Positions 1 through 64,000 of a stretch of DNA of 64,000 bases are shown here, in pieces. Numbering within the stretch: the stretch's first letter is position 1; each line of letters starts with the position of its first letter. The notes beneath the pieces are model-generated. The model ran no database searches and had not been told where the DNA came from. It saw only the letters and a list, made by a program, of their open reading frames with translations. Both the position numbers and the translations under genes were made by a program. Source of the DNA: a virus. Taxonomy: Duplodnaviria > Heunggongvirae > Uroviricota > Caudoviricetes. The DNA is taken from positions 1 to 64,000 of IMG/VR virus record IMGVR_UViG_3300027509_000001. The stretch is one strand, 5' to 3'.

Positions 1-2
1 CA

Positions 3-119
3 GACAAGGATTTGAACATTGTAGCAAGGGTATTTGAAACTGATTATGTACACCATTCCAATCCAAAGAAAGCAATGGAAAGAGAAGCTGAATTTATTAC
101 GTTTAAATTGAATCGATAA
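3..119 (+). CDS. 3' end of an upstream gene (partial, hypothetical)
   Basis: Frame 3 is open from the window edge to TAA at 117-119 (..FETDYVHHSNPKKAMEREAEFITFKLNR*). Confidence 0.3.
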   Translation, partial: DKDLNIVARVFETDYVHHSNPKKAMEREAEFITFKLNR

Positions 120-129
120 AATAAAAATT

Positions 130-300
130 ATGACAGAAATATTAAAAGATGATTATCCAGTATATGCAGGTTATTTCTATAACTGCGATGGGAAACCTAT
201 TATATCTGATATATCAGGCACCGTCAAAGATCTCAAGAAAGATTTAAGAGAATTCTATAAATTAGAAGCCAAGGAAATAACTAGACATGTTAGTATCTAA
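130..300 (+). CDS. small hypothetical protein (56 aa)
   Basis: ATG at 130 to TAA at 298-300; below the ORF-track size cut-off; tightly packed with neighbouring genes. Confidence 0.3.
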   Translation: MTEILKDDYPVYAGYFYNCDGKPIISDISGTVKDLKKDLREFYKLEAKEITRHVSI

Positions 301-316
301 TTAAAAAGCAATTTAA

Positions 317-622
317 ATGAACCTAAATAAAATTAAAGAAATTGTCGAATTGTCACTTAGTGATTCAGATAAAGAGAGTTTAATCATTTCTGAAATTTCT
401 AAAGGCGAAAATGTAATACCAATTATTTTGAGAATTTTAAACGCTGAACGAAAGCATAAGAATGAATTAGTTAGTAAGATGAATCTACTATTAAGCAAGG
501 CTGATATTGGTTTAAGAAAACCGAGATTAAACGAAGATGGATTCATGCAAAAAGATATCGCCGAATTTTACGACAAGGCAGAAGTTAATCATTGCTTTAA
601 AAATACAAAGAAATTAACATAA
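317..622 (+). CDS. hypothetical protein
   Basis: 101-aa ORF in the + strand early-gene-like block; no recognisable motif. Confidence 0.45.
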   Translation: MNLNKIKEIVELSLSDSDKESLIISEISKGENVIPIILRILNAERKHKNELVSKMNLLLSKADIGLRKPRLNEDGFMQKDIAEFYDKAEVNHCFKNTKKLT

Positions 623-692
623 ATTGCCTATTAGACCTTGCAACTGTGGTAGAAAATGCTTATATTTATAATGTAATTAAAAAGCAATATAA

Positions 693-929
693 ATGACAAC
701 AAGAAAAGAAATATTAGCAGCAATCAAAGGCCTTAAGAAAGGTGACTTTGAAGTTAACGTTAAGATTTATTCAAAAAATGATGCCGGGGAATATCACTGG
801 TTATTTAACTGGGTTGAAGGAGGACACAACGATGTCTGGGCAAAGACAAGAATTGCAGCGATAAGAAAAGTGACTGGAAGTTTAACTCCTGATCCATCTT
901 CGTTTAGAAAATGTGGTTACGCTTTTTAA
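693..929 (+). CDS. hypothetical protein
   Basis: 78-aa ORF, does not overlap its neighbours. Confidence 0.45.
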   Translation: MTTRKEILAAIKGLKKGDFEVNVKIYSKNDAGEYHWLFNWVEGGHNDVWAKTRIAAIRKVTGSLTPDPSSFRKCGYAF

Positions 930-984
930 TACGGGAGTACAAAGCCATTTAATCAAATTTCAAAATTTTAAATTATGCTAACTA

Positions 985-1182
985 ATGGCATATAAAGAAA
1001 ACGACAATTATAACCTATCGCGACATATGGTATATGGAAGTCAAAAATACGCTGAAAAGCTAGCTCGCAGATTTGAACATTCATCGAACTTGTACAAAGA
1101 CGTAAAAGTCGTAAGACAGTACAAAGAAAAACATGCCTTAGGTGAATACTTTGAAATGAGAGAGAAGGACAAATTAAACTAG
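985..1182 (+). CDS. hypothetical protein
   Basis: 65-aa ORF. Confidence 0.4.
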   Translation: MAYKENDNYNLSRHMVYGSQKYAEKLARRFEHSSNLYKDVKVVRQYKEKHALGEYFEMREKDKLN

Positions 1183-1197
1183 CAAAAGAAAGAAATC

Positions 1198-1440
1198 ATG
1201 GCAGTAACAATAGATAGTAGACAATTTCACGACAGCGTCGCAGACATATACTTCGGACCTATATATGATACTGATAGCGAGGGAGAAGGATTCAAAGAAT
1301 GGCTAGTAAAAGATCCAAGAGCATATACTGAAGGGTCTTTAAACGACTTGTTATTACAATATAGGAAGTATAAAGAAGAAATGTTGCAAAGAATTAGATC
1401 TAGAAGGGAATTTAGAAAAAGATTACTTTATACCAATTAA
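1198..1440 (+). CDS. hypothetical protein
   Basis: 80-aa ORF. Confidence 0.4.
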   Translation: MAVTIDSRQFHDSVADIYFGPIYDTDSEGEGFKEWLVKDPRAYTEGSLNDLLLQYRKYKEEMLQRIRSRREFRKRLLYTN

Positions 1441-1480
1441 CCAATAAATCAAATACCCCCTACATAAAAAATTTAAGACA

Positions 1481-1675
1481 ATGAATATTACTAACGATCA
1501 AAGAGAAATATTAGAGCATAAACTATCGGAAGGCATGGAATTTTGCTTCTTAGATTATTCAGGTTGGAACGAAATAGAAGACGAGGAGTTTCATGAGCTG
1601 AGAATAGCATATTTAAGGGCACATGAAGCCTTCAGAACATACTTAGAAAACAATGGCTTAATTGAGTATCAATAA
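1481..1675 (+). CDS. hypothetical acidic protein
   Basis: 64-aa ORF. Confidence 0.4.
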   Translation: MNITNDQREILEHKLSEGMEFCFLDYSGWNEIEDEEFHELRIAYLRAHEAFRTYLENNGLIEYQ

Positions 1676-1757
1676 ATTTTCAAAACTCGGCCGAGGAAAT
1701 CAAATCCTACGTTATAGTCAGCAAAAAAAAATTACTAAAATATTTGGATATTAATTA

Positions 1758-1795
1758 TATTATGCGTATATTGTAATTGAAAGTTAAAAACAACT
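1758..1795 (+). promoter_or_regulatory. promoter-like motif (GTATATT..GTAATT..AAAAACA), + strand copy
   Basis: 'gcgtatattgtaattgaaagttaaaaacaac' resembles the - strand motif found upstream of the genes starting at 22130, 40316 and 12992. Confidence 0.35.
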
Positions 1796-1929
1796 AAAAA
1801 TACAGGTATGAAAGTAACCATGGGGCAACATAATGGAGATTAGCCCAGTTAGTACATTAACTTCCATAGCCCTGAAGCAGCGGTACCCGTTAAAACATCT
1901 TTCTCAGGATTAAGCTTCTTGGATCGACT

Positions 1930-2208
1930 ATGGACATGGTTACGTTTTTAAAAGAAAAGAATATGAAAGACGTAGAACGAATAGTAATAAATGAACATGC
2001 AGGCTTCGAAGTAGGAAACTTAGCCTATCATAGGACATGCCCGTCAATAACATGGGTAATAGTACTAATCGAAGAATTAAAGAAGAATGAAAATTCTGTA
2101 TTTGGAATAACATGTACGAGAGTGGATAGAAACGGCGAGATGCATAGAGAAATGTTTATGCCAATAGAGCTCGAGATTGACAATACTCATGCGAAGAAGA
2201 TAATTTAA
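1930..2208 (+). CDS. hypothetical protein
   Basis: 92-aa ORF. Confidence 0.45.
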   Translation: MDMVTFLKEKNMKDVERIVINEHAGFEVGNLAYHRTCPSITWVIVLIEELKKNENSVFGITCTRVDRNGEMHREMFMPIELEIDNTHAKKII

Positions 2209-2526
2209 CGAAACTTTAACGTGGTGTTAATGATTTATTAAATATTCGGAAATATTTGGATTTGTCAGGAATTGATATGCGGCGATTTAAGCGGTAGAAA
2301 AAAGCAGAGACGGTAAATGGTATTGGGTGGTTTGAGTTTGTACCGTACCGTAAAAAAATTTGCCGTTAGAGTGATAAAAGATGCCTAATAATTCTATTCA
2401 ACGCTCACCGGATTCTACTAAAAAACCATATAAACCATATAACCGTAACAATATAGTTACGAATCTTAATAAACTTATTAACTGCATAAAAACCGTAACT
2501 GAATAGTTACATAAACCATATATAAA

Positions 2527-2781
2527 ATGAAATACCCAATAATTATTCTATTCTTTGCCATACTCATACTTCCGTTCAATGCCTGTTTTGTTCCAAGCGA
2601 TACAAAGAATGAAACCGTTAAAAAAGAAACACCCATTAAAAATATAGAGTTTGAAAGTATTGATTCCGTAGCTAATGTTGGTAGTAGAGCCATATTTGAA
2701 TTCAAATATCAAGGGTGCGAGTACTTACACATTTCATATCATTTCAATCATTTGGGTATTGCCCATAAAAGGAAACTGTAA
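2527..2781 (+). CDS. small secreted/membrane protein, 'GCEY' family
   Basis: N-terminal hydrophobic signal; shares the 'KxxGCEYLxI' motif with the ORF at 5128..5364. Confidence 0.45.
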   Translation: MKYPIIILFFAILILPFNACFVPSDTKNETVKKETPIKNIEFESIDSVANVGSRAIFEFKYQGCEYLHISYHFNHLGIAHKRKL

Positions 2782-2802
2782 AAACCATTAAATAATATCG
2801 TT

Positions 2803-3069
2803 ATGGCAAGTAAACCAAATCATAAAATAGTTAAACGGTATCTTAGCAAGTTCTTTTCTGCCCAATACCTTACTGAAAGAGATGCTGAGTTTAAAAGTCT
2901 CATACGAATATTAAATAAAAAAGATAATCGGCACATCGCTAACTTAATCGAGTTATGTACTTACATTGTCTTAAATACCGCTTCGCTTAGAGAGGATGAG
3001 ATTACTGAAGATATGGAAGCTGAGGTTTTTGCTACTGAGTTATTGGATGAATGGTTAAAAAATAATTAA
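2803..3069 (+). CDS. hypothetical protein
   Basis: 88-aa ORF. Confidence 0.45.
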   Translation: MASKPNHKIVKRYLSKFFSAQYLTERDAEFKSLIRILNKKDNRHIANLIELCTYIVLNTASLREDEITEDMEAEVFATELLDEWLKNN

Positions 3070-3525
3070 ATGAATAAAAAAGCTGAATTACTAAAAAAGA
3101 TCTTAGCTACTGAAGCCACGTTACGTGAGTTAAAGTTCGCATACGATCATTTAAAAGTTGTTAATAATAACCCGTTAGATTCTTATTCTCTCATTAAGAA
3201 GTACCTTCGTGATAATCAGTTAGAATATATAAGGGGTAGTTTTGTTACTAGTACTAGTTCTTACGTATCTGACATTTCTATATCGTTTTCTAATAGAATT
3301 CGTTTATATAATACTTCCATTGCATTAAATCATTTCTATAATGCTGATGAGACTGAATATATATTTGAACTGTATACTAATAATGATGATTATAAGATTA
3401 CTATTACTAGTTGCAGGAACAATCATTATTTTGGCGTACCTATCTTTAATTCTAGGAAAGGGGCTGATCACGCTTTACGTATATTAGGTGAAGAGAATAT
3501 TAAAAATGCATTATATCATGAATAA
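3070..3525 (+). CDS. hypothetical protein, tandem paralog A
   Basis: 151 aa; clearly homologous to the adjacent ORF at 3488..3967 (LDSYS..YLR.N.L.YIR.., ..NTSIAL.H.Y.., ..LRILGEE.IK.AL). Confidence 0.55.
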   Translation: MNKKAELLKKILATEATLRELKFAYDHLKVVNNNPLDSYSLIKKYLRDNQLEYIRGSFVTSTSSYVSDISISFSNRIRLYNTSIALNHFYNADETEYIFELYTNNDDYKITITSCRNNHYFGVPIFNSRKGADHALRILGEENIKNALYHE

Positions 3526-3967
3526 ATCTGAATTACAAAAAGAAATCGTTAAAGCTAGGGCTGCATTAAATGAATTAGAACAGTCGCTACTTAAATTAAA
3601 TACTATTGAAAATGAATTAGATTCTTATAGTAGTATCTGTGCCTATCTACGAAGTAATAAACTTCAGTATATTAGAGATTGGGAAACTAGTGACGGGGTT
3701 TATACTACTCCTCTTGCCGTGTCTTATTCTGCAAAGATGCAACTGGTAAATACATCCATTGCCTTAACTCATTTATATTCTTCTGAAAGTGCTTATAAGT
3801 GGTTATTTGAACTGCACACTAATGCTCAGGATGAAATGAAGGTTTTAATAACTCGTTGCAACGAAAATTATAGTGTTGGGGCCATTACCTTTAACTGTTT
3901 AAAAGGAGCTGAACATTCCTTAAGGATATTAGGAGAAGAAACAATTAAAACTGCATTATTATGGTAA
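3488..3967 (+). CDS. hypothetical protein, tandem paralog B
   Basis: 159 aa; paralog of 3070..3525; the true start is probably the internal Met near 3518. Confidence 0.55.
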   Translation: MKRILKMHYIMNKSELQKEIVKARAALNELEQSLLKLNTIENELDSYSSICAYLRSNKLQYIRDWETSDGVYTTPLAVSYSAKMQLVNTSIALTHLYSSESAYKWLFELHTNAQDEMKVLITRCNENYSVGAITFNCLKGAEHSLRILGEETIKTALLW

Positions 3968-4158
3968 AGTCAAAAGAAGATTGGGTGGACATACAATTAA
4001 ATAATTATTCACGTGATAAGTTAGAAACTATAGAGCATCTATTTATGTCCTTATTACAATCATGTGAACAGTATAGGAATAATAAAGAAAGTAAAGGTGC
4101 TCAGTCTGTGTTTAATAGTGCTATAGATTGCAGTCGGTTATTTATTGATAATATTTAA
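3961..4158 (+). CDS. hypothetical protein
   Basis: 65-aa ORF. Confidence 0.35.
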   Translation: MVKSKEDWVDIQLNNYSRDKLETIEHLFMSLLQSCEQYRNNKESKGAQSVFNSAIDCSRLFIDNI

Positions 4159-4170
4159 ATTATTTTATTT

Positions 4171-4515
4171 ATGATGTCAGAAGAATGGATAGAAACATCT
4201 GAAATAGAAATACCTAAGGATGGAAAAGAATATTTAACTAGGAATGGGCATCAAGGCGCCACATTTGCATTAATTAGATGGAATTCAATACATAACTATT
4301 ATCAGATTAAGGGAGAATATGTTTCTATCGGTAATGTTGGAACACAATGGTTACGTATTCCGGAATACGTTAATAAGGTTGGAATGAGCAGGCCTTTATA
4401 TAGAGATTATATCGATTTAGTAGAAGTACAACCTGGAGTTGTCGTGAATATATTGAAAGATGCTTATATACATGAATTAAATAAATATATTGATCACCTG
4501 GACCAAAAGAGTTAA
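4171..4515 (+). CDS. hypothetical protein
   Basis: 114-aa ORF. Confidence 0.45.
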   Translation: MMSEEWIETSEIEIPKDGKEYLTRNGHQGATFALIRWNSIHNYYQIKGEYVSIGNVGTQWLRIPEYVNKVGMSRPLYRDYIDLVEVQPGVVVNILKDAYIHELNKYIDHLDQKS

Positions 4516-4518
4516 ATT

Positions 4519-4806
4519 ATGATTAATACGAATGACATGAATTATGTTGAGTTTAAGCGGTATTTCTATTCCTCTAAAGCATATACATCTCTTAATATCT
4601 TTTTACGTTGTGCTATTATGCTATATGTTATTCAACTTACTTTTAAAAAGAAACATATAGGTGGATGGAAGCATTATTATAGGGTTAATCCGTATAATCC
4701 GATATCTTATGTATTTGTGGTATTATGTTCTATTTATTTGGTTTGTCTTGGAATCTTTAATACTGTTATTGAATTATTTGGACGTAATCCATTTAAATAT
4801 TCTTAG
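4519..4806 (+). CDS. hypothetical membrane protein
   Basis: 95 aa with two hydrophobic segments. Confidence 0.4.
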   Translation: MINTNDMNYVEFKRYFYSSKAYTSLNIFLRCAIMLYVIQLTFKKKHIGGWKHYYRVNPYNPISYVFVVLCSIYLVCLGIFNTVIELFGRNPFKYS

Positions 4807-4838
4807 TTTTATTTGCATTATCTGAAAATCTAGTAAAC

Positions 4839-4994
4839 ATGAAAATAGACAAAATAAAGCCAACCATAATAGTGGGCGAAGATACTTTTGACGTATTGGC
4901 TGCTTTAGATGTTCGAATTAAAGCTAAGATCGAACAGAACAAGAAACGGCTCTTTAACAGAAAGCGGACAAATCCAAAATATTTTAAAAATTGA
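4839..4994 (+). CDS. small hypothetical protein (51 aa)
   Basis: ATG at 4839 with a plausible N-terminus (MKIDKIKPTIIVGEDTFDV..); overlaps the track ORF at 4909..5124 in another frame, so only one of the two is likely real. Confidence 0.25.
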   Translation: MKIDKIKPTIIVGEDTFDVLAALDVRIKAKIEQNKKRLFNRKRTNPKYFKN

Positions 4995-5124
4995 TAACTT
5001 GAAGAAATTAATAATAACAATTGACACTGAAGCTTCTGTCCAACCAGCTTTTGCAAATACGTTGGAAAGTGATTATGATAAAGAGTTGCGAAAATTTATT
5101 GAATTATTAGAAATAAAGAAATAA
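4909..5124 (+). CDS. hypothetical protein
   Basis: 71-aa track ORF; ambiguous with the overlapping small ORF. Confidence 0.3.
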   Translation: MFELKLRSNRTRNGSLTESGQIQNILKIDNLKKLIITIDTEASVQPAFANTLESDYDKELRKFIELLEIKK

Positions 5125-5127
5125 CGT

Positions 5128-5364
5128 ATGAAAGAAAGACTTTTCAGTGCCACCATCGCCTTATTCGTTTTCATTATGATTGTCATGGCTATATGTTCTT
5201 TTCCAGATAAAGATATACCAGTATCTGTGCCTGTCTTAGATCCTGTCTATAATACCGATTCTATTAAGTCGTATGATCATGTGTTCAAGGGTTGCGAATA
5301 TATATTGTTTGTATATGGCGATAAGATGGCTGCTATTCATAAAGAAAATTGTATTAATCATTAA
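5128..5364 (+). CDS. small membrane protein, 'GCEY' family
   Basis: TM/signal segment and 'VFKGCEYILFV', paralogous to 2527..2781. Confidence 0.45.
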   Translation: MKERLFSATIALFVFIMIVMAICSFPDKDIPVSVPVLDPVYNTDSIKSYDHVFKGCEYILFVYGDKMAAIHKENCINH

Positions 5365-5375
5365 ATAAATTAAAA

Positions 5376-5537
5376 ATGAAAGAATTATATAGTGCCATGC
5401 GCGCCTTAATAATATTAATATTGATTATTAGTATTTTTTCTTCTCCAGATGAAAATAAGGATGCAGTAAGCTTGGATCCTGAAATTAAAGAGTGTATACA
5501 TGATCATGAAGAATGTTGCAAAAAAATTAAATTATGA
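5376..5537 (+). CDS. small membrane protein (53 aa)
   Basis: ATG at 5376; hydrophobic core ALIILILIISIF; stop overlaps the next start (ATGA). Confidence 0.3.
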   Translation: MKELYSAMRALIILILIISIFSSPDENKDAVSLDPEIKECIHDHEECCKKIKL

Positions 5538-5821
5538 AACACAAATTACTTATTTGGTTGCTCAAGCGATTCATTATAACTGGTCTTACTAACATGTTAT
5601 TAAATATTAAAGAATTGGACGTTGGACTTTGTTGGTTAAATTACCAATTGAATTCGGGATTAATCAATTTGGCTGTAAAATACTATTTGCAGACTAATAT
5701 ACCCAAAGATATAAAAATGGATGCATATGGATTTTGGTGGAAACCGGGAGCTAGAGAGCCACGGATGAAATATTTAAATGAACAGTTGCTCAAATTAAAA
5801 CCTTTGAATAAATGGAAATGA
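5534..5821 (+). CDS. hypothetical protein
   Basis: 95-aa ORF. Confidence 0.4.
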   Translation: MKHKLLIWLLKRFIITGLTNMLLNIKELDVGLCWLNYQLNSGLINLAVKYYLQTNIPKDIKMDAYGFWWKPGAREPRMKYLNEQLLKLKPLNKWK

Positions 5822-6009
5822 ACAATGAGAAATTTAAGGCATTTAACAATGAGTTCCTTTCTTTATTAGAATTGCATTGGCCTGAAATAACGCCTCCCTT
5901 TATTAATGAAATAGACGAGTATTTTGTTTTGTCAATGCCTCTTTGGTTAGCTGTTAATCATTATGCTATAGAAAATGGTGGAAAAGCGGTAAAAATTAAT
6001 AAGGATTAA
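5812..6009 (+). CDS. hypothetical protein
   Basis: 65-aa ORF. Confidence 0.35.
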   Translation: MEMNNEKFKAFNNEFLSLLELHWPEITPPFINEIDEYFVLSMPLWLAVNHYAIENGGKAVKINKD

Positions 6010-6051
6010 TATTTTCTTGTAATTGTCAGAAATTATATGTAATTTTAAAAT

Positions 6052-6713
6052 ATGAAGGAAGTTACAGTAAATATCGAAGCAACTAAAGCTAGGGCAGAAA
6101 CTTATTATATAGATAATGCTAATCGCAGACATGCAACAAAAAAAGAAGCTTTAAAGGCTGATAAAGAAATCCTTCTACGTGATCAGGCATTTGTATCAGT
6201 TATTGAGTTGAAATATACTAAATACATCAATGTACAATGGCTATATACATTCCAGATCAATTAATTCGACTAGTCACGAAAGTAGAGATTGGGTACGAGG
6301 ATTGTGGGGAAAGATAAATTGGGAAATACCAAATGACTGGAGAATATGTGGAGAAAACATGTTTGCCAAGCATACTGTACCATATAACCAGTTAAATTCT
6401 TATTTTTTAGCGTTTTCTATTTGGAATTCTGACAATTATTGTTTAAATTGGGAGGAAACCTTAGCGTATTTAGATATTTTAGGACTAGAACATGTACCTG
6501 TTATATACGATGGTATATATGATGAAGGTATATTAAAAGGTTTGGATTGCAATGGAGTTCAGAAAGAAGGATGGGTTATTAGAAACTGCCGAAGAGTTTG
6601 CATTTAAAGACTTTAAAAGAAACGTCGCTAAATTTGTAGGAGAAGGATTTGTTCTGCCTCATGGGCATTGGTTTAATAAAAAAATTATAAAAAATAATTT
6701 AAAATATGATTAA
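6052..6713 (+). pseudogene. three successive +1-shifted ORFs (6052..6264, 6230..6607, 6552..6713); possible frameshifted nucleotidyltransferase/ligase-like gene
   Basis: Each ORF overlaps the next in the +1 frame. The second piece carries 'KEGWVIRN' (ligase motif IV-like EGxVxK) and the third carries 'FKDFKR' (motif V-like) in a different frame. Confidence 0.25.
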
Positions 6714-6975
6714 TACACAAGATGCAACTGGAAATGAAATTGTTATTGGTAAATCTTATGGATATTCCAATGATAAAAATGGCTTTTGTACCGTAACACA
6801 TGGAATTGCAACAAAATCAAATGAAGGAAAAGTTACTTTAAAGGTTTTTCATAAAGTAAGATCATTATATAATGATGTACCAGAACCACAAACCATATCC
6901 AGATCTGTATCAGTTAAGGCATTAAAATTATTTCCATTACTAGAAACAAACAAAAACAATGAGAAGAGCAAATAA
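6706..6975 (+). CDS. hypothetical protein, 'YGYS' N-domain family
   Basis: Shares 'GNxIxxGxxYGYSxDxNG..V..GIA' and 'S.KxxKLFPL' with the - strand ORF at 13537..13995. Confidence 0.45.
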   Translation: MINTQDATGNEIVIGKSYGYSNDKNGFCTVTHGIATKSNEGKVTLKVFHKVRSLYNDVPEPQTISRSVSVKALKLFPLLETNKNNEKSK

Positions 6976-7696
6976 TGACGTCGAAGTATTATACAATGAC
7001 CAAGATCAATTAGCGGGCGTAAACATGGGTTTTGATTTTACTGCTGAGCACGAGTGGGGTATTGCAAGGATGCAAAGAGATTTGGGAGTCCAATTAAAGC
7101 CAACTCGAGATTTAAATGGATACGAATCTAGATTAATTACTAAAAATGAAACTGTTGGTTATTACGAAAAGGATGGAGTATATTATGTGGCATCACATTT
7201 GTTCAATAGATATACTGAAGATGAAAAGAAATGGAAAGATTATCCCCTTCGCATAAACAAAGATAAAGACATTTCAATTGCAAGTCATTGGGACTCTAAT
7301 CAATTTTTATTAGCGCATAATAGTAAAGAGCTTCAAGATCTACTAGTAAATGCCTTCAATAGCCTAAATGCATGTGTATTTATAGGCGCAGGATTGATTA
7401 TATTAGACTACACTAAAATATCTGAACAAGATAAGCAAGAAGCAACAGATTTAGATATGTCTAAAATCAGATTGAAAAATGCAATGCTTAAAACAGGAAT
7501 TAAAGAGCGATTGAAAAAAGCAGATAGAGGATTTCATGCACTATCTCCTAGATGGGCTAATGACGAAGAAACTGAAATAGTGTATTGGCTAAACCCTAGA
7601 CAGCAAGATTTATATAATTCTGCGTGGGTTACTGAAAAGGACCTAGATGATTGGATTGCTGGAAAAGGGAAAATTATTAAACCACGAAAAAAGTAA
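6959..7696 (+). CDS. hypothetical protein (possibly the C-terminal part of one gene with 6706..6975)
   Basis: 245-aa ORF that overlaps the end of the previous ORF. Confidence 0.45.
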   Translation: MRRANNDVEVLYNDQDQLAGVNMGFDFTAEHEWGIARMQRDLGVQLKPTRDLNGYESRLITKNETVGYYEKDGVYYVASHLFNRYTEDEKKWKDYPLRINKDKDISIASHWDSNQFLLAHNSKELQDLLVNAFNSLNACVFIGAGLIILDYTKISEQDKQEATDLDMSKIRLKNAMLKTGIKERLKKADRGFHALSPRWANDEETEIVYWLNPRQQDLYNSAWVTEKDLDDWIAGKGKIIKPRKK

Positions 7697-8282
7697 AATT
7701 ATGCCATGTAGATCAGATTATCAGGATCCTACGCAAAGAGAGTTAGAGTCAATAAAAGTTTTAAACTTTTTAAAGGAATTAGGTAAAGTTAAGAAAGTCA
7801 ATTCTTATGGAGACGTAAAAAATTTAGATAGAGATACGGCTAAATTGTGTAAGTTATGCAGCAAATTGTCCAAATCCTTGCAAATGGAGAAGCAGTCCTT
7901 AGAGCTACAAATTTGGTGGCGTGATCACCAAGCTGCCGATTTAGCTAGAATGATGGAAGAAGAAATAACAGAATTCAATATATTTCAGCCAATGTTATCT
8001 GACCCTAATGTCTTACAATTTGGTAGAAAGGGAATATATCATATACTAGCTATAGAAGGAGATTCTAATTACGCCTCTAAATCCACTTATTATAATGGTA
8101 AAAAGATCTTATTTAAATCCCCTAAAGACAGGAAGTTAGAGTCTGACAAAATGACTAATATAAAATTGCTAGTATTTGATTCGAGCTCCCTATCATTGGA
8201 TTGGAAATGCACTTATCGAAATACCAAGGGAGTCTATTTTAAGAAGCATCGCGATAAATTTTATATTATTAAAAGCAAATAA
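7647..8282 (+). CDS. hypothetical protein
   Basis: 211-aa ORF; the true start is probably the Met near 7701. Confidence 0.45.
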   Translation: MIGLLEKGKLLNHEKSKIMPCRSDYQDPTQRELESIKVLNFLKELGKVKKVNSYGDVKNLDRDTAKLCKLCSKLSKSLQMEKQSLELQIWWRDHQAADLARMMEEEITEFNIFQPMLSDPNVLQFGRKGIYHILAIEGDSNYASKSTYYNGKKILFKSPKDRKLESDKMTNIKLLVFDSSSLSLDWKCTYRNTKGVYFKKHRDKFYIIKSK

Positions 8283-8287
8283 AAACA

Positions 8288-8692
8288 ATGAAATATTTAA
8301 TATTACCGATTCTCCTATTTTTAAGTGCCTGCTATCCCGAACCCCCTGTTATTAATGAGGCGGTGTCATATGTACTTATCGATCAATATAAATCCGTAAA
8401 TGGAGTCGTTAACACAGATATAGGAGAAGTTTGTGGAATAGAAAATAACTTTTTAGTTACCAACGGAATAGATATTGGGTTAATTTCATCTTGTGAATTT
8501 GGGAGTAGATATACTGCAATATTATTTGAAGGTGGTTTTAGGCTTACCGAATCCTATATATTAGGGAATATAGAATTGTTTGTTGGTAATACATCAATAA
8601 AAATCCTATATACAAATTCTTTAACCATGGCACAATTGAAAATACCAATAGCACCAGACGAGTTTTATATATGTACCTATAAAAAAATTTAA
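8288..8692 (+). CDS. putative lipoprotein
   Basis: Signal peptide with lipobox LLFLSAC. Confidence 0.45.
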   Translation: MKYLILPILLFLSACYPEPPVINEAVSYVLIDQYKSVNGVVNTDIGEVCGIENNFLVTNGIDIGLISSCEFGSRYTAILFEGGFRLTESYILGNIELFVGNTSIKILYTNSLTMAQLKIPIAPDEFYICTYKKI

Positions 8693-9058
8693 ATGCCAAC
8701 ATCAACAATAATACCATTATTAGCCTTAAAGAGACCTATTTTAATTAAAACTGGTGGACATGCTGCTATCTACGAGGGTAGTTTACATGGAATTCATAAA
8801 GATTTATTGGATTTGTACACCGCGACATTGTCCAAATCTGACATTGAAAAAATACAAGATGTAGACGAAGATCTTAGTCCATTGATCGGCGCGCCAATGT
8901 TTTTAGGTTTTGCTGGACCTACATTATCAACATTTGACTCTGAAGAAGTTTGGGAATATAATATAAATCCCGATGTTAGAAACTTACATGCAGATTTTAA
9001 GGGAGAGAAAACATATTCAGAAATTATAAATATTTTATCTGAAGGACTATTAACTTGA
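8693..9058 (+). CDS. hypothetical protein
   Basis: 121-aa ORF. Confidence 0.45.
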   Translation: MPTSTIIPLLALKRPILIKTGGHAAIYEGSLHGIHKDLLDLYTATLSKSDIEKIQDVDEDLSPLIGAPMFLGFAGPTLSTFDSEEVWEYNINPDVRNLHADFKGEKTYSEIINILSEGLLT

Positions 9059-9128
9059 CAATATTAATCGTAATCTTTTTCTCATTTTTATTAACAATGT
9101 CATGGCACGTATATAACAAGTATTATAA

Positions 9129-9377
9129 ATGAAATCGAAATTTAATATTAAGGTATTTATGCTTGGGGCATTTGTGGCATGTTCTATAATGGCTGTTTTA
9201 ACTGCAATTGAAATTCATAATAAGCCATTACCATTGCCCATAGAAAGGACTGATTTAGAACAATTGCAATTTGAATATCAGAGACAGCATACTATCATTG
9301 AACACTTGCAAGAATCTTTGCAAAGAGAAACAACTTTATTAGAAGAATATAGAAATGAACTAAAAAAATATAAATAA
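9129..9377 (+). CDS. membrane-anchored coiled-coil protein
   Basis: N-terminal TM segment (VFMLGAFVACSIMAVL) followed by a charged helical region. Confidence 0.4.
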   Translation: MKSKFNIKVFMLGAFVACSIMAVLTAIEIHNKPLPLPIERTDLEQLQFEYQRQHTIIEHLQESLQRETTLLEEYRNELKKYK

Positions 9378-9766
9378 TGGTCTTTGAAAGATATCAAGTA
9401 GTAAAAGATTTTCCCGGTCATAATATTGGCGATGTCATTGAAGTTGCAGACGACAGTCGACCAAAACATGGCGTCTTATGGAACATTTACAATTCCAATG
9501 GAGATATTATTGACGTCGATGTATTTCCTAAATTTGAATTAGGAAGCGAGTTCTTTAAAAGAATGGATAACAATGTTTTGCATTCTGAAATGGTTGGAGA
9601 TCAACAATTGATTATAGAGAAAGATGGAAATGCATATGCGATCTGCATAGTAGGCTCCGAGGGTGGAGAATGGATACAGTTATGCTCAGCCCCATCAAGG
9701 GAATTTGCAATTAAATTTATTCGAGAATATAATATTATATTTAAAAAATACGACGTAAATCATTAA
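9377..9766 (+). CDS. hypothetical protein
   Basis: 129-aa ORF. Confidence 0.45.
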   Translation: MVFERYQVVKDFPGHNIGDVIEVADDSRPKHGVLWNIYNSNGDIIDVDVFPKFELGSEFFKRMDNNVLHSEMVGDQQLIIEKDGNAYAICIVGSEGGEWIQLCSAPSREFAIKFIREYNIIFKKYDVNH

Positions 9767-9768
9767 TT

Positions 9769-10359
9769 ATGAAATGGTTAACTGAAATTGAATTACTGAA
9801 AGGTAGGAACAACCTAGAAGCTGGGTACAAGATTTCAAATCTTATTGACGTCAACTTATTAGTAGGTGATCAAGGCGTTGGCAAATCTACTCTATTAGAT
9901 ATGCTGGGCAATAATGATAAAGACCTCCAGGTGGTACTGTCAGACGAAGCAAAGAAGAATGGTGTTAAAACTTATTTCTTTGACTCTGAAAAGGATAATC
10001 CTAGAACAAAGGATTTGCAAATGTATACAAATATTAACGGGACTCCAAGGGGAATAGGGCTGGGCAGAGCGGCCTCATATAGATGGCGATCTCATGGTGA
10101 ATGCCTAATAGATTTTACAATACGTGGCATTGAAAAAGCAGAAAATTGCATTATAATTTTTGACGAACCAGAGAGTGGATTATCAATAAGAAATCAATTT
10201 AAATTAGCCGAGGCATTTGAACAAGCCATTAAACGGAATTGCCAAGTATTTGTTGCCACACATTGTTTTCCATTAATAGAAGCTCAGGAAATTGTGTATT
10301 CCATGGAACATAACGAATGGATGTCTAGTAAAGATTTTATTAAAACGCAAGAAATATGA
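9769..10359 (+). CDS. minimal ABC-type P-loop ATPase
   Basis: Walker A 'GDQGVGKST', Walker B/D-loop 'IIIFDEPESGLS', H-loop 'VATHCF'; only 196 aa. Confidence 0.5.
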   Translation: MKWLTEIELLKGRNNLEAGYKISNLIDVNLLVGDQGVGKSTLLDMLGNNDKDLQVVLSDEAKKNGVKTYFFDSEKDNPRTKDLQMYTNINGTPRGIGLGRAASYRWRSHGECLIDFTIRGIEKAENCIIIFDEPESGLSIRNQFKLAEAFEQAIKRNCQVFVATHCFPLIEAQEIVYSMEHNEWMSSKDFIKTQEI

Positions 10360-10811
10360 TCAAGATAAAATCAAATCAGTCAGCTTGGAATTTTATATTC
10401 GGTACTGTATATAACTCTAATTCAGGCGAGTTTAGAATACATACCAATAAGAAGGGTATTAAGTTGTACCTCAGTTTCAGTAACAGAATTTATACTGGTT
10501 ATAATTATGAGCATCTGACATACTACGAGCGGACTGACATAGAAAACCGCAGCCGTGAGGTGTATCACCCTGATATTAAGTTTATTACCGATGCTCATTA
10601 CAATAATAGTGTCGTAGGTGCGAACCTCATTGACGCTGTTAATTTACACATAAATAAATTTCCAGGCGATGTTCGCATACCTACATCAACTGAGCTAAAT
10701 TCCCATAAATCAACATTGTCTATAGACGAATTTGTTGCTAACTACATCAAGGAAGATGAGTACGACAACGAATATACTAGAGACGAAATTAAAGAACTAT
10801 TCAACGTATGA
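10356..10811 (+). CDS. hypothetical protein (partner of the ABC-like ATPase)
   Basis: 151-aa ORF whose start overlaps the stop of the ATPase gene. Confidence 0.4.
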   Translation: MIKIKSNQSAWNFIFGTVYNSNSGEFRIHTNKKGIKLYLSFSNRIYTGYNYEHLTYYERTDIENRSREVYHPDIKFITDAHYNNSVVGANLIDAVNLHINKFPGDVRIPTSTELNSHKSTLSIDEFVANYIKEDEYDNEYTRDEIKELFNV

Positions 10812-11058
10812 AATACCTAAAAAATTGAAAAGATACAAAATGGCAGAGACTAAAACGACTAAATTCGACTTTAAAATGATAACGTGGCCAGTCAGAATTG
10901 TACTGCTCATTGCGTTAATAATTTGGGCATTTGCAACCTGGTTACCAGCTAACGAATATCACGACATTAATGCATTTTTCAACCAGTGTGTCACTGATTT
11001 GTCTGTTGGTGAACTCACTGTCATTTTAATCACAATCAATATAATATTTGGAGACTAA
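10732..11058 (+). CDS. membrane protein
   Basis: Two TM segments; the likely start is the Met near 10841 (MAETKTTKFDF). Confidence 0.4.
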   Translation: MLLTTSRKMSTTTNILETKLKNYSTYEIPKKLKRYKMAETKTTKFDFKMITWPVRIVLLIALIIWAFATWLPANEYHDINAFFNQCVTDLSVGELTVILITINIIFGD

Positions 11059-11573
11059 TGAGTAAGCTATTTAAAGACCGCACCACTCTAGGTGTAATAA
11101 TCTCAAGAATGCAGGTGCCATATCTGACAGACTCTCATATTAATATGATTGAGACTGTAAAAGGTAGACACGACAGAGTCCTAATTTTACTAGGTGTTAA
11201 GGATAAAATAGACCTTAAGAACCCATTGGACTTTAATTTGCGTAGGCAAATGATAATGCCATTAATGCGAGTTAATGACATAATTGTACCACTTAAAGAT
11301 ATTCCAGATGACAACCCAGCTTGGGCGAAATCAGTAGATAATTTGGTTTCAGCAGTTAACGGACCTAAGGAATCTGCGATACTTTATGGAGGTAGAGATA
11401 GCTTCATTCCCTACTATAAAGAAGCGAATGGACAATACGAATGCGTCGAGTTATTACCTGAAGATAATGACAGTGGCACCGAGCTTCGTAACATTGCAGC
11501 AACAACCATACCAAAGTATTCTAAGAAAGTTGCAAGTGCAATCATCTACACCACTAATAAACTATTAAATTAA
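11058..11573 (+). CDS. nucleotidyltransferase (NMN adenylyltransferase / cytidylyltransferase-like)
   Basis: Rossmann-like N-terminus 'GVIISRMQVPYLTDSH' (HxGH-like) and C-terminal 'SGTELRNI' (ISSTxxR-like). Confidence 0.4.
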   Translation: MSKLFKDRTTLGVIISRMQVPYLTDSHINMIETVKGRHDRVLILLGVKDKIDLKNPLDFNLRRQMIMPLMRVNDIIVPLKDIPDDNPAWAKSVDNLVSAVNGPKESAILYGGRDSFIPYYKEANGQYECVELLPEDNDSGTELRNIAATTIPKYSKKVASAIIYTTNKLLN

Positions 11574-11578
11574 TTTCA

Positions 11579-11965
11579 ATGTTATTTATGATATGCATTT
11601 TGTCCATCATGGCTATTATTGCCATAGTAAAGGAATTGTTAATTGGATTGGGTTGCTCGGATTTAATGGATGGTAATAGAGATTATTTAGAAAGAAAGAT
11701 ACTAAATAACGAAGCCTCTAAAAAAATGATTTGGAAGTATACTTTTAGTCATTGGACTCAATTAATATTAAAATGGAATTGGTACGTTCTAGTATGCGCA
11801 TTAATAATTGTATTTCCGTACCCTTTGAGCTGGTTTGGCGGGATTTTATTAATATTACATGTAATTGGCTTAAATGTTAATAATAATACATTAAAACAGT
11901 TAATATCGTTTGTATCATTTCTTATGATATGCCATGTTCTTATGTATTTATCTAGTTTTTATTGA
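11579..11965 (+). CDS. multi-pass membrane protein
   Basis: 128 aa with 3-4 hydrophobic segments; last gene of the + strand block. Confidence 0.4.
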   Translation: MLFMICILSIMAIIAIVKELLIGLGCSDLMDGNRDYLERKILNNEASKKMIWKYTFSHWTQLILKWNWYVLVCALIIVFPYPLSWFGGILLILHVIGLNVNNNTLKQLISFVSFLMICHVLMYLSSFY

Positions 11966-11976
11966 ATTAAAATCTT

Positions 11977-12189
11977 TTATAGTTTGTTAGATTTTACTTT
12001 CTTAATCAGATAATTTAATCCAATTATTATGTTCTCTTTTTCCAGCTCAGTTTCTGCCTGATATTCCCAAATCCTTTCTTCTAAATCTTTAAATAGATTT
12101 TTTATTCCACCAATGTTAGATTCAGACCCTGATTTAAATGGCGCAGATTCATTTAATCTTTTCGCTTCATTCCAAATTTTCTTATTCAT
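11977..12189 (-). CDS. hypothetical protein
   Basis: 70-aa ORF; first gene of the - strand block (strand switch near 11970). Confidence 0.4.
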   Translation of the reverse strand: MNKKIWNEAKRLNESAPFKSGSESNIGGIKNLFKDLEERIWEYQAETELEKENIIIGLNYLIKKVKSNKL

Positions 12190-12436
12190 AATTTTCCTTT
12201 TTAATATATAGCTTTGAAATTTTTGAAATCTTGTTAGGAGTAACCAATATATTTTGTAGCCCTAGTTTCTCGTCATATGATAAGTTATAGAAACTATAAT
12301 ATTTGGTAAAGTCCTTTGCAAATACTTGAAATGCTGTCATAATTTTCTTTTTAAAATGCCGGTGTTAATGATACAATTAACCCAATTCCCATTAAGGCGA
12401 AGCCCCATGCAACTATAATAATCCATTTATCTTCTT

Positions 12437-12736
12437 TCATCTTACAATATGATTTGGATAATAATATTCTCTCCACAAATGTTCTGCTTCATGAGGCTTT
12501 GGATCTTTGGTTACAAACTTGAAACCATTATAACAGTCATGGTCCATTAAAGTTGTTTCCAATAGGACTATTAATCCAGCTCTAGATTCCTGTGGAAATT
12601 CTGGGTTTGTTAATTTGCTATTTACCTTATCTATAAGGTATTTAATATCAAGTGTCTTTCTTGCCATAATGTTTAAAATTTTATATTGACATTGAATTAT
12701 AAACTGCTTGTGATTCGTAACGCAATCCATCGCCAT
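12437..12736 (-). CDS. hypothetical protein
   Basis: 99-aa ORF. Confidence 0.4.
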   Translation of the reverse strand: MAMDCVTNHKQFIIQCQYKILNIMARKTLDIKYLIDKVNSKLTNPEFPQESRAGLIVLLETTLMDHDCYNGFKFVTKDPKPHEAEHLWREYYYPNHIVR

Positions 12737-12992
12737 TTCTAAATGGGCCTGTTAGCTTAGTTATCATTGGCGCACCAATTTTCCAATCCCAAACTCTATC
12801 TCTTTTATAACGAGATCCATCAGAAAATTTATAAACTCCATCTTCTGTAAAATATCCTAGTATTTCCATTCCCTTTCTCTTTAACCAAGCATTGAGTTCA
12901 TCTGGATTACTAGTTGTAATGGATCCATTTTTAGTCACTATCTGTATTTCTTTCATTGTATTTGTTTTAATTACAATACAAATATAATACAA
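12681..12992 (-). CDS. hypothetical protein
   Basis: 103-aa ORF; the likely start is the internal MKEIQIV; a promoter-like motif lies just upstream (12961-12990). Confidence 0.4.
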   Translation of the reverse strand: MYYICIVIKTNTMKEIQIVTKNGSITTSNPDELNAWLKRKGMEILGYFTEDGVYKFSDGSRYKRDRVWDWKIGAPMITKLTGPFRNGDGLRYESQAVYNSMSI

Positions 12993-13026
12993 TTATTGGT
13001 GAGATTGTGTTAAGGAAATGTTAATA

Positions 13027-13515
13027 TTAACGAGATCTTAATATTTCTTTCATTTGATTATAATATAAGTAAACGTCCTTTCCAGAATCGTACTGATCTT
13101 GTTGCTCCTGAGTTAAACAGTAGTTCACTCTATCGATGCTCCATAAACGTTTTAAATGAGTGATAGCTGCCTTTGTATCGTTTCTATCTTTTGAGCGATA
13201 ATCACGGTAGCTAAGATCGTCGACATCTGCTTTATGAATCATACCATGAGAAAAGCTAGGTCCTAGGGTAATTTTGTTTGGAATTTGGAAAATGTACATC
13301 CCACATGAGCATGTGGCATTTGTTAGTACAACGTCAATTGATGGGTATCTAGTTAAGCAATCAATCAATATATCCATTATATGTACGAGTCCTCCATCGG
13401 TACTAAAATACAATGTTATATTAAAATCTTCTACTAGTTCTTCTATAGTGTTAATTAGAGTGATTACTGACTCTTGTGTTATTTCTGAATCAAATATTAT
13501 GGTGCGGTGCGCCAT
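13027..13515 (-). CDS. ClpP-family serine protease-like protein
   Basis: 'ITLYFSTDGG' (cf. ClpP IYLYINSPGG), 'NATCSCGMY' (cf. GQAASMG) and 'FSHGMIHKA' (cf. MIHQP). Confidence 0.5.
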   Translation of the reverse strand: MAHRTIIFDSEITQESVITLINTIEELVEDFNITLYFSTDGGLVHIMDILIDCLTRYPSIDVVLTNATCSCGMYIFQIPNKITLGPSFSHGMIHKADVDDLSYRDYRSKDRNDTKAAITHLKRLWSIDRVNYCLTQEQQDQYDSGKDVYLYYNQMKEILRSR

Positions 13516-13536
13516 TCTTGTTCCTTCTGTTTATTG

Positions 13537-13995
13537 TTAAGTATCTTTTAGAGTAGATTTAAGTAATTTAATGTTGTCTCTAATAGCATATGCTTCTTTA
13601 ATTCTACTTGATTTCCATCCATATACTTGGGCAAAACTTGACAATTCTACTAATTCGCAAGTATAGATCCAAATTAAAGAATCTTGCATTTTAGTTAATT
13701 CAGATAAATCCTTTCTCAATGGAAATAATTTTACTGACTTTGCACTTGACAATTTATTGCCAGTAGGAGTAGATCTATTATCTCCATGACCCGAATCAAT
13801 GTTATAATCAAGTTGCAAAGATATCATTCCCTTGGGCGTTTCTCTAAGGGCGATGCCAGCTTTAACTCTAGTAGTACCATTAAAATCAACTGAATAACCA
13901 TATCGATTTCCAAATATTATTGGATTTCCTAATGCATCTTTCTTAGTCGTTGTTGGTTTCACTTCCTGTAATTTCATATTTTTCTTTTGGAACAA
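13537..13995 (-). CDS. hypothetical protein, 'YGYS' family paralog
   Basis: N-terminal domain homologous to 6706..6975. Confidence 0.45.
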   Translation of the reverse strand: MFQKKNMKLQEVKPTTTKKDALGNPIIFGNRYGYSVDFNGTTRVKAGIALRETPKGMISLQLDYNIDSGHGDNRSTPTGNKLSSAKSVKLFPLRKDLSELTKMQDSLIWIYTCELVELSSFAQVYGWKSSRIKEAYAIRDNIKLLKSTLKDT

Positions 13996-14260
13996 CTGCT
14001 TTATTGCTTAACTTTTCAGAAATAATTTTCTTCTCTAGAGAAGCTTCAAAGCATAATTCGTTGTCATTATTAAAATAAAATTTTTGTAATTTACATGGCT
14101 TTTCAAAATTAGGAATCATAATTTCTTTGCCAATAGTAAATTTAGCCCTATCCGATAATCGCTTTACTTCCATTAACCTTTCTATTAATGTTAGAGTAGA
14201 TGGAGAGTAAGGCATTTTAAATGAGACTATTTTGAATTCCTTTCCTAAATCTAATGTCAT
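13943..14260 (-). CDS. hypothetical protein
   Basis: 105-aa ORF. Confidence 0.4.
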   Translation of the reverse strand: MTLDLGKEFKIVSFKMPYSPSTLTLIERLMEVKRLSDRAKFTIGKEIMIPNFEKPCKLQKFYFNNDNELCFEASLEKKIISEKLSNKAVVPKEKYEITGSETNND

Positions 14261-14583
14261 TTGGTTGCGTGTTTATAATAAAAATTATCGTTTAATCTAG
14301 ATTCTTTAAAATATTTTTTCATTCTAGAAATTTTACGTGTTATTTTTTCTTCGTCAAGTTTACTTATGTCAATTCTATGGTGTTCATCTAGATACAAAGA
14401 TAAAAGTTTGAAGCAAGCCATGACATCATGGAATTCGTCAATTAATAACTCTGTGTTCACTTTCCCAGTATGTGGATTTTTACTATCCATTCCAAATCTC
14501 ATACATTTTGACAAGATTTGTGTTAGTTCTGCACATTCTTCCATAAATGTAGTAACAATGTAATTAAAATTCATGTCTTTCAT
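14257..14583 (-). CDS. MazG-like nucleotide pyrophosphohydrolase
   Basis: 'EECAELTQIL..' EExxE motif followed by 'LIDEFHDV'; all-alpha, ~100 aa. Confidence 0.55.
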   Translation of the reverse strand: MKDMNFNYIVTTFMEECAELTQILSKCMRFGMDSKNPHTGKVNTELLIDEFHDVMACFKLLSLYLDEHHRIDISKLDEEKITRKISRMKKYFKESRLNDNFYYKHATK

Positions 14584-14918
14584 TCGTCTTTTATATTTTT
14601 ATTTATAAATTGAAATAAGCATGGGCCAGATTCGTTATAACCAGGTTTAATGTAATTTACTATCCAACCATTAGCTTCGTATAATGACTCAAAATCTAAA
14701 TATCCTTTGTCGAATACATCTCCAGAAGTAAGTTGAATTTGAGATTTTGCTGCCTTATCAAGGATTGCTGACATGACATCTTTTTGACTTATATAAAATT
14801 GAGTTTTTTTATATTTTTGGCAAATTAAATTATTGATTGCAAGGATTACATATTCTGGTAATGATGTGCCTGCTGATTCAGCTGCTTCTTGTGGAGTTAT
14901 AGGTTTAATTTCGTTCAT
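14580..14918 (-). CDS. hypothetical protein
   Basis: 112-aa ORF. Confidence 0.4.
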   Translation of the reverse strand: MNEIKPITPQEAAESAGTSLPEYVILAINNLICQKYKKTQFYISQKDVMSAILDKAAKSQIQLTSGDVFDKGYLDFESLYEANGWIVNYIKPGYNESGPCLFQFINKNIKDE

Positions 14919-15322
14919 GCCATTTCTTTTAAATTATACTTCTTAGCTAATTTTTCTAATCTTTCTTTAGTTACGTTTATAGTAATTTGATGCCAATCTG
15001 GATCATCATATATCCAGCCAATTTCCCCATAATGTAATAACTTTTCTATTTCATATGGAAATTGAACACTTCGATCTATAAATACATTATGATTCTTAGT
15101 GCTGACAGTTTCCAATAAACCCTTAATACTATATTTGGTATCTATAGACCTACCAATTGGGTTTTTGACAGTGCCTTTTGATTCACAGGCAATTAAATGT
15201 GCTTCCATAATTGCATCTGTAAATAATGCTTTTAATTCACTGTTAGAGAGATTAGATAGACTATAAAACCCTGTTTTCATTTTGCAAAATTTTGTCTGCT
15301 TTTTCCCAATTATGTATGTCAA
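14915..15322 (-). CDS. hypothetical protein
   Basis: 135-aa ORF. Confidence 0.4.
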   Translation of the reverse strand: MTYIIGKKQTKFCKMKTGFYSLSNLSNSELKALFTDAIMEAHLIACESKGTVKNPIGRSIDTKYSIKGLLETVSTKNHNVFIDRSVQFPYEIEKLLHYGEIGWIYDDPDWHQITINVTKERLEKLAKKYNLKEMA

Positions 15323-15635
15323 TCATTGGTTGCAGGTTATTAATATTCATTTTACTTCCGCCTTTTGATATGGGATGTATGTGATCAACAGTAAACATTT
15401 TTCCGCACTTAGAATAGAAATTATAATGATATGAAACAGTTCCAGACATATGGTTATTGACGTCAAGTCTAACTTCATATACTTTTAACTTGGTCACTGG
15501 GCATGTCAACTTTTCATTTCTAATTAGTGACAGCCATTGTCTTTTTCTTCTTGACAGCGATCGATTTGCCACCTTTAATTTATGGCAAATGTTTGGGAAT
15601 TCTAAATAATTCCATCTTCTAATTGATACGTACAC
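15261..15635 (-). CDS. HNH endonuclease
   Basis: 'C..YSKCGKMFTVDHIHPISKGG..N.Q.M....N..K' is a canonical HNH motif. Confidence 0.6.
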   Translation of the reverse strand: MYVSIRRWNYLEFPNICHKLKVANRSLSRRKRQWLSLIRNEKLTCPVTKLKVYEVRLDVNNHMSGTVSYHYNFYSKCGKMFTVDHIHPISKGGSKMNINNLQPMIDIHNWEKADKILQNENRVL

Positions 15636-16039
15636 TAATCTGGTTTTTTAAATAAATAATTATTATTCCACATCCACTCTCCTATTAATTCTCCGTTTAT
15701 AAAAGAGCAATTATTAAATATATCCTTGCAATCCATAGCATCTTTATATATTTTCGATGTTGGCTTCCATCTCTTATTTAAATATATTTCAATCTTCCAT
15801 CCTTCTGGAGACATAAATCTTGCCCATTGTTGGGACTTGCCAATCCTAAATCCATCAAACGCCCATCCACTTCTAAATGTTTCAGTGTGAATTCCTTTAA
15901 ATGTCCCTTTCCAATTTCTGAAATTTTCTCCTACTGTTCCTTTACTTTTTAATGGTTTAGCTAAAAAACACATTTTATCTGCATTAATTTTCATTAGCCA
16001 TTCATCGGGATTTAATTTATAAACTGTATCTCTATCCAT
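15635..16039 (-). CDS. hypothetical protein
   Basis: 134-aa ORF. Confidence 0.4.
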   Translation of the reverse strand: MDRDTVYKLNPDEWLMKINADKMCFLAKPLKSKGTVGENFRNWKGTFKGIHTETFRSGWAFDGFRIGKSQQWARFMSPEGWKIEIYLNKRWKPTSKIYKDAMDCKDIFNNCSFINGELIGEWMWNNNYLFKKPD

Positions 16040-16192
16040 TTGATTTTTGATTTTTAGATAACAAATGATAATCTACACATTTTGCCGATAATATTAATTC
16101 TAACCATTTTTCATATGAAAACGGAGGCTGATTAATTTTGTACTGATGCCTTATTTCTGCTACAGAATATGGTTTGTCGTTATCAAAATATT

Positions 16193-17269
16193 TCATAATG
16201 CTAAAGTTAAATTATTCTTTGCCCTAGTGGCTGCGGTATAGAGCCATCGTTTATGATCCCAATTTTTAGTCTGCTCATTAATTACTAGTACATTATTCCA
16301 TTCAGAACCCTGAGACTTGTGGCATGTTATAACATATCCATAATCTACTAAAATCTCTTCTTCATGCAAATTTTCACTGTCATATTTTTCTGCACCAAAT
16401 CCTTGTTTATTTAACCATATTTCACGTTCTCCTTCCATTTCAGTTTCTACAATGGCCTTCCATCTCCAATCAGTTTCTGATAATAGTTTTTTCACAAGTA
16501 CTTGTTGGCCATTAAATATGTTGGCTTTTTTGTTATTATGGACGCAGATTAATCTTTCGCCTTCTTCAATTAAATGTTTATATTTTTTATTAGCTCTAAT
16601 CTTACTATTTAGATTTCGACGAGTCCAATTAAATCCACAAATTATCTGATCGTAATTTCCTTCTTGCACTAAATATTCAGGAGCAACCGTTGAAAATTCA
16701 ACGTTATTATAATTCATTCCAATTGTATCGGCTCTGACATCATGGGCGAAATTAACAATACCCGAATCAGATCCTTGTCTGAATATGTCTGTTAATAGCC
16801 ACCTAGGACTTTTCATAATACCCGGATCTCCTCCTATAGGTGCTAATTGCCCATAATCTCCAATCCATACAACTTGTATTCCAAACTGTAAAATATCGTA
16901 AAACATTTTAGTATTTACCATAGAAGCTTCATCTATAAACATTACTCTTGGCTTCTTTATTACAGCATGTTTTTTCTTCCAAATCATATGCTCTTTGCCC
17001 TCATCATCCTCTCGTTTGCCTTTATAATTGTAGATAGCTGAATGTATGGTGTTTGCCGGAACTCCCTTGTTACGTAAGACATTTGCAGCCTTTCCGGTTG
17101 GTGTTAAAACGACATATTTGATTTTATCTTCTAATTTCTGCAAAATATAATTAACACATGTCGTTTTTCCGGTACCTGCTAATCCACCGATAGAAGTTTG
17201 TGACTTTCCTGCTATGACGTCTCCTACAACTCCACTAATTACTTTCTTTTGATTTTCGCTAAATTTCAT
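16193..17269 (-). CDS. dda: Dda/RecD-like SF1 DNA helicase
   Basis: Walker A 'GLAGTGKTT', 'FIDEASMV', 'ITCHKSQGSEWNNVLVI' (motif VI-like); 358 aa. Confidence 0.7.
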   Translation of the reverse strand: MKFSENQKKVISGVVGDVIAGKSQTSIGGLAGTGKTTCVNYILQKLEDKIKYVVLTPTGKAANVLRNKGVPANTIHSAIYNYKGKREDDEGKEHMIWKKKHAVIKKPRVMFIDEASMVNTKMFYDILQFGIQVVWIGDYGQLAPIGGDPGIMKSPRWLLTDIFRQGSDSGIVNFAHDVRADTIGMNYNNVEFSTVAPEYLVQEGNYDQIICGFNWTRRNLNSKIRANKKYKHLIEEGERLICVHNNKKANIFNGQQVLVKKLLSETDWRWKAIVETEMEGEREIWLNKQGFGAEKYDSENLHEEEILVDYGYVITCHKSQGSEWNNVLVINEQTKNWDHKRWLYTAATRAKNNLTLAL

Positions 17270-17608
17270 TTAATTGTTTATTTCCAAAGTGTCTATTGTT
17301 TCTACTGGCAATGTTGATTTCAATTCAAAGTACATTTCAACAATATTGTAATCTAAATCAACTTGTTTATCAGTTACATACACTTCTTGAAGAGGTTTAT
17401 AACTCATTAATTGGTATGTTCCGCTTTCGAGGACCACTAATTTGCCCAGATGCATTTTTGCTTCTTGTTCTTGTTGTTGCAATTGCGCAGAGACTTCGTT
17501 ACATCCCTTCATCATGATAAAGGTGTATATTAGTAATCCAATTATAAGCATTCCCGATGCTGCTGCAAAGGCTTTTAAGATTTTTGAAAATCCAGTTATT
17601 CGTTTCAT
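17270..17608 (-). CDS. membrane protein
   Basis: N-terminal TM segment (AFAAASGMLIIGLLIYTFIMM). Confidence 0.4.
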   Translation of the reverse strand: MKRITGFSKILKAFAAASGMLIIGLLIYTFIMMKGCNEVSAQLQQQEQEAKMHLGKLVVLESGTYQLMSYKPLQEVYVTDKQVDLDYNIVEMYFELKSTLPVETIDTLEINN

Positions 17609-17646
17609 TGTTTAAATATTTATTAATTAAAAGGTTAAAGGTGTAT

Positions 17647-18828
17647 TTATTTATCATTTCGCAAGCCATAATAACAGGGGAATCTCGGCTTGCCAGTATT
17701 TGTATCGTTATCATGCCATCCAAAATATCTTATTTCAGCTGACTTTCCTATATAGTTTTCTTTATTGCTTAATAAATCTACTCTTTGAGCATGGGTTAAT
17801 TTAGTGTTTGCAGTAAATGTTATCCCATCCATCTCTATTATTGGTCTTCCATGCTCTGGGCGCTTTTCACTTGGTATTACGTCTATAACAGTGCCAACTC
17901 CATCATCAAACACTTTATATTTTAGTAGACTTTTAGATCTTTTATTAGATTCATAACATGACTTATTATTAAGCCTTACCATTAAACCTTCATATCCATC
18001 GTCTATAAACTCTTGATGATGCCTAGCTAAATCTACGTCTAAATTGTTTACTCCAATTTCTATTGTTGGTACTAATGTTACTTTCCACTCCTTTGCATTT
18101 ATAAGACGAGATTTAAATATTTGCCTTAATGTCTCATTCCTTTTAACGTAGGGTTTTTCTAATACCATGTCATATACATTAAACCCAATCCTTTCAGTTT
18201 TGCCAGGGTAATATTTTTTAACATACGACATGTTGGATTGGAAGTTTTCACCATGAACATATAATTCTCCGTCTAACACAAATTTAACTCCTGCCGTATA
18301 ATCTGCAAACATATCTTTTAGTTCAAGTTTCAAATGATCCATATTCTCAATGACTCTGTTTTGCCTAGATCTAAATTCAACTTCAACTCCACTTGTTTTA
18401 ACCTCTATAAATGCCAATGCCCTTTGGCCATCCAATTTAGCTTGTACAAATATACTAGTAAGCGTCTCAGCTTCAATGTCTTTGTTAATATGCTTTTTCC
18501 TATCTTCCCATTTTGCTGCTAGCATTGGCATTGTCAATATATCATTTTTAAATGCAAATCTAGCTTCTTCTTCTGTTGCATAATATCCAACTTTTAAAGC
18601 ATTTTCGTATTTCCTTTGGGCTTGAAGTTTAGCTTGTTCTTCAGCTGATGTATAATTTGCTCTACCTACGTTTTTTGCTTCGCATTGTCTCGGGTCTTGT
18701 TCCATTATTTTACCACCAACAATTCCAGATTTTTGAATTAATTGATCATTGTCTGCGTAAAATTGTTTGATTCTAAGTTTTCCTTTTGAATCAATTTTAA
18801 ATGTAGTATATACGTTATTTTCTATCAT
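17647..18828 (-). CDS. ATP-dependent DNA ligase
   Basis: Motif I 'KLDGQR', 'DGELY', motif IV 'EGLMVR', motif V 'LLKYK'. Confidence 0.75.
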   Translation of the reverse strand: MIENNVYTTFKIDSKGKLRIKQFYADNDQLIQKSGIVGGKIMEQDPRQCEAKNVGRANYTSAEEQAKLQAQRKYENALKVGYYATEEEARFAFKNDILTMPMLAAKWEDRKKHINKDIEAETLTSIFVQAKLDGQRALAFIEVKTSGVEVEFRSRQNRVIENMDHLKLELKDMFADYTAGVKFVLDGELYVHGENFQSNMSYVKKYYPGKTERIGFNVYDMVLEKPYVKRNETLRQIFKSRLINAKEWKVTLVPTIEIGVNNLDVDLARHHQEFIDDGYEGLMVRLNNKSCYESNKRSKSLLKYKVFDDGVGTVIDVIPSEKRPEHGRPIIEMDGITFTANTKLTHAQRVDLLSNKENYIGKSAEIRYFGWHDNDTNTGKPRFPCYYGLRNDK

Positions 18829-19006
18829 CTTGATTATTTATTGCAATTTGCACGGTTTCCGCATTTACTTTTCCGCAAAAAGGTAACCAATATTTATTGT
18901 CTTTGTACGTAAGTTCGCCTTTCTTAATGGAATTAAACCCTTTAAATAGTAAAATCTTTCCTATTAAACTATACAGTTCTTTTCTGTTATAATATTTGAA
19001 CCTCAT
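18815..19006 (-). CDS. hypothetical protein
   Basis: 63-aa ORF. Confidence 0.3.
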   Translation of the reverse strand: MRFKYYNRKELYSLIGKILLFKGFNSIKKGELTYKDNKYWLPFCGKVNAETVQIAINNQDDRK

Positions 19007-19011
19007 TTATT

Positions 19012-19302
19012 TTATTTTATTCTCCAAATTCTTATTTCAGTGTTAATTGTTCTGGCAGTAAATGCCTTATTATATCTTTTTTTGTACCATGAAAATTTAG
19101 AATGAATGTCCTTCATTTTCCATGATTCAACAGGAACTGCAAACGATTCATTAATTTCAAGCTTCTTTAAAGTATTGGTGAATTTAGTACCACCTCGGGT
19201 TCCGCGAATTAGATTATCATAATTAACCTTTGGAATAGGAATATTACTATCGATTTTATAAATTATTTCCATACAGTTGTAATATACGCATAATATATTC
19301 AA
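19012..19302 (-). CDS. hypothetical protein
   Basis: 96-aa ORF. Confidence 0.4.
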   Translation of the reverse strand: MNILCVYYNCMEIIYKIDSNIPIPKVNYDNLIRGTRGGTKFTNTLKKLEINESFAVPVESWKMKDIHSKFSWYKKRYNKAFTARTINTEIRIWRIK

Positions 19303-19421
19303 TATGCAATTATTTTAGGCTATTCATTTTTTTTAATTATAATTCTAGGGAAAACCAATATGTTAATATCATTCCTAATAAATAAACTCCTAAAATTAAT
19401 GTTTCTTTCATTTTGCCAGAT

Positions 19422-20378
19422 TTAATTATTCAATATCCAAATCCCTCCTCTCCTATTAAAAAATATCTTTGTTCCTTCTTCTAACCGATTCATATCTACT
19501 ACATTTCCAAGTAATGAGATATTTAAACTGCGAGAGATTTGTGCGGCATGGGCCATAGATCCTCCCCTATCAACTAAAATACCAGAATGTTTAACCAATA
19601 ACTTTATATCTTCGAAAGTAGTGTCGCGAGTACAATAAATACTATCATTCGAATGATTGTTGATATTCCATGTTATATGTCCTTGGCATGACAAGCTATT
19701 AGCAGGCGTTCCTATTAAATCTGGTTGTGTCCAATGAATGCCTAGCTGATCTACTGGTGTTAATTTTATTTCTCTTGCCTGCAATACCCATATTATCCCG
19801 TTGATGTCAATTGCTATTTCTAATTCAATAGATTTAATATTAAGTATTTTACAGGCACTTTCTAATATTGCAGATAATTCATTTTTAAATTTTGGTAAAA
19901 TATCCTGCCCCTCTGTTTCTCCGTTCATTAGTTCTATTCCAAATTTGTCTTTCGCTAGTTTACCATAAACCTCAGACTGGCCAGTAAGTGGATTAATATT
20001 TGACACAATTCCAGAATATCCAAATTTACAATTAATCATTTCCATAATCATTACGTCACATGTAAAATCTTCCAATGGATAATCTATTACTTCTAAATAG
20101 TCTAGAGTTCTTTTAAATTTCGAAGAATCGTGGACCTTTTTAACTGCTGCCGATAAGTTATTAAATTTAACGTTTAACATCGAATTCATGCGACCTGGCG
20201 TGCTAATATTGCCAGCTGAGCGTACGGCATATAATATATTTTTATCAAGGCCTAATCCATTAATTACTGCCTTTCTGTTTAGTATTTCATCATGCGTAAC
20301 CCAATGAAATTTTGGTACAATTCCAAAGAAATTTGAATTAATTAATGTAAGTAAATTTAATATTTTCTTTCCTTTCAT
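19422..20378 (-). CDS. PEP-utilising-enzyme-family phosphotransferase (PEP synthase / rifampin-phosphotransferase-like)
   Basis: N-terminal 'FGIVPKFHWVT' and 'AVRSAGNISTPG' (PPDK_N-like); C-terminal mobile domain 'VDRGGSMAHAAQISRSLNI' with the phospho-histidine motif. Confidence 0.5.
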   Translation of the reverse strand: MKGKKILNLLTLINSNFFGIVPKFHWVTHDEILNRKAVINGLGLDKNILYAVRSAGNISTPGRMNSMLNVKFNNLSAAVKKVHDSSKFKRTLDYLEVIDYPLEDFTCDVMIMEMINCKFGYSGIVSNINPLTGQSEVYGKLAKDKFGIELMNGETEGQDILPKFKNELSAILESACKILNIKSIELEIAIDINGIIWVLQAREIKLTPVDQLGIHWTQPDLIGTPANSLSCQGHITWNINNHSNDSIYCTRDTTFEDIKLLVKHSGILVDRGGSMAHAAQISRSLNISLLGNVVDMNRLEEGTKIFFNRRGGIWILNN

Positions 20379-21070
20379 AATTCTTCCTTATTATACTCTC
20401 CATTTTCAAAGTTTGTTTTACAATCCTCGTCTATATTGTCAGTTTTGAACCACTTAAAATTAAAAACAAATGTATTTGGATCTCCTTCATTGATAAGTGA
20501 CTTTTTATATTTTTTAATGAATTCAATTTGCTTATCAGTTAGTTTGTTTTCCCGTAGAATATTATATTCTTGAGTTTTAAAATCCCAGTCACTAATTTGG
20601 AATTTAAAATCGAATTCGCAATCACTAAAATATGCAGACGTTAATATTAACCAACCCCAATATTCAATTGCTTTTGAATTCCATTCCGGAGACTTTTTAA
20701 TTAAACTCCTTTCAATTAATTCGGCATCTAAATTATAATGTCCTTCCGGTGGACAGTCATAGAAATTACCGTCGGGATCAATTGCCCCTTGCATAGTATA
20801 ACCAGTGAATTCTGTTGTAGCAAAATTAGTATTGTCATATGTAATAGCATATACATAATCGTATTTCTCTACACTTCTTCGCTTCGATATATTTTTAAGT
20901 TCAAAAGAAGCATCTTCCAATGAAAACTTTTTTGGCATGTCGCTAGTTTCTTCTTCTAAAGTAAACTCAATAGCGGGACTGTCATGATAACTAGTATAAC
21001 AGTAGCCGCGGCGACGATCGATATCTATGTCATGATTTTCATACAAATATGAAATGATTCTATTATGCAT
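20375..21070 (-). CDS. hypothetical protein (middle gene of the PEP-enzyme/MTase cassette)
   Basis: 231 aa; 4-nt overlap with the upstream gene and 8-nt overlap with the downstream gene. Confidence 0.45.
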   Translation of the reverse strand: MHNRIISYLYENHDIDIDRRRGYCYTSYHDSPAIEFTLEEETSDMPKKFSLEDASFELKNISKRRSVEKYDYVYAITYDNTNFATTEFTGYTMQGAIDPDGNFYDCPPEGHYNLDAELIERSLIKKSPEWNSKAIEYWGWLILTSAYFSDCEFDFKFQISDWDFKTQEYNILRENKLTDKQIEFIKKYKKSLINEGDPNTFVFNFKWFKTDNIDEDCKTNFENGEYNKEEL

Positions 21071-21593
21071 CTATTAATATTTTTAATACCTTTTCTCCAT
21101 CGGCTGATGTGCCTAAGTGATTTAATTCTTCGTGCTTCCATTTCTTCTTAACTCTAGGAATTTCTGTTTCGAGATCTATGTTGTAATTCCTAGGCAATCC
21201 AATATATAAATGTTCCGTTTCGGAAGTTCCTAATTCAAATGCCCCGTCAACTAATGCTGGATGGTGGCATGGTCTTGCAAGTACAATGATAAATTTTTCT
21301 GGGTTTTTAGATAACAATGCATCTAATAGATAGTTAACATCTTTACTGTTTACTTCGTAGGGGAAGACATGAAGCGAATTTAAATTATACTCATATCTCA
21401 TTTTCATGAATGCAGTATAATCCATATATGGATCAATACCAATATAATTCTTAACACCAGCTTCAAAAAGTTTTTCAGCTAAATGGCCTGTACCACAACC
21501 AACTTCTATAATTGTTCTGCCAGCTGCATAATCTACTATCCATTCTACCATTTTATTATCTGGATTAAAGAATTTTGTATTTTGTATGTACAT
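21063..21593 (-). CDS. class I SAM-dependent methyltransferase
   Basis: Motif I 'IIEVGCGTGHLAEKL' and 'GIDPYMD'. Confidence 0.6.
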   Translation of the reverse strand: MYIQNTKFFNPDNKMVEWIVDYAAGRTIIEVGCGTGHLAEKLFEAGVKNYIGIDPYMDYTAFMKMRYEYNLNSLHVFPYEVNSKDVNYLLDALLSKNPEKFIIVLARPCHHPALVDGAFELGTSETEHLYIGLPRNYNIDLETEIPRVKKKWKHEELNHLGTSADGEKVLKILIDA

Positions 21594-21596
21594 TTC

Positions 21597-22130
21597 TTAA
21601 GATTTTAGTGTTTTATGAATTCTTACTTTTTGCATTTTCCTAGACATACCAAATATGTCTTCTATTTCTCGATTAGTAAGCGTAGATTTATTTTCACTTG
21701 GTTCTCCAGTTGACTCTTTTAAAAGATTGTTTTTAAGCATAAAAGCATATTTAGCGGTTTTTTTAACATGCTTCATTTCTGTTCGATAGGCTCTCAGCAA
21801 GAGGGTTGCTGCTTCTTTAAACTCTATCCATTTAATTAGAGAGGATTTAATTATAACTTTTCTTTTCTTAGGACGATAGGTCGTAGTATCTGTATTAAAG
21901 ATCTTTGCATTTAATGCGACTAGAATATCTAGTTCAGTGTTATCGTAATATCCAAAAATGTTTTCTTGGATTGCCTCACTTTCCATTATCTCTTCAATGC
22001 TAACGTTATATTTGGCTGCCAATTTGTCTAGCAGCATCTTAGCAGTCATTTTTTCAGATTCTGTGGATCCTCTTACGACTCTAGCATAAACCTTTTTAAG
22101 GGTTTCAATGTTTTTATCTCTTGTTGTCAT
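21597..22130 (-). CDS. hypothetical protein
   Basis: 177 aa; a promoter-like motif lies 10-40 nt upstream. Confidence 0.45.
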   Translation of the reverse strand: MTTRDKNIETLKKVYARVVRGSTESEKMTAKMLLDKLAAKYNVSIEEIMESEAIQENIFGYYDNTELDILVALNAKIFNTDTTTYRPKKRKVIIKSSLIKWIEFKEAATLLLRAYRTEMKHVKKTAKYAFMLKNNLLKESTGEPSENKSTLTNREIEDIFGMSRKMQKVRIHKTLKS

Positions 22131-22140
22131 AAATTGCTGT

Positions 22141-22170
22141 TTTTAATTACAATGTAAATATACACATAAT
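22141..22170 (-). promoter_or_regulatory. promoter-like motif copy (sense: GTGTATATTTACATTGTAATTAAAAACAG)
   Basis: Near-identical 30-mer at 40318-40347; similar copies at 12961-12990 and 1758-1795. Confidence 0.4.
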
Positions 22171-22203
22171 TTATGACAAGAAATGTTAAGAAAATGTTAA
22201 ATA

Positions 22204-22479
22204 TTAATTCTTAAGAATTATTTTAAGAGGACATTGCAAGTCTTTTATGTCTTTGTTAACATATTCAGACATTAATGTTGCGGCTTCATCCAATGAATCG
22301 TGGAGATATAGATTTTGCAAATACGTTTCCATTCTCCTGTTTGTTGGCATTGAGAATATAACGTCTATCTTTTCTCCAATGGAAAACATTTTTGTTACTG
22401 CTGCGGTTCCAACTGTTTTATAGCCAGAATCTTCGCTAGCGTCTTTCCTGTAGACAGGAATTATCGTAGTGTTATACAT
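22204..22479 (-). CDS. hypothetical protein
   Basis: 91-aa ORF. Confidence 0.4.
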   Translation of the reverse strand: MYNTTIIPVYRKDASEDSGYKTVGTAAVTKMFSIGEKIDVIFSMPTNRRMETYLQNLYLHDSLDEAATLMSEYVNKDIKDLQCPLKIILKN

Positions 22480-22496
22480 AGTTAAGTTATTTTGTT

Positions 22497-22688
22497 TTAT
22501 GCTTCGCCGCCTGGTGCCATTGGTATTATGACTTCTTCATCTTGAGGTGGAAGTGGAGTAATAGAACCTACATCATATGCGTCGTATTTTGGATTCAAGG
22601 AATCTAGTACCAATCTAAGCTCTTCAATTCTAATTGGTATAAAGAAATATATTTCTCTAGTATCTTCGTTAATTAAATATTTTGCCAT
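22497..22688 (-). CDS. hypothetical protein
   Basis: 63-aa ORF. Confidence 0.35.
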   Translation of the reverse strand: MAKYLINEDTREIYFFIPIRIEELRLVLDSLNPKYDAYDVGSITPLPPQDEEVIIPMAPGGEA

Positions 22689-22692
22689 TATT

Positions 22693-22995
22693 TTAGTTTG
22701 AATTTAAAGACATTTGAACAGCTTCTAGATAATCTCTTGCTGCAAATTCATGTTGCTGTTCCCATGTCATAGTATCATATCCCGGAATTGACGAACTGAG
22801 CATATTAAATTCATTATAAAACCCACAGCCATTATATCCCGATTTTGCCTTTGCTTCTGTACCATACAATAATATTCTCTTCTTTACTTTTCCACTTTCC
22901 AAATCTTCGATTGATTCCAACTGCCTATTTCTAGTTTGGCCACATGCTATCCATTTCCTATTTTTAGACATGATAGCCCATTGAGTTAACTTCAT
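22693..22995 (-). CDS. hypothetical protein
   Basis: 100-aa ORF. Confidence 0.4.
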   Translation of the reverse strand: MKLTQWAIMSKNRKWIACGQTRNRQLESIEDLESGKVKKRILLYGTEAKAKSGYNGCGFYNEFNMLSSSIPGYDTMTWEQQHEFAARDYLEAVQMSLNSN

Positions 22996-23489
22996 TATTC
23001 TTCCTCTTCGTTATTTAATTTATTTACTGCGGCTTTCTTTTGTTTAATAGTCTCATTTAAATGCCCTATTGCTGTTTCTTCTCCTTCTACTAAAGCCGTT
23101 CTATATATCATTGACCAAAGTATACCCTTATGTTTTTCGTCTTGATTAGGACTTAGCCTAGCAGATTCTGCCCAAAACTCATTAAATGCAATAGCTAATT
23201 TTCCAAACGACAATCTTTTCTTTTCTGCTGCAATTAAATTCTTGATATGCAATAATGCAGTCTTAAATCCTTGTCTGGCATTTATTACTTGAATGCGATT
23301 CACGACATTTGATTTATACGATTTCATTACTACCTTTTCTGGATCTATCATTGGATGGTTAGTGATAGACAGCTGAAGATATGTGGTAATTTTACTTAAT
23401 ATTGACTTAGATAATTTCTTATTATATTTCTTTTGCATGAACTTTATTTTGTAGGAAAATGCAGGCGAATCAACACCTGCAAATTTCAA
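22995..23489 (-). CDS. hypothetical protein
   Basis: 164-aa ORF. Confidence 0.45.
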   Translation of the reverse strand: MKFAGVDSPAFSYKIKFMQKKYNKKLSKSILSKITTYLQLSITNHPMIDPEKVVMKSYKSNVVNRIQVINARQGFKTALLHIKNLIAAEKKRLSFGKLAIAFNEFWAESARLSPNQDEKHKGILWSMIYRTALVEGEETAIGHLNETIKQKKAAVNKLNNEEEE

Positions 23490-23496
23490 TTGGTTT

Positions 23497-23820
23497 CTAG
23501 TCTTCTATTTGAAGTGGAGTCGAAGCTTCTCTTTCAGCCCTTAATTGTTCTTGCATATTTTCATAAGCCCTTTTGCAATTGCCAGCAGTTGAATACCAAT
23601 CACTGGACAATAATATGTGCCCTTGGCTAGAAACAACTTGAATTCGTTGGCCTGATTCTCCTATTTGCAAAGATTTTGTTGATGCCAACATCGCGAATTT
23701 TGCTTTTCTTGCTGCCCTAGATGCATTGCCTTTTGTCGTATAATACATACTTGATAGTAATGGCCTGCCAGATTCAGATCTTAGAGAAAATGTGTTGTTG
23801 TTTTTAACTGTTAATTTCAT
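23497..23820 (-). CDS. YegP/DUF1508-like tandem-repeat protein
   Basis: Two repeats: 'SGRPLLSSMYYTTKGNASRAARKAKF' and 'SGQRIQVVSSQGHILLSSDWYSTAGNCKRAYENMQ'. Confidence 0.5.
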   Translation of the reverse strand: MKLTVKNNNTFSLRSESGRPLLSSMYYTTKGNASRAARKAKFAMLASTKSLQIGESGQRIQVVSSQGHILLSSDWYSTAGNCKRAYENMQEQLRAEREASTPLQIED

Positions 23821-23875
23821 AATTATTTATGTTAAGATTAATGATTTGAACTTGATTTTATAGTTGACAAGTTCT

Positions 23876-24562
23876 TTATTTATTTTTTTGTAGTTTCTTT
23901 TGAATAGAGCATGTTTTAATTGCCAATGATTCATTATCAGTTTCCAATATCCTATTAAACCAATCCATTCGAGTGGCATGATTTGTCGTCCAAAATGTAT
24001 TACCAGCGGCTTTTCCTTGCTGCACCAAATATTTCTTTTCAGTTTCTGGCTGCTCCCATGGAGCATTTTTATGATTTGGAGTAATAAAGATCTTAAATCC
24101 TTCGATGAAAGGATCTATTCTAGTAGATTTAATCCTAGCCTGAGACATATATGATTCAATAGTTTGCCGATTAGAATGCATTGGCATTTGAGATAGTCCA
24201 TAATTCACTCCATTTGCAATAACATATTCAGTAAACATCGTTGTTCGTTGAACATATAACGATTTATCTGTATTCTGTGGATTGATTCTATCATGTACTT
24301 CTAGAAGTGAAATTGTTGGTATATTATCTTCCGAATTTAATATTGGTCGAATATCCTTTATGCTCACGACTCCTTTTATGGATCTTTGAAATTCTATTTC
24401 TACCAATTCATCTTTTTCAAAATCCTTAGAATCATAATAATATTCTTTAACAGGAACCGTTGGATCATCTGTTAAACATCTTAAATTCTTTAATCGAGTG
24501 TTTATAAAAGGCCTAATTGCCGGATCCGTAAACAAACTATCATTAATTCGTACTATTGCCAT
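23876..24562 (-). CDS. hypothetical protein
   Basis: 228 aa; preceded by the 'TTAAATATACGTAAAA' motif. Confidence 0.45.
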   Translation of the reverse strand: MAIVRINDSLFTDPAIRPFINTRLKNLRCLTDDPTVPVKEYYYDSKDFEKDELVEIEFQRSIKGVVSIKDIRPILNSEDNIPTISLLEVHDRINPQNTDKSLYVQRTTMFTEYVIANGVNYGLSQMPMHSNRQTIESYMSQARIKSTRIDPFIEGFKIFITPNHKNAPWEQPETEKKYLVQQGKAAGNTFWTTNHATRMDWFNRILETDNESLAIKTCSIQKKLQKNK

Positions 24563-24572
24563 TTTTATTTTT

Positions 24573-24592
24573 TTAAATATACGTAAAAATAT
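24573..24592 (-). promoter_or_regulatory. promoter-like motif B (sense: ..TTTTACGTATATTTAA..)
   Basis: Identical 18-mer at 56878-56897 upstream of the sliding-clamp gene; shares the core GTATATTTA with motif A. Confidence 0.35.
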
Positions 24593-24606
24593 TGAATTAT
24601 CCTAAT

Positions 24607-24915
24607 TTAATTGGAACTATTTTGATATAAATGCATAACATATTTTTTCTTATTAACGTCAGTAAGTTGCATATATTCTTTTTGAGTTACATAATTTATT
24701 CTTTCTAAATAAACAGGTCCTTTTCTTTGCCTTAAGATCATAGTTCCCATACAATGTAAACGAAAACAATCTGGGCATGGGTTTCGTAACCTAGCATTGT
24801 TTTCACATTTTATGTGGCCGCAAGATTCTCCATTTCTATAGAAAGAGATTATCCGGCCTGTTGCTCCAAATTTAATTAAGTCCGGTCTTTCTACTTTTGG
24901 TTTTTCTTTAGCCAT
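24607..24915 (-). CDS. zinc-finger protein
   Basis: Cys/His cluster 'CGHIKCENN..CPDCFRLHC'. Confidence 0.4.
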   Translation of the reverse strand: MAKEKPKVERPDLIKFGATGRIISFYRNGESCGHIKCENNARLRNPCPDCFRLHCMGTMILRQRKGPVYLERINYVTQKEYMQLTDVNKKKYVMHLYQNSSN

Positions 24916-25261
24916 GAAAGTTTTTTACACGAGTTGTAATATCAAATTTCTTGCAGGCCTTTAATATTGGGGTTAATGGCTTTGAAACATCATTAAATAC
25001 CAGTGCAATGTCTGCATTTAATATCGAATGCAATTTGTCTATTTCTCGGTCAATTGCCATATTCTTTTCCTTTGCGTATAATCTAATCATTGCAGCAGAA
25101 GGATCATCTTCGTGATATAATAATTTTATATACTGCATATCCATATCTCTCATTATTAAATCGCAATAATCAATTAGAGTTTCATACGAAGGTAATATAC
25201 TATTTGATGCAATAAGTACATTAATTTCAATGCTATTTAAAAGTTCTTTAGACTTTTTCAT
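24908..25261 (-). CDS. hypothetical protein
   Basis: 117-aa ORF. Confidence 0.4.
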   Translation of the reverse strand: MKKSKELLNSIEINVLIASNSILPSYETLIDYCDLIMRDMDMQYIKLLYHEDDPSAAMIRLYAKEKNMAIDREIDKLHSILNADIALVFNDVSKPLTPILKACKKFDITTRVKNFHG

Positions 25262-26594
25262 GTTTTTCAGTTATCGATTTATAAATCTTTCGTATGCTTT
25301 CGTTAAATGTATTCGAATTAATGCATACTTGTTCTATTTTTGCCATGCTTAATTTAGGCACTACGGATAACGAAGGTATGCGGTTGGGCATTCCAACTCC
25401 ATCGAAGAAGTGTTTGACGTATTCTATTATTAAATCCCATGATGGTAAATCTACTTGTAAATCCAAATTAATTCTTCCATCTCTATATAGTGCGCCATCT
25501 AATGTCTCAGGCTTATTTGTAGTTAATACAAAAATGACATTTTCTGGGCTATTCATACCATCCATTACTTGCAAGACGGTTGAGAAACTGACAAATGTTT
25601 TATCATTTGCTCCGCCACCTCTGCTTTTAGAATTTCCTAAATAGTCATCAATATCTTCAAACGCAATTATAGTATTAGATGGTATTTCTTTTATATAATT
25701 AACAAATTCACTATCAGTTGAAAAATTTGAAAGATTAATAGGTGCAACATTCATAGAAAATTCATGCGCTAATGCCATTATAATGCTTGTTTTACCTGTT
25801 CCAGGTGGCCCATAAAGCCGTATGCCAGTTTTATGTTTTATACCCTTAGAACGACAATGGTCGCGTTTAGAATTATGTATTTTAACATATTCAATTAACT
25901 CTTGTTTTCTATCAAAGAATAAATCTTTAAACTGTTTATAACATGTTACTTGAGTCGTTTCGATTTTCTCATATGCCGATTTACTTAAATTGTAAATTTT
26001 AATACCAGTTTCAGTTAAAGTTCTAGCATTGACTTCGTTTTTAATTCCTATTAACATTTTATCAATTGCCTTTCTAGCAAAAAATCCAGATATTCGATAT
26101 TCATTATAAAATAAATTTGAAATATTGTTGGCGTTTTCAAGTCGAATTCTATGTTTCCTTACGAATAATATCCTCCAAGATTTTACAATAAAATTAATAT
26201 CTTCTTCTTGATATTTCTCTAAATGATACTTAGTTCTGTTTAAGACTTCATCGTATTTTCCTGGCATGTACATTTGTACTCGCCTATAATTTTCTGGATA
26301 TTTATTTCTATACCAATTATTAAATTCTTCGTATAGCTGACCATCCATCTGCTGATCAATTAATGTTTCGTATATTAGAAATTTTCTAATCCAAGACCAA
26401 AAGGCTAATGGCCAATGCTTTAATTGAAATCCTACCCATGCTAATATAGATAATACCATTCCGCCTTGAAAAAATTCATTATTTTGTAAAGTTTCTATTA
26501 GATATCCTTTAATAGATTCTTTTGAAAGGTCTGGTATTATTTGAGAATTTAATGTATCTACAACTATATCTACTTGGCTACTATCTAACATCAT
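25248..26594 (-). CDS. AAA+ ATPase (BCS1-like architecture)
   Basis: Walker A 'LYGPPGTGKTS', Walker B 'IIAFEDID', sensor region; AAA module with a ~230-aa N-terminal extension. Confidence 0.6.
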   Translation of the reverse strand: MMLDSSQVDIVVDTLNSQIIPDLSKESIKGYLIETLQNNEFFQGGMVLSILAWVGFQLKHWPLAFWSWIRKFLIYETLIDQQMDGQLYEEFNNWYRNKYPENYRRVQMYMPGKYDEVLNRTKYHLEKYQEEDINFIVKSWRILFVRKHRIRLENANNISNLFYNEYRISGFFARKAIDKMLIGIKNEVNARTLTETGIKIYNLSKSAYEKIETTQVTCYKQFKDLFFDRKQELIEYVKIHNSKRDHCRSKGIKHKTGIRLYGPPGTGKTSIIMALAHEFSMNVAPINLSNFSTDSEFVNYIKEIPSNTIIAFEDIDDYLGNSKSRGGGANDKTFVSFSTVLQVMDGMNSPENVIFVLTTNKPETLDGALYRDGRINLDLQVDLPSWDLIIEYVKHFFDGVGMPNRIPSLSVVPKLSMAKIEQVCINSNTFNESIRKIYKSITEKHEKV

Positions 26595-26707
26595 ATCTCT
26601 ATTAAGTTTTCGTTCAAAAGTAAGTTAATAATTAATTCCGGATTTAACGGCTGCTTTACGGGATAAGTACTTAATTAATACCTTGCCTCCTGAATTACAC
26701 GATATCT

Positions 26708-27526
26708 TTACTTAAGGCCCTTGATCACCGACGTTCCGCTGCCAAATACATTATTTTCTCCAAACGGTGAATTTCCATGCTTTAAGAAACCATCCCACAT
26801 TTTATCTTGGATCTCTATTTCCTTCAATTTTAACATGGCAGGCTGTGATAATATTGCCTTTGTCTTAGCAGTATTTTGAGCTGTCTGCAATGCATAATCA
26901 GATTCTGCTAATAACGCCTTTCCAATATTTTCTTTTTCCAGTTTCATTTTTTCAGACAAATTGTTCTTTTCATCCTGAACTTTTGCTGCTATGATTTGTT
27001 GGCTAATCTTGTCTGGTAAATCAACGTCTAGGATCTGAACACGAGTAACATTTACAAACAACGTACTCATGTCTTCCTTTAATCCAGCTAATAGACTACT
27101 TTCAGCTTCTGGTCGTTTTGTTCTATTAAGCTCCAATGCTTGATGTTTTGCTGCTTCAGTTCGAACTGCTGCTTGAAATAGTGGTCCCATTTTGGATTCT
27201 CTATAATCTGGACCCACACCAGTATGAAGTTTGTTTACTGACAATGGCATTGGTTGATAATACATTGTAACTTTCAATTCAGTATCTAATCCATCGTAAT
27301 CTAAGTATTCTCCGGAAATCGTCATGGCTTGCTCTCTTACGTCGTATTCAATAAGGTCTGCACCAAACCACAATGCCGCAGCGAACGCCATTCCTTCGTC
27401 ATATACCTTAGACATGTCTGTTTTTCCTCCCCAATCTACATAAACGCCTTTATGACCAGAGTCTACTCCTTGGCAAGATGTTAATAACGCAACTATAAAT
27501 AATATAAAAATATTCTTGAATTTCAT
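26708..27526 (-). CDS. lipoprotein, possible SPFH/band-7-like
   Basis: Lipobox 'ALLTSCQG'; coiled-coil region rich in A/Q/K. Confidence 0.4.
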   Translation of the reverse strand: MKFKNIFILFIVALLTSCQGVDSGHKGVYVDWGGKTDMSKVYDEGMAFAAALWFGADLIEYDVREQAMTISGEYLDYDGLDTELKVTMYYQPMPLSVNKLHTGVGPDYRESKMGPLFQAAVRTEAAKHQALELNRTKRPEAESSLLAGLKEDMSTLFVNVTRVQILDVDLPDKISQQIIAAKVQDEKNNLSEKMKLEKENIGKALLAESDYALQTAQNTAKTKAILSQPAMLKLKEIEIQDKMWDGFLKHGNSPFGENNVFGSGTSVIKGLK

Positions 27527-27545
27527 TTTTTAAATTTATAAATGT

Positions 27546-27665
27546 CTAGACAAAATTGTCAAAATTGTTTCTTTTGTTTCTTCTATCGCTAACAATCCAT
27601 CTCCAGATTGCTATGGCCGTAAATAATAATACGGCGATTGGTACAAATACTATTAATTTTCCCAT
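27546..27665 (-). CDS. small single-pass membrane protein (39 aa)
   Basis: MGKLIVFVPIAVLLFTAIAIWRWIVSDRRNK..; below the ORF-track size cut-off. Confidence 0.3.
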   Translation of the reverse strand: MGKLIVFVPIAVLLFTAIAIWRWIVSDRRNKRNNFDNFV

Positions 27666-27667
27666 GT

Positions 27668-27805
27668 TTAAAATTTTTGTAATAAAGTTAATAATAAAAT
27701 GGCACATAACAAAATTAAAAGCCATTTATTTTGATTAGGATTTGGTTTAAATGGATTAGGTAAAAATATTGGACTGAATAACTTCTTTCTTTTTAATGTT
27801 AACAT
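27668..27805 (-). CDS. small membrane protein (45 aa)
   Basis: MLTLKRKKLF...WLLILLCAILLLTLLQKF; possible holin-like. Confidence 0.3.
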   Translation of the reverse strand: MLTLKRKKLFSPIFLPNPFKPNPNQNKWLLILLCAILLLTLLQKF

Positions 27806-28236
27806 TAATATATTGGTTTAAAATAAGCCCTTTCAGAATATATCGCTGAAACTACTGACCAAACTTTCCTTGCTATTTCCGAAGAAGTTTTTTCAAATAA
27901 ATCTTCTGGTATATTACTTGCTACCGCGATTGCCAATTGATCTTTTAATTGCATAGTATAATTTGCAGTATCAATTTCTAATAGATGCTCTTCTGATTTT
28001 AATAGTGATGAAGCGTCCTTTTCTATGACATTCGAATTCTTTGTAGTTTCCAATTCCTCCAATAAAGAATGATCTCTATTAAAATCAGATAATGCCATTC
28101 TTTCTTTATGCCCAGAATCTACGTATTCATAATGAATACTAGTAGCAGTTATTTCTAACACCTTCAATTTAGCAATCGAGTTACTGAGCATTTTATGCTG
28201 TTTTACTATATAACTGAAATTTTCTTTAGCTTCCAT
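27805..28236 (-). CDS. hypothetical protein
   Basis: 143-aa ORF. Confidence 0.45.
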   Translation of the reverse strand: MEAKENFSYIVKQHKMLSNSIAKLKVLEITATSIHYEYVDSGHKERMALSDFNRDHSLLEELETTKNSNVIEKDASSLLKSEEHLLEIDTANYTMQLKDQLAIAVASNIPEDLFEKTSSEIARKVWSVVSAIYSERAYFKPIY

Positions 28237-28242
28237 TTTATT

Positions 28243-28848
28243 TTATTTAGCAAATAACAAAGTTGGTGAATTTTTATGAACCGTTGTAGAAAATTGTAAC
28301 CGAAAATTCTGTAAATTAAATGGTTCTGAAATAATATGATATCCATTTTTTGTATAATAATGCCCTAAGATAGAATAATTGTTTGACATTGATTTATGCT
28401 CATAATTTATACAATCTATATGTTCAGCTATTAATTCTTCTTCAGTGCCATATGAATTTTCATCAAAATCAATGTCTACTACCCATCTTTTTACCTCTTG
28501 ATCATTATAACTTCCAACTGTTTTCTGAAATAATACTGGCAGAGAATTATACTGATTGTTAATTAATAATTCTGTTAATTTCTTCATACACCTTAATCCC
28601 ATTTTATCCATTCTCCTCTTATTCAGATTGATATATATTCTAGCATTATGGTCCGAAGCATAAGCAATCCACCTTTCAATATTATCTAATAAATATTGCC
28701 TTGAAGATATATATTTCTCCTTTAATATTGAAGCAGATTTTTTGTTTCCATCCTTTCTCCTTTGAATGATCTGCAAAATATAAAAATCATAAGCGGATGT
28801 AAATTCTAATAATCGAATAATATTTTCAGTGTTATTAATTTCATTCAT
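28243..28848 (-). CDS. hypothetical protein
   Basis: 201-aa ORF. Confidence 0.45.
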   Translation of the reverse strand: MNEINNTENIIRLLEFTSAYDFYILQIIQRRKDGNKKSASILKEKYISSRQYLLDNIERWIAYASDHNARIYINLNKRRMDKMGLRCMKKLTELLINNQYNSLPVLFQKTVGSYNDQEVKRWVVDIDFDENSYGTEEELIAEHIDCINYEHKSMSNNYSILGHYYTKNGYHIISEPFNLQNFRLQFSTTVHKNSPTLLFAK

Positions 28849-29375
28849 AATCCGTAATATTGATGCTTTCCTGTTGTTCCATAATATTCTGCTTTCTTTA
28901 CTAGTCTACGAATCCATCCTGATCCTATTTTACTTGCTAAGGCTTCATTGTGATAGAATAATACATTTGCTGGCAGTTTTGAGCCATTAAGCAATAAATC
29001 CATAGCTACATCTCTGCAATCTTGATCTAATTTACCATAGTTTGGATCTTTCCTTATAACGTATTCAAACATTTTACTTTTAATTCCTGCAAATTGCCGC
29101 TTCTGATATACGACTCCCCACATAGTAGAAGGATAATTAGGATGTGCCATTCGATTTAAAATTACCGATCCTACCCACTGTTTATCTTTAAACGATTCGC
29201 CAATTGATTCTGCACGAATGATCTTGGATAATAAAATTATTTCTTCAGGATCTAATTTACAGTATTCATTTAGGTTTTCATTGCAACATTCAATAGGTGA
29301 CACTTTGGCGTCAATTGATAATGACCAAGTGACTGCAAATAAGACACATGCAAAAGTTAATATTTTAATTTTCAT
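28845..29375 (-). CDS. SleB-like cell-wall hydrolase (Hydrolase_2 family), secreted
   Basis: Signal peptide; 'IIRAESIGE...WVGSVILNRMAHPNYPSTMWGVVYQKRQF'. Confidence 0.6.
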   Translation of the reverse strand: MKIKILTFACVLFAVTWSLSIDAKVSPIECCNENLNEYCKLDPEEIILLSKIIRAESIGESFKDKQWVGSVILNRMAHPNYPSTMWGVVYQKRQFAGIKSKMFEYVIRKDPNYGKLDQDCRDVAMDLLLNGSKLPANVLFYHNEALASKIGSGWIRRLVKKAEYYGTTGKHQYYGL

Positions 29376-29664
29376 AAGTAAGATTTATAAATTCAATTAA
29401 ATCATTCTCTTCTGGGTCCCAGTCTGTCTGCCCATCGATTAATATTTCTCCATGGTCTTCATCTCCAACTGTTATCGTATTATCTTCTATTTCTGCACCA
29501 ATCATGTCTGCTATATCTGTGTAACTAGCTCCATGCTCTTTGTATTCAGTTTGCCCTTCTTCCAGATAAATAACCTTTCCATCTTCATAAAATGCATCTA
29601 TAATATTCATATCTTTATTTTTAATTACATTTATAAAGATATATAAAATATTTATAATATCCAA
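29365..29664 (-). CDS. acidic hypothetical protein
   Basis: 99 aa, D/E-rich. Confidence 0.4.
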   Translation of the reverse strand: MDIINILYIFINVIKNKDMNIIDAFYEDGKVIYLEEGQTEYKEHGASYTDIADMIGAEIEDNTITVGDEDHGEILIDGQTDWDPEENDLIEFINLTYEN

Positions 29665-29667
29665 ATT

Positions 29668-30243
29668 TTAACTAGATATAATTTTAGAAACATTGGAAAT
29701 GAATTCATTTAAAGTTCCATTATTCTTAATAAGAAATTGCCATACTTCTGGAACAACATCGTCTAATGCAGTTTCAGACGAATGATTATCTATTGGTATG
29801 TTATCTCTTTCAATTCTAATTTTGACGACTTCGTACTTGTCTGAAGATAAATAATTGTCAATAAGAAGTTCATTAGGAAATCTACAATCGGTTATTATAA
29901 TATTATTAGCGGTTGATTCTTCTATTTTTCTTACTGCAATTTTAACCCATGCATCTAAATCTATAGTATTTCTAATGCCCTCTGTTCCTAATATTTGTAA
30001 TATGTCTCTGAGCATTAATGGAGATAGATCGTGTCCAAATTTAGTTGGTAACAATTTCTGCGCTTGTGTATAGTCACCATTGACCATTTTAATACCAGTC
30101 AGAATTTCTGCCATTTGCTTTAGTGCGCCGGCAAACATTATGGTTTCTGTTTGACCTCTAAGATGTTGCTTTAAGCTATTAGCCAGAGTGTCTTTACCTG
30201 TTCCTTTTTTACCTGATATTATAAATACTTTAATTTTTTGCAT
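29668..30243 (-). CDS. dNMP kinase-like P-loop kinase (T4 gp1-like)
   Basis: N-terminal 'VFIISGKKGTGKDTLANSL'. Confidence 0.5.
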   Translation of the reverse strand: MQKIKVFIISGKKGTGKDTLANSLKQHLRGQTETIMFAGALKQMAEILTGIKMVNGDYTQAQKLLPTKFGHDLSPLMLRDILQILGTEGIRNTIDLDAWVKIAVRKIEESTANNIIITDCRFPNELLIDNYLSSDKYEVVKIRIERDNIPIDNHSSETALDDVVPEVWQFLIKNNGTLNEFISNVSKIISS

Positions 30244-30721
30244 TCCATTTATTTTTTAGTTCTGTAATATCGTGTATGTCCCATTCAGTAGGAGATTGTT
30301 TTAAATAGGGCGGAACAAATTTTATGCATAATACACCCCCTTCATTTAATTCCTTTACTGTTGAAGGTTTATCATCTATATGATGCGTAATACCATAATC
30401 TCTGCATGATTGTAGTTTGTCATATGAAGCAATTATTGGCTTATCGGGAAATCCTTCTTTCCAAAGATTTATTCTTCTAGCCTCAATCATCTTTTCTGGA
30501 ATAGATGTTAAGTAATAGTCAAAGTCAACATTAATGTCTTTAGGGTTGATCAATGCAGGAATTGTTTCCCAAAACTTCACTTCGTCTTTTATATTTTGAT
30601 ACATTTCCCATACTAAAGGATCTTCCCAATCATTAATAATTTTTGGGCATTCTTTTCCATGCCATTCGTAAGCATGTTTGACGAAATTTAAACAAATTCC
30701 GTCTACGTCAAATGATTTCAT
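30230..30721 (-). CDS. HAD-superfamily 5'(3')-deoxyribonucleotidase
   Basis: 'FDVDGICLNF' DxDG[IV] motif at the N-terminus. Confidence 0.55.
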   Translation of the reverse strand: MKSFDVDGICLNFVKHAYEWHGKECPKIINDWEDPLVWEMYQNIKDEVKFWETIPALINPKDINVDFDYYLTSIPEKMIEARRINLWKEGFPDKPIIASYDKLQSCRDYGITHHIDDKPSTVKELNEGGVLCIKFVPPYLKQSPTEWDIHDITELKNKWNAKN

Positions 30722-30736
30722 TTTTAAAATTTTAAA

Positions 30737-31021
30737 TTAAAATTCACCTAGAATTCTCAAAGTCTTTTCGGCATTTAGACTTAGGATGTTACATGTAAAA
30801 TTATTTTCGAAAACTCCGTCATCTCTAATTTTCATTTCGTATCTATTTCCATTTACATCTTTATCGTAGATTTTAAAATCGTTTTTATCGACAATTTTAC
30901 TTGCGATCAAGTCTTGCAAGTGCCGAATGTCTATTTCTTCTGCATAATATACAGTTCCATTAAATTCTACTTCTACCTTATCTAGATATGGAGTATTAAT
31001 TATTTCTCTAATCGAGTTCAT
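30737..31021 (-). CDS. hypothetical protein
   Basis: 94-aa ORF. Confidence 0.4.
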   Translation of the reverse strand: MNSIREIINTPYLDKVEVEFNGTVYYAEEIDIRHLQDLIASKIVDKNDFKIYDKDVNGNRYEMKIRDDGVFENNFTCNILSLNAEKTLRILGEF

Positions 31022-31025
31022 TGAA

Positions 31026-31715
31026 TTATTTTAAGCGATTTCTTAATTTAAGTTGAAGTGTAATCCATTTCTTAGCAATGGGATTTGTAATAGACGATTC
31101 TGCAAACTTTTTAACTTCTTTCCAAAGTTTATCTAGGCCAGAACTGTTATCTCTAGTACTATTATCTATAATTGATATATTAGATCTTCCAAATAGCGAT
31201 TGAAATTTTCCAAGATTTTGCTGGGCATCATACCATGCTTGTTTTACTATATCTTCCGGAAGTGACCTTTCTCGTTTTTGGTTTCTTTCTAATGCCACTT
31301 CCAAAGAAGTATTGACAAATACCATGTAACAATCATAACCTAACTTCTTTAGATCTGCAACATGACTTTTTATTTTCGAATAATTCTTTCCAGTTCCATC
31401 TACTATAAATCCTAATCTTCCATCAATATAAGCATCATGTTGAGCATTAGCTGTTTTTTTAGCCTTTGGCCTTAAGGCCATTATTTTATCTAGCTGATCT
31501 TTGGGGAACTTTAAAGATAAGCCATGTTTTTTAATAAGCCTTTCAAAGGGCACATCTGAAGCAACTACTTTAAATCCATGACCCATTGTTGATTTATTCA
31601 GTACATATGATTTTCCTGACCCAGGTCCTCCAGCCATAAATATGGTTTTAAATATGGCCCTGTCATATACACCTTCCTTTAATATTTCTTCAATTAATAT
31701 ATCATTTAGTTTCAT
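31026..31715 (-). CDS. P-loop NTPase / kinase
   Basis: Walker A 'MAGGPGSGKSYV'. Confidence 0.45.
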   Translation of the reverse strand: MKLNDILIEEILKEGVYDRAIFKTIFMAGGPGSGKSYVLNKSTMGHGFKVVASDVPFERLIKKHGLSLKFPKDQLDKIMALRPKAKKTANAQHDAYIDGRLGFIVDGTGKNYSKIKSHVADLKKLGYDCYMVFVNTSLEVALERNQKRERSLPEDIVKQAWYDAQQNLGKFQSLFGRSNISIIDNSTRDNSSGLDKLWKEVKKFAESSITNPIAKKWITLQLKLRNRLK

Positions 31716-31732
31716 TTTCTTTTCATTTCCTT

Positions 31733-32305
31733 TTATTTATGCAACTTTGATTCTGGTGGTGCTAATAATATTTTTTCATATTCAGTTCCACCAATTTCTC
31801 TAGTATAATGATATCCATCTTTTGATGGTTTTATTTTCTTTCCAATAATTTTTTCTACTTTATGGGCAGGAACGGGTTTCATTCCTTTATGCAGGGCATA
31901 TTTTTCAGCAGCGCCTGAGAATTCGCCCCATGCCCTATTAAATTTAATATCGTCTTTATAAATTTGCTTGGCCCATTGTTTACCTACTGGAGTCATATCA
32001 TGGGCTCCTCCTATTGCTTTTCGACCATGTTTATCTTTATATACTGCGGCTGCAATAATTTTGCCATTCTTTCTTACTAATTTCATAAACCCAGCTTTAG
32101 ATATCATATGATTGGCATTTTTGGCTCCTTTAAATCCACCTAAGTCTTTATACGTTTTTTGGAATAATCCCCAAACTGCGTCTGCATATTTTTTCATTTC
32201 GACTTTAGTATGCAAATTGACAAAGGTTTCATTAATATAATTTTCTCTAAGAATTCTTTCGTATTCTTTATCTGCTGACTCTTTTATATAGTTTACTAAA
32301 CTCAT
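31733..32305 (-). CDS. hypothetical protein
   Basis: 190-aa ORF. Confidence 0.45.
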   Translation of the reverse strand: MSLVNYIKESADKEYERILRENYINETFVNLHTKVEMKKYADAVWGLFQKTYKDLGGFKGAKNANHMISKAGFMKLVRKNGKIIAAAVYKDKHGRKAIGGAHDMTPVGKQWAKQIYKDDIKFNRAWGEFSGAAEKYALHKGMKPVPAHKVEKIIGKKIKPSKDGYHYTREIGGTEYEKILLAPPESKLHK

Positions 32306-32883
32306 TGCGTATATCCTTCGTTAAATAGAACTAAATCCTCTTTAATATTAGCAATTACTTGACTTATGTCACTATGTCGGTGGTTTTGTTCTGTAACGTG
32401 TATCTTTAATGCAAACCCATTGTCAATAATATCTTGAGACCAACTTTCATAATCTAAAACAGTATCTTTGGACCCTACATAAAATGTCAGTCTATCTATA
32501 ATATGGCGGTGCATAATATTGGGCTTAATCATAGACAAATGACTAATAAAATCTCCTGATACATAAGATTCTTCTCCAGTCTTATAATTTTTAATCTTGG
32601 TTCCTATTAAATATGACAAAGTAGTATCTGGACTAAAGGATGGGTTAATTAAATGTACTTTCAAATATGAAAATTCTATAGCTAATATCATGGCATAAAA
32701 ACCTCCTAAAGAAGTACCAACTACATATTCAATATGATTTGATATAATTATATCCCTTAATACCTCTAGATCTTTCTTAGGATCGTTTACTAATTGTGGA
32801 GAATGTACTTTTACCCCCAATTTTCTAAACTCCTTATCCTTGCCTCCTGGCCCAGAGTTAAATCCATGTATATATAATACCAT
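32302..32883 (-). CDS. alpha/beta-hydrolase esterase (YqiA-like)
   Basis: 'VLYIHGFNSGPG' N-terminus and 'GTSLGG' nucleophile elbow. Confidence 0.5.
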   Translation of the reverse strand: MVLYIHGFNSGPGGKDKEFRKLGVKVHSPQLVNDPKKDLEVLRDIIISNHIEYVVGTSLGGFYAMILAIEFSYLKVHLINPSFSPDTTLSYLIGTKIKNYKTGEESYVSGDFISHLSMIKPNIMHRHIIDRLTFYVGSKDTVLDYESWSQDIIDNGFALKIHVTEQNHRHSDISQVIANIKEDLVLFNEGYTQ

Positions 32884-32922
32884 ATTTATTCTTTATAAAC
32901 AAATATACTTAAATTTTTTGAC

Positions 32923-33438
32923 TTATTCAAATATATTAATATATAGTTTTGCATATTCATTATATATACCTGTTACATTTAAACGATCGATCCAATTATT
33001 AAAATATTCTAACAATTCTTTACTTCTTTCGTGATTTCCATAATGGTGTATCATGAAATCTTTCTTATTTTGAATTTTGTCAACTGATAACATGTCATTT
33101 ACGTCTTTTATTGGAGATAGTTTTATCTCATCTATGGATTCTATTTTTCGCTGAGATAAATAAGACATTGCAATATGCCGATATTCCATTGCCAATAATA
33201 TTACTGGAGATTTGCACTTAAGGCTTATACTTTGCCAATTCTTTGCCAACGCGTCGTCTGGTTGCAACATTGGATGAATGCAAAAGGCTCTTCTAGCTAA
33301 ATTTGAGGCGTTTAACAAATCAAAAATTTCCAATGCATCATCTATATGATCCATATACCTGACTTTCGAACGCTTTGCTATTTGGTTTCCATAGTACTCA
33401 TTGATCAATTGATATTCTATTGACTGCTTAATATTCAT
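32923..33438 (-). CDS. hypothetical protein
   Basis: 171-aa ORF. Confidence 0.45.
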   Translation of the reverse strand: MNIKQSIEYQLINEYYGNQIAKRSKVRYMDHIDDALEIFDLLNASNLARRAFCIHPMLQPDDALAKNWQSISLKCKSPVILLAMEYRHIAMSYLSQRKIESIDEIKLSPIKDVNDMLSVDKIQNKKDFMIHHYGNHERSKELLEYFNNWIDRLNVTGIYNEYAKLYINIFE

Positions 33439-34061
33439 CTCATTAAATATTTTATTGGGTCTATGGCAACATTATTGATTCTAACCTCGTAATGCAGATG
33501 TGGTGCGACAGAATGACCAGTACTGCCCAATGTTCCTATAACTTGATTTTTATGCAGTACATCGCCTCTATTCACGTATATAGTGTCTAAATGGGCATAA
33601 AGAGTGGTATGATTATTACCATGATCTATAATTATGTGATTTCCGTATGCATTTTCCAATTCTAACTTAGTAATCACTATGCCGTTTGATACTGCTTTTA
33701 TTTCAGTTCCTTTTGGCGCAACTAAATCAATGCCAGCATGAAGTTTATGAATTCCACTTATTGGATGAACTCTAAATCCATATGGAGACATTTCTGATAT
33801 TGGCTTATTTAATTTGCAAATTTCTATTGGCATTCCATATGGCATGGATAGGGAATCTTTTATAGCTTCTGCAACAATACTGTCTAATAATAATTGAGTT
33901 TGAATTTTAATGTTGGTTATACTATCTTTAAAAGTTATGATATTTGAATTATATTGAGTTTCTTTTAGAATGGAATTCGAGTTTAGATGTTTGAATGCAA
34001 AAATCATACCAATTAATGTTAAGATTAACGTATATATAATATAATTTTTTAGTCCTTCCAT
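33435..34061 (-). CDS. M23-family peptidase, membrane-anchored
   Basis: N-terminal TM segment; 'HAGIDLVAPKGTEIKAVSNG' and 'GSTGHSVAPHLHYEV'. Confidence 0.65.
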   Translation of the reverse strand: MEGLKNYIIYTLILTLIGMIFAFKHLNSNSILKETQYNSNIITFKDSITNIKIQTQLLLDSIVAEAIKDSLSMPYGMPIEICKLNKPISEMSPYGFRVHPISGIHKLHAGIDLVAPKGTEIKAVSNGIVITKLELENAYGNHIIIDHGNNHTTLYAHLDTIYVNRGDVLHKNQVIGTLGSTGHSVAPHLHYEVRINNVAIDPIKYLMR

Positions 34062-34250
34062 TTTTTATTTAAGTAAGATTTTAATCTTTTTTCTTAAATT
34101 GTCGTTATCCTCAAGTAATTCTGCGATTAGGTCTACATCTATGCTATCTGCTCCATACTCATGAAACATTTTATCGTAAGTTTTTATTCTCTTACGTAAC
34201 TTTTTAAGATGTTGCCTGTAATATCTTGTTTCTTTTGTCATATCTTAATT

Positions 34251-34583
34251 TTAACACCGTGGAACACCTTGTTCAGGGTCATACCAACCATGTACTGAAG
34301 AAAGCTTCCAGCCGGGGTACGGACAAGACCCATGTTTACTAACCATAAAATCAAATTTTTTGCCCAATTCTTTCAAACTTGGTTTTGAGTGTATAGCATT
34401 TAATTTATCTTGATGTTCCTTGTTTCCCATGGACGGATCTATGTCATGTACAAATACCAATGATAAATGCTTTTCAATTTGTTGAATTTGGGAGGAAGTT
34501 AGGCTTTTTTCTTGTGGAGGTATATGGTTAAATCCAACTTCAAAAAAGCCTTGGAGCCAATAACAAAAATCTCTAGTTGTCAT
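34251..34583 (-). CDS. hypothetical protein
   Basis: 110-aa ORF. Confidence 0.4.
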   Translation of the reverse strand: MTTRDFCYWLQGFFEVGFNHIPPQEKSLTSSQIQQIEKHLSLVFVHDIDPSMGNKEHQDKLNAIHSKPSLKELGKKFDFMVSKHGSCPYPGWKLSSVHGWYDPEQGVPRC

Positions 34584-34600
34584 ATTATGTATTTTTTAGG

Positions 34601-34677
34601 TAGTGTAGAAGGGGATCGAACCCTCATGTTACCAATTACTCTTTCTACAAGATATAAGCTTGAGGAGATACTACACT
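34601..34677 (-). tRNA. tRNA (isotype unresolved)
   Basis: Perfect 7-bp acceptor stem AGTGTAG/CTACACT; T-arm GAGGG-TTCGATC-CCCTT; 77 nt. Confidence 0.5.
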
Positions 34678-35313
34678 ATTTTTTATAAGTTGAATTTCAT
34701 TCTTTTTCAATATTATTAAATTATTAACAACTTTCCATTTACATCGATCTCTTTCTCTTTCAAATCCCTTAACCTCAATATATTTATCGTAATCAATTAA
34801 ATAAAAATCTGGAAAATATAAATGTATTTTATTATTCCATTCATATTCAAATGGTTTCATTTCATTTGTCCATTTAATATCATGTTCATCTAACCATTTT
34901 GCTACTTCTAATTCCCAATTTCCTTTTAATTTAAATCCATTATAATTAAAAGTTTTAACTCGACCTGACACATTACTACTCGAATAACTTTCAGGGTTAT
35001 TTTTAACGGCAAGTAACATTGCAGTAGAATGCCGTTTTCTTCTTTCAAGTGACCAAGTCTGATTTTTTCCGGCGATCGAGAGTTTTTGTCTAGTTTCCTT
35101 TGAAATTATAGGTTTAGGTAAACCTAATAATTTTGCTTTAGTATATTGATTTTTAAAATTTTTTTTAATTTTTCCAGCTTTTACTTTTTTATTATAATCT
35201 ACGAATGGACTAATTCTGTTGGGCTTGTTATGCCATCCCATATGGGAATTCAGTCCATTTTGTGATTTGTATTCTTTATTACATTTACTACATTTAAACA
35301 TATCTTTTAACAA
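34645..35313 (-). CDS. zinc-finger + PD-(D/E)xK-like endonuclease (homing-endonuclease-like), paralog A
   Basis: N-terminal 'CSKCNKEYKSQNGLNSHMGWH'; C-terminal 'YFPDFYLIDYDKYIEVKG'; the C-terminal ~110 aa are nearly identical to 39096..39746; the 3' end overlaps a tRNA. Confidence 0.55.
   Translation of the reverse strand: MLKDMFKCSKCNKEYKSQNGLNSHMGWHNKPNRISPFVDYNKKVKAGKIKKNFKNQYTKAKLLGLPKPIISKETRQKLSIAGKNQTWSLERRKRHSTAMLLAVKNNPESYSSSNVSGRVKTFNYNGFKLKGNWELEVAKWLDEHDIKWTNEMKPFEYEWNNKIHLYFPDFYLIDYDKYIEVKGFERERDRCKWKVVNNLIILKKNEIQLIKNSVVSPQAYIL
34690..34990. repeat. ~250-300-bp near-identical repeat, copy 1 (3' part of the HEG-like gene)
   Basis: Nucleotides 34700-34925 are almost identical to 39160-39385. 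Confidence 0.7.
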
Positions 35314-35360
35314 TAAATATGTAAAAATTTTAATAAAAGTAACATGTACTTACCAAAAAG

Positions 35361-35437
35361 CGTTCTATGATTGGATTTGAACCAACTATCTTCACTTTGC
35401 AATGTGATGCTTCTGCCTGAATATAGCTCCTTAGAAC
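35361..35437 (-). tRNA. tRNA-like gene (non-canonical anticodon loop in my hand fold)
   Basis: T-arm GTTGG-TTCAAAT-CCAAT; acceptor GTTCTAA/ATAGAAC; the anticodon arm folds as TCAC-ATTGCAAA-GTGA with an 8-nt loop. Confidence 0.4.
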
Positions 35438-35529
35438 GAATGAGTTTTTGCCACAATGGGCGGTCATCAGAACTCTAACTGTGCCGTTATATACGTTGAA
35501 CGGAAGCCGTTAAAGACCCACACTACGAT

Positions 35530-35551
35530 TCGCTGGCCTAGCGACTTTTTT
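35530..35551 (+). terminator. rho-independent terminator-like hairpin on the + strand inside the tRNA array
   Basis: 'TCGCTggcctAGCGA' followed by 'cTTTTTTc'. Confidence 0.4.
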
Positions 35552-35659
35552 CTTAAAAAATAAAGAGCCACGCAAGACTCTCCAGTCTCGAATCCTTTTT
35601 ATTATTTAATGTGAAGATCAAGATAACTTCATTGCAGTATTTTATAGGACTCTTTATTC

Positions 35660-35745
35660 AGTGGGCGAGGTGGGATTCGAACCCCAATGTTTACAAATTT
35701 CTTCTAATTAAATAGTGTCATGAATTTATCTAATTCAAAATCTGC
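35660..35745 (-). ncRNA. tRNA-like fragment or other small RNA
   Basis: 'GGGATTCGAACCCC' T-arm signature, but I could not find a matching 5' acceptor strand. Confidence 0.25.
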
Positions 35746-35819
35746 TCATTGTTTTACAAAACCTTTTGGGCTACGGATTTACGCGTCCGCTTGATTCACC
35801 GATATCAGCACTCCCATTT

Positions 35820-36362
35820 TTATTTTAAACCTAATTCAAATACCATTTTGTATATATTAGCTAGTTTGTCATATATCATATTAAATATATCTGCCAATAA
35901 ATCTTTTATAACCCATAAAGGAATACTGAATGGCCATAAGCTCATCCATCTAATAGAATCTAGTTTTAACGACTTTAACCAACTTTCTTTTGCGTCTTCT
36001 GAGCTGGTGTTATATATATGCTCGTTATTAGTTTTTTTGGCCAGATCCTTATCTCGCTGTAATAACTTTTGGTACTCCTCTTTCTTTTCTCTAGCAGAAA
36101 AATATGCCCTAATAAACGAATATATAATTCCTATAATTGCATATATTAATATATTTTGCCAAGAAAATAAACTAAATACTGATTCAGTATCTTGATGCCA
36201 ATGTACACCCACAAAAATTGCAAAAGCTGCCATAGCTATCGAACCATTTTCTTTCCAATCAGATAATATAAATAAAAATGCAAGGATAGCAAATGATCCC
36301 CAATAATATTTAGAAGAACCAAATAAGCTTCCAATAGTAAAAAAATCAATTAAAGAATTCAT
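35820..36362 (-). CDS. multi-pass membrane protein
   Basis: 180 aa with about 4 TM segments. Confidence 0.45.
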   Translation of the reverse strand: MNSLIDFFTIGSLFGSSKYYWGSFAILAFLFILSDWKENGSIAMAAFAIFVGVHWHQDTESVFSLFSWQNILIYAIIGIIYSFIRAYFSAREKKEEYQKLLQRDKDLAKKTNNEHIYNTSSEDAKESWLKSLKLDSIRWMSLWPFSIPLWVIKDLLADIFNMIYDKLANIYKMVFELGLK

Positions 36363-36382
36363 ACTAAATAATTTTGTTTTAG

Positions 36383-36451
36383 TTTCGCGAACTGGGTTCG
36401 AACCAGCCTGTTCTCAGATATGAGCCGTGAACGTCTCCTAGGACCCGCGAA
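36383..36451 (-). tRNA. tRNA-like gene (short, 69 nt)
   Basis: Acceptor TTCGCGG/TCGCGAA; T-arm GCTGG-TTCGAAC-CCAGT. Confidence 0.35.
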
Positions 36452-36452
36452 A

Positions 36453-36986
36453 TTATTTATTCTCTGTAAAAAATATACCAGGTATGCCATCTATTGTAGC
36501 CTTTCCAATTCGATAACTAGAGGGTAAATTTTTATCTAAGATTAACTTGTATATTTTCATTTTCTGTGAATCAGAAACAAAATCCCTACCTAATTTATCT
36601 CTTGCTCCAAATACAAATACTGGTAATTTTTCATTCCATTTTCTTGCTTGATCTGTTTCTTTTTTTATTACAACTTTGCATATTTCAACGACCGTTTTTA
36701 AAATTCGAATTAAATATTTATAGTTGCTTTTTCGGAATTGATCATCTTTTCCAGAAATATCGAATCCTATATTATATAGATATCCGCGCTCACCAACAAT
36801 CTTAGGCAATTTTACTTTCATTAAAGATCTAGAACTGATTCGAGTAAAGTCTACATTAACTCGGTCGTCCTTATCAGTAGTAAAAGAAGTGTAATGTCCA
36901 TTAACTGAAAATTTATAGGGTTTAACGTTTTTTAGATCGCCTATTTCATTAATAACCGATTCGCTTAATAAATCTCTTAATTTCAT
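36453..36986 (-). CDS. hypothetical protein
   Basis: 177-aa ORF inside the tRNA array. Confidence 0.45.
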   Translation of the reverse strand: MKLRDLLSESVINEIGDLKNVKPYKFSVNGHYTSFTTDKDDRVNVDFTRISSRSLMKVKLPKIVGERGYLYNIGFDISGKDDQFRKSNYKYLIRILKTVVEICKVVIKKETDQARKWNEKLPVFVFGARDKLGRDFVSDSQKMKIYKLILDKNLPSSYRIGKATIDGIPGIFFTENK

Positions 36987-37192
36987 TTTAATGCTTTTAA
37001 ACCATCTAATAGTTTTCTTTTAATTTTTACTGGAATTTCATCAACTTCAATTGTTTCAGGTTTTGGTTCCCAGTCAGTAGTTGTTTTTTGAACGGCTTTC
37101 TTACCAGTACTGCAAAGAACTTTATAGTTGTTATTTGCCAACGTGCCTATAATAACACAATACCCAGCATATTTTTGTTTTAAGTACTTCAT
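36983..37192 (-). CDS. hypothetical protein (start trimmed to MKYLKQKY)
   Basis: The track ORF 36983..37309 runs into a tRNA gene; the internal Met at 37192 avoids the overlap. Confidence 0.35.
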   Translation of the reverse strand: MKYLKQKYAGYCVIIGTLANNNYKVLCSTGKKAVQKTTTDWEPKPETIEVDEIPVKIKRKLLDGLKALK

Positions 37193-37232
37193 ACTGCAAT
37201 ATATATAATTATTTTGACAATAACAAATGTTT

Positions 37233-37307
37233 GCGACCGATGAAGGACTCGAACCTTCTCCTCTCCCTCCATAGGGGAGTAATGCTACACTTATACACCA
37301 CTCGATC
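37233..37307 (-). tRNA. tRNA-like gene
   Basis: T-arm GAAGG-TTCGAGT-CCTTC; clean anticodon arm CTCCC-CTATGGA-GGGAG; 6/7 acceptor pairs. Confidence 0.45.
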
Positions 37308-37532
37308 AATTAAAAACAGTATTTCCTGAAAAACTTAACTCGAATACTTGATTGCAAATATTCCCTCAACTTTACGAGCGACCACAATGTGGAATTAATG
37401 CCCTAGTTCCCTTCGTTGAACATCATATTATTGGTGACCTACTTCCTTCCTTAAAAGGTATTGAAGTACTCATAAATCAAAATTAAGTGAAAAGAGTTTA
37501 CTGTTCGGTTATTCTCTTTCATTTCTTATTCG

Positions 37533-37607
37533 TCGCGTGACGTGGACTCGAACCACGGACCTACCGGTTAAGTGACCGGCCGCTCTAGCCAACTGAGCTA
37601 CCACGCA
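37533..37607 (-). tRNA. tRNA (canonical D-arm; anticodon loop ambiguous)
   Basis: 'TAGCTCAGTTGGCTAGAGC' D-arm, T-arm CGTGG-TTCGAGT-CCACG, acceptor TGCGTGG/TCACGCG. Confidence 0.5.
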
Positions 37608-37688
37608 AAGAAACTTTCATTTCTCTTTTTGATGCTTATCGCGAAATACATTTAAAGAGGTCTGCAAACAAAAAACAAAAGTTTCTAG

Positions 37689-37779
37689 TGGTAAAGATAG
37701 GATTCGAACCTATCGACCTCCCGGATCAAGTACCTAATTAGTACCATAGCCAGTCGCTCTTCCATCTGAGCTATTCACC
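37689..37779 (-). tRNA. long-variable-arm-type tRNA (91 nt; Ser/Leu/Tyr class?)
   Basis: D-arm 'GCTCAGATGGAAGAGC', T-arm ATAGG-TTCGAAT-CCTAT; the length implies a long extra arm or an insertion. Confidence 0.45.
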
Positions 37780-38042
37780 TTATAATTTTTAAAAATTGAA
37801 CAAAATATCATTCCATATCCTTTATCTATCCATCTTTTATACGCTAATGAACCATTAATGTAAACATATAACTCATTGCCAATTTTTTCTTTATGTATCA
37901 TTTTGTTTATTGTTAAAAAGCACCGGTTTATTAAACTCTCGGAGCACTTTCCGTTTATAAAAGTACCGCTTCGATATTAGTTTTAGCTAATAAGAAGATA
38001 GGCGGTGGCCTTCGAAATGCTTATTAATGAAATAAGACTCTT

Positions 38043-38158
38043 ACATACAGGCCGCATTGGTAGGATTCGAACCTACAATAGTACCATACTTTTTCAGCCG
38101 ACGCTTACTTTCCGGATTCGAACCGTATCTCCCTTTCACAGGCGCTTTACCATTTCGC
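38043..38158 (-). tRNA. tRNA-like gene with a ~40-nt internal insertion (116 nt)
   Basis: 3' half CGCATTG..GTAGG-TTCGAAT-CCTAC-CAATGCG with its 5' acceptor partner ~110 nt away; contains a second internal TTCGAATCC box. Confidence 0.3.
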
Positions 38159-38166
38159 TACAATGC

Positions 38167-38267
38167 GATTTTTTGTGCAGACAATTGGATTCGAACCAAT
38201 GACCTCTGGGCTAATTTATAAATCTGGCCAGATTTTTGTTTTTGCCACTTGCGCTCTGCCACTGAGC
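38167..38267 (-). tRNA. tRNA-like gene with an internal insertion (101 nt)
   Basis: Acceptor GCGGACA/TGTCTGC, canonical D-arm 'TAGCTCAGTGGCAGAGC', T-arm ATTGG-TTCGAAT-CCAAT; ~30 extra nt between the D-arm and the T-arm. Confidence 0.4.
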
Positions 38268-38428
38268 TATGTCCGCTAATTTCTAGTATAAGGTTCGCAC
38301 TTATATTGGCTCCCTCAACGGAGCTATTTTCAAACTACAAGGTGTTTTCGTTGCATCTTTTGATAATAGATCTTTGCTATCTACTTAATGCAGTTACTTT
38401 GCCAAGTCTTAGTTAAATTAACTAGAAG

Positions 38429-38500
38429 TGAAATAGGCAGGATTCGAACCTGCAACCCCCCGCAAACAGGGCGCTCTACGCCATTTGGAGCTACTATTTC
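38429..38500 (-). tRNA. tRNA (possibly Ala-TGC-like; fold imperfect)
   Basis: Perfect acceptor GAAATAG/CTATTTC, D-stem GCTC/GAGC, T-arm GCAGG-TTCGAAT-CCTGC, loop region 'TTTGCGG'. Confidence 0.45.
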
Positions 38501-38513
38501 ATGATTTGCAAAA

Positions 38514-38834
38514 TTATACTAATGTTTCTATGTCTTTGACATGATAAATTTTAATTTCTTCTATACTATGAATTCCGCCATATGGTCCTGAGGGAACATA
38601 TTCGTAAAACCAATCTAATTGTTCTCGTGTACATTCTGGATAAATTTCCGATGGTACCTTTTCACTGTTATTATGAGTTGGCCACGTATGAGCATATCCT
38701 GGTTTCTTTTTCAAGGCTGCAATCGCATTGATTACTGGCATAATTAGTGTTAATGTTTTATCATCAATTTCATTCATTTCCGCCACATAATCGGCGTCAT
38801 TATGATCGCCTTTAATCCATATAAATTTCTTCAT
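38514..38834 (-). CDS. hypothetical protein (start trimmed to MKKFIWIKG)
   Basis: The track ORF's N-terminus overlaps a tRNA-like element; the internal Met avoids it. Confidence 0.4.
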   Translation of the reverse strand: MKKFIWIKGDHNDADYVAEMNEIDDKTLTLIMPVINAIAALKKKPGYAHTWPTHNNSEKVPSEIYPECTREQLDWFYEYVPSGPYGGIHSIEEIKIYHVKDIETLV

Positions 38835-38851
38835 GATTTGAATTTTTGTGG

Positions 38852-38930
38852 AAAGAGCAGGATTCGAACCTACAAAGGTCATCGCTAGCAGACGTCTTTA
38901 CGTTATTGCGTCAAACCTACTACCTACCGG
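38852..38930 (-). ncRNA. tRNA-like element (T-arm GTAGG-TTCGAAT-CCTGC; incomplete cloverleaf)
   Basis: Good T-arm and 3' acceptor 'TCTTTCC-A', but no convincing full-length 5' half. Confidence 0.25.
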
Positions 38931-39027
38931 GTTTCATTACGGATGATTCTTTTGCAACTTCCTCATTTTCACTACTAACCAGCGCGTTTACCATTTTCGC
39001 CATCTTTCCTTTTTTATAACGTCTCAG

Positions 39028-39114
39028 TGGCGAGAGTGGGACTCGAACCCACACGTCCTTACGACTCTGGGTTATGAGCCCAGCCAGGCATACCGTCAGC
39101 CTTGTATTCTCGCT
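39028..39114 (-). tRNA. long tRNA-like gene (87 nt) with candidate anticodon CAT
   Basis: T-arm GTGGG-TTCGAGT-CCCAC; anticodon arm CTGGG-CTCATAA-CCCAG; long extra arm; position 1/72 mismatch. Confidence 0.4.
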
Positions 39115-39746
39115 ATTTTAAATTTATTATCTTTAATAAGTTGTATTTCCTTTTTCTTGATTACAACTAAATTATTAACAACTTTCCATTTACATCGATC
39201 TCTTTCTCTTTCAAATCCCTTAACTTCAATGTATTTATCGTAATCAATTAAATAAAAATCTGGAAAATATAAATGCATTTTATTATTCCATTCATATTCA
39301 AATGGTTTCATTTCATTTGTCCATTTAATACCGTGTTTATCTAACCATTTTGCTACTTCTAATTCCCAACGACCTTTTAACTTAGTACCCTTATATTCGT
39401 ACGTTTTTACTCTACCCGACACATTATTTTTGCTATATGAATCTGGGTTATTAGCAACGACTTCTTTCATTTTTATGGAGTGTAACAATCTTTTTTCTTT
39501 AGTCCAAAACTTAGAATTAAATTCCTTACTCCTCTTCCTCATCTTTGCCCTAGATTCTTCAGACCAATATTGTGGTTTCCGTGACTTATATGGACTTTTT
39601 TCTTGCATTATTTTTGAATGCTGTTGCTTTCTTTCTATAGTCCACTTTTTCCGAATTATTCTATTTTCGTTTGATTTACAGAAAGTTTGATGTCCTGTTA
39701 ATTTCTTTTTATTGTCAACTTCTATATTACAGTATTTACATTTCAT
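39096..39746 (-). CDS. zinc-finger + PD-(D/E)xK-like endonuclease (homing-endonuclease-like), paralog B
   Basis: N-terminal 'CKYCNIEVDNKKKLTGHQTFC'; C-terminus nearly identical to 34645..35313; the 3' end overlaps a tRNA-like gene. Confidence 0.55.
   Translation of the reverse strand: MKCKYCNIEVDNKKKLTGHQTFCKSNENRIIRKKWTIERKQQHSKIMQEKSPYKSRKPQYWSEESRAKMRKRSKEFNSKFWTKEKRLLHSIKMKEVVANNPDSYSKNNVSGRVKTYEYKGTKLKGRWELEVAKWLDKHGIKWTNEMKPFEYEWNNKMHLYFPDFYLIDYDKYIEVKGFERERDRCKWKVVNNLVVIKKKEIQLIKDNKFKIARIQG
39150..39450. repeat. near-identical repeat, copy 2
   Basis: Nucleotides 39160-39385 match 34700-34925. Confidence 0.7.
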
Positions 39747-39790
39747 ACAGTAATATATAGTAGGCTAGGCAGTTACCACAACTTTATCTC

Positions 39791-40069
39791 TTAAAATTCT
39801 ATGTCCAACTTGCTAACTGTGTGACCCATTTTGTGGAGCTTCCATGTCAAGTCTTTAATAGAACTTAATATTTCTTTTTCTAATTTCTTTTTCTCAATAT
39901 CACTTAATTGACTGTCATTATAACTTCCAATTGAATATTTTGTTAATTTGTCTTGCCCAATAAATTTTTTAGCCATAATATCTATGTTTATTTTCGTAAA
40001 GATGTTCTTCTTGATATATAAATAACATATTTTCCGATAATTGGGGTGGAATGTCATTTTTAGACCCAA
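39791..40069 (-). CDS. hypothetical protein
   Basis: 92-aa ORF. Confidence 0.35.
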   Translation of the reverse strand: MGLKMTFHPNYRKICYLYIKKNIFTKINIDIMAKKFIGQDKLTKYSIGSYNDSQLSDIEKKKLEKEILSSIKDLTWKLHKMGHTVSKLDIEF

Positions 40070-40316
40070 CCTTACAAATTAAATTTGGAATTTGCTTCCT
40101 CCAATATGCAATTATCTCTTTAAATTCTTCTAGGCTTTTTATTGGAAAATCTATATATCCGTACTCGTCCTCTGAATAAGTCCCTCTATTTTGAACTACT
40201 CGAACGGCATCATATCTCACTAATTCATTTTTCCATTCCCACTCTATTCGTTCTAGTTCAGTTGCATGTGTGAATTTTAAATTTCCATTTCTTGTTTCTA
40301 TTATATTCATTGTCAA
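39969..40316 (-). CDS. hypothetical protein
   Basis: 115 aa; a promoter-like motif lies immediately upstream. Confidence 0.4.
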   Translation of the reverse strand: MTMNIIETRNGNLKFTHATELERIEWEWKNELVRYDAVRVVQNRGTYSEDEYGYIDFPIKSLEEFKEIIAYWRKQIPNLICKVGSKNDIPPQLSENMLFIYQEEHLYENKHRYYG

Positions 40317-40317
40317 T

Positions 40318-40347
40318 TGTTTTTAATTACAATGTAAATATACAAAT
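40318..40347 (-). promoter_or_regulatory. promoter-like motif copy
   Basis: 'ttttaattacaatgtaaatatacaaatata' is nearly identical to 22141-22170. Confidence 0.4.
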
Positions 40348-40560
40348 ATATATTTTAAAATCCAAATGACTGCCTTTAAAAGATTTGAACTTTTAAACTT
40401 CCAACCTATTGTCTCTTTTTCCAACCTATTAATGTTTTCTTCAAAAGATATCGTTGATCGGTGTGCCCACTACACTATGACAATTGGAACGTTGCAACAT
40501 CCCAGCCCCATAAATAACGCTAATTATTTGTCGGGTCTTTCATTCAAGTTTAGAGTTGTG

Positions 40561-40634
40561 TATCCCGCCCCGGGTTCGAACCGAGAATCTTTGCATAGAA
40601 AGTGCAACGGCTTAGCCAGTTTGCCCAGCGGGAC
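40561..40634 (-). tRNA. tRNA-Glu (anticodon TTC)
   Basis: Hand fold: acceptor GTCCCGC/GCGGGAT; anticodon arm TTGCA-CTTTCTA-TGCAA; T-arm CTCGG-TTCGAAC-CCGGG; 74 nt; the 5' end resembles bacterial tRNA-Glu. Confidence 0.55.
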
Positions 40635-40756
40635 ATCATTAATACCATTAACCTTTAGTTACTGGAACTGCTGGTGCAGGTACTAATTTTGTTCTGATGA
40701 ATTTTCGTTTGAACATAATTTTTACTTTTTAAAGTTGTGTTAATGATTTTATTTCG

Positions 40757-40828
40757 CTCCGAGTACAGGGCTCGAACCTGTGACAAAGACTTACAAGGTC
40801 CCCGTTTTCCCATCTAAACTAACCCGGA
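40757..40828 (-). tRNA. tRNA-Thr (anticodon TGT)
   Basis: Acceptor TCCGGGT/ACTCGGA; anticodon arm GGGAC-CTTGTAA-GTCTT; T-arm ACAGG-TTCGAGC-CCTGT; 72 nt. Confidence 0.5.
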
Positions 40829-40940
40829 ATTTTAACCAACATGTCAATGAACTTAATTTAAGGCATTTAAAGTATATATCCTTTCATAAGTTAAATATAC
40901 AATTAAATTTACTATTTTCCAAATTAATTTGATATTATTT

Positions 40941-41255
40941 TTAATTTAATGTATAATTAATAGTTTTTTCGTAGCTATTTCCAAACAAATCTTGAGACTG
41001 ACTAGTTAATACTTGTATATTGAATAAATTTGCGATGTGTAAATGCATATTTCTAAAATAATGCAGAACTAACTTTGGAGAATTCATTTGCATTGATCTT
41101 ACTATATCATCTTCTCTAACAGATTTAGAGGGATGTACATGTTCAATATAAGATTTTATAAAATTTATATCTCGGTCATTGTATGCATTATTTTGATTTG
41201 ATTGTTCAAGTTTTAACCGATGCATTAAATATTCGTATGCAAATTTAGCTGTCAT
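40941..41255 (-). CDS. hypothetical protein
   Basis: 104-aa ORF. Confidence 0.4.
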   Translation of the reverse strand: MTAKFAYEYLMHRLKLEQSNQNNAYNDRDINFIKSYIEHVHPSKSVREDDIVRSMQMNSPKLVLHYFRNMHLHIANLFNIQVLTSQSQDLFGNSYEKTINYTLN

Positions 41256-41965
41256 TAGTTTAATTGTTTAATTGTTAATTTATTGTGTTCGTATATAACA
41301 TACCAACCATTTTCAATAGAATCTATATTTAAATATTTAGACCCAGTAGCCTTTTCAAAATGCTTTATACATATAGATTGGCTATAAGAATGACCAAAAA
41401 TCTGTATAAAATTCTTCTTTAATATTCCATTTTTGTTTGCCCTCATTAAAGATGGTGGTCTAATCCAAAGTGGGCCTGAAATAGGATCATTTCCAGTTGG
41501 AGAAAATCCAACAAAATCGAATTTATTTGGTCGATACCTATATAAATCATTTATCGAATCTTCTAATGTTTCAATGTCCCACCCCAATAAATTATTATCT
41601 AACCACTTTTCACTAATTCCTGCGTGGCTAATTAACAAATTATCATGAATGTGTGCTATTGACATATTACGTAAATTATCTCGTATAGCAAATTCAAAGT
41701 CCCATCTAAAAGTTGGTTGATATCCCTCATACCGCTGATCTACTAAATAATGGTGGTCATGATTTCCTATTAATAGGATAACTTCTATATCAGAAGTCCT
41801 TTGATATTTGACTATTTCATTGAAATTATTTAACTGATCAACAGCTTTAATATCAAATGAATCAAAATAGTCTCCAACAAAAATGACTTTGTCTGGAGTT
41901 TCTTCTTTGATTATACGTTTCCATACATCTCTTCCATGAGTGTCTCCAAGTAATAAAGTTTTCAT
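41255..41965 (-). CDS. calcineurin-like metallophosphoesterase (Ser/Thr phosphatase-like)
   Basis: 'LLGDTHGR', 'FVGDYFD', 'LIGNHDHHY' are the classic phosphoesterase motifs. Confidence 0.65.
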   Translation of the reverse strand: MKTLLLGDTHGRDVWKRIIKEETPDKVIFVGDYFDSFDIKAVDQLNNFNEIVKYQRTSDIEVILLIGNHDHHYLVDQRYEGYQPTFRWDFEFAIRDNLRNMSIAHIHDNLLISHAGISEKWLDNNLLGWDIETLEDSINDLYRYRPNKFDFVGFSPTGNDPISGPLWIRPPSLMRANKNGILKKNFIQIFGHSYSQSICIKHFEKATGSKYLNIDSIENGWYVIYEHNKLTIKQLN

Positions 41966-42007
41966 TTAAGTAAAGGTAAATAAAATAATTGACAATTTCA
42001 ACTATCC

Positions 42008-42178
42008 ATGCAATAATTTTTTTGCTGAATTTACGGATTCACTTTTACTTTGCCAAGTCTTAAACGTTTCCTGAGAAACTTGGATTTGGGCCCATCCTTC
42101 CCTTCGCGCAAAAGACCACTGATTTGGTGTCTCTTTGGTAACTTGGTCTATTGGTACATATAACGTTATCATAATTTT
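42008..42178 (-). CDS. small hypothetical protein (56 aa)
   Basis: ATG..TAG ORF below the size cut-off; contains the 16-nt repeat 'actttgccaagtctta' also found at 38396. Confidence 0.2.
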
Positions 42179-42322
42179 ATTTGGTTTTGATTAATTTAAT
42201 TTCGCTGATTGCATTTCTACATTCTATTATATTCTGTTCAAGTACTTCTAGTTTCTCTTGAAGGGCCTGATATTCATAATACATTTGTCCATAGGAAGTA
42301 TACAATTCTGTTTCTTTAATAC

Positions 42323-42565
42323 TCATAATTCTTTATTTATTTCTAGTATTTTAGTTAACACGTCGTGATTCTTTTTACAATAAGTATTTTTTATATATAG
42401 TTCATATTGTGCAACTACTCCCATCCATGCCAATTTATAAATTGGATTCGATTCTAAGTTTTCTTTAGATTGCGACAATATCCATTGTTCAATTAATTCT
42501 TTATTATAACTATTTGGTACTGACTTTAAATCTTGCAACTCCTGCCCTATGGTGTATGTCATCAT
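42323..42565 (-). CDS. hypothetical protein
   Basis: 80-aa ORF. Confidence 0.4.
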   Translation of the reverse strand: MMTYTIGQELQDLKSVPNSYNKELIEQWILSQSKENLESNPIYKLAWMGVVAQYELYIKNTYCKKNHDVLTKILEINKEL

Positions 42566-43046
42566 ATTGTAAAAAATAACAATTGAAACACATTAATTCT
42601 AAATTTTCTCGTTTGTGATTAGTTTTGTCTCCATCAATCCAACATAATACTAAAGGAACTTTATAATCAGTTACTCTTCTTTCTTCGAATTTGCAACACG
42701 AACATACCTCTTCTAAAATTGCTTCTCTAATCAACCGATCTTGCAATTTTTTTCGATTATATGCTGGATGCAATCCCTCTAGGATTTCGGTCATTGGTGT
42801 CTTTCTAAATTTGGGATTATTGCCCTTTAAAAATCTTCGAGTGACACCTTTACCAGTAGGATTAGCATGTAAATCCCACAATGTTTTACCAGATTCTTTA
42901 TCGACATATCGTTGAGCGTATGATTTATAGGTTCTTACTTCGCACCCTATGAACCTTGCTGCGCCTGCATTTGACTTTGAATGCAACATTGCATACCTAC
43001 AATCTTGTTCAGTTAAATTTAAAGCCCTATTTTTCCAAAGTGGCAT
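42510..43046 (-). CDS. HNH-like endonuclease
   Basis: 'CSCCKFEE...WIDGDKTNHKRENLELMCFNCY' is a Cys-box/HNH-like motif. Confidence 0.45.
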   Translation of the reverse strand: MPLWKNRALNLTEQDCRYAMLHSKSNAGAARFIGCEVRTYKSYAQRYVDKESGKTLWDLHANPTGKGVTRRFLKGNNPKFRKTPMTEILEGLHPAYNRKKLQDRLIREAILEEVCSCCKFEERRVTDYKVPLVLCWIDGDKTNHKRENLELMCFNCYFLQYDDIHHRAGVARFKVSTK

Positions 43047-43362
43047 ATATAAGTTTCTCCGTTAAAAATACAACTCCAATTGAAAATATCCCATCAATGG
43101 GACCGAAGTTGATATTGTAATAATATAATATTGGACTCCATACGAATATAGATAGCATTAATCCAGTCCAAAATGCAGTACATATCCGGCAATTTAATAA
43201 GTTATACATAAATGCATCTATTTTAAATTTAAAGATGTGCCATTTTTTTGTGTATGAATTAGTTGTATGATTAAAAAATTCTCGAATTGGCATAAATAAA
43301 TACGAACTAACTATTAATTCTACCATTCCAATATTCAATGTTATCCAAAATAATGTTTTCAT
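43027..43362 (-). CDS. membrane protein
   Basis: 111 aa with 3 hydrophobic segments. Confidence 0.4.
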   Translation of the reverse strand: MKTLFWITLNIGMVELIVSSYLFMPIREFFNHTTNSYTKKWHIFKFKIDAFMYNLLNCRICTAFWTGLMLSIFVWSPILYYYNINFGPIDGIFSIGVVFLTEKLIYATLEK

Positions 43363-43649
43363 AATTTTCTTATTTTTGCATAAGATATTCCATGATATAA
43401 TAAATCCCTTAAAATTGGGCTAGCTTCCTGTTCATTTCCAATGTATAATATAGTATATTCTTCTTTTTTATAATGATCTATTAATAATTTAGTATGCATT
43501 GGTGAAGTTCCTATTCCAATCATCCTCATGACGTCATATAAATTATCAGGTTTTTCAGAAGTATTTATATAAACTTCGTACTTCTGATCTTTACAGTTAT
43601 TACAATCAGACTGACTGTTCATCGAATAAGAGGCCGTATTTTTCTGCAT
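43359..43649 (-). CDS. hypothetical protein
   Basis: 96-aa ORF. Confidence 0.4.
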   Translation of the reverse strand: MQKNTASYSMNSQSDCNNCKDQKYEVYINTSEKPDNLYDVMRMIGIGTSPMHTKLLIDHYKKEEYTILYIGNEQEASPILRDLLYHGISYAKIRKL

Positions 43650-43821
43650 TCTCCTTGAAGTATGTTTCTATTTCATCATTAATCAAATTTGTATCTGTAG
43701 GATCTACATGTAATATGAAAGAAGTCAATGACTGTAAATCATCTGTGTCTAATATACCATATACAATTGTTACTAATACAAATTCTTGAAATTTTCTAAC
43801 TCTTGCCGAGACTTGTTTCAT
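43606..43821 (-). CDS. hypothetical protein
   Basis: 71-aa ORF. Confidence 0.35.
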   Translation of the reverse strand: MKQVSARVRKFQEFVLVTIVYGILDTDDLQSLTSFILHVDPTDTNLINDEIETYFKENAEKYGLLFDEQSV

Positions 43822-43868
43822 TCCATTTTCCTAGTTTGCATATACATATATAAAATTATTTCAATCGA

Positions 43869-44120
43869 TTAAATCTGTTTGACTTTGGTTTTATTTTTAA
43901 TCATTAAATCCATAAATTCTTCAGGAGAATAATATTGTCCCTTCTCATTGACAATTTTACAGTTATTTAAATATTCGACATTAGCATCGGATATCATTTT
44001 CATCATTATTTTATATCCAGCCGCAGGCCATAATTGATTAAAGGAGACATCTCCAATTTGATTAACGTCATTAATAGTGTCTTGTTCAGTGTCTCCGGAG
44101 AAAAGAATATAATATTTCAT
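43869..44120 (-). CDS. hypothetical protein
   Basis: 83-aa ORF. Confidence 0.4.
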   Translation of the reverse strand: MKYYILFSGDTEQDTINDVNQIGDVSFNQLWPAAGYKIMMKMISDANVEYLNNCKIVNEKGQYYSPEEFMDLMIKNKTKVKQI

Positions 44121-44126
44121 AATATT

Positions 44127-44399
44127 TTATTTAAGCCATGTAATTGTATCTCCACTAAAGGAGTAGTTTTTATATTTTATTACAAAAATTCTTTTGTTCA
44201 ATCGAACAGTAAAGCCTTCCAAAGTACTATTAATTATTGTAAATGGTTCTTTGGGATATCGTTCTGAGATTCCAATTATAATCGCTGACTGTAAAAGATT
44301 ATTATTGCCAAAAATCACCTTGTCAATGAAAACACATTCCATTGGTGTACCAAACAAACCATTTGCCTGAGGCTTTGCTTTTATTTTGAATTGATTCAT
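44127..44399 (-). CDS. hypothetical protein
   Basis: 90-aa ORF. Confidence 0.4.
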   Translation of the reverse strand: MNQFKIKAKPQANGLFGTPMECVFIDKVIFGNNNLLQSAIIIGISERYPKEPFTIINSTLEGFTVRLNKRIFVIKYKNYSFSGDTITWLK

Positions 44400-44776
44400 T
44401 GGTTAATTTTTTGATTATACTCATTAAGTACCTCGTTATAATAATCAAAGGCTGGTTCGAATTCTTTGAAAGTACTTAATGTATCTCCAGATGTTATAAC
44501 CCGCCACATGTTATTATAATCTAATTCTAATCTAACTTTGCCGTCATGAGATGCATTATAAAACGGATACCATATGAAACCTTCTACGTCAATTTTCTTA
44601 AGTTTAAGATATGGGGGTTTTATTTCGAGATCTGGAATTATTGATGTTCCAAATGATAATAGACCATGCTTCATGCACACATGTATATCTACTTCACGGC
44701 CCAAAAAAACTTCAGTTTCTGATATAACAGTTAATTCATTATCTATTGGATTTTTTCTGTCGTATTCTAATTTCAT
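44396..44776 (-). CDS. hypothetical protein
   Basis: 126-aa ORF. Confidence 0.45.
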   Translation of the reverse strand: MKLEYDRKNPIDNELTVISETEVFLGREVDIHVCMKHGLLSFGTSIIPDLEIKPPYLKLKKIDVEGFIWYPFYNASHDGKVRLELDYNNMWRVITSGDTLSTFKEFEPAFDYYNEVLNEYNQKINQ

Positions 44777-45918
44777 TTCATTGCTGTTTTAATAAATGAT
44801 TTTAACTTGTTAATTGATTTGTTGCCTCGTAATGAATTAAATTTCTTAATATTAACTTCTCCCGAACCACTTAAATAGTTAGTATAATCTTCATATATAC
44901 TTTGCATGGCAACAATGGCATCGTTTGGATCTGGGTAATACCACTTTGCGTGAGGAACGATATATTTGTTTACTACCGAAGCGTCTACTGTTTTTAATTC
45001 TCCAGAAACTAAATAATTACAATGCTTCTTGGCTTTTATAAAATCCTTATGGCCAGACCAATTAGATGCTATGATTGGTTTTCCAGTAGATAAAAATTCA
45101 GCAGTATGTCTACCAAACCCTTCGCCGTGACTTAATGTAATATAGGCTTTAATATTATTATGAAGCATTAAATTTGACATTTGTTCGTATGATAATCTTC
45201 CATGTAATATATTTACTTCTGGTAGTGTGTTTATGCCATCTTGAGATAACATATTTATTCTAATATTATTCATTAGTTCCTTAATCCTAAATGCTTCTAT
45301 TTTAGAAAAAGTTCCCTGATCGGTTTTTAATAATAATGATGGTGGGTTAGGATGATTGGCAAATGCTGCGTAAAACAATTGGACTGTAAAGGGTATGTTT
45401 TTTCTGTCGTTACCCATTGTACCTGGAAGCCATGCTCCCATACATAAAAAATTAAAATCATTTTTTAATTTAAATACAGTTTTATCATTTGTTTGTACAT
45501 TGACCCTTTCAGGTAATACATGAATATTATCATTGGGATTATTAGTACTTAAAATATTTTTAGAATGCGTACTACTAACCAATATCATATCCATTGAATT
45601 CATTGGACGCCACCAGTTAGAAGGATATGTGTCAGTTTCAATGCCAGCCGTTACTCCTATATTATAGTAGGTTGACTTTGGTTTAAATTCATTAGGTACC
45701 GTACATTGAATATAGATAAACTTTTGTTCATTTGGAATCTCACTTATAATATCTACATTTTCAAATTTTGCATTATTTAAGGTTTTCCCCCATTTAGTTG
45801 GATATACACTTACATCTTCACAAAAAGCTTGAATGTCCTGTACTAAAAACCTAAACCTTTCGCCATATCCACTTTGAGAATATAACGGGCCTTCTAATAT
45901 GATAGGAAATTTAATCAT
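44773..45918 (-). CDS. glycosyltransferase (GT4/GT-B-like)
   Basis: C-terminal 'SHGEGFGRHTAEFLSTGKPIIASNWSGHKDFI' (E-X7-E-like). Confidence 0.55.
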   Translation of the reverse strand: MIKFPIILEGPLYSQSGYGERFRFLVQDIQAFCEDVSVYPTKWGKTLNNAKFENVDIISEIPNEQKFIYIQCTVPNEFKPKSTYYNIGVTAGIETDTYPSNWWRPMNSMDMILVSSTHSKNILSTNNPNDNIHVLPERVNVQTNDKTVFKLKNDFNFLCMGAWLPGTMGNDRKNIPFTVQLFYAAFANHPNPPSLLLKTDQGTFSKIEAFRIKELMNNIRINMLSQDGINTLPEVNILHGRLSYEQMSNLMLHNNIKAYITLSHGEGFGRHTAEFLSTGKPIIASNWSGHKDFIKAKKHCNYLVSGELKTVDASVVNKYIVPHAKWYYPDPNDAIVAMQSIYEDYTNYLSGSGEVNIKKFNSLRGNKSINKLKSFIKTAMK

Positions 45919-47194
45919 TTATTGATATTATTTGATATGGTTTAGCAGGTTTCCACGTCTGCAATGTGCTAAGAAGTATTGATTCAATTTTATATGCCAT
46001 TTGATTGGACGTAAATCCATTTTTTATCATTCGTCTTCGAGATTCTTTACTTAACTCTTGCCTTTGTTCAGGAGTAATGTTATATGCCCATTCTAAACCG
46101 TTTGCCACGTCTTCTACGCTGCAATAGTCTTGGTATATATATGGAGTTGCCAATGATCCAGAAAGTACTTTATGTGACGTTTCTACTTTGTATGTTGCTT
46201 CTGTAATTGACTGATCTTTTAAACCACCTGTTTGATGGGTTATTGTTGGACATCCTGCCATTAATGATTCTAAATTCGACAACCCAAATCCTTCCGAATG
46301 AGATATGTTTATACTTGCGGCTGAAATGTTATAATAATAATTTAATAGCTCAGGACTTATTTTTTCTGTACTAAAAATTATGTTACAATCATCAAATAAA
46401 TGTCGCTTAACAGTTAATAAATCGGTTCCAGCTTGAGAGACTATAGAAGTATGCATCACTAGGCATGAATTTTTTAAATATTCTTTATTTCTTCTACAGA
46501 ATACTGCATATGCTCGCATAACATCTGCTGGGCGTTTTCGGCTCATATTAACGTTATTCCAGAAAAATATTTTCTTTGCCCCATGTCTTTGGGAAAATTC
46601 ATCCTTAATTCTAAGCACTTCTTCATATTCAGAATCAGTAGAATTGATTGGATAAAAAATGTCCGGATCTACTCCATGAGGTACATATTGCAATGATGGC
46701 TGATTTTTACATTGCTTAGTTACCTCTTTATGAATTTCATCAGAAAGTTTGCTTATTGAAATTATTACATCTGAAGATTCATATAAAGGATAATTCCATT
46801 TCGGAGCTGGATAATTATCCCATATGGCGTAATAAACAATTGGAATTTTATAATGCTGATGTATTTCATATTCCATGTCGTACATCCACATCCAATATCT
46901 TGGATCTGTTATATGCAATATTGCGTCTGGTTTTTCTTGTTCTATTACAAATCGCAAGTAATCTTGATTACCATAGTCTTTAACTGGATATAATATTACA
47001 TTTGCATCTGATGTCTTTTCTTTGTAATCACTGCTAACATCTATTCTAGTATTTATATCAGTTGTGGATGCTCCAGCAATTTGTATCCAATCAAACGAAT
47101 CAACTGTTCCTTTTACTATGGAATTACCAATTATTCCTACGCCTGTAAATTTGGTTATGTTGTCTCCTAATAATAAGATCTTCTTTTTCTTCAT
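45911..47194 (-). CDS. glycosyltransferase (GT4-like)
   Basis: 'HSEGFGLSNLESLMAGCPTITHQTGGLKDQ'. Confidence 0.55.
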   Translation of the reverse strand: MKKKKILLLGDNITKFTGVGIIGNSIVKGTVDSFDWIQIAGASTTDINTRIDVSSDYKEKTSDANVILYPVKDYGNQDYLRFVIEQEKPDAILHITDPRYWMWMYDMEYEIHQHYKIPIVYYAIWDNYPAPKWNYPLYESSDVIISISKLSDEIHKEVTKQCKNQPSLQYVPHGVDPDIFYPINSTDSEYEEVLRIKDEFSQRHGAKKIFFWNNVNMSRKRPADVMRAYAVFCRRNKEYLKNSCLVMHTSIVSQAGTDLLTVKRHLFDDCNIIFSTEKISPELLNYYYNISAASINISHSEGFGLSNLESLMAGCPTITHQTGGLKDQSITEATYKVETSHKVLSGSLATPYIYQDYCSVEDVANGLEWAYNITPEQRQELSKESRRRMIKNGFTSNQMAYKIESILLSTLQTWKPAKPYQIISIND

Positions 47195-47197
47195 TAT

Positions 47198-48061
47198 TTA
47201 GTTTAAATAGTTCCTGAATTTAATTGCAAATTTTGTTTGAAAATTTAACTGTTCATCTGTAAATCTGTCAACGAAGCAACTATAATTCATATGATTAATA
47301 CAATATTCTAATTTAGAATCTAGTCCCATGTCTACTTTTGTTGAGTCTGGATATTGCCAAGGGTGATCAAGGCCTAACCAATGCCCTATTTCATGGATTA
47401 AGGAAGATCCTACTTCATATTGAAACAGGCCCTCAAATGAAATAGCAATTGCATTATATTCTGGAGAAAATAATGGATATAATTCTGGCTTCTTTAGCGT
47501 TGGCGTAAATCCTAATAAGGTTTGCCCATTCTTTTTGTTAGTTGTCATGACAAATATATTTATAGATGTACTATCACTGTAATCAGCTAATAGTTTTCCA
47601 TAGTATGTTTTAATAGGATTCTTTCCACCGTATAAATAATCGTCGTACATTTCATCTAAACTGTATACAGAATTAAAATAATGTATAGAGTCAATCATAC
47701 TAAAAATTATTGATCCTTTATATGCTTCATTAAGAGAATTGTGAGAAGCGATCAATAACTCTATATCATTTTCGTTTAGTTTGACAGTGTCATTTGAAAC
47801 GCCAATATGATATTTAATATTAAAAATTGGAGATTTGTCAATGCTTATATCCTCATTAATTAAACTGTCGATTATTTCAGGGTTGCATTCGTTTCCTACA
47901 CATTCTAATGGCAATTCCTCAGTTGGCAATTTAGATGTATTATCTGTTTTACATCCAGAGATTATTAATATTAAACATATTATAAATAATTTTTTCATAA
48001 GGTTACTTTTAATTGATGACAACATGTGCCTTTTTAAATTTTTGCAATAAACCATGCGCAT
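47198..48061 (-). CDS. metzincin-type zinc metalloprotease lipoprotein
   Basis: Lipobox 'LIISGCKTD'; 'HEIGHWLGLDHP' = HExxHxxGxxH zinc site. Confidence 0.6.
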   Translation of the reverse strand: MRMVYCKNLKRHMLSSIKSNLMKKLFIICLILIISGCKTDNTSKLPTEELPLECVGNECNPEIIDSLINEDISIDKSPIFNIKYHIGVSNDTVKLNENDIELLIASHNSLNEAYKGSIIFSMIDSIHYFNSVYSLDEMYDDYLYGGKNPIKTYYGKLLADYSDSTSINIFVMTTNKKNGQTLLGFTPTLKKPELYPLFSPEYNAIAISFEGLFQYEVGSSLIHEIGHWLGLDHPWQYPDSTKVDMGLDSKLEYCINHMNYSCFVDRFTDEQLNFQTKFAIKFRNYLN

Positions 48062-48407
48062 ATTTTAATGCCGGTCTGTTATTATAATTACCAAAAATAA
48101 TTACTTTTTCTGCTTTTTTTATTAGTTTTTTATACCTATCGAATTCCTGACTAATATGATACGCCTTTCCATAATAAGAATCTTTTTCAGCCGAATATAG
48201 TTTTCTTCCAGTCCAAGAAGGATTATACTCGACATATGTCATGCCAAAATGCAATGCATATTTTTTAATCACTTCGTCGGGTCCAGTTGCACCTCCCGAT
48301 AATATTGTTACATTTGATTTAAATTTATCATGTAACGACGCCATTGTCTTTATAACTTTAGACTTTTGTATATAATCTGGATCTCCGAATACTCCTACGT
48401 AAAACAT
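48009..48407 (-). CDS. SLOG-domain (LOG/DprA-like) protein
   Basis: 'ILSGGATGPDEV' resembles the GGAxGxD nucleotide-binding motif. Confidence 0.35.
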   Translation of the reverse strand: MFYVGVFGDPDYIQKSKVIKTMASLHDKFKSNVTILSGGATGPDEVIKKYALHFGMTYVEYNPSWTGRKLYSAEKDSYYGKAYHISQEFDRYKKLIKKAEKVIIFGNYNNRPALKYAHGLLQKFKKAHVVIN

Positions 48408-49360
48408 GCCGTTACTCTTTTATTTTTTGGGCAAAGATCTTCTCTATCTTTATATGCGCAAAATGTACAATTATATGAATTTACTCCTTTTATAGCAGGA
48501 TATTCTATGTCTTTATTATATGAACCATCTGGATTAAATGCCTTGTTAATAAACTTTAATAACTTTTTTTCTGATTTATTAACTGATGGTTTCCCTGATG
48601 ATGGCTTGAATTCTTGCACCCTTTTAATTGGCCACATACTGTCTGGATTTATTTTCCTTCTAACAATAAAAAATGACACTTTTATTTTCGCTTCGGGAAC
48701 ACCATATTGAGCAGACATATACCGTTTATACAGTAATATTTGATCTGATTTATCTTTATTCTTTTTGTCTTTTTCTGACCATCCTCGTGTACTTGTCTTA
48801 ATATCGATTATATGATATTCGTCGGCATTTTCATCGTAAAATACGAGATCTAAAAATCCCATAAATTTTAAATTTTCAAATTCTTCTGATGGAGACCACA
48901 TTATTGGTAACTCTATACCAATTAATTGCACCTTTTTTGTCGTGAAATACTTGCCCCGATTTGATTTTATAAATTTAAGTATCTCTACTCCATCGGTATA
49001 AAATTCAGCTAATTGTTCTGGCGTAGAAAAATGCTTTTTATATTTTTTAAAATCATCTAGGTACAGTTCTCGTATCCGTGCCTTAAGCATATCTTCTATT
49101 GGCAATGCCATCGAGGCTTTTACTGTTTTTGTGTACATAATTTTTAGCCACTCTTGAAGTACTTCATGCATTGCATTTCCAAATACTAAATGAATAGATG
49201 GTCCATCAAGTCTTTCCTTTTTAATATATCGAAGCTCCCATTGCTTTGGACAAGTATTATATTTAGATATTTGCGATGCAGATATTACGTTATCTGTTTC
49301 AGATTTGCCGGCAATTCCCAATTTGAAAATACCACTAACCCACGTTTGTTCATTTTTCAA
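48395..49360 (-). CDS. RecB-family PD-(D/E)xK exonuclease with a Cas4-like Cys cluster
   Basis: N-terminal 'CPKQWELRY', 'IIDIKTS' (D..K), C-terminal 'CTFCAYKDREDLCP'. Confidence 0.55.
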   Translation of the reverse strand: MKNEQTWVSGIFKLGIAGKSETDNVISASQISKYNTCPKQWELRYIKKERLDGPSIHLVFGNAMHEVLQEWLKIMYTKTVKASMALPIEDMLKARIRELYLDDFKKYKKHFSTPEQLAEFYTDGVEILKFIKSNRGKYFTTKKVQLIGIELPIMWSPSEEFENLKFMGFLDLVFYDENADEYHIIDIKTSTRGWSEKDKKNKDKSDQILLYKRYMSAQYGVPEAKIKVSFFIVRRKINPDSMWPIKRVQEFKPSSGKPSVNKSEKKLLKFINKAFNPDGSYNKDIEYPAIKGVNSYNCTFCAYKDREDLCPKNKRVTACFT

Positions 49361-49811
49361 TTTTCAATAATTTTTTAATTTCCGAATTAGTTTTTCCATA
49401 TGCAATTAAGTAATCTGAAACTAGGTCTAAACCATTCAATGTTAATAATATATTCATCATATCTATAGCCTCTGTCTTACTAATTTCTTCAGTCCTTGAT
49501 ATCATAGATATTAGATCATCTTTAAATTTAGCAGACTTAGAAGCTTTAATATATTTTGAATAAAATCCTTTTTGTTTTGGTAAAAGATCTAGATATAGTT
49601 TGTATACCATTTCCGGACTTAATGTTTGCATTGTATATGGCTGCAACATGTTGATAAATCCAATTAATTCCATATCCATAGACAAAAATCTATTAACCAT
49701 ATATACAGAAAACGATTTTCTATCTGCTTCGGATAAATCTGACCATTTTACTTTTTTAGTAAACAGATTTCGAATATGATCAAATAATGATTTAGTTTTT
49801 ATTACTCCCAT
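49350..49811 (-). CDS. hypothetical protein (possible gp62-like clamp-loader small subunit)
   Basis: The position between clamp-loader and clamp genes and the size are suggestive; no firm motif. Confidence 0.3.
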   Translation of the reverse strand: MGVIKTKSLFDHIRNLFTKKVKWSDLSEADRKSFSVYMVNRFLSMDMELIGFINMLQPYTMQTLSPEMVYKLYLDLLPKQKGFYSKYIKASKSAKFKDDLISMISRTEEISKTEAIDMMNILLTLNGLDLVSDYLIAYGKTNSEIKKLLKIEK

Positions 49812-50071
49812 TATGATCCTGTTTCTGCTTCCATGTTTATTAAACCATCTATATCTGCTTCCAATGGGGTTTCACATTGATTGCATAAATGTATAGGTAT
49901 TGGTATCATGACATTTCCAGGTTTGTCCATTGGAGTCGCTGACAAAGTTGCTAAGGCGAATTTAGAAATTGTCCTTAGTGCCACAACTTGTTTGAAGAAT
50001 ATACCATCGCACTCTTTACAAGTAACTCCAGTAGATTTAGATAATACTGCTTTATTCAAAGGTCCATCCAT
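49811..50071 (-). CDS. zinc-ribbon protein
   Basis: 'CKECDG...CNQCE'. Confidence 0.4.
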   Translation of the reverse strand: MDGPLNKAVLSKSTGVTCKECDGIFFKQVVALRTISKFALATLSATPMDKPGNVMIPIPIHLCNQCETPLEADIDGLINMEAETGS

Positions 50072-50522
50072 TGTCTAATAATTTGTTTCGTAATCGATTT
50101 AGTTTATATTGTTTATGAGGCATTATATCATCTATTAGATTTCCCATTTCTTCAACTTGGGATAACATAATCATGACATCTGCTAATTCTTCGCATAAAT
50201 TATCGTAAGTTTTGTTATTAGGACTTCTCCTATATTTCCTTATTGCCAATGCCAATTCTATACATTCTTCTTGAACCATATCCAATTGTTGGTCATGCCC
50301 CCATAATTCTACGGCGCCTGCGTATATTTGATCATCTGATATCTTTGTTAGTTTTTTTATTAATTCTTTATCTTTTAAAGCCCGATCAGTATAATCTCTT
50401 TCAATTGAATGGCCACATTTCCAACATGCTTTAAATCCATCTTCTGGTTTTGTTGATTTGCCTGTATCGTGGCCGCAGTTTTTGCAAGGCTGATACCATA
50501 CATCATAATCTCCTAATTTCAT
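50052..50522 (-). CDS. zinc-ribbon + MazG-like pyrophosphatase fusion
   Basis: N-terminal 'CKNCGHD..CWKCGH'; C-terminal 'VQEECIELALAI...LCEELADVMIML' (EExxE/E..D). Confidence 0.5.
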   Translation of the reverse strand: MKLGDYDVWYQPCKNCGHDTGKSTKPEDGFKACWKCGHSIERDYTDRALKDKELIKKLTKISDDQIYAGAVELWGHDQQLDMVQEECIELALAIRKYRRSPNNKTYDNLCEELADVMIMLSQVEEMGNLIDDIMPHKQYKLNRLRNKLLDNGWTFE

Positions 50523-51253
50523 ATTTCCATAATTAATTCGGTTAACAATGCCATTGCATTCAATTCCTTGTCAATGCATAAACTGTCTTGATATGCATAT
50601 TTCCCAATAACTAAAATAACTGGAGCGATTTTATTTGGAGCATATTGGTCTAGATTATTAAATAAGTAGGAATATAATTCATCAAAAGACCTAACTTTAC
50701 TATCTGCAACTATTTGTCTAATAGATTTAAATTTATCTTTTGGATTTTTATTAGATGCCAATTCGGTTACTACTTTTGAAAGATAATTACTTTCCATTCT
50801 AGTGGCTTCTGACAATGCTAGTTTACCACCAATTGAATTTGTTTGCAGTAAATTTATAACCAACCTAATGTCCGGATATCCTTGGTTTACAAGCGTAGCC
50901 AAATCTTGTTTATTGAATTCAACATTTTCTTCTTTAAGTATTTGCACCATTCGCAATGCTACTTCCTTTTTAGATGGAGGTATAACGTTAAAAGAAACAC
51001 ATCTAGATTGCAATGCTTCGATTATTTTCTCTACATAATTACATGTTAATATGAACCTACAATGCTTTGAAAAAGTTTCCATTACATTACGCAATGCCGC
51101 CTGGGCGTTGGGGGTTAGAAAATCACAATTGTGAGTTAACGTTTCATTTTGCCCGATATAGAAGTTATGATTTCCCTCTACAGATATATCGTATACGTGA
51201 CCAGTCTTATTTAATTTCTTTACGCTTTTTATTTTTATTTGTTCCAATTCCAT
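50519..51253 (-). CDS. C-intein segment fused to the C-terminal half of a gp44/RFC-like clamp-loader ATPase
   Basis: N-terminal 'GHVYDISVEGNHNFYIGQNETLTHN|C' (intein blocks F/G plus the +1 Cys), then sensor-1 'FILTCN' and 'SRC' RFC boxes. Confidence 0.65.
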   Translation of the reverse strand: MELEQIKIKSVKKLNKTGHVYDISVEGNHNFYIGQNETLTHNCDFLTPNAQAALRNVMETFSKHCRFILTCNYVEKIIEALQSRCVSFNVIPPSKKEVALRMVQILKEENVEFNKQDLATLVNQGYPDIRLVINLLQTNSIGGKLALSEATRMESNYLSKVVTELASNKNPKDKFKSIRQIVADSKVRSFDELYSYLFNNLDQYAPNKIAPVILVIGKYAYQDSLCIDKELNAMALLTELIMEI

Positions 51254-52235
51254 CGTATAATTTTTGAAGTTGTATTTTATTTTTTTCTAATTTAAAATCT
51301 GTTTCGTCAATATAATCAAGTATATTATATTCATTAACCCATATGAATTTTATATCATTGTCCTTGCAGTAATTTATGACAGATTGCATTTTATGTTTTT
51401 GCTTTTGCCATTGTGATTTTGGTTTTATTTCAAATAGTATATTCTTCTCTAGATCATGAAAATCTGCAATATATGTTCGGGACTTTCCATTTGCATCTAC
51501 ATATGGAATTCTTAATTTTTCATATAGCAAATGCTTATTTGAAGCCCAGAAACATGCCTCCCAAGAACTTCTAAATTTAAATTCGTTACCATCGAAATAT
51601 ATAATAGATGTCCAATGCGTCCAACTATTGCTAATAGGAGGAAAGAATTCTCCGTTTGCAATTTTCCTTTTCATTGTAATGCTATTTTTCAAAGCCACTT
51701 GCTTTAAATTTTCCTGCCCTTTTTCGGTTTTGTAAAATTCAGTCATTTTAATTGAGTTCTTTTTTCCGATCCGTTTAGCTACTTTGTTGCCTTCAGATGT
51801 TTTATAAAAATTCAATTTTGCTTTAGATATCTTATCTTTAGTTTCTTCACTTTGTGGTTTTCTGTTCCATGTTCGATTTTTAACACACTCTTTGCAATAT
51901 TTTCCTGTGAATCTACCTTCTCGATTACAAGAACATTTTTTAATAGTACCATGTTTTTTAACAAGTATTTTACATTCCTTACAGTATTTTGAATTCCAAG
52001 CATTTGCAGTATACCCGTTATTGCAATCTTCGCATATGTGCTCTTTGAAGTATACTACTCCGCCAAAATTATTTCTTTTTGCTGCAATTGACAATTTTCT
52101 TTTATATTCAAAAACTAGTTCATCGTATTGAACTTTACTAATGATTCCTGCCGCTAGTTTTTCTTTCCATATTACAAACGGTGATGTATTTTTTACCTGT
52201 ACTTTCATGTTTAATATATAGTTCTGCTTGAGCAA
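51207..52235 (-). CDS. free-standing homing-endonuclease-like gene between the intein halves
   Basis: Multiple zinc ribbons (CEDC..CKEC..CSC..CKEC), NUMOD-like K-rich repeats, C-terminal 'IADFHDLEKNILFEIKPK' (PD-(D/E)xK-like). Starts at TTG, in frame, 2 codons after the TAATAA that closes the N-intein ORF. Confidence 0.5.
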   Translation of the reverse strand: MLKQNYILNMKVQVKNTSPFVIWKEKLAAGIISKVQYDELVFEYKRKLSIAAKRNNFGGVVYFKEHICEDCNNGYTANAWNSKYCKECKILVKKHGTIKKCSCNREGRFTGKYCKECVKNRTWNRKPQSEETKDKISKAKLNFYKTSEGNKVAKRIGKKNSIKMTEFYKTEKGQENLKQVALKNSITMKRKIANGEFFPPISNSWTHWTSIIYFDGNEFKFRSSWEACFWASNKHLLYEKLRIPYVDANGKSRTYIADFHDLEKNILFEIKPKSQWQKQKHKMQSVINYCKDNDIKFIWVNEYNILDYIDETDFKLEKNKIQLQKLYDGIGTNKNKKRKEIK

Positions 52236-52241
52236 AACTTA

Positions 52242-52877
52242 TTAAATAATCGGTGTACCTGGAGAAATTATTGATTCATACGTATGCAATTCATCGGTCT
52301 TTACAACCTTTATTTCATTGTTCTCATCGTAAACATGCCATTTATGCTCAGCAGTACATTTCACTGTTTCTCCATTTTCTAATTCTATTTCCCATAATTC
52401 TTGTTCTCCTTTATCCCAAAAATAAAATGGTTGCCATTCGATTTGATTTGTTTTGAAGTTGTAACTTTTTACTAAGTCAGTTTCTTCTATTAATTCTTCA
52501 ATTGGAACCTTTATATAATTTCCCTCTCTGAGAATACTTACTAGCGTCCCTTCTAATAAACACTCATCAAGAATTATAACTTTCCAGTCATTAAATCCTA
52601 CATTCGAAGCAAATGTTTTTACCTTATTTCTAATAACTTCTACACTATTTTCATCTGAAGCATTAATATAAATGTGATCGCAATTAATTTCTGATACTAA
52701 AATTTTTGCGAGGGATGTTTTTCCAGTCCCAGAACTTGCATGTAGCAATAAATGTGGCATGTCATTATTATCAATATAATTTGCTATGGCCTTTTTAATA
52801 TCTTCGTTTCCAATATATTCAGACATTGTTTTTGGACGATAGCGTTCCGCCCATAACGAATTAGTTAATTTGTTCAT
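52242..52877 (-). CDS. N-terminal half of a gp44/RFC-like clamp-loader ATPase fused to an N-intein segment
   Basis: RFC box 'WAERYRPKT', Walker A 'ASSGTGKTS', Walker B 'VIILDE', then 'CLLEGTLVSIL' (intein block A) and 'CTAEHKWH' (block B), ending in TAATAA. Confidence 0.65.
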   Translation of the reverse strand: MNKLTNSLWAERYRPKTMSEYIGNEDIKKAIANYIDNNDMPHLLLHASSGTGKTSLAKILVSEINCDHIYINASDENSVEVIRNKVKTFASNVGFNDWKVIILDECLLEGTLVSILREGNYIKVPIEELIEETDLVKSYNFKTNQIEWQPFYFWDKGEQELWEIELENGETVKCTAEHKWHVYDENNEIKVVKTDELHTYESIISPGTPII

Positions 52878-53899
52878 AAGTTAGTTATTAATGAAATGAA
52901 ATTATCTTTAGTATAATGAGGATCAAATTGTTTAAAGATCTTAATTTTATTTTCTTGATAATTTTCTATATATGATTTAATAGTGTTTAAAAATTCCTTT
53001 CGATTTCTAATAAAATTTATAAAAGGAGGTTTTATTAATTTAGGACTACATCCAATATTTATACCCATGTCAATTAATGCCTGAGATTTTATTGTTAATG
53101 GCAATGCCCCTAAACATAATGCATGATAATAGTCACTTGGGTTTAAATTTAATTCTTGCATGTTAATTAATGCCATGGCAGATTTAAGAATATATTTAGT
53201 TTGCAGATAAAAATTATTTTTAATTTGCTGCAAATCTATAAAATTATATTCTGTTAATTCTTTTTGTAAAATGCCTATCATTTTTTGGGATGCATTTTTT
53301 GTATATGGATTTGATTTTACATTAAATGCAATTTCAGAAGTCATTAACTTATCATTACCATATTCTATCTTTAGATATTCGAATGGTAAATTCATTAAGG
53401 TTGCAGGTTTGAATATTTTACCTGTAAAGTCTTTTTGGTGCTTCTGTGTCGTTGTTATATTAATATTGTATATGTTGGCTAAGTGCTTCTCATATCTCAC
53501 GACATACGCTTTCCTAGAACGTTGGAAGCTATTATAATACATTCCAGTTACATTCCAAATTCCGTCATTCCAAATTCCGATTGAAAATATGTCAACAGAG
53601 TTTAACTTTGTATATTCCTGAAGATGCATTGCAATGTCATTTCTTGCATCTGTGAATAATACAATGTCTCCAGATCTAATGTTATCGATCTCTTTAAACA
53701 ATTTTGCCATTAATAGATTATTAAAATTTACTCGATGCAAATAATTGCTATTTGGAATGACTCGATTAACTGATATTAGATTTGTTTTTAGTCCGTATAG
53801 TTGAAGATCTTCCGATAAATGTGGTTGGATAACTCTCCACTCAGAATTTATCCAATTATACGGACATATTGTGTCAATAATGTGTAGAGTCCTACTCAA
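52874..53899 (-). CDS. hypothetical protein
   Basis: 341-aa ORF. Confidence 0.45.
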   Translation of the reverse strand: MSRTLHIIDTICPYNWINSEWRVIQPHLSEDLQLYGLKTNLISVNRVIPNSNYLHRVNFNNLLMAKLFKEIDNIRSGDIVLFTDARNDIAMHLQEYTKLNSVDIFSIGIWNDGIWNVTGMYYNSFQRSRKAYVVRYEKHLANIYNINITTTQKHQKDFTGKIFKPATLMNLPFEYLKIEYGNDKLMTSEIAFNVKSNPYTKNASQKMIGILQKELTEYNFIDLQQIKNNFYLQTKYILKSAMALINMQELNLNPSDYYHALCLGALPLTIKSQALIDMGINIGCSPKLIKPPFINFIRNRKEFLNTIKSYIENYQENKIKIFKQFDPHYTKDNFISLITNL

Positions 53900-54107
53900 T
53901 TATCTTAAGGTATTTAGTCTCTGTAATACTAGTCACAGACCATTCAAATACATCGGTCCTTAGCATCTCTGTAATCTTTGCTTCTGCATCTGTTGGACTG
54001 ACGGCATTGACTAGATAATCTTCATTAGATTTTTTAATCTTTCCAGTATCTGCTTGTTCGACTAGTCTAGTTATTTTAACTTTCCAGTATAAATTTGTTT
54101 TTTTCAT
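53892..54107 (-). CDS. hypothetical protein
   Basis: 71-aa ORF. Confidence 0.35.
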   Translation of the reverse strand: MKKTNLYWKVKITRLVEQADTGKIKKSNEDYLVNAVSPTDAEAKITEMLRTDVFEWSVTSITETKYLKIIE

Positions 54108-54189
54108 AATTTGTATTTAAAAATTTAAAAATTTTTTATGCGCAAAAATTTAACACACAAGGCCTTTTGACCATTCTTATGCGCAGATA

Positions 54190-54648
54190 TTATAAGAAAT
54201 ACGTTGCTGAATTTTTTTCGTGTTCTCTGAATTCACATGAAACTAGTCTCACCCTTCCCCCAGTTTCGGCGTCTACCCAAGCCGCTATGTGATTTCCTAT
54301 AAATTCTGCAAATCTTTCTGCTCCAGTATCTTCTACTATTCTCAATTGAATTATTCCCATGGAATCTAGATCTAGGAATTGCTCTAATGCTGGGTCATCT
54401 TCTGCTATAATCGTAGTATGATCTAGTAACCAACTTAACCATTCGTCTGGGCTTACTCCATCTATCAGGCATTTTGCCCTTTTAAAGCCTCCGAAATCAA
54501 ACACCCAATTTCTAGGATCTAATTGGCCTTGAAATGTAAATTTTACAGAAGTCCCATAACCATGTAAGAAACGACAATGAGTCTTTTCTGCTCTCCATTG
54601 CCTGAAAGTAGTACTATAACCGTCTTTTATTTTTGTTGATTGATACAT
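54190..54648 (-). CDS. QueD / 6-pyruvoyl-tetrahydropterin-synthase-like protein
   Basis: 'FRQWRAEKTHCRFLHGYGTSVKF' resembles the PTPS/QueD 'AAHRL..HKCGRLHGHSF' signature. Confidence 0.4.
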   Translation of the reverse strand: MYQSTKIKDGYSTTFRQWRAEKTHCRFLHGYGTSVKFTFQGQLDPRNWVFDFGGFKRAKCLIDGVSPDEWLSWLLDHTTIIAEDDPALEQFLDLDSMGIIQLRIVEDTGAERFAEFIGNHIAAWVDAETGGRVRLVSCEFREHEKNSATYFL

Positions 54649-55176
54649 TTATATGATATTTATTACTCTTGAATTTCTATTTAAACCATTTAGGTCATCC
54701 ATACCCCATCCCGTGAGCCATTCTCCTTCTTCCACCTCAATTCCAGTGATTATTTCTCTGTAGTAGTCATTTAAAAATGAATGGTCAACTCCTTTCCTTT
54801 TACATAATGCTACAAAATATAAATCATAAGCTCCATTAACATGTTTCGCTAGGCCCTTTGCAGTATTTCCAGAATCTAAAATGTCGTCATAAAAATAAAT
54901 CCTTTTAACACCTTCTGGAATATTAATGTTGTTCATAATTTCTATGAACTCTTCTTGTGTCTTTCCATTATACGAACGGGTTCGAATAAAATCAATGTGA
55001 GTATTAATATCTAAGCTAATTGATTTCATAACATGCGTGAAAAACATGAATCCGCCTCTTAAAACACATATTGATAATATTGGATCTGAATTATCGTATT
55101 CGCATTCTTCAATTTTCTTAGTTATGTTTCTTCTGATTGCATTTTCAATATCATGTTCAAAATATGCTTTTTTCAT
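54649..55176 (-). CDS. type I phosphoribosyltransferase (HPRT-like)
   Basis: PRPP-binding motif 'RIYFYDDILDSGNTAKG'. Confidence 0.55.
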   Translation of the reverse strand: MKKAYFEHDIENAIRRNITKKIEECEYDNSDPILSICVLRGGFMFFTHVMKSISLDINTHIDFIRTRSYNGKTQEEFIEIMNNINIPEGVKRIYFYDDILDSGNTAKGLAKHVNGAYDLYFVALCKRKGVDHSFLNDYYREIITGIEVEEGEWLTGWGMDDLNGLNRNSRVINII

Positions 55177-55394
55177 AAGTTTCTTTTGTCAAGTATTACT
55201 AATTTTTCTACAATATAGAGATTATTTTCGCTTACTAATACGGCATAAAAGGTCTTTCTACTTCGATGTTGGGCGTATATAAAGTTCCTTACCTTTCCTT
55301 CGTATTTTGCTAAAAACCTGTCTCCACGTTTGAATTTTTTCGCCATAATAAAAATAAAAATATTTAATTGAAAAGCCCAACCCGCTGGCGCCAA
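55173..55394 (-). CDS. hypothetical protein
   Basis: 73-aa ORF. Confidence 0.35.
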   Translation of the reverse strand: MAPAGWAFQLNIFIFIMAKKFKRGDRFLAKYEGKVRNFIYAQHRSRKTFYAVLVSENNLYIVEKLVILDKRNL

Positions 55395-55460
55395 ATATAA
55401 TTGTTAATAAAGATGGATGATTTTCTCCACAAATACCTAATAAATGTCGAATTGTTTCTA

Positions 55461-56120
55461 TCATATTTTTTCCATTAAAGAAATTGATTTTGTTTGTGGC
55501 CACCTACTATTGTGGTCTTTTTTACCATAGCCACAGACATACCCATTAACACTTTCATCATCTACTAAAGTTATTGCAGACATTGCAAAGTTTCGATTAT
55601 CGGCTATTACTGCTGGCTTGTTGGGACCTACTAAGTATACTTCCTGTCCTTGAATTTCGGCGCAATAATCCACTATCTGATCTGTTTCTTCATAAGCTAT
55701 GACAACTGAATACCTTTCGTTGTCAACATCGTCTTGCTCAGCTTTGTTGTCATATTGATATTTAGTATAGAATTCAAAATCAAATTCTAAATATGACAAC
55801 AACTTAGATACAAACATGAAAGAGTCTTGCATGTTACATACCACAATATCGATATCCTTACCCCGATACAATAAATTCAATCTTTTAGCTAATTTTTTGA
55901 TCGCCTGAGTGATGTGTTTTCCTTGCAAGATCGTATGGTCTTTATACATTGGCGAAGTTTCTTCATGTTCGTGAACAATGCTTTTAAAAGCTATATCATA
56001 TAATTGTGGCAATAATTCGTAAGGCACATTTGCTTCAAAGCTATTTACCGCACTAATCACTTCATTCCTAATATATAACCCGCTTGCTTCTTCTAATATT
56101 TCTTCTATTGATAATTTCAT
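55461..56120 (-). CDS. hypothetical protein
   Basis: 219-aa ORF. Confidence 0.45.
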   Translation of the reverse strand: MKLSIEEILEEASGLYIRNEVISAVNSFEANVPYELLPQLYDIAFKSIVHEHEETSPMYKDHTILQGKHITQAIKKLAKRLNLLYRGKDIDIVVCNMQDSFMFVSKLLSYLEFDFEFYTKYQYDNKAEQDDVDNERYSVVIAYEETDQIVDYCAEIQGQEVYLVGPNKPAVIADNRNFAMSAITLVDDESVNGYVCGYGKKDHNSRWPQTKSISLMEKI

Positions 56121-56125
56121 TTGAA

Positions 56126-56857
56126 TTATTGTTGTCCAGCTACTAAATAATATTTAGATCTAAAATCTTCTCCAGAAAATGTTGCTATTAACAATCCTTG
56201 AGAACTCAATGAAACCTTTCCTGTTTCTGCGTCTTTATTTGAGTTTAAAACGTCTAAAAATTGATTTCCATCAAATAACAATGTTTCAAAACCAGCAGGT
56301 GCTTCAACGTCTATTGGAATTTTAATGTTGTTTGTATTTGTTTTGGAATAATTAACAACTAACTCAATAGATCCATTGTTATTGGTAAAGGCTATAACAT
56401 CTGATTCAGCGATCGCCTTTTTAGCCTTAATATAGTTATCTGTAAAAATTGAGTTTACTTCAATTGTTACTTCTCCAGTTGGTATATCCTTTAATTCTGG
56501 TGGTGCTTTTATAACATCTAAATCTGACAATACAAATGTTACATTGAATTGATCGTCTTTTAATAGAATGTTAGCTTTTCTTCCTCCAACTTCTTGAACA
56601 GTAATGTTGAATTCATTTTGAAGGATCTTGATCATGTTTTCCAACTTAGTGGTTTCGTAAACACCGAATTCTCCTATTGGAAATTCAACATTCAAAACTT
56701 GGACGAAACCTAATAAACTCTTATCCTCAGTAATAAAAGACGTCGTTAATTTTGTTCCATCTGAAACCATTTTTATAGCATTATCAGGTCTTCCTGAAGC
56801 GTTTGCATCCAGATTATATTTCTGAATGAATTTTAAGATACTCGATTTATTTATCAT
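56126..56857 (-). CDS. sliding clamp (T4 gp45-like)
   Basis: 243 aa, sits next to the polymerase and clamp-loader genes, and resembles gp45 in overall composition; tentative. Confidence 0.4.
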   Translation of the reverse strand: MINKSSILKFIQKYNLDANASGRPDNAIKMVSDGTKLTTSFITEDKSLLGFVQVLNVEFPIGEFGVYETTKLENMIKILQNEFNITVQEVGGRKANILLKDDQFNVTFVLSDLDVIKAPPELKDIPTGEVTIEVNSIFTDNYIKAKKAIAESDVIAFTNNNGSIELVVNYSKTNTNNIKIPIDVEAPAGFETLLFDGNQFLDVLNSNKDAETGKVSLSSQGLLIATFSGEDFRSKYYLVAGQQ

Positions 56858-56877
56858 TTTTTTTAATTTTGAAGTGG

Positions 56878-56897
56878 CTTAAATATACGTAAAATAT
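56878..56897 (-). promoter_or_regulatory. promoter-like motif B copy
   Basis: 'cttaaatatacgtaaaatat' equals 24573-24592. Confidence 0.35.
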
Positions 56898-56929
56898 TTC
56901 ACATATCCAAATTTATCTGCATTTCCATT

Positions 56930-57844
56930 TTATTTTTTAAAATTGAAAAATTTATTAATTAATGCATTGAATTCTATATTACCAAAATCTAATGCATCCC
57001 AATAATTTTGGATTTTGTTTTCTAATCTGCTTTCAAATATTCTAACTCGGTCTGCATATGTTTCCATATATTCTAATATTTCTGGAGGATTGCTTTCTCT
57101 AGATATTGCAAACGAATCAAACTTCCATGGATTATCTATTAGATATGCCCACATAATTTTGTCTCCTTCTTTTATAGGAGGCATCGATGCTATACCTAAT
57201 TTATCCATTAAAGCATTGTGATTCAAAGCTGCTTTATAATGAACTGGCGTTCTTTTTTTAAACTCTCCAAATTTACCAGTTTTCCATTTGTCTAGGCTGT
57301 TAACTCCTACTGGTATTAATATGTCTGATAGCTTTTGTGTTGGCAATGATTGTTTGAAATCTCTTACCATTTCGTTTAATTCCTCTTTCGAAGAGTCATG
57401 TAATATACAATCTAATATCTTTTCAACAAATGATTTAAATTTTAATGGAAAATCTGCCCTGACTGAATCCAATCCCTTTACATCCATTTTGTTTTTAGCT
57501 ACACCTTCTTCGTCTACAATCCATTGAGCATAACGTTTTTTAGCTATCCATAATGCTCTTTTTGCAATTAATTCTTGCTTTATATCCCACCCGTGATCTG
57601 TTACATTATGCAACTTTAAAGCATATGTATCGTAACTTTTATTAATGTAAGATTGGACATCATTGATTATTGGTTTTGATAATGCAATAATTTCTTCATC
57701 AGTATAGTTATCCATAGGTCCATGGCGATGCACAAATAATGGTTCTATTGGTTCGAATATGCTGTCCGTATCAGTATATATACAAAAATTATAATATGTA
57801 TTATGTTGATTATCAGCTAGTTGTGTTATATTTTTAATTTTCAT
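56930..57844 (-). CDS. family-B DNA polymerase, C-terminal part (43B-like)
   Basis: Motif C 'IYTDTDS' (YGDTDS) and the 'KKRYA' KKRY motif. Confidence 0.7.
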   Translation of the reverse strand: MKIKNITQLADNQHNTYYNFCIYTDTDSIFEPIEPLFVHRHGPMDNYTDEEIIALSKPIINDVQSYINKSYDTYALKLHNVTDHGWDIKQELIAKRALWIAKKRYAQWIVDEEGVAKNKMDVKGLDSVRADFPLKFKSFVEKILDCILHDSSKEELNEMVRDFKQSLPTQKLSDILIPVGVNSLDKWKTGKFGEFKKRTPVHYKAALNHNALMDKLGIASMPPIKEGDKIMWAYLIDNPWKFDSFAISRESNPPEILEYMETYADRVRIFESRLENKIQNYWDALDFGNIEFNALINKFFNFKK

Positions 57845-58673
57845 TTTCCAAATAATTTAAACATTTTCTTAGTACCTTTAATGGATTTTCTTTGTAATCT
57901 ATGTAATTTACCCTCAATATAGTAAATCCAAATGAATTTGTTAATTCGTCTCTGAATTTATCTTTTTCTGGGTCGTGCCAGTATTTGCAATCAAATTCTA
58001 TTATCTTGTCTCCCAATAAAAAATCGAATTTGTAATATCTGCCATTTGTTACCAATTTATATTCTCCATAATTTTCTGCAAATAAGGCCTCGTCTTTCTT
58101 TGCCGGGGGCAAAAATTCGTATATATTCCAAAATAACTCCTGAGATATATTGCTATAATTTCCAAACTTATTGGCTTCAATTCGATTTTCATCTTTATAA
58201 TATTCATAATCATCACTTGTCCAGTTATATTCAGACATTATAAATTCCCTAAATGATTTATATTCTGAAATACGCTCATGAGGTTGTTTAATTTTTGGTC
58301 CATTATTAAAATTATTGTTGATACGTGTTTGTCGAAGTGCTTTCTTTATTTTATTTTTATTAAACTGATCAAATTCTTTTTTAGTCATTCCATGTTGCTG
58401 AGACATATATTCAAAGCTATTTGTTTCTGCCTGACGATTACAATAAATTTGCCAACGATGCTGTCCTTTTTCAACACCATATCGCTTTATCATATTTTCA
58501 AGTGTCTGCTTTCTCTTAGCAGTAATTGATGGATGTTCTAAAACTGCGCCTGGGAATTTTGCTGAATACGATTTAAACGTCATATCATGTTTATGTTTCA
58601 GGTGAGTGGTTGATATTCGTTTATACCAATTTAAACATTCTAAGCATTGGATTCTATTTGTGTCATCATTCAT
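57834..58673 (-). CDS. zinc-finger + PD-(D/E)xK-like endonuclease (homing-endonuclease-like) in the polB insertion
   Basis: N-terminal 'CLECLNWYKRISTTHLKHKH' (same finger type as the tRNA-array genes); C-terminal 'KFDFLLGDKIIEFDCKYWHD'. Confidence 0.45.
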   Translation of the reverse strand: MNDDTNRIQCLECLNWYKRISTTHLKHKHDMTFKSYSAKFPGAVLEHPSITAKRKQTLENMIKRYGVEKGQHRWQIYCNRQAETNSFEYMSQQHGMTKKEFDQFNKNKIKKALRQTRINNNFNNGPKIKQPHERISEYKSFREFIMSEYNWTSDDYEYYKDENRIEANKFGNYSNISQELFWNIYEFLPPAKKDEALFAENYGEYKLVTNGRYYKFDFLLGDKIIEFDCKYWHDPEKDKFRDELTNSFGFTILRVNYIDYKENPLKVLRKCLNYLENEN

Positions 58674-58727
58674 TATACTGATACCTTTATATATAAGTAG
58701 TGTCTGTGTATCTTTTTAATAACTTTT

Positions 58728-58982
58728 CTAGTTTAAAACATTACTCAAAAAATACCCTGTTACTGTCCCTAAGGCTGCGCCTGCTGCATATATTACTCTT
58801 TCTAATCTGTTTGCAGCCTTAACGCTGGTAACGTTTAATGTCCAATTATAAGATAATAGAAATGATGATATTGTCATTCCAACTAAGTTAGAATTGGCAA
58901 TATATACGATATTAACAACGACTAGAAGAACTTGAATAAATGCGCCAATAAATAATTTGAAATATGCTTTAGATTTACTCAT
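58728..58982 (-). CDS. small membrane protein
   Basis: 84 aa with two TM segments. Confidence 0.35.
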   Translation of the reverse strand: MSKSKAYFKLFIGAFIQVLLVVVNIVYIANSNLVGMTISSFLLSYNWTLNVTSVKAANRLERVIYAAGAALGTVTGYFLSNVLN

Positions 58983-59137
58983 TCTTTAGATTGACATAAT
59001 TAATAAGTGCTTCTCTTGCTATCAAAGGATCAATCTTAAATAACATATCGGTCGAATCGTAAGTTAATGCATAATCGATAAGATTAGTTGCTATTTTTAA
59101 ATCGTTGATTTCTCCTTCTTTGATATTTCTTAATTGT

Positions 59138-59470
59138 TTAACTGTTAGTCCCATTGTCTTTTATTTTATAGTCATATGATAAATCCTCTTCTTTTATGCT
59201 ACCTGGAATTTCCATGTCATTGTAATTATACATTATTTCAAATAATATTTTTAAATCCCTTTCAGGTTGTTCAAAAAAGTTATGCTGAATTGGTTCAAGT
59301 TTAAAATAATCATTTTCCAATGCATAATAATCTTGAAAATCCATGGCATGTTTGTACTTAAGATGAGTTATTGTTATTTTTTTAAATACTTCTCCGCATA
59401 TTAAACATTCACGATATCGTCTTGAAATATTCGAAAATATATTTTCCTTCATGCTTATCAAATCCATCAT
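59138..59470 (-). CDS. zinc-finger protein (HEG-associated finger only)
   Basis: 'CLICGEVFKKITITHLKYKH'. Confidence 0.4.
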   Translation of the reverse strand: MMDLISMKENIFSNISRRYRECLICGEVFKKITITHLKYKHAMDFQDYYALENDYFKLEPIQHNFFEQPERDLKILFEIMYNYNDMEIPGSIKEEDLSYDYKIKDNGTNS

Positions 59471-60474
59471 GCTAATTTTACTTTTATATTTTTATAATTC
59501 TTATTGAAAATATACATTGATATCGAATGTAGTTCTATATATTCTTTAATTGAATTATAAATCTTACCTGTTTCTAGGCATTTCAACTTGGTATAATTGC
59601 CTCCAGTACCATCTAGATGTCGAAGTTTCATTCTATCAGCTGATATTTTAGCTAAGCGTTTAAGTTCTTTCTTTGATTTATTCTTTTTACTATTACTTAT
59701 CTTTTGTTTATGCCCTTTAGTTAATACCTTTCCCCTAAATGCGTCTCCTATCTTTTTTCTTCGTTTGGATTCGGTAATTGGGTCTACTATTCTATTTAAT
59801 TGAGCTTCTGACATTCGTTGTATTTGTTTTTTTGTGTATACTCCAGTTCTTCCTTTGTTCCATGGAATTTGACCAATATGAGAATCTGATAATTTTTTTC
59901 TGTGTTCGCTGCTTTTCATTTTAGTTAAAAATTTATCGTGCCACCCATCAACGTTATCTTTTCTACTTTGTATTACACTTTTACTGATTTTCTGTCGTGT
60001 TTTTTGTGTCTTTGGCTTATTACAATACCTTTTGAAAGCAGTAGAATTTTTTAAGCTATTGGATATTAATAATTTGGTTTTATTTGATACCTTTCTTCCT
60101 GTACGAACTTCACTTAATAACTGCCTATACTCGATTGAGTTGTACATTGAATTTGGATCTGCCCATAACGCCTTTACCGCTTCACTTATTTTTTTATTTA
60201 CTATGGGCCCTAAATTTCCGCCATTTCCACCAGACGAAATATTATATTCTGGTTTATACAAGTCTATATAAAATATTTCATAATAATCGGCTTCTTCTCG
60301 TGTATCAACATTAATTACTATTTCCTTTTTAAAAGATTCCAGGCCATATTTATGTATCGCCAATTTTATTAATTTACCTGAACCATAATAGTTTATAGAG
60401 TCTTCAGGTGCCTTAGAAGATTGCCCTATATAGATTTTACCATTAATTTTATTTGTTATTTTGTAGATGTACAT
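59467..60474 (-). CDS. GIY-YIG homing endonuclease
   Basis: 'MYIYKITNKINGKIYIGQS' (GIY...YIG) plus a basic NUMOD-like C-terminal DNA-binding region. Confidence 0.7.
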   Translation of the reverse strand: MYIYKITNKINGKIYIGQSSKAPEDSINYYGSGKLIKLAIHKYGLESFKKEIVINVDTREEADYYEIFYIDLYKPEYNISSGGNGGNLGPIVNKKISEAVKALWADPNSMYNSIEYRQLLSEVRTGRKVSNKTKLLISNSLKNSTAFKRYCNKPKTQKTRQKISKSVIQSRKDNVDGWHDKFLTKMKSSEHRKKLSDSHIGQIPWNKGRTGVYTKKQIQRMSEAQLNRIVDPITESKRRKKIGDAFRGKVLTKGHKQKISNSKKNKSKKELKRLAKISADRMKLRHLDGTGGNYTKLKCLETGKIYNSIKEYIELHSISMYIFNKNYKNIKVKLA

Positions 60475-60509
60475 TTTGAGATATTTCCTGTCGTTGTCAT
60501 AAAAACTAA

Positions 60510-62336
60510 TTATATATGCTTGACAAGTTCAAATACATATTTTTGTACACCCTCCACTTCTATTTTATCAAATCCATTTTTTTTCACTTTGCTGCCATCT
60601 TCAAATTCTATTTCATACATGTTATTATATTCTTTTAGCTCTTTATTGTAAAATCGATTCCCCATTCTTGTTGCCCAATTAATTACACTGACTCCGGTAA
60701 GTGTCACGCCTTCGCCATTATCTTTATCGTAAAATCTGAAGCTTGGTAATAACAATACTCCATATAATGAATTCAATAGGATTTTTGTTACCAATTGCTT
60801 CTTGTCATAATATTTTTCTTGTACAGAATCTTTTAACTTACCATATTTCTTTTTAAGATCCTTGTACCCCTTTCTTTCATCAAACCATGCCAATAATACC
60901 GATGGAATTAGTCCCTTTTTATCTAATTTATACATGACACCATTTGATGCAATTGATAAATTATTTTCTGTCAAATACTGATGCACTTCCTTTGAACCAT
61001 CTAGAGTTTTATGAATGTCAGTAGCTTCCGTTTGAGCGAAAAATGCTGTTGGAGATTCGTCATTAAAAAATGTCAGTGTATACATTTTATTTGCGTTTTT
61101 CGCATACTCTTCTTCATCCCAATTTTCAATTTTTCCAAATTTAGTTTCTGGAGATATATTTAGAGATATAATATTGAAAGGGTACAGCGAAGTCAAATCC
61201 AAGTCGTAGACCCATGTATACAATCCTGGTGTTGGTTCTTTAACAAAGGCTCCTTTAGCTTTACCTTTCGATTGACTGACATTTGAACTTGCAACTAAAT
61301 TATTTCTTCGTAAATACGTTAACAATGAACCCTCTAGATACTTGCTCGTATAAATAATATCTTCATATGGAACATGGCCTTTATGGCATATACCCAATGC
61401 AATATCAATATAATCTAATTTTTGATCCATCGACACTAATAATTCTACATCAATAATACCATACGCAATAAATGACATTAAGTCATCTCTAAATAATTGA
61501 TCTAGATTTCCCGAGTATTCAATTTTACCTCTAGATAGTTCCTTTTTGGCAATAGAATCTAATTTATAACTAGACTCTTCTGAATACCCGAATTTCTTAT
61601 ATAACATTAAATAATCAAGTTGAGATACACCTGATATTTTGATTGTTAACCGATTCGAATATTTGTTTGTATTCCTACGAACTTTTCCTATTGGGCTTAA
61701 TAAATTTGCATAATTATAATCTAATATATTAACAGTTCTATTGTATAGGTATGGGATATCATAGTAGTCTAAATTCCACCCGGATATAATAGTTGGGTTT
61801 ATCTTTCTAAATTCCTTTAAAAAATACGCTAGCATTTTCGTTTCATCCGAAAATATTATCAATTCTACATTGCATATTATTTCAGTCTTTGGAATCTTAA
61901 CTTGAACATTTTTTCTTTGTGGAGTCTCTGCTTCGTCAAGAAGTAACATTGTATATTCATTCGATCCCTTTACGCAATATTGTATTCCAAAGATTTCGTT
62001 TGCTGCATCTTCTACGCTTGAATATTTTTCGTTTTTACGGACTTCTATATCCATAAATAATATTGTATTGTCAGCTATGTCATCACTTTCCGAATATAGG
62101 TCTATTAAAGTTCTAGTGGTTGGAGATACATTATGTTCAAACACCATGTTCATTTGCTCGGCAGTTTCGGACCACGAATCAACTTTTGTCACTCGCTGTC
62201 CTTCAATTGTTAATAACTCTCCGTTGGCATCTGGAACATATGCATATGATTCGTATGGAAATTTTTTATAACCAAGTTTATCATCCCACAGGTGAATAAT
62301 TTCGTCGTTTCTATCGTATTGAATGTTAGTATACAA
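60510..62336 (-). CDS. family-B DNA polymerase, N-terminal part (exonuclease and palm up to motif B; 43A-like)
   Basis: Motif B 'KILLNSLYG'; the ORF stops ~85 aa after motif B; motif C is in the downstream ORF at 56930..57844. Confidence 0.7.
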   Translation of the reverse strand: MYTNIQYDRNDEIIHLWDDKLGYKKFPYESYAYVPDANGELLTIEGQRVTKVDSWSETAEQMNMVFEHNVSPTTRTLIDLYSESDDIADNTILFMDIEVRKNEKYSSVEDAANEIFGIQYCVKGSNEYTMLLLDEAETPQRKNVQVKIPKTEIICNVELIIFSDETKMLAYFLKEFRKINPTIISGWNLDYYDIPYLYNRTVNILDYNYANLLSPIGKVRRNTNKYSNRLTIKISGVSQLDYLMLYKKFGYSEESSYKLDSIAKKELSRGKIEYSGNLDQLFRDDLMSFIAYGIIDVELLVSMDQKLDYIDIALGICHKGHVPYEDIIYTSKYLEGSLLTYLRRNNLVASSNVSQSKGKAKGAFVKEPTPGLYTWVYDLDLTSLYPFNIISLNISPETKFGKIENWDEEEYAKNANKMYTLTFFNDESPTAFFAQTEATDIHKTLDGSKEVHQYLTENNLSIASNGVMYKLDKKGLIPSVLLAWFDERKGYKDLKKKYGKLKDSVQEKYYDKKQLVTKILLNSLYGVLLLPSFRFYDKDNGEGVTLTGVSVINWATRMGNRFYNKELKEYNNMYEIEFEDGSKVKKNGFDKIEVEGVQKYVFELVKHI

Positions 62337-62365
62337 ATTTTAAGTTTTATTTTTTTTTAATAGGC

Positions 62366-62521
62366 AGTCCATGTCTTTCCACATGTATCACATTTGTAAA
62401 TACAATTTTTACCACTAGCGAGCAATACGCCCCAGTCAACATGTCCGAAAACACATGGACCATATTTTTGTAGCATCCATCTTCTATATTTCTCTATATA
62501 TTTTCTCATCATCCGAAAAAT
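62366..62521 (-). CDS. small zinc-ribbon protein (51 aa)
   Basis: MMRKYIEKY...CVFGH...CIYKCDTCGK; preceded by 'AATTTTTCGG'. Confidence 0.3.
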
Positions 62522-62523
62522 TT

Positions 62524-62694
62524 TAATAAACGCCAGATTGTGTACAATTGTGATATTTCTTGTTCAGCTTTTGGATTCCATTGTTAGGAAAATATCCATA
62601 ATCCATAAAGGGTAGTTTATAACCATACGACCACTGTATATGATGAATACGATGAATAAATGTTAAATATTGGGCTAGTCTTTTAATTTTCATC
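62524..62694 (-). CDS. small hypothetical protein (56 aa)
   Basis: ATG preceded by the same 'AATTTTTTCGG' leader as its neighbour. Confidence 0.3.
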
Positions 62695-63958
62695 CGAAAA
62701 AATTATGTTCTTTTAATTTGAATTCTTCTCCTACATTATCTAATTTAGTAAACAATTTTAAATTATCTTCGTATATAGATTTTGCACTATCTCCATTCAA
62801 TGGAGCTTTTACCATTTGGTCTATTACCATCATTAATTTATATAAGTCTGGCCCTGTTACTTGTTCTAAAATATATGGATGCAAGTCCATAAAGTTTTCT
62901 ACTTGGTCCATTGCATCTTTAAAAACAAATAAATTATGAGCTTGAATTGCAGCCCAACCTTGAATTGTCCATTCTGCCATATCCTTGCCGGTATATAACC
63001 TTTCTAATGTATCGTCGAACTTAGTTGTCTTTGGCAGTTTGAAAAATTCTCCTGGTTGTAGATTCGACGTTGTATGAATTCCCTTATCATTCTTAACACT
63101 CTTACCAGTAATCTTCGGGATGTGTACAACTTTGAAATTCAATTTCTTCCAGTCCGCTGCGACATAACATGTGCCATATAAAATCGATCTAGATGGCGAT
63201 GAACTATCTGTTGTCACCTGCATAGGAGATCCTATTTCATTCAATGACTTTTGCATCTGCGAGAATACAAAGAAATCTGTAATTTTTGAAGCCCCTAGGA
63301 AATGCAAATAATGGTTTCTATCCATTAACTGTTCTTTGTTCTCAAAGAGTACTGCTAAAGATACCATTATATTACTAATCTTTCCAGCACCTCCAATTCC
63401 CCATCCGTTAAATCCAAAGTCTTTTACTTGTCTGTACCACTCAGCGTATGAAGAATATTCAGAACCCTGTAATACATTTAAAAACTTAGTTGAACCAGAT
63501 TGATTCTCGTCAAAGTACTTAAAGTTAATTAACGATTCGTCAAGTGCTTCTTGAAATTTTCCTTCCCATTGCATTCGAGGTGGTATATCCAAATTCATTG
63601 CAATGTGCGAATTACCTTCTAACCAAGAAAACATTGTTTCTCGTAGCATCTTTTTCTTTTCACCTACATACTTAACGGCTCCTGATGCAATTTGGAATCC
63701 ACCCGAATCGCCTATTGTTAATACGCCAGGTTCTAACAATCCCATTTCTTGCGATATAGTTGGCTTCTTGTAATAATGACCACCAGTAATTAGATAATAT
63801 GGATGCCTATACCCATCTGGATAATTGGCGTCATAAAAACGCATGGTGGATTTCTCCGGGTCGTTCCATGTCTCCTTGCGATGCATTGCTGCTGCTACGT
63901 TTCCGACAGAAAATGATGGAAAGTAGATATATTTTCTATCCTTGTATTGCTGCTTCAA
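62690..63958 (-). CDS. dpdA: tRNA-guanine-transglycosylase-family protein, DpdA-like (DNA 7-deazaguanine transglycosylase)
   Basis: The TGT catalytic motif 'VLTIGDSGGFQIASG' ('DSGGFQ'); TIM-barrel-sized; no C-terminal zinc site seen; the annotated start is TTG, so the true start is uncertain. Confidence 0.55.
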   Translation of the reverse strand: MKQQYKDRKYIYFPSFSVGNVAAAMHRKETWNDPEKSTMRFYDANYPDGYRHPYYLITGGHYYKKPTISQEMGLLEPGVLTIGDSGGFQIASGAVKYVGEKKKMLRETMFSWLEGNSHIAMNLDIPPRMQWEGKFQEALDESLINFKYFDENQSGSTKFLNVLQGSEYSSYAEWYRQVKDFGFNGWGIGGAGKISNIMVSLAVLFENKEQLMDRNHYLHFLGASKITDFFVFSQMQKSLNEIGSPMQVTTDSSSPSRSILYGTCYVAADWKKLNFKVVHIPKITGKSVKNDKGIHTTSNLQPGEFFKLPKTTKFDDTLERLYTGKDMAEWTIQGWAAIQAHNLFVFKDAMDQVENFMDLHPYILEQVTGPDLYKLMMVIDQMVKAPLNGDSAKSIYEDNLKLFTKLDNVGEEFKLKEHNFFG

Positions 63959-64000
63959 TTTCTTTTATTCTTTGTGGAGAGAATTCATTGAACGAATTCA

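Follow-up and report, generated by a model that had tools for sequence, protein, structure and literature searches.

A minus-strand row of tRNA-shaped genes with mostly altered anticodon arms in a T4-like phage

Introduction

Phage tRNA genes are usually counted and assigned a type with tRNAscan-SE or ARAGORN, and their presence is attributed to codon usage or, lately, to escape from tRNA-cleaving defences. Phage tRNAs are reported to oppose tRNA-cleaving defences, with anticodon loops that diverge (PMC10264068), and homing endonucleases occur in association with the tRNA genes of phages, with which they recombine (PMC13096335). The known cellular tRNAs of bacteria are reported to be canonical cloverleaves throughout (PMC11551756). 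A 64,000-nt stretch of viral DNA (hereafter the window; G+C 31.5%), which carries T4-like replication genes, contains a minus-strand row of about 14 tRNA-shaped genes. A first-pass annotation had noted that several of them look non-canonical and had suggested three readings: tRNAs interrupted by small introns or insertions, remnants of fused tRNAs, or non-tRNA stable RNAs such as those encoded in the tRNA region of T4. We therefore asked what these genes are, and whether they can still be tRNAs in the ordinary sense.

Results and discussion

Composition of the cluster

T-loop boxes delimit the cluster. All 15 of them lie on the minus strand, between 34612 and 40778, against a chance expectation of 0.15, and none of 100 shuffles reached that number. 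Two contigs assembled independently of the window were identical to it, a Logan contig across 34889-39197 and a JGI contig across 26453-39275. Since three independent assemblies thus agree on the sequence, an assembly artefact is excluded, and the box statistics likewise rule out chance as the source of the cluster. We assigned the following features, in order of descending coordinates:

40756..40828, minus strand: E01, canonical tRNA-Thr(UGU) (ARAGORN; Rfam tRNA 55.4 bits; acceptor stem 7/7, T stem 5/5)
40560..40634, minus strand: E02, near-canonical tRNA-Glu(UUC) (ARAGORN; Rfam 49.8 bits)
39096..39746, minus strand: homing-endonuclease-like gene, 216 aa (open reading frame; weak Phage_endo_I match)
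39028..39114, minus strand: E03, 87-nt tRNA(CAU) with a long variable arm (Rfam 27.9 bits, below the gathering score)
38849..39009, minus strand: E04, 161-nt tRNA-like gene, paralog of E07 (Rfam tRNA 35.3 bits, 85-nt skipped block)
38428..38500, minus strand: E05, 73-nt tRNA-like gene, anticodon loop too short (ARAGORN 'tRNA-???' (tt); Rfam 43.9 bits)
38176..38276, minus strand: E06, 101-nt tRNA-like gene (Rfam tRNA 47.7 bits, 44-nt skipped block)
38052..38167, minus strand: E07, 116-nt tRNA-like gene with two T-arm boxes (Rfam 38.1 bits, 56-nt skipped block)
37689..37779, minus strand: E08, 91-nt tRNA-like gene (Rfam 26.3 bits, below the gathering score)
37533..37607, minus strand: E09, 75-nt tRNA-like gene with an 8-nt (or 6-nt) anticodon loop (ARAGORN 'tRNA-???' (ct); Rfam 45.3 bits)
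37233..37307, minus strand: E10, 75-nt cloverleaf of normal geometry, anticodon AUG (ARAGORN tRNA-His(atg); Rfam 33.6 bits)
36383..36451, minus strand: E11, 69-nt tRNA(CAU) with a reduced D arm (orthologs and covariation)
35660..35815, minus strand: E12, T-box at 35673-35683, T stem 3/5 pairs (geometry)
35361..35437, minus strand: E13, tRNA-Cys(GCA)-like (Rfam 29.7 bits, alignment with a 1-nt deletion; acceptor stem 6/7)
34645..35313, minus strand: endonuclease-like paralog, 222 aa (open reading frame; paralogy to the gene at 39096-39746)
34601..34677, minus strand: E14, perfect 7-bp acceptor stem and T arm (Rfam 27.5 bits, below the gathering score; geometry)

All six elements named in the first-pass annotation are present, on the minus strand. 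The lengths given there for the 116-nt and 101-nt elements were exact; their positions were 9 nt off, as Rfam and the acceptor/T-arm geometry place them at 38052..38167 and 38176..38276 instead of 38043..38158 and 38167..38267. The phenomenon itself proved real and extends further than described, to the elements at 38849-39009 (161 nt), 38428-38500, 37689-37779, 36383-36451 and 34601-34677.

The Rfam tRNA model gave eight matches above the gathering score (29 bits or more), and three of these matches span 101, 116 and 161 nt with large skipped blocks; Rfam aligns these three as tRNA only when 29-85 nt are skipped internally. E03, E08 and E14 scored below the gathering score and E11 gave no match, the aberrant members lying at 26-48 bits, and ARAGORN returned 2-base "anticodons" for two elements, E05 and E09. 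Neither program returned canonical tRNAs for most loci, which rules out the possibility that hand folding had overlooked ordinary tRNAs and bears out the earlier description of these genes as non-canonical. The upper half of the cloverleaf is nevertheless intact: in 13 elements an acceptor stem of 7 bp stacks on a T stem of 5 bp whose loop is of the GTTCRANYC type, with 65 of 65 T-stem and 87 of 91 acceptor-stem positions paired (E13 being counted in its acceptor/T-arm geometry register, 6/7). The D arm with its GG is usually kept. E01, E03 and E10 have a regular anticodon arm, in which a 5-bp stem closes a 7-nt loop that contains U33 and a position-37 purine, and E04–E09 and E13 lack one; among the partial cases, E02 (loop CUUUCUA) carries a pyrimidine, U37, and the loop of E11 sits on an 8-bp stem. 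Only 3-5 elements thus have a normal anticodon arm. Elsewhere the arm is rewritten (8-, 6- or 4-nt loops), elongated into a long hairpin, or broken by 18-87 nt, and only 2 to 4 of the roughly 14 tRNA-shaped genes are normal tRNAs. Small open reading frames are interleaved with the elements, and a promoter and terminator scan gave nothing beyond shuffle expectation.

Elements with rewritten anticodon arms

The 8-nt anticodon loops proposed for the elements at 37533..37607 and 35361..35437 were recovered. In E09 the stem GCCGG/CCGGU closes the loop UCACUUAA, for which ARAGORN gives instead a 6-nt loop and a 2-base anticodon ('tRNA-???'). Its counterpart in a related phage (contig L003, 959-1033) is a canonical tRNA-Ile(GAU) scoring 60.9 bits. 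Seven changes separate the two genes within the 18-nt anticodon arm and five within the other 57 nt (Fisher p = 0.006), and the anticodon stem of E09 is preserved by compensatory change. Judged from this alignment, E09 is the ortholog of a canonical tRNA-Ile in which the anticodon arm alone was rewritten. E13 lost one base from the 3' strand of its anticodon stem, leaving 4 bp. The arm of E05 folds either as CCCUG/CGGGG with the 4-nt loop UUUG or as a 4-bp stem with a 6-nt loop, and the Rfam alignment deletes loop bases. The anticodon positions read earlier as ATG and CAT were also confirmed, with the loop CUAUGGA (AUG) in E10 and CUCAUAA (CAU) in E03. E10 has a poor D arm and is missing from the syntenic site in L003. 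The middle part of E14 is not tRNA-like, and its 5' end overlaps the stop region of an endonuclease gene. For E12 neither a matching acceptor strand nor an Rfam tRNA match was found; it is probably a degenerate remnant.

A phage-only family around the 101-nt element

E06 consists of a D stem followed by the motif G-C-R-A-G-W-G-G-C-A, a variable insert, the motif U-U-A-G-C-C-C-A-G, AGGUC and the T arm. In the window the insert measures 28 nt and contains the hairpin AAAUCU-GGCC-AGAUUU. Further members were found in L003 (780-880), L006 (502-639) and L026 (2857-2954; L079 is identical to L026), so that the family has four members in four unrelated phage lineages; one of them stands alone between protein genes in a 381-kb phage. 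The motifs on both sides of the variable 21-63-nt insert are invariant. The acceptor and T stems differ among the four members and are all paired, with 3-4 pair types per position and full compensation, and direct reading of the sequences revealed one compensatory pair in the insert hairpin between the window and L003. A search of 185,579 cellular genomes gave no match to the family. The invariant motifs are unlike a host anticodon stem-loop, which a simple nuclease decoy should resemble. Three other readings were tried on this family and rejected: a tmRNA-like tag frame in the inserts, as the reading frames are inconsistent among members (direct sequence reading); a K-turn in the internal loop, by hand comparison of the four members; and the AlaRS identity element G3.U70, which is present in the window copy alone.

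The 116-nt and 161-nt elements

The first-pass annotation had recognized a second T-loop box in the 116-nt element, and E07 indeed carries two GGTTCGAATCC boxes, at 38063-38073 and 38114-38124. A perfect 7-bp acceptor stem and a D arm are followed by a short, degenerate hairpin in the anticodon position and then by an inner hairpin that resembles a T arm (UACGG-UUCGAAU-CCGGA); a spacer of 34 nt separates the latter from the outer T arm, which adjoins the 3' acceptor strand. The same two-T-arm layout was found in the viral contig L099. The earlier idea of fused tRNA remnants is therefore too simple for E07, whose acceptor halves pair 7/7 and whose layout recurs in that unrelated contig. In its paralog E04 the acceptor, D and T arms are intact and about 85 nt are added in the anticodon region; depending on the flanks supplied, ARAGORN calls either Thr-AGU (83-nt intron) or Tyr-GUA (81-nt intron). 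Elsewhere, the D-arm family of E04 and E07 comprises insert-free canonical UAG members (L094, L098) and insert-bearing ones (L097, L099). On this comparison, E04 and E07 descend from a phage tRNA(UAG) family in which other members bear inserts as well. We sought stable structure in the inserts of the elements and obtained z-scores of only -0.7 to +0.8; those of E04 (0.02) and E07 (+0.8) fold no more stably than shuffled sequence. In E08, the anticodon stem of 4 bp continues through a 4x4 internal loop into a 6-bp helix capped by a 5-nt loop, and ARAGORN at relaxed threshold reads a 4-base anticodon, 'atgg'.

Elements with a CAU loop

E11 combines a 7-bp acceptor stem, a short GGAG-containing linker in place of the D arm, an 8-bp anticodon stem in which an A.A mismatch is conserved, the loop CUCAUAU, a variable region of 2-4 nt and a T arm. 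ARAGORN did not call it, and no Rfam match was obtained at E<=1. Orthologs are present in L003 (2990-3062), in L004 and in the jumbo-phage contig L085 (about 209-280). Covariation among three members of the family extends over the acceptor and T stems and over three outer pairs of the anticodon stem, and no match occurs in 185,579 cellular genomes. In E03 the anticodon arm CUGGG-CUCAUAA-CCCAG is initiator-like, with three G-C pairs; the variable arm is GUC..GAC, the D region is unusual and the 1-72 pair is mismatched (or the acceptor stem has 6 bp). Its ortholog (L003, 636-727) differs by two compensatory pairs, U-A to C-G in the anticodon stem and A-U to G-C in the acceptor stem. The 3' half of E03 is similar to phage class II tRNA-Leu, including that of T4, and a pattern scan of IMG/VR for E03 gave no match. 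E03 and E11 may still decode, with bodies unlike those of host tRNAs.

Relatives of the E06 and E11 families were sought by exact-pattern scans, and each of the families comprises only 2-4 sequences. BLAST of E06, E11 and E03 against 50,697 cultured-phage records returned only matches to generic tRNA parts. No ortholog was found for E04, E05, E07, E08, E10, E13 or E14, so that selection on each of these individually is not demonstrated; in the related contig L003, counterparts of E04, E05, E07, E08 and E10 are absent. Neighbouring proteins led to no further relatives: the 177-aa and 106-aa open reading frames matched nothing in IMG/VR, a search with the 180-aa protein retrieved only itself, and distant homologs of the 177-aa protein, like metallophosphatase homologs, had no adjoining tRNA arrays. 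Comparison at the sequence level shows the E06, E11 and E03 families and the E04/E07 lineage to be phage-only families maintained by selection.

Intron removal as an explanation

The extra 18-87 nt might be introns that a protein pathway of phage or host cuts out and ligates to leave ordinary decoding tRNAs, an explanation that we consider unlikely. It has a precedent in the 'enigmatic introns' of Lak phage tRNAs, for which such removal is suspected (PMC6784885). In the long tRNA genes of Eneladusvirus, the removal of one 43-49-nt block yields a unique perfect tRNA-Glu(UUC) and tRNA-Lys(UUU), which makes the existence of such introns in phages plausible; in these culturable phages the inserts, 43-51 nt in length, sit at position 28/29. 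These two genes served as positive control and were recovered by the script that we applied to the window (variable loops of 3-18 nt, intron anywhere within the anticodon arm). Weak models could be built for E04 (stem GCUGG/CUAGC with 5/5 pairs, loop UUAGUAG, 83-nt insert at the canonical position 37/38) and for E08, where excision of 18 nt at 37/38 leaves CUAUGGU (anticodon AUG) with 4/5 pairs. A relaxed search also gave a weak model for the window copy of E06 (CAAGU-UUUAUAA-AUUAG, anticodon UAU, 4/5 pairs, 10-nt variable region). However, the models for E04 and E06 require 10-nt variable regions and, with hundreds of combinations tried, are by our estimate of chance-level quality. E07 gave no single-intron model, and neither did the E06-family members in L003, L006 and L026 (three of the four); removal of one contiguous block gave no consistent solution for E06 or E07, and E06 fails with a normal 3-6-nt variable loop. 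The intron and isotype calls of ARAGORN shifted when the flanks were changed, and introns leave the 4-, 6- and 8-nt loops of E05, E09 and E13 unexplained.

Signatures of known splicing systems were not found either. Bulge-helix-bulge (BHB)-like matches numbered 0-1 per window element, at or below shuffle expectation (L006: 3 vs 0.87), and none fell at a junction. Group I intron models gave no Rfam match at gathering score or at E<=1, and the inserts of 18-87 nt compare with about 200 nt or more needed for such introns; models of other ribozymes, YrlA and tmRNA had no match in the window. Among 20 proteins scanned from the window, which covers only part of the genome, there was no match to a splicing endonuclease or RNA ligase. 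Bacteria are not known to have a protein tRNA-splicing pathway of the archaeal/eukaryotic type. What stands of the earlier proposal of tRNAs with small introns or insertions is thus the presence of insertions and altered anticodon arms in tRNA-derived genes of a T4-type cluster; the intron model as stated found no support.

Decay, punctuation or selected RNAs

Our preferred reading, to which we give about an even chance, is that the cluster encodes selected, tRNA-derived and mostly non-decoding RNAs remodelled in their lower half, and neither canonical tRNAs nor tRNAs that intron removal would restore. The acceptor and T-arm top half of a tRNA is recognized by RNase P, by the 3' processing enzymes and by the CCA-adding enzyme. 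The elements would be co-transcribed with the true tRNAs and the small open reading frames, excised by the tRNA-processing enzymes of the host, and would then build up as stable tRNA-shaped RNAs. Apart from the CAU-loop forms, normal decoding by them appears impossible. The non-decoding elements would most likely counter host defences that target tRNAs, whether by mimicking tRNAs, by serving as decoys or by resisting nucleases; this anti-defence or mimicry role we purely infer. Since several of the aberrant forms are found again in other large phages, these RNAs are probably functional and not junk.

The cluster might alternatively consist of decaying pseudogenes and recombination scars, non-functional products of endonuclease-driven breaks, duplications and illegitimate recombination. 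Two paralogous endonuclease-like genes do lie in the cluster with their 3' ends overlapping the 5' ends of tRNA-like genes, which mirrors the microhomology between SegB and tRNA genes (PMC13096335). E12 is degenerate, E04, E05, E07, E08 and E10 have no counterpart in L003, the inserts of E04 and E07 are unstructured, and E07 carries a duplicated T box. Yet decay would strike both halves of the cloverleaf, whereas T stems (65/65) and acceptor stems (87/91) are intact and the anticodon arms are aberrant. The E03, E06 and E11 families are moreover kept with compensatory changes across distant phages, and the layout of E07 recurs independently; we thus regard decay as improbable. Less probable still, and in our view quite remote, is that the elements serve as punctuation, in the manner of mitochondrial tRNA punctuation or plant t-elements, their top halves acting as RNase P/RNase Z signals that cut a polycistronic early transcript into small-ORF mRNAs, with the lower half irrelevant. 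Uniform intactness is limited to the top halves, small open reading frames are interleaved, and E14 and E03 abut the ends of open reading frames, all in agreement with this idea. The lower-half sequence of E06 and E11, however, is invariant across lineages, and it is the top-half sequence that drifts; nor does punctuation predict the lone E06 member between protein genes.

Selected, remodelled RNAs remain our preferred account of the cluster. A further step, which we propose only tentatively and hold possible but doubtful, is that large phages contain at least two undescribed, phage-only families of tRNA-shaped RNAs, that of E06 (a variable module between invariant motifs) and that of E11 (a reduced-D tRNA(CAU) with an 8-bp stem). 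These might have dedicated functions in tRNA conflicts between phage and host, or the E06 motifs might mark the site at which a new protein-dependent system for splicing or editing tRNAs, of bacterial or phage origin, recognizes its substrate. Most members of the cluster are missed or mis-typed by tools of the tRNAscan-SE/ARAGORN type, yet bear the mark of selection on a tRNA-like shape; tRNA counts of phage genomes are thus underestimates, and calls of 'tRNA-Pseudo' or 'tRNA-???' may conceal conserved families. If the elements are expressed, the repertoire of tRNA-based counter-defence or regulation in phages reaches past decoding tRNAs. They also offer short, testable sequences for the question of the megaphage 'enigmatic introns', namely whether the inserts are spliced, and by what.

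Embedded endonuclease-like genes

Homologs of the 216-aa gene product are annotated as endonuclease in T4-like phages, and the 3' end of the gene overlaps the 5' end of E03; the 3' end of its 222-aa paralog overlaps E14. Turnover of the cluster was probably helped by these two embedded homing-endonuclease-like genes.

Comparison with known systems

Among the closest known systems is the T4 cluster, likewise a set of minus-strand tRNA genes in a T4-like genome, interleaved with a free-standing endonuclease gene (segB) and small RNA genes. Small RNA genes with a tRNA-like 3' end inside a T4-like tRNA cluster are common to both, and the 3' end of T4 rnaC is a consensus T arm (CCGGG-UUCGAAU-CCCGG), as in the window elements. 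In contrast, T4 has eight tRNAs, every one of them canonical (48.8-75.4 bits), and the tRNA model does not match its rnaC or rnaD, whereas the window members are mostly aberrant yet score as tRNA. When every element and spacer was compared with the T4 locus by blastn-short, the matches obtained were confined to T arms in the tRNA genes of T4. The suggestion that the elements are stable RNAs like T4 RNA C/D was thus not upheld, there being no homology to rnaC or rnaD, which the Rfam tRNA model misses.

Lak megaphages share tRNA genes lengthened by enigmatic inserts (Devoto et al. 2019, PMC6784885), and one Lak insert may hold a tRNA-like element, comparable to E07 and L099 (PMC6784885). There, removal of the insert leaves an ordinary tRNA type, which fails for E06 and E07, and host, phage family and insert sequences are unrelated. 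The E04/E07 D-arm family has insert-free and insert-bearing members, but the insert boundaries of E04 and E07 could not be fixed. Phage tRNAs that escape tRNA-cleaving defences (PMC10264068; T5 and T6 cases, PMC13096335) resemble the window elements in that change is focused in the anticodon arm and the body is conserved, as in E09 versus tRNA-Ile, and the window elements, too, lie in a large lytic phage beside a homing endonuclease. The published variants, however, keep the 7-nt loop and still decode, in contrast to the 4-, 6- or 8-nt loops of E05, E09 and E13 and the large inserts of E04, E06 and E07. Archaeal and eukaryotic pre-tRNAs carry short introns with a BHB motif, which a splicing endonuclease and a ligase remove and which lie within or close to the anticodon loop, in some cases at non-canonical sites. 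In the window elements no BHB was found at the junctions, and the exons of E06 and E07 rebuild no canonical arm. Bacillus cereus tRNA-Other (PMC3399842) and the tRNA-like domain of YrlA are likewise tRNA-shaped, with tRNA-like processing and a role outside decoding; they differ in that no homology and no YrlA match was found and the window families are phage-specific. Finally, mitochondrial tRNAs lacking a D arm (PMC7609411) share with E11 the reduced D region, the longer anticodon stem, and the normal anticodon loop and T arm, whereas E11 occurs in phages of bacteria and its 8-bp stem with the A.A mismatch is specific to the E11 family.

A minus-strand cluster of tRNA-like elements

In the whole 64-kb window, ARAGORN reported only five genes, all on the minus strand: His(AUG), Glu(UUC), Thr(UGU) and two 'tRNA-???' with 2-base anticodons. 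The Rfam tRNA model gave eight matches above the gathering score and four more just under the threshold; three of the eight span 101, 116 and 161 nt, since 44, 56 and 85 nt of the anticodon region are passed over in the alignment. The T-box pattern GGTTCRANYCC occurs 15 times between 34612 and 40778, exclusively on the minus strand, against a mean of 0.15 in shuffles. The elements named in the first-pass annotation thus exist, and the standard predictors it had proposed as a check returned the 2-base anticodons and skipped blocks just described. Its second T box, 8-nt loops and AUG/CAU anticodons were likewise recovered; the 116- and 101-nt elements are present, but 9 nt away from where it had placed them (38052-38167 and 38176-38276). 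A Logan contig matches the window with 100% identity across 34889-39197, and a JGI contig equals it over 26453-39275, stopping there within the repeated endonuclease gene while the window continues. Misassembly is thus excluded as the source of the odd genes. Numbered 5' to 3' along the minus strand, the elements are as follows.

E01: minus strand, canonical Thr(UGU)
E02: minus strand, near-canonical Glu(UUC), followed by an endonuclease-like gene
E03: 39028-39114, minus strand, 87 nt, CAU loop and long variable arm
E04: 38849-39009, minus strand, 161 nt
E05: minus strand, anticodon loop of just 4-6 nt
E06: 38176-38276, minus strand, 101 nt
E07: 38052-38167, minus strand, 116 nt, two T arms
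E08: 37689-37779, minus strand, 91 nt, anticodon arm extended into a long hairpin
E09: 37533-37607, minus strand, 8-nt loop, followed by a conserved 225-nt noncoding block
E10: 37233-37307, minus strand, cloverleaf with anticodon AUG
E11: 36383-36451, minus strand, 69 nt, reduced D arm, 8-bp anticodon stem, CAU loop
E12: minus strand, remnant
E13: 35361-35437, minus strand, Cys-like, 4-bp stem, 8-nt loop, followed by the second endonuclease copy
E14: minus strand, top half (acceptor stem and T arm) only

Across the 13 well-formed elements, T-stem pairs were intact in 65/65 cases and acceptor pairs in 87/91 (E13 counted in register, with 6/7), while only three to five possess a normal anticodon arm. 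The elements are tRNA-derived genes selected for an intact acceptor/T-arm half, and in several families selection also acts on particular lower-half sequences.

Families and their conservation

One related contig, L003 (neighbouring protein 68% identical), holds orthologs of E03, E06, E09 and E11 together with the noncoding block; several cluster elements have no known ortholog. Families comprise 2-4 sequences each, collected by exact-pattern scans, that for E06 being built on its 3' motif. Further E06 relatives were found in the 381-kb viral contig L006, solitary between protein genes, and in a contig of marine origin, L026 (identical in L079), alongside 16 canonical tRNAs plus a tmRNA. All four members share G-C-R-A-G-W-G-G-C-A 3' of the D stem and U-U-A-G-C-C-C-A-G ahead of the variable loop, separated by mutually unrelated inserts of 21, 24, 28 and 63 nt. 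Their acceptor and T stems differ in every member and are paired in all.

The E11 family has a third member in the 353-kb viral contig L085; covariation is seen in both the acceptor and T stems and in three outer pairs of the anticodon stem, with an invariant A.A mismatch. E03 shows two compensatory pairs, and in its 3' half is similar to class II tRNA-Leu of phages, T4 among them. E09 has as its L003 ortholog a canonical tRNA-Ile(GAU) (60.9 bits); the two differ at 7/18 positions in the anticodon arm versus 5/57 outside (p = 0.006), with a compensatory change preserving the anticodon stem. E04 and E07 are paralogs with a common D arm. This D-arm family includes, in IMG/VR, canonical 74-75-nt tRNAs with anticodon UAG (L094, L098), a 91-nt gene whose anticodon arm is extended by a hairpin (L097) and one, L099, whose complete anticodon arm is followed by an inner hairpin resembling a T arm, then a spacer and finally an outer T arm, as in the layout of E07.

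The motifs of the E06 and E11 families were absent from 185,579 bacterial and archaeal species (one genome each). Rfam contains no family for either, E06 being matched just by the generic tRNA model, and we found no account of them in the literature. Their importance would rise should they prove to have a function, or should there be a splicing pathway.

Possible roles of the elements

Every way of removing one block so as to retain a 5-bp stem with a 7-nt loop, plus a variable loop, was enumerated. The positive control consisted of three Eneladusvirus tRNA genes, 116-126 nt long and found via similarity to L006: two yielded unique, perfect Glu(UUC) and Lys(UUU) tRNAs and the third a GUA tRNA. 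With a variable loop of 3-6 nt, nothing fitted E06 or its relatives, E07 gave only poor ones (4/5 pairs, without U33), and E04 and E08 just 4-5-pair models. Allowing a variable region of up to 18 nt produced a 5-pair model for E04, 4-pair models for E08 and a single 4-pair model for E06 of the window, and still nothing for E07 or the other three E06-family members. In ARAGORN's intron mode, the isotype of the same elements shifted with changed flanks. No BHB motifs occur at the junctions, and no Rfam ribozyme or group I model matched. Therefore, introns are unproven in E04 and E08 and disfavoured in E06 and E07, and spliced introns appear unlikely as a general account. The stability of the inserts is not unusual. 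The initial suggestion of tRNAs with small introns or insertions holds in that the elements are tRNA-derived and carry inserts or altered anticodon arms; single-intron removal fails for E07 and the E06 relatives. For E05, E09 and E13, introns are ruled out as an explanation.

Pseudogenes or recombination scars are equally doubtful, given that top halves are intact while bottom halves are aberrant and that the stems covary. That the elements merely punctuate transcript processing is less probable still, since lower-half motifs are invariant. We favour, with confidence no better than even, selected tRNA-derived RNAs that mostly do not decode and act as mimics, decoys or resistant variants. The elements would be co-transcribed with true tRNAs and excised by tRNA-processing enzymes, and tRNA-shaped RNAs would persist. 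E03 and E11, with normal CAU loops in unusual bodies, may still decode; for the others a role as mimics, decoys or resistant variants seems most plausible. Such roles fit the documented phage-host arms race over tRNAs: anticodon loops of phage tRNAs diverge (PMC10264068), Septu cleaves tRNA, and endonuclease activity has multiplied a tRNA gene in a phage (PMC13096335).

The genomic setting is that of the T4 tRNA cluster (segB, RNAs C and D), whose tRNAs, unlike most of those here, are canonical without exception. RNAs C and D show no homology to the window elements, which speaks against the earlier idea of T4-like non-tRNA stable RNAs. Closest among published cases are the 'enigmatic introns' described for tRNAs of Lak megaphages, where one intron may hold a tRNA-like element; by that paper's own statement, introns in phage tRNAs were previously unreported (PMC6784885). 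Phages go unmentioned in a review from 2020 that deals with non-canonical tRNAs (PMC7609411).

Additional observations

The block between E09 and E10 (37308-37532, minus strand; kept in L003 1860-2100 and in contig L004 at about 1-150) is a candidate structured RNA with a predicted long-range closing helix; double changes preserve pairing in 8/39 predicted pairs, and Rfam gave no match. The cluster has unusually little coding sequence, and four minus-strand stretches of 150-240 nt lack both ORF and T box (40317-40559, 38277-38427, 37902-38051, 35438-35659). Three aberrant elements (E08, E10 and L099 at about 3400-3530) have AUG (A34) at the anticodon position, a triplet that is very rare elsewhere, and E03 and E11 have CAU loops. 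The loop sequences UAUGG and UCAUA are complementary; loop-loop pairing is conceivable, if purely speculative.

In bacteria, a long variable arm is the norm for tRNA-Leu. The variable loop is short in the 74-75-nt viral 'tRNA-Leu' genes (UAG, UAA) at L094 2198-2272 and L098 4857-4931 and 5121-5194. Long variable-region inserts were seen in a 90-nt tRNA-Asn(GUU) of L085 and a 91-nt tRNA-Lys(UUU) of L026/L079, a phage-like marine metagenome contig that also encodes an amber-reading tRNA(CUA) and a tmRNA gene (Rfam, 48.3 bits).

The long genes of Eneladusvirus, a group of cultured jumbo phages, lie at L007 1056-1171, 1503-1628 and 2706-2830 (Erwinia phage pEa_SNUABM_47, MT939487) and also in L008 (Serratia phage BF), annotated as tRNA-Phe(aaa), tRNA-Lys, tRNA-Pseudo or not at all. 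A hairpin and the motif U(U/A)AC(A/G)GCA are common to their 43-51-nt inserts, which in the Glu and Lys genes follow position 28 and so interrupt the anticodon stem within its 5' strand. Many soil-metagenome matches (L014, L017, L021, L023, L030-L034 and others) carry a tRNA-Met/fMet 3' exon after non-tRNA sequence (..CUCAU/AGCCCAGAGGUC.., then the T arm and CCCCGCUACCA); most likely these are bacterial tRNA-fMet genes split by group I introns.

Two paralogous homing-endonuclease-like genes (39096-39746 and 34645-35313, both minus strand), with homologs in T4-like phages, are 89-91% identical in their 3' parts, and each runs at its 3' end into the 5' end of a tRNA-like element, E03 and E14 respectively; the JGI contig breaks within this repeat. 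The overlaps recall phage T6, with its SegB/tRNA microhomology and segmental amplification (PMC13096335). The window (31.5% G+C) also encodes a Dda-like helicase, a DNA ligase and, at 59467-62336 on the minus strand, a DNA polymerase ORF (608 aa) with a homing endonuclease ORF (335 aa) immediately after it, an arrangement suggesting that the polymerase gene is split in the way seen in certain T4-like phages.

What the first reader, a model, noticed from the sequence alone, without database searches (positions are those of the whole stretch)
56930..62336. Family-B DNA polymerase split between motif B and motif C by a 2.6-kb homing-endonuclease island
Motif B (KILLNSLYG) sits in the 608-aa ORF 60510..62336 and motif C (YTDTDS) plus KKRY sit in ORF 56930..57844. 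The intervening 2.6 kb carries a GIY-YIG endonuclease, a zinc-finger ORF, a small membrane ORF and a zinc-finger/PD-(D/E)xK-like ORF. No intein blocks flank the junctions, so this looks like a two-cistron 43A/43B-type polymerase, as reported in some Aeromonas T4-like phages, or a large intron. The island is the largest I can infer for such a split.
Basis: partly seen in the sequence, partly recalled or inferred. Interest (0 to 1): 0.7.

Follow-up and report, generated by a model that had tools for sequence, protein, structure and literature searches.

The report
Two-piece phage DNA polymerase gene
A T4-like phage encodes its replicative DNA polymerase as two separate proteins with a cluster of selfish nuclease genes between them, and the extra peptide on the first half looks like a leftover piece of a protein-splicing element that may now help hold the two halves together.

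Summary
ORF 60510..62336(-) carries the exonuclease domain and motifs A and B. ORF 56930..57844(-) carries motif C and KKRY. Five tightly packed ORFs lie between them.

It is not an intron: Rfam finds nothing, and relatives have the same split with no spacer. It is not a working intein either, because the nucleophiles, TxxH and terminal HN are absent.

It is a two-subunit PolB. The break lies about 10 residues before DTDS. That is a different site from Aeromonas 43A/43B, which breaks in the fingers before motif B.

The split is widespread in uncultured T4-like phages. It always comes with a roughly 40-aa acidic tail on the N-half and a basic "MKIKxI" leader on the C-half.

The tail is as conserved as the enzyme body. 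It is homologous to the last ~46 residues of the N-fragment of the split intein that sits at DTD|S in sister polymerases (hhalign E 1e-6).

The gap between the halves holds anything from nothing to 3.3 kb of homing-endonuclease genes, so this island is not the largest.

Best reading: a decayed "fractured gene" cassette whose intein relic probably serves as an assembly peptide. That last step is inferred; AlphaFold gave no confident structure for it.

This is a new variant of a known kind.

The parts
60510..62336 (-). PolB N-terminal subunit, 608 aa: N-terminal and exonuclease domains, palm motif A, fingers with motif B, and a 41-aa C-terminal tail.
   Evidence: An identical protein (P0275) is on 3 contigs.
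60513..60635 (-). Tail of the N-half (residues 568-608, KEYNNMYEIEFEDGSKVKKNGFDKIEVEGVQKYVFELVKHI). It is absent from intact polymerases, acidic, and a relic of the C-terminal third of a split-intein N-fragment.
   Evidence: Absent in Mel-JY01. Conserved in 37 N-halves. hhalign against N-inteins gives E 1.1e-6 with controls. A tail HMM built without the window sequence hits this ORF at 2.4e-13, and the only other included hit in the window is the clamp-loader N-intein. Tail identity is 0.52 against 0.54 for the body.
59467..60474 (-). Free-standing GIY-YIG + NUMOD3 homing-endonuclease gene, 335 aa, starting 35 nt after the N-half stop codon.
   Evidence: Pfam GIY-YIG 32.7 bits (cut-off 22.6) and NUMOD3 30.3 bits (cut-off 20.4). 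PHROG 314 homing endonuclease 9.8e-37. 53% identical to the ORF at the same position in L004 and L008.
59138..59470 (-). 110-aa ORF with a CxxC...HxxxH zinc finger (weakly Ros/MucR-like). Probably a nuclease-less copy of the DNA-binding head of the 279-aa ORF.
   Evidence: Pfam ROS_MUCR 0.0026, below cut-off. Residues 21-50 are 50% identical to residues 9-38 of the 279-aa ORF.
58975..59154 (-). 59-aa ORF of unknown function, overlapping both neighbours.
   Evidence: No family hit.
58728..58982 (-). 84-aa hydrophobic, membrane-like ORF.
   Evidence: PHROG 6764 (unknown function) 3.2e-11.
57834..58673 (-). 279-aa zinc-finger + Vsr/DUF559-like (PD-(D/E)xK) putative homing endonuclease. Its last 11 nt overlap the start of the C-half.
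   Evidence: Pfam ROS_MUCR 6e-5 and DUF559 0.0048, both below cut-off. The N-terminal 110 aa are 58% identical to L004_259, whose nuclease domain is different. The C-terminus resembles L008_495.
57791..57844 (-). Leader of the C-half (MKIKNITQLADNQHNTYY). It is absent from intact polymerases, and its basic 'MKIKxI' start is conserved.
   Evidence: The first 10 residues are positively charged in 18 of 18 leaders. The resemblance to the first strand of C-inteins is by eye only.
56930..57844 (-). PolB C-terminal subunit, 304 aa: palm motif C (YTDTDS), KKRY and the thumb.
   Evidence: An identical protein (P0001) is on 4 contigs.

Best explanation
The phage makes its replicative family-B polymerase from two polypeptides. 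One is 608 aa (exonuclease, motif A, fingers with motif B). The other is 304 aa (motif C, KKRY, thumb). They assemble non-covalently. The break lies in the loop between the helix that leaves the fingers and the strand that carries DTDS, equivalent to about RB69 residues 608-614.

The break is part of a cassette of four elements: (i) a roughly 40-aa acidic tail plus stop codon, (ii) zero to several free-standing endonuclease genes and small ORFs, (iii) a start codon, and (iv) a basic MKIKxI leader. The tail descends from the C-terminal third of a split-intein N-fragment. The leader may descend from the first strand of the C-fragment. All catalytic parts of the intein are gone, so no protein splicing occurs.

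I infer that the remaining oppositely charged peptides dock the two subunits, as the 'capture' step of split-intein assembly does. I also infer that the intercistronic gap is a safe landing pad where homing endonucleases accumulate. In this window these are a GIY-YIG enzyme and a zinc-finger/Vsr-like enzyme.

Expression of the C-half most likely depends on read-through transcription of the island and on translational coupling, because its start overlaps the end of the 279-aa ORF by 11 nt.

Shown: the split, its site, the conservation and origin of the tail, the variable island, and the absence of an intron or a working intein. Inferred: assembly through the tail and leader, endonuclease activity and mobility.
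For: - The two halves are complementary and every catalytic motif is intact. The model of the joined halves has pLDDT 89.8 and matches RB69 gp43 at TM 0.8.
- The same break is found in many phages. C-halves of 300-317 aa starting MKIK appear. Thirty-seven N-halves end in the tail.
- The split persists with no island at all: L006 has TAG followed directly by ATG, L019 has an ATGA overlap, L015 has a 1-nt spacer, and L010 has adjoining halves.
- Island content varies among relatives. The GIY-YIG ORF is shared at 53% identity.
- The tail is as conserved as the enzyme, 0.52 against 0.54 identity.
- The tail profile matches the last 46 columns of the N-intein profile at E 1.1e-6 and score 36.9. The best of 100 column shuffles scored 16.9.
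- A tail HMM picks out only the PolB tail and the genuine clamp-loader N-intein among the window's 875 ORFs.
- Tails are negatively charged in 36 of 37 cases (mean -4.3). Leaders are positively charged in 18 of 18 (mean +3.4 over the first 10 residues).
- Tail-type N-halves and leader-type C-halves occurred together in all 9 loci examined.
- There is no terminator-like site on the minus strand across the region, and the ORFs overlap one another.
- Precedents: split gp43 of Aeromonas phages is active (PMC2988022). The tails of split Aeh1 NrdA are essential (PMC3045599). Split-intein fragments associate by electrostatic capture (PMC11766414).
Against: - AlphaFold2 gave pLDDT below 50 for residues 573-575 and 583-623, which cover the tail and leader. 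There is therefore no structural support for a docked module. The alignment for that region was shallow and unpaired.
- The leader's similarity to C-inteins is not statistically significant.
- The window's own tail and leader carry weaker charges (-2 and +1) than the family average.
- The tail site is about 10 residues upstream of the DTD|S site of the related intein. No simple deletion converts one into the other.
- For Aeh1 NrdA, the tails were not needed for heterodimer formation itself (section heading).
- No activity, transcript or protein data exist for this phage.
- The catalytic Arg of the GIY-YIG domain is not evident by eye.
Confidence: 0.8

Rival explanations
1. The tail and leader are inert by-products of the insertion event. 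The two halves assemble only through the native palm interface, as engineered split polymerases do.
For: AF2 gives no confident structure for the tail and leader. An accidental split in the Pfu fingers gives an active enzyme (PMC3061061). The Aeh1 NrdA tails were not required for heterodimer formation.
Against: The tail is as conserved as the catalytic domains. It is retained across polymerases only 40-55% identical, including loci that have lost every endonuclease gene. Tail and leader charges are consistently opposite.
Confidence: 0.2
2. The 2.6 kb is a large group I or group II intron, and splicing yields one contiguous polymerase mRNA.
For: Phage polymerase genes do carry group I introns, for example 43B of Aeromonas phage 25.
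Against: No intron family matches at E<=10. The region is filled by five overlapping ORFs. The N-half ends in a conserved translated tail and a stop codon. Relatives keep the split with a spacer of a few bases at most.
Confidence: 0.02
3. The tail and leader form a minimal, atypical split intein that still trans-splices the two halves.
For: The tail is Hint-derived. Some tails begin with Cys and most leaders are followed by Ser. In this window the leader happens to contain 'HN|T'.
Against: Together they total about 55 residues, against at least 125 for a Hint fold. Block B TxxH and blocks F and G are absent. Cys1 is N or M in this window. The HN is not conserved: relatives have RIT|S, VPK|S and RII|S. 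Pfam finds no intein.
Confidence: 0.03
4. The polymerase gene was inactivated by endonuclease invasion, and the phage relies on another polymerase.
For: None specific.
Against: All exonuclease and polymerase motifs are intact. Both halves are conserved across many phages. The model is confident. The gene sits in the conserved replication module next to the sliding clamp and clamp loader.
Confidence: 0.02

Closest known systems
Split gene 43 (43A/43B) of Aeromonas salmonicida phages 25 and 44RR (Petrov, Ratnayaka and Karam 2010, cited in PMC2988022)
   Same: A T4-type PolB encoded by two adjacent cistrons. A free-standing GIY-YIG-type endonuclease gene lies between them in phage 25. The two products co-purify and are active.
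   Different: The break point differs. The Aeromonas split is in the fingers, upstream of motif B: 43A is 498 aa and 43B contains KILINSLYG. Here it is downstream of motif B, about 10 residues before DTDS. Here there is also a conserved intein-related tail and a basic leader, a multi-gene island, and a wide, patchy distribution.
'Fractured genes': split intein plus free-standing homing endonuclease (Dassa et al. 2009, PMC2677866)
   Same: The layout is the same: N-part, then a GIY-YIG or Vsr-like endonuclease gene, then C-part, in replication genes of environmental phages. The clamp-loader gene of this same window is a true example. Sister polymerases carry a real split intein at DTD|S.
   Different: The intein here is reduced to about 40 + 18 residues with no catalytic residues, so the halves cannot be ligated. 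It sits about 10 residues upstream of the DTD|S intein site.
Aeh1 NrdA-a/NrdA-b, split by the mobE endonuclease, with essential tails (Crona et al. 2011, PMC3045599)
   Same: An essential enzyme is fragmented by a free-standing endonuclease. Unique C- and N-terminal tails created by the insertion act as interaction elements.
   Different: A different enzyme and a different endonuclease family (HNH). The origin of those tails is unknown, whereas here the tail can be traced to an intein fragment. The role of the tail here is untested.
Split PolB of Methanobacteriales (Kelman et al. 1999) and the split-intein PolB of Nanoarchaeum equitans
   Same: Family-B polymerases encoded by two genes. Makarova et al. 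2014 (PMC4104785) proposed that the Methanobacteriales split arose from faulty intein loss.
   Different: These are archaeal and the genes are not adjacent in N. equitans. I did not compare their break points or look for intein relics in them.

Membership tests
Aeromonas-type split gp43 (43A/43B) | T4-type PolB encoded by two adjacent same-strand cistrons | tested here: met
Aeromonas-type split gp43 (43A/43B) | Break in the fingers domain upstream of motif B, so that motif B lies in 43B | tested here: not met
   Phage 25 43A aligns to window residues up to about 494, and 43B begins before KILINSLYG. In the window motif B is in the N-half.
Aeromonas-type split gp43 (43A/43B) | The two polypeptides form an active polymerase complex | not testable with these tools
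   Only indirect support: intact motifs and a confident joint model.
Fractured gene (split intein + free-standing HEG) | Host gene in two adjacent ORFs with a GIY-YIG or Vsr-like endonuclease ORF between them | tested here: met
Fractured gene (split intein + free-standing HEG) | Complete split intein: Cys/Ser1, block B TxxH, block F, block G HN plus a +1 nucleophile | tested here: not met
   No intein family in Pfam. The residues are absent or not conserved. Only the last ~46 N-intein positions are recognisable.
Hint/intein superfamily (tail only) | Significant profile similarity to bona fide inteins | tested here: met
   hhalign E 1.1e-6 with shuffle and reversal controls. The tail HMM hits the clamp-loader N-intein at 2.6e-4 among 875 ORFs. 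The match covers only part of the fold.
Group I / group II intron | Conserved catalytic RNA core | tested here: not met
   Rfam scan at E<=10 on both strands, 56500-62800, returned only three chance-level miRNA/lncRNA matches.
HEG-fragmented enzyme with assembly tails (Aeh1 NrdA type) | C- and N-terminal extensions at the break that intact homologues lack | tested here: met
   41 aa and 18 aa against a 5-aa linker in Mel-JY01 and 'GTKDK' in P0002
HEG-fragmented enzyme with assembly tails (Aeh1 NrdA type) | The tails are needed for assembly or activity | tested here: inconclusive
   In favour: conservation and charge complementarity. Not in favour: AF2 pLDDT below 50. This needs an experiment.
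GIY-YIG homing endonuclease (335-aa ORF) | GIY-YIG catalytic domain plus a NUMOD-type DNA-binding region | tested here: met
   Pfam hits above cut-off. PHROG 314 at 9.8e-37.
GIY-YIG homing endonuclease (335-aa ORF) | Site-specific cleavage of the endonuclease-free allele, and homing | not testable with these tools
   Only the patchy distribution of the cassette hints at mobility.
Vsr-like / DUF559 homing endonuclease (279-aa ORF) | PD-(D/E)xK Vsr-type nuclease domain | tested here: inconclusive
   DUF559 scores 17.2 bits against a cut-off of 20.6. No PDB sequence match. The motif is visible by eye.

The most novel reading that the evidence does not exclude
The tail-endonuclease-leader unit is a mobile cassette descended from a split intein that has lost protein splicing altogether. 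It persists because its two remaining fragments, the acidic end of the N-intein and the basic first strand of the C-intein, still perform the 'capture' step and so act as a natural non-covalent heterodimerisation tag for an essential enzyme. That would be a missing intermediate in the gene-breaking model, between a fractured gene with a working intein and a plain multi-subunit enzyme. It would also be a sequence-level precedent for the proposed intein origin of split archaeal PolB.
Probability: 0.4. Interest if true: 0.75.

Novelty: new variant of a known kind. Interest (0 to 1): 0.58.

Why it matters
Split phage polymerases, endonuclease-fractured genes and assembly tails are each documented. 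What this locus and its relatives add:

1. A second split site in T4-type PolB, distinct from the Aeromonas one. It lies right beside the catalytic DTDS and is common in uncultured phages, including a published 484-kb phage genome.
2. A traceable origin of the extra peptide in an intein fragment.
3. A natural series at one site, running from an intact gene, through a working split intein, a relic with endonucleases and a relic alone.

If the relic peptides do mediate assembly, they show how an essential gene can survive the death of its intein. They could also supply small orthogonal dimerisation tags.

For annotation, the practical point is that such halves are routinely called as separate or truncated 'DNA polymerase' genes.

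Tried and rejected
- **Megablast of the region against phage genomes:** no match.
- **Viral-contig scan with N-half peptides:** nothing confirmed.
- **Word-indexed protein search with only the last 129 aa of the N-half:** 4 fragments, uninformative.
- **Pfam on isolated tails:** no intein, only chance hits.
- **Leader against C-intein by hhalign and by HMM:** the only significant stretch was the shared extein. In the concatenated profile the alignment ran across the junction but added no score. The leader HMM is too short to find even its own ORF with confidence.
- **Clamp-loader N-intein as hhalign template (2 sequences):** a weak, non-colinear match at E 0.0013, which I attribute to the internal symmetry of the Hint fold.
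- **AlphaFold2 of the joined halves:** no confident tail/leader structure.
- **PDB sequence search with the 279-aa ORF:** nothing.
- **'HN|T' in the window's leader as a splice junction:** rejected, because it is not conserved in relatives.
- **Deriving the tail-type split from the DTD|S split intein by simple deletion:** rejected, because motif C lies on opposite sides of the break in the two types.
- **Literature searches for an earlier description of this split site or of intein relics in phage PolB:** none found in the held library. This is not proof of absence.
Full report
**1. The observation**

The 608-aa ORF 60510..62336 matches Pfam DNA_pol_B_exo1 (1.9e-21) and the first 206 positions of DNA_pol_B (2.2e-20). 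The 304-aa ORF 56930..57844 matches positions 265-410 of the same model. Against solved structures, the N-half aligns with RB69 gp43 up to residue 607, including KILLNSLYG against KLLINSLYG.

Against the closest cultured-phage polymerase, the intact 848-aa PolB of Microcystis phage Mel-JY01, the N-half covers residues 1-552 and the C-half covers 558-848. The two ORFs are therefore complementary pieces of one enzyme.

Each piece also has an extension that the intact enzyme lacks. The N-half has 41 extra residues at its end (the 'tail'). The C-half has 18 extra residues at its start (the 'leader').

An AlphaFold2 model of the two pieces joined end to end is confident (pLDDT 89.8, pTM 0.85). Its best structural matches are RB69 gp43 entries at TM 0.79-0.80.

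The break corresponds to about RB69 608-614. This is the loop before the strand that carries DTDS. The RB69 motif C numbering is from my own knowledge.

**2. The island**

Five ORFs fill 57845-60509 with short overlaps or gaps.

| ORF | Size | Evidence |
|---|---|---|
| 59467..60474 | 335 aa | GIY-YIG + NUMOD3; Pfam above cut-off; PHROG homing endonuclease 1e-36 |
| 59138..59470 | 110 aa | Zinc-finger ORF |
| 58728..58982 | 84 aa | Hydrophobic, membrane-like |
| 57834..58673 | 279 aa | Zinc finger plus weak DUF559/Vsr-like C-terminus, below the Pfam cut-off |

The 279-aa ORF overlaps the ATG of the C-half by 11 nt. No terminator-like site lies on the minus strand. Base composition shows no sharp boundary.

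**3. Not an intron and not a working intein**

An Rfam scan at E<=10 on both strands found only three chance-level matches and no group I or II intron.

Relatives are more decisive, because they keep exactly the same break with no room for an intron:
- L006 has the N-half stop TAG followed immediately by ATG, in the same frame.
- L019 has an ATGA overlap.
- L015 has a 1-nt spacer.
- L010 has adjoining halves.

The tail and leader lack the residues a splicing intein needs. Position 1 is Cys in some relatives but N or M here. There is no TxxH and no block F or G. The 'HN|T' in this window's leader is not conserved: relatives have RIT|S, VPK|S and RII|S. Pfam finds no intein domain.

**4. The split is a family trait with a variable filling**

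A protein search with the C-half returned many proteins of 300-317 aa that start 'MKIKxI...'. Searches with the N-half returned 37 proteins that end in a related tail. The two tail subtypes are:
- this window's type, 'YEIEfEDGs.k..HGFD.v.t..GkKYVF.LtE.DEli*';
- a second type, 'YEIELEDGt.....v.V.RnG....i.a.eL.etDEII*'.

Tail-type N-halves and leader-type C-halves occurred together in all nine loci I could inspect.

| Locus | Content of the gap |
|---|---|
| L006, L015, L019, L010 | Nothing |
| L016, L018, contig of P0006 | One endonuclease gene |
| L008 | GIY-YIG gene plus a 60-aa membrane ORF |
| This window | Five ORFs, 2.6 kb |
| L004 | Five ORFs, 3.3 kb |
| L002 = LR756508, a published 484-kb uncultured phage | Four unrelated ORFs, 3.0 kb |

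This island is therefore not the largest. The literature already mentions gaps of 2-3000 bases for split gp43 (PMC2677866).

The GIY-YIG ORF is shared by the window, L004 and L008 at 53% identity, about as diverged as the polymerase itself. The 279-aa ORF shares its first 110 residues (58% identity) with L004's 259-aa ORF but carries a different nuclease domain.

In a neighbour-joining tree of 220 N-terminal parts, the window sits in a pure clade of ten tail-type genes. Other tail-type genes are scattered among intact and intein-bearing ones. This suggests that the cassette moves or is often lost. The tree is crude, so I treat this as indicative only.

**5. Not the Aeromonas 43A/43B site**

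In Aeromonas phage 25, 43A is 498 aa and aligns with the window's N-half only up to about residue 494. 43B starts upstream of KILINSLYG. That split is in the fingers, before motif B. The one here is after motif B, next to motif C. The mechanism is analogous: two subunits with an endonuclease gene between them, and the Aeromonas enzyme is active (PMC2988022). Because the site differs, I take it to be an independent event.

**6. Origin of the tail**

Sister polymerases in the same family carry a genuine Ser1/Ser+1 split intein at DTD|S (L012, P0129, P0152 and others). This is the site of the characterised PolB16 split intein (PMC10189870).

- A profile of 37 tails aligns colinearly with the last 46 of 121 columns of a profile of 20 such N-inteins. 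That region runs from the strand carrying block B to the natural split point. Probability is 91%, E 1.1e-6, score 36.9.
- One hundred column shuffles of the tail alignment scored at most 16.9 (mean 8.7, sd 1.9). The reversed alignment scored 18.4.
- A tail HMM built without the window's sequence was run unfiltered against all 875 ORFs of at least 30 aa in the window. It found the PolB tail (2.4e-13) and, as the only other included hit, the N-part of the window's clamp-loader gene. That gene carries a real Cys1 split intein (2.6e-4).
- One contiguous polymerase (P0167) has a tail-like segment inserted in frame at the same place.

The tail is therefore a Hint-fold relic.

The leader resembles the first strand of C-inteins by eye: MKIKSIKSL against IKIKSVKKL of the clamp-loader C-intein and EIESIDDLG of the PolB C-intein. 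It is too short for any test to reach significance.

**7. Likely function of the relic (inferred)**

- Among 18 N-halves of this window's type, the tail is as conserved as the enzyme body (0.52 against 0.54 mean pairwise identity). It is therefore translated and under constraint.
- Tails are acidic (mean charge -4.3; 36 of 37 negative). The first ten residues of leaders are basic (mean +3.4; 18 of 18 positive).
- Split-intein fragments first associate through electrostatic contacts between oppositely charged disordered segments ('capture and collapse'; PMC11766414).
- In split Aeh1 NrdA, insertion-derived tails are essential for activity (PMC3045599).

I therefore think the tail and leader help dock the two subunits. 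Against this, AlphaFold2 gave pLDDT below 50 for residues 573-575 and 583-623, and this window's own charges are modest (-2 and +1). I give the assembly role about even odds.

**8. Comparison with what is known, and novelty**

The closest known systems are the Aeromonas split gp43, the 'fractured genes' of Dassa et al., the Aeh1 NrdA tails, and split archaeal PolB. For the last of these, an origin by faulty intein loss has been proposed (PMC4104785).

The locus fails a defining test for membership of the first two: the break site for Aeromonas gp43, and the catalytic intein blocks for fractured genes. It works like a combination of them.

I found no description of this split site or of an intein relic in phage PolB in the held literature. 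That search is limited. I rate the finding a new variant of a known kind.

**9. Verdict**

- Two-subunit polymerase with an endonuclease island in the gap: confidence about 0.8.
- Intein origin of the tail: about 0.7.
- Assembly role of the tail and leader: about 0.5.
- Interest: 0.58.

Noticed in passing
L015:6985-7030; L016:~8880-8910 (L017 is the same phage); L018:~4990-5030; L019:5109-5139; L020:1271-1301(-): In five independent relatives, the C-half ORF with a normal MKIK leader runs into an in-frame TGA inside motif C (...TAC ACC GAC ACN TGA CN...), and the rest of the gene continues in the +2 frame. The context is always Thr codon, TG, Thr codon: ACG/ACG, ACG/ACA, ACC/ACC, ACC/ACT. Skipping 5 nt restores a perfect YTDTDS. 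This is a candidate programmed +5 ribosomal hop over a stop codon, reminiscent of the T4 gene 60 bypass. It might protect the site from the neighbouring endonuclease. It is not present in this window, and there were no matches in IMG/VR.
   Followed up: partly
window 50519..52877 (-): The clamp-loader (gp44/RFC-like) gene of this phage is a true 'fractured gene'. The N-part 52242..52877 ends in a Cys1 N-intein (CLLEGT...CTAEHKW...). A 333-342-aa ORF at 51207..52235 has a weak TnsA-like endonuclease hit. The C-part 50519..51253 starts with a C-intein (...NHNFYIG...THN|C). Relative L012 has the same arrangement.
   Followed up: partly
L002 (GenBank LR756508.1, 259363-267288): This published, unannotated 484-kb uncultured phage has the same tail/leader split with a 3-kb island. 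It also has an intein inside motif B (KILIN|C...) and another inside motif C (YTD|S...HN|TDS). That makes three interruptions of one polymerase gene.
   Followed up: partly
window 57834..58673 and 59138..59470; L004:7225-8004; L008:12839-14326: The endonucleases are modular. The window's 279-aa ORF and L004's 259-aa ORF share a zinc-finger DNA-binding head (58% identity) but have unrelated nuclease domains. The window's 110-aa ORF looks like a nuclease-less copy of that head.
   Followed up: partly
window 62690..63958 and upstream; L003:1-3155: The polymerase lies within a set of 7-deazaguanine/queuosine-type genes on the contig (QueC, PTPS, and GTP cyclohydrolase I in relatives). A conserved 400-420-aa ORF with no family hit lies just upstream of the polymerase in every relative. 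This suggests modified DNA.
   Followed up: no
P0167 (918 aa, metagenomic): This contiguous polymerase carries an in-frame insertion of about 80 aa at the same site. The first part of the insertion resembles the tail (…KNEHVMMADGTSKMGCDLVSGDETVDGII…). It may be a fused, non-splicing intein relic.
   Followed up: no
window 59467..60474: The GIY-YIG ORF and its two orthologues have 'Y(Y/L)GSGK' where I-TevI has its catalytic Arg27 region. I judged this by eye and from memory of the I-TevI sequence. I did not establish whether the enzyme is active.
   Followed up: no

Follow-up and report, generated by a model that had tools for sequence, protein, structure and literature searches.

A DpdA-like transglycosylase gene in the replication module of a T4-like phage and its predicted role in 7-deazaguanine modification of DNA

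The stretch of phage DNA analysed here (64,000 nucleotides; the window) encodes a DpdA-like DNA-guanine transglycosylase that probably acts after replication, exchanging guanine in the phage DNA for preQ0 or a derivative of it, with the incoming base made by the phage and the displaced guanine salvaged by a phosphoribosyltransferase (PRTase). [quoted passage not shown] The fold, residue conservation, gene content and synteny are shown by the analysis; that DNA and not tRNA is the substrate, which base goes in, how far guanine is replaced and that the PRTase salvages guanine are inferred. [quoted passage not shown] The type of system is already known; the very divergent branch described here has no name, and by sequence the protein belongs to none of the named DpdA subfamilies (bDpdA and DpdA1-4).

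The open reading frame (ORF) first noted at 62690..63958 is real and encodes 422 amino acids, with translation placing it on the minus strand, TTG being the start codon. The ORF and the end of the QueC-like gene upstream share 23 nt. The gene and the motifs read from its translation are as follows.

62690..63958, minus strand: DpdA-like DNA-guanine transglycosylase (422 aa)
63692..63712, minus strand: GDSGGFQ motif, residues 83-89
63587..63589, minus strand: D124 in an NLDIPP motif, the predicted guanine-edge-binding Asp
63197..63217, minus strand: VTTDSSS, residues 248-254, with D251 as the predicted nucleophile
62933..63034, minus strand: relic of the TGT zinc site (P309-K-T-T-K-F-D315 ... 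H341-N342), Cys lost and His kept

The AF2 model of the protein (pLDDT 83.6) has the (beta/alpha)8 barrel typical of the superfamily of tRNA-guanine transglycosylases (TGTs) and DpdA proteins, and the best 50 Foldseek matches in the PDB are all TGTs (about 1e-8). The DpdA profile of PADLOC (PDLC02807) is the sole match in that library (19.4 bits, E=9e-5). The NCBIfam DpdA profile (NF041059) matches at 18.5 bits (E=7e-4), below its curated cutoff of 200 bits, and NCBIfam tgt_general matches at E=0.014. Comparison with the Pfam TGT family (PF01702), suggested in the preliminary description, was negative for the ORF itself (no match at E<=1, gathering threshold 26.3 bits, and none to any other Pfam family) and weakly positive for 11 of 23 relatives (best 8.6e-7). 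A PHROG scan of the ORF gave no match, and sequence searches of the PDB with the single sequence and with a 23-sequence profile returned only spurious antibody and MinC matches. Because there is no direct sequence match in Pfam, PHROG or the PDB, the assignment as a transglycosylase rests on structure prediction together with weak HMM matches. The source phage is uncultured, T4-like and known from a metagenome; 24 kb of the window had no megablast match in INPHARED.

The family to which the protein belongs comprises 1191 clusters at 50% identity, nearly all of them without annotation. Among 251 homologues, D84, S85, G87, D124, P126, H219 and D251 are invariant, so that all three catalytic aspartates of the superfamily are present in their conserved order. 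The same set shows little or no variation at G83, D84, S85, G86, G87 and Q89; therefore GDSGGFQ, the TGT signature pointed out in the preliminary description, is not a chance occurrence. In an hhalign comparison with E. coli Tgt (probability low, 16.6%), GDSGGFQ aligns with 'TDSGGFQ' (the bacterial Tgt motif shares DSGGFQ without change) and D124 with the Asp of 'IFDE', and 'QG' and 'GG' are also in register. The D124 motif resembles 'LDIPT' of archaeosine TGT (ArcTGT), and the DSSS motif at D251 is shared with 'CDSSSW' of the phage 9g DpdA1. The predicted roles are general acid/base for D84, base stacking for F88 and, for D251, that of the nucleophile forming a covalent enzyme-DNA intermediate; these equivalences to TGT and bacterial DpdA (bDpdA) come from motif order and the hhalign comparison (16.6%), not from structural superposition. 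The counterparts in bDpdA are D95 and F99 for D84 and F88, and the nucleophile D256 for D251; the double-displacement mechanism of bDpdA was shown with D95A and D256A mutants (PMC10164549). At position 164, predicted to contact the base edge, 202 of the 251 sequences have Gln, 45 have His and 4 have Ser; the phage protein has Gln (Q164-G165), like tRNA TGT and unlike bDpdA, which has His. If the assignment is right, a large unannotated family gains a name and a function, and many uncultured T4-like phages, marine ones among them, probably have 7-deazaguanine in their DNA.

The tRNA-TGT zinc site is missing, as had been noticed from the sequence: the whole protein contains one Cys (C264, not conserved), CxCxxC is absent, and H341 is all that remains of the site, the HN pair standing where TGTs have the zinc-ligand His. 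The further claim that loss of the site is a hallmark of DpdA proved wrong. In bDpdA the zinc site (CXCX2CX22H) is present and has been described as conserved across the DpdA family (PMC10164549), and 45 of the 251 relatives likewise keep CxCxxC. In those 45 the motif lies 21-35 residues ahead of the HN pair, with the first Cys most often at aligned position 310. ArcTGT and the GR11A 'TGT domain' family carry 'PCxCxxC...HN'. The TGT zinc site can evidently disappear within one family, a finding that can serve structure-function studies and that does away with an inviting but mistaken rule of annotation.

The genes expected to supply the base lie on both sides of the end of the window. The relevant genes within it are listed here; a further contig (L001) is identical to window positions 52690..64000 (0 mismatches over 11,311 nt) and runs past the window end.

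63936..64000, minus strand: last 65 nt (3' end) of the QueC-like gene, whole protein 291 aa; the rest, extrapolated from L001, would lie at 64001..64811
54190..54648, minus strand: QueD (6-carboxytetrahydropterin synthase); PF01242 1e-10, phrog_2389 'QueD-like' 3e-36
54649..55176, minus strand: Hpt-like 6-oxopurine PRTase; TIGR01203 HGPRTase 2.4e-18, PF00156 1.6e-10
55461..56120, minus strand: second, degenerate PRTase-like ORF, 219 aa; sub-threshold matches, PF00156 5e-5 and TIGR01203 7e-6
52874..53899, minus strand: GT-B-type glycosyltransferase-like (GT-like) protein, 341 aa, with no Pfam match of its own

Within 9 kb beyond the window, L001 encodes the QueC-like protein, a HAD phosphatase (125 aa), an inositol-3-phosphate synthase (MIPS), FolE (E=1.5e-49), denV and a QueE that is split by an intein. 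The search past the window for queC, queE and folE proposed earlier thus found all three just beyond its end. The statement that these genes are absent from the window holds for FolE and QueE and, apart from its last 65 nt, for QueC. The QueC-like protein (L001:9148-10023) matches PF06508 (E=8e-18) and phrog_1550 (3.7e-23) and has an SGGxDS P-loop and a C-terminal Cys cluster, and it has diverged far enough to score 51.8 bits where the cutoff is 150. The QueD-like gene and the neighbouring PRTase had both been named in the preliminary description, and the profile matches listed above bear out each of them. QueD carries CxxxHGY in place of CxxxHGH and is 55% identical to QueD of Cellulophaga phage phiST (CGPG_00071), with no match to the DpdL paralogue of that phage (CGPG_00067). 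The PRPP loop of the Hpt-like PRTase is 'YFYDDILDSGNT'; a tblastn search of cultured phages with this protein found no match. FolE, QueD, the QueE exteins and the QueC-like protein are all encoded within 20 kb of the transglycosylase gene and on the same strand. Co-encoding of a transglycosylase with FolE, QueD, QueE and QueC characterizes 7-deazaguanine systems, and the arrangement is kept in related contigs. QueA, QueG, QueH and QueF were not found among all called genes of the extension and the window ORFs of at least about 150 aa (about 74 kb of the 188.5-kb genome), nor did the ORFs scanned in the same 74 kb include a ParB-like or Dpd protein. QueF, ArcS, Gat or DpdC-like genes may be present in the remainder of the genome.

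The gene order is conserved in the family. In all eight contigs compared, the source phage included, the DpdA-like gene has DNA polymerase B and the clamp loader as neighbours and is accompanied by FolE, and in all eight the replication module that holds it is T4-like. QueD, QueE and QueC are found in most of the eight.

These data are best explained by the following mechanism. FolE, QueD, spliced QueE and the QueC-like protein would make a 7-deazaguanine from GTP, ending at preQ0 or at ADG, the amide that precedes it. The transglycosylase would flip a guanine out of newly replicated phage DNA, and D251 would attack C1' and displace the guanine, with D84 as general acid, giving a covalent enzyme-DNA intermediate. 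D124, Q164 and the backbone of G189-G190 would hold the free 7-deazaguanine, with F88 and L221 stacking on its two faces; D84 would then act as a base, and N9 of the incoming base would resolve the intermediate. Some or all of the guanine in the phage DNA would be replaced in this way, blocking restriction enzymes and other defences aimed at DNA. The neighbouring Hpt-like PRTase most likely recycles the excised guanine to GMP, which would feed replication and, via GTP, the FolE pathway. Genomes with modified guanine matter for sequencing and cloning and for how phage DNA behaves towards restriction enzymes and CRISPR.

The closest cultured relative, as judged from sequence comparison, is gp316 of the Pseudomonas Wroclawvirus PA5oct, with full-length homology (hhalign 99.6%, E=2e-23, 396 columns). 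The same type of protein occurs in Sinorhizobium phage Phosso (gp440) and Vibrio phage 2.275.O (gp468); HMM E-values across the type are 1e-31 to 1e-33, and full-length homology and shared motifs place the window protein in this clade (HMM E=9e-31). The shared motifs are DSGGFQ, LD(I/V)P, HxLG, D(S/A)(S/A)SP and the HN relic, and CxCxxC is likewise missing. The genes of this type also adjoin DNA polymerase and deazaguanine genes: PA5oct gp316 is near QueE, and 2.275.O gp468 adjoins QueF, YhhQ, QueC, Gat and FolE. The differences are that identity is 24-30%, over part of the length only, that the jumbo-phage proteins are 120-175 aa longer through insertions and come from phages that are not T4-like, and that position 164 of PA5oct gp316 is Ser. 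All three proteins are annotated 'hypothetical protein' and are unnamed in the DpdA literature searched, the supplementary tables of PMC10516641 aside. PA5oct DNA resists cutting at restriction sites that contain G (PMC12191111), the one piece of indirect support for 7-deazaguanine nucleosides in the virion DNA. Guanine modification in PA5oct-like jumbo phages had thus been deduced experimentally with the insertase unnamed, and gp316 is a candidate for the missing transglycosylase.

Bacterial DpdA (Salmonella Montevideo, PDB 7UI4) shares the same three aspartates, an aromatic residue four positions past the first of them, and a nucleophile strand followed by a short helix and a beta-hairpin. 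It differs in sequence (14% identity, besides the sub-cutoff HMM score), in possessing the zinc site and in having His181-Gly182 at the position of Q164-G165. [quoted passage not shown] Bacterial DpdA is accompanied by the DpdB ATPase and a dpdC-K cluster, none of which turned up in the ORFs examined across some 74 kb; it serves bacterial defence as the preQ0 insertase of the Dpd restriction-modification system, whereas the phage enzyme would serve self-protection.

DpdA2, which also occurs in T4-like phages (nt-1 YP_008125322, KVP40.0122, Moby gp042), is a remote homologue in the barrel core only (hhalign 83.7% for KVP40 and 93.0% for Moby, E=8e-6 to 3.5e-7; Foldseek to nt-1 R9TGF0, 1.3e-8). 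In Stenotrophomonas phage Moby it occupies the same slot, after FolE, MIPS, HAD and QueC. Membership in DpdA2 was rejected at the BLAST level (BLASTP E=0.21; no tblastn match to the transglycosylase in nt-1 or KVP40), leaving remote profile similarity (HMM E=0.006 to 2e-6). The DpdA2 motif is DSGGLQ instead of DSGGFQ, the region C-terminal of the barrel cannot be aligned, and the modification measured for DpdA2 is low, about 0.1% of G or less. The DpdA1 system (phage 9g / CAjan, Queuovirinae) likewise has its transglycosylase beside FolE, QueD, QueC, QueE, DNA polymerase and clamp, and DpdA1 has been shown experimentally to insert preQ0 into DNA. DpdA1 of 9g also lacks CxCxxC and has the DSG(A/G)F and DSSS motifs, but it is 317 aa long as against 422 aa and belongs to a siphovirus. 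Membership was rejected (hhalign probability 0.2% to 9g DpdA, no HMM match), and Foldseek matches to DpdA1-type actinophage proteins reach merely 1e-5 to 1e-6 or so. DpdA3 (phiST CGPG_00065 / CP220 type) was the first candidate considered, CP220 being likewise T4-like and AT-rich, and was rejected (hhalign 0.5%, no HMM match, 422 versus 259 aa). DpdA4 (HVTV-1 gp69, DUF6610, PF20314) gave no match, with 3 of 23 relatives matching at E>=0.053. The GR11A family, although related (97.4%), was set aside as a home for the protein: it has retained the zinc site, and the PA5oct type is closer.

Three other explanations were weighed against exchange in DNA after replication. It is quite unlikely that the enzyme is a tRNA-guanine transglycosylase that tunes translation by placing preQ0, preQ1 or a relative in tRNAs of the phage or the host, at position 34 (or 15). 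The phage does encode tRNAs, a homologous Menderavirus cluster has been annotated in this sense in papers, and 'queuine tRNA-ribosyltransferase' is the name given to relatives in JGI and GenBank annotation. Gln164 fits the base-edge Gln of tRNA TGTs and not the His of bDpdA. However, the three zinc Cys and with them the zinc subdomain are absent, as is the PUA/C-terminal tRNA-binding domain; the gene has a fixed position within a DNA replication module; QueA, QueG, QueH and QueF are missing from the parts scanned; and no G34-U35-N anticodon is found among the tRNAs detected in the window. In those phages with DpdA-family and preQ0 genes that were examined experimentally, the base is in the DNA. 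It is unlikely that the modification is instead made before replication, with a PRTase coupling 7-deazaguanine to PRPP (as ToyH does for toyocamycin), kinases and ribonucleotide reductase carrying the product to a dNTP for the polymerase, and the transglycosylase patching residual G or acting otherwise. Two non-orthologous types of PRTase, Hpt-like and Gpt-like, turn up repeatedly in clusters of this kind and in phiST (Gpt-type; G fully replaced). The window also encodes a dNMP kinase and a MazG-like pyrophosphatase, SLOG or nucleoside-deoxyribosyltransferase-like genes are seen in related clusters, and the ADG nucleoside is reported from the cytoplasm of CP220-infected cells (PMC10516641). 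Yet no element of the cluster is as constant as the transglycosylase, and the enzyme keeps all its catalytic residues, which would be odd for an accessory enzyme. Four of the eight contigs have an Hpt- or Gpt-type PRTase no more than 10 kb from the DpdA-like gene, and BLAST finds none in the other four; guanine salvage, moreover, accounts for the PRTase equally well.

The third explanation is a larger, undescribed 7-deazaguanine bearing a sugar or cyclitol, built before or after insertion by the QueC-like ligase, MIPS, HAD and the GT-B neighbour; it is very unlikely. The order FolE, MIPS, HAD, QueC-like protein, transglycosylase is identical in Moby, and identity to Moby is higher for MIPS (56%) and HAD (52%) than for QueC (26%) or the transglycosylase. 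A homologue of the GT-like gene directly adjoins the DpdA-like gene in PA5oct (gp317) and in contigs L012 and L013; in L007 and L011 the two are at most 10 kb apart. The gene directly upstream of the transglycosylase also varies, with a methyltransferase and Gat-QueC in L007 and two QueC paralogues, PALP and OCD in L011, which suggests diversification of the base. This support is purely associative. The other seven family contigs have neither MIPS nor HAD, the GT-like gene is a fixed element of the replication module in T4-like phages and its target may be something else, and no known deazaguanine bears inositol or a sugar; a deacetylase, activating or other linking enzyme was not identified. 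The same low probability attaches to the speculation that the ORF and PA5oct gp316 form a sixth, zinc-optional DpdA subfamily, very widespread among uncultured T4-like phages, within a module of PRTase and GT-B (and, here and in Menderavirus, MIPS/HAD) that makes such decorated bases. Were it true, sugar- or cyclitol-decorated 7-deazaguanine would add a hitherto undescribed class of DNA hypermodification.

Guanine/hypoxanthine PRTases, the GT-B-like protein, and the inositol-phosphate synthase with its phosphatase are recurrent and so far undiscussed companions of phage deazaguanine clusters, and they offer concrete leads that could point to guanine recycling or to new hypermodified bases. The 341-aa GT-like protein is tentatively regarded as part of the deazaguanine system. 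It was also considered as a sliding clamp, which was rejected since its homologues point to a GT-B glycosyltransferase, several of them carrying PF00534 and the JGI name 'glycosyltransferase'. The PPDK-like and methyltransferase ORFs of the window (19422-21593) were rejected as homologues of the L007 cluster genes, with which they share Pfam domains only and no BLAST similarity. The anticodons of the tRNAs in the window are odd.

It is already well known that phage DpdA enzymes, acting with a preQ0 pathway, give DNA with 7-deazaguanine that escapes restriction. New here are a large clade outside all five named subfamilies, a tie to the unexplained G modification of Pseudomonas phage PA5oct, the demonstration that the zinc site was lost within the clade, and a recurring set of companions: phosphoribosyltransferase (PRTase), glycosyltransferase (GT) and inositol-3-phosphate synthase (MIPS). 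For specialists this is useful and its breadth somewhat unexpected, the principle itself being unsurprising.

The preliminary description of the ORF and both of its neighbours was confirmed. The GDSGGFQ motif is present in the translation (residues 83-89, nt 63692-63712), the tRNA-TGT zinc site is absent (the protein has a single Cys, C264, and no CxCxxC motif), and the plus strand of this interval, when translated, is riddled with stops.

62690..63958, minus: DpdA-like ORF, 422 codons, TTG start
54190..54648, minus: QueD-like neighbour, T-fold (PF01242 E=1e-10; phrog_2389 'QueD-like' 3e-36)
54649..55176, minus: PRTase (PF00156 1.6e-10; top named model hypoxanthine PRTase TIGR01203 2.4e-18)

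The window protein has no Pfam match at E<=1 (PF01702 included), no PHROG match and, with the family profile included, no match in a PDB sequence search. Its only PADLOC match is DpdA (E=9e-5), a model that scores the experimentally validated DpdA1 of phage 9g lower (E=0.02); in NCBIfam the DpdA model scores 7e-4 and tgt_general 0.014, and PF01702 is matched independently by 11 of 23 close relatives. An AlphaFold2 model (23 homologues) reached pLDDT 83.6 and pTM 0.85, and its best 50 Foldseek matches in the PDB are all TGTs. The confident model, the all-TGT fold matches and the weak but consistent HMM signals make membership of the TGT/DpdA superfamily solid.

Within that superfamily the protein belongs to a distinct clade. 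The literature searched names bDpdA (bacterial), DpdA1 (phage 9g), DpdA2 (nt-1, KVP40, Moby), DpdA3 (phiST) and DpdA4 (DUF6610), and no further subfamilies were found in it. Four of the five were compared by hhalign and the family HMM, and DpdA4 through its Pfam model alone, DUF6610, which the window protein does not match in the Pfam scan.

Similarity of the window protein's family to other transglycosylases (protein; hhalign; family HMM)
Own family; not applicable; 1e-175 to 1e-208
PA5oct gp316, Phosso gp440, Vibrio 2.275.O gp468; 99.6%, 2e-23, full length (PA5oct); 1e-31 to 1e-33
GR11A 'TGT domain' type; 97.4%, 1e-11; 3e-15
DpdA2, Moby gp042; 93.0%, 3.5e-7; 2e-6
DpdA2, KVP40.0122; 83.7%, 8e-6; 6e-3
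DpdA1, phage 9g; 0.2%, no similarity; none
DpdA3, phiST (259 aa); 0.5%, no similarity; none
E. coli Tgt; 16.6%; none

In BLASTP, the window protein and KVP40 DpdA2 align at E=0.21. Fold matches in BFVD rank in the same way as hhalign and the HMM: an uncultured phage protein leads (TM 0.81), followed by proteins length-matched to 2.275.O gp468 and GR11A_148, then Motura, and later by nt-1 DpdA2 (1.3e-8) and DpdA1-type actinophage proteins (~1e-5). These comparisons place the protein in a clade of its own, and a large one: it yields 484 matches from the 90% database, many of them from marine surveys (Tara), and clustering at 50% identity gives 1191 clusters. Every relative it has in cultured phages bears the annotation 'hypothetical protein'.

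When 251 members of the family, each 330 aa or longer, were aligned to its HMM, D84, S85, G87, D124, P126, H219 and D251 proved invariant and Q89, G86, G222 and W186 nearly so. An hhalign alignment of low probability (16.6%) with E. coli Tgt pairs 'GDSGGFQ' with 'TDSGGFQ', 'MNLDI' with 'MIFDE', 'LNVLQG' with 'GIIQG' and 'GWGIGG' with 'GYAVGG'. The window protein's last Asp of this series falls within 'TTDSSSP', a D-S-S-S signature shared with phage 9g DpdA1 ('CDSSSW'); the proteins of PA5oct, GR11A, 2.275.O and Phosso carry variants of it. The active-site residues of bDpdA and their roles were defined by crystallography and mutagenesis (PMC10164549); the equivalences below are inferred from motif order and spacing.

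Putative equivalents of bDpdA active-site residues (bDpdA residue and role; window protein)
D95, acid/base; D84
F99, base stacking; F88
D130, base-edge binding; D124
H181-G182, base-edge motif; Q164-G165
G206-G207, backbone contacts; G189-G190
D256, nucleophile; D251

At position 164, 202 family members have Gln, 45 have His and 4 have Ser; the residue in the window protein is Gln, as in tRNA TGTs, and that in bDpdA is His.

The missing zinc site had been put forward as the hallmark of DpdA enzymes, a claim contradicted by the bDpdA structure, by the GR11A type and by 45 of the 251 family members. The bDpdA crystal structure contains a CXCX2CX22H zinc site that 'is conserved in the DpdA family' (PMC10164549). 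The GR11A-type phage protein retains 'CNCAVC...HN', unlike the window protein, which resembles phage 9g DpdA1, phiST DpdA3 and PA5oct-type proteins in lacking the site. Those 45 members keep CxC(P)xC, its first Cys usually at window protein position 310 and the motif 21-35 residues before an HN pair. The window protein carries a relic, 'P309-K-T-T-K-F-D315 ... H341-N342', in which the three Cys are gone and the His is kept; D315 is invariant among its closer relatives. The relic and the relatives with an intact site indicate that the loss is secondary, within the family; it is uninformative on DNA versus tRNA as substrate.

The exact window protein is also recorded on L001, a second contig of the same phage, which is identical to window 52690..64000 (0 mismatches in 11,311 nt) and extends 9,958 nt beyond it. 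The preliminary description had placed FolE, QueE and QueC outside the window, and a search there found all three encoded on the L001 extension, upstream of the ORF and on the same strand; the last 65 nt of the QueC-like gene do lie inside the window, its end overlapping the start of the ORF by 23 nt.

Upstream of ORF, same strand: QueC-like, 291 aa (PF06508 8e-18; SGGxDS loop, C-terminal Cys cluster)
L001, same strand: minimal HAD phosphatase, 125 aa (DxDGV, TGR, K and EDD motifs; matches the phosphatase part of phrog_415)
L001, same strand: MIPS, 374 aa (TIGR03450 7e-93)
L001, same strand: FolE (PF01227 1.5e-49)
L001, same strand, upstream of ORF: denV-like glycosylase
L001:1367-3223 (~window 70736..72592 by extrapolation), minus: QueE, 618 aa with intein

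The QueE intein (360 aa, residues 42-401) interrupts the radical-SAM Cys motif ('C HVKVPG ... SIVSHN / C WFGEKGG'); splicing would leave a protein of 258 aa, which shares 53.5% identity with QueE of Cellulophaga phage phiST. As the window supplies QueD, and L001 supplies FolE, QueE and the QueC-like protein, the phage encodes the entire GTP-to-preQ0 pathway around the ORF.

Several observations favour genomic DNA over tRNA as the substrate. In eight of eight contigs (L001 plus seven related ones carrying family members, L007-L009 and L011-L013 among them) the gene is located within the replication module, beside or near the genes for DNA polymerase B and clamp loader; FolE occurs in all eight, and QueD, QueE and QueC or Gat-QueC in most. 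Vibrio phage 2.275.O gp468 adjoins QueF, a YhhQ-like transporter, QueC, an amidotransferase and FolE. Neither the queuosine-specific QueA, QueG and QueH nor a PUA domain was found in the scanned parts. The tRNA TGTs use G34-U35-N anticodons, and ARAGORN called none in the five tRNA genes of the window (37233..40828, minus), of which one tRNA-His was called with anticodon ATG, not GTG, and two have undetermined two-base 'anticodons'.

PA5oct adds to this evidence: its DNA resists cleavage at G-containing sites, and the authors of that study inferred a modified G, pointing to QueE and PTPS and naming no transglycosylase (PMC12191111). PA5oct gp316 ('hypothetical protein'; gp316-gp317 at L003:6722-9405) is homologous to the window protein over its full length. 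Encoded between DNA polymerase and QueE, it is likely to be the insertase behind the G modification inferred in that study (PMC12191111).

In the proposed mechanism the phage pathway would convert GTP to preQ0, or to ADG if the divergent QueC-like enzyme halts at the amide. The transglycosylase would flip guanine out, D251 would displace the base to form a covalent glycosyl-enzyme with D84 acting first as acid and afterwards as base, and the 7-deazaguanine would then be installed. QueF, ArcS and Gat were not seen in the scanned parts of ~74 kb (all genes called on the L001 extension, plus window ORFs from about 150 aa upward; 60% of the genome lies outside), so the default prediction for the inserted base is dPreQ0 or dADG. 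Among known subfamilies G replacement ranges from <0.1% to 100% (PMC10516641).

The companion genes recur in related phages. An Hpt-like PRTase directly adjoins QueD in the window and has a homologue in L007, and a small Gpt-like PRTase, of a type also found in phiST, lies directly upstream of QueC or the transglycosylase in L008 and L009. That one predicted activity is supplied in this neighbourhood by two non-orthologous PRTases suggests that the activity is under selection. Most simply, the PRTases would salvage the exchanged-out guanine, taking it through GMP to GTP for FolE or replication; alternatively, they may ribosylate the deazaguanine base, with the modification then arising at the nucleotide level. 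No discussion of a PRTase-deazaguanine link was found in the literature searched.

MIPS and HAD lie between FolE and QueC past the window end (L001:7657-9158). Stenotrophomonas phage Moby (Menderavirus) has the order FolE, MIPS, 123-aa protein, QueC-like, transglycosylase, QueE, and the FolE/MIPS/HAD/QueC order is also present in other Menderavirus phages. Identities between Moby and the window phage are 56% (MIPS), 52% (HAD), 39% (FolE) and 26% (QueC), and the Moby transglycosylase is a DpdA2 (35% identical to KVP40.0122); thus two very different DpdA types occupy the same slot in a cassette common to both phages. A Pfam-silent 341-aa ORF (52874..53899, minus) belongs to a large GT-B glycosyltransferase-like family, several members of which match PF00534 and are named glycosyltransferases, and its homologues adjoin the DpdA-like gene in PA5oct (gp317), L012:9017-9997 and L013:8832-9998.

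The gene directly upstream of the transglycosylase is QueC in the window phage and L008, a methyltransferase in L007 (with Gat-QueC farther upstream), ornithine-cyclodeaminase-like and PALP enzymes preceded by two QueC paralogues in L011, and GT-like in L012 and L013. Such variety would be expected of a family that serves various 7-deazaguanine derivatives. The companion associations lend support to a reading of low probability, in which the hypermodified base of some of these phages would be larger still. In L011:6824-10011 the two QueC paralogues, the PLP-dependent PALP and the ornithine-cyclodeaminase-like enzyme precede the DpdA-like gene; the latter pair resembles SbnA/SbnB of diaminopropionate synthesis, which by analogy hints at an amino-acid-conjugated 7-carboxy-7-deazaguanine. 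In the 171-kb contig L007 (L007:1722-10001) the DpdA-like gene is preceded by Gat-QueC (archaeosine route), the methyltransferase and a PPDK-like protein, and adenylosuccinate-synthetase-like (363 aa, PurZ-sized) and Thy1-like (410 aa) proteins are encoded close by; more than one base may be modified.

The surrounding genome is T4-like (split family-B DNA polymerase, gp44 clamp loader, gp62, Dda-like helicase, ligase, dNMP kinase), with a window G+C of 31.5%. A nucleotide-level INPHARED search with 24 kb of the window gave zero matches; among DNA polymerases of cultured phages, the nearest comes from Microcystis phage Mel-JY01 (40.7% identity). Other features of the window are as follows.

19422..21593, minus: in a row, PPDK_N/PEP-utilizer 'swivelling His' protein (318 aa), 231-aa protein, 176-aa methyltransferase; same Pfam domains as the L007 cluster proteins, BLAST similarity nil
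29668..30243, minus: dNMP kinase
44773..47194, minus: two neighbouring group-1 glycosyltransferases (381 and 427 aa)
47198..48061: 287-aa ORF without annotation, after these
50052..50522, minus: MazG-type nucleotide pyrophosphohydrolase
50519..52877, minus: gp44 clamp-loader large subunit, split by an intein
50519..51253: gp44 C-terminal part (intein splicing end, Gp44 lid)
51207..52235: 342-aa endonuclease-like ORF in the gp44 region
52242..52877, minus: gp44 N-terminal AAA part and intein start
56930..62336, minus: family-B DNA polymerase region, ORFs 60510..62336 and 56930..57844
57834..58673: second zinc-finger/endonuclease-like ORF, among small ORFs between the polymerase parts
59467..60474, minus: GIY-YIG/NUMOD3 homing endonuclease, with several small ORFs, between the polymerase ORFs

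The MazG-type gene adjoins the clamp loader, and a MazG-like gene also occurs within the phiST deazaguanine cluster.
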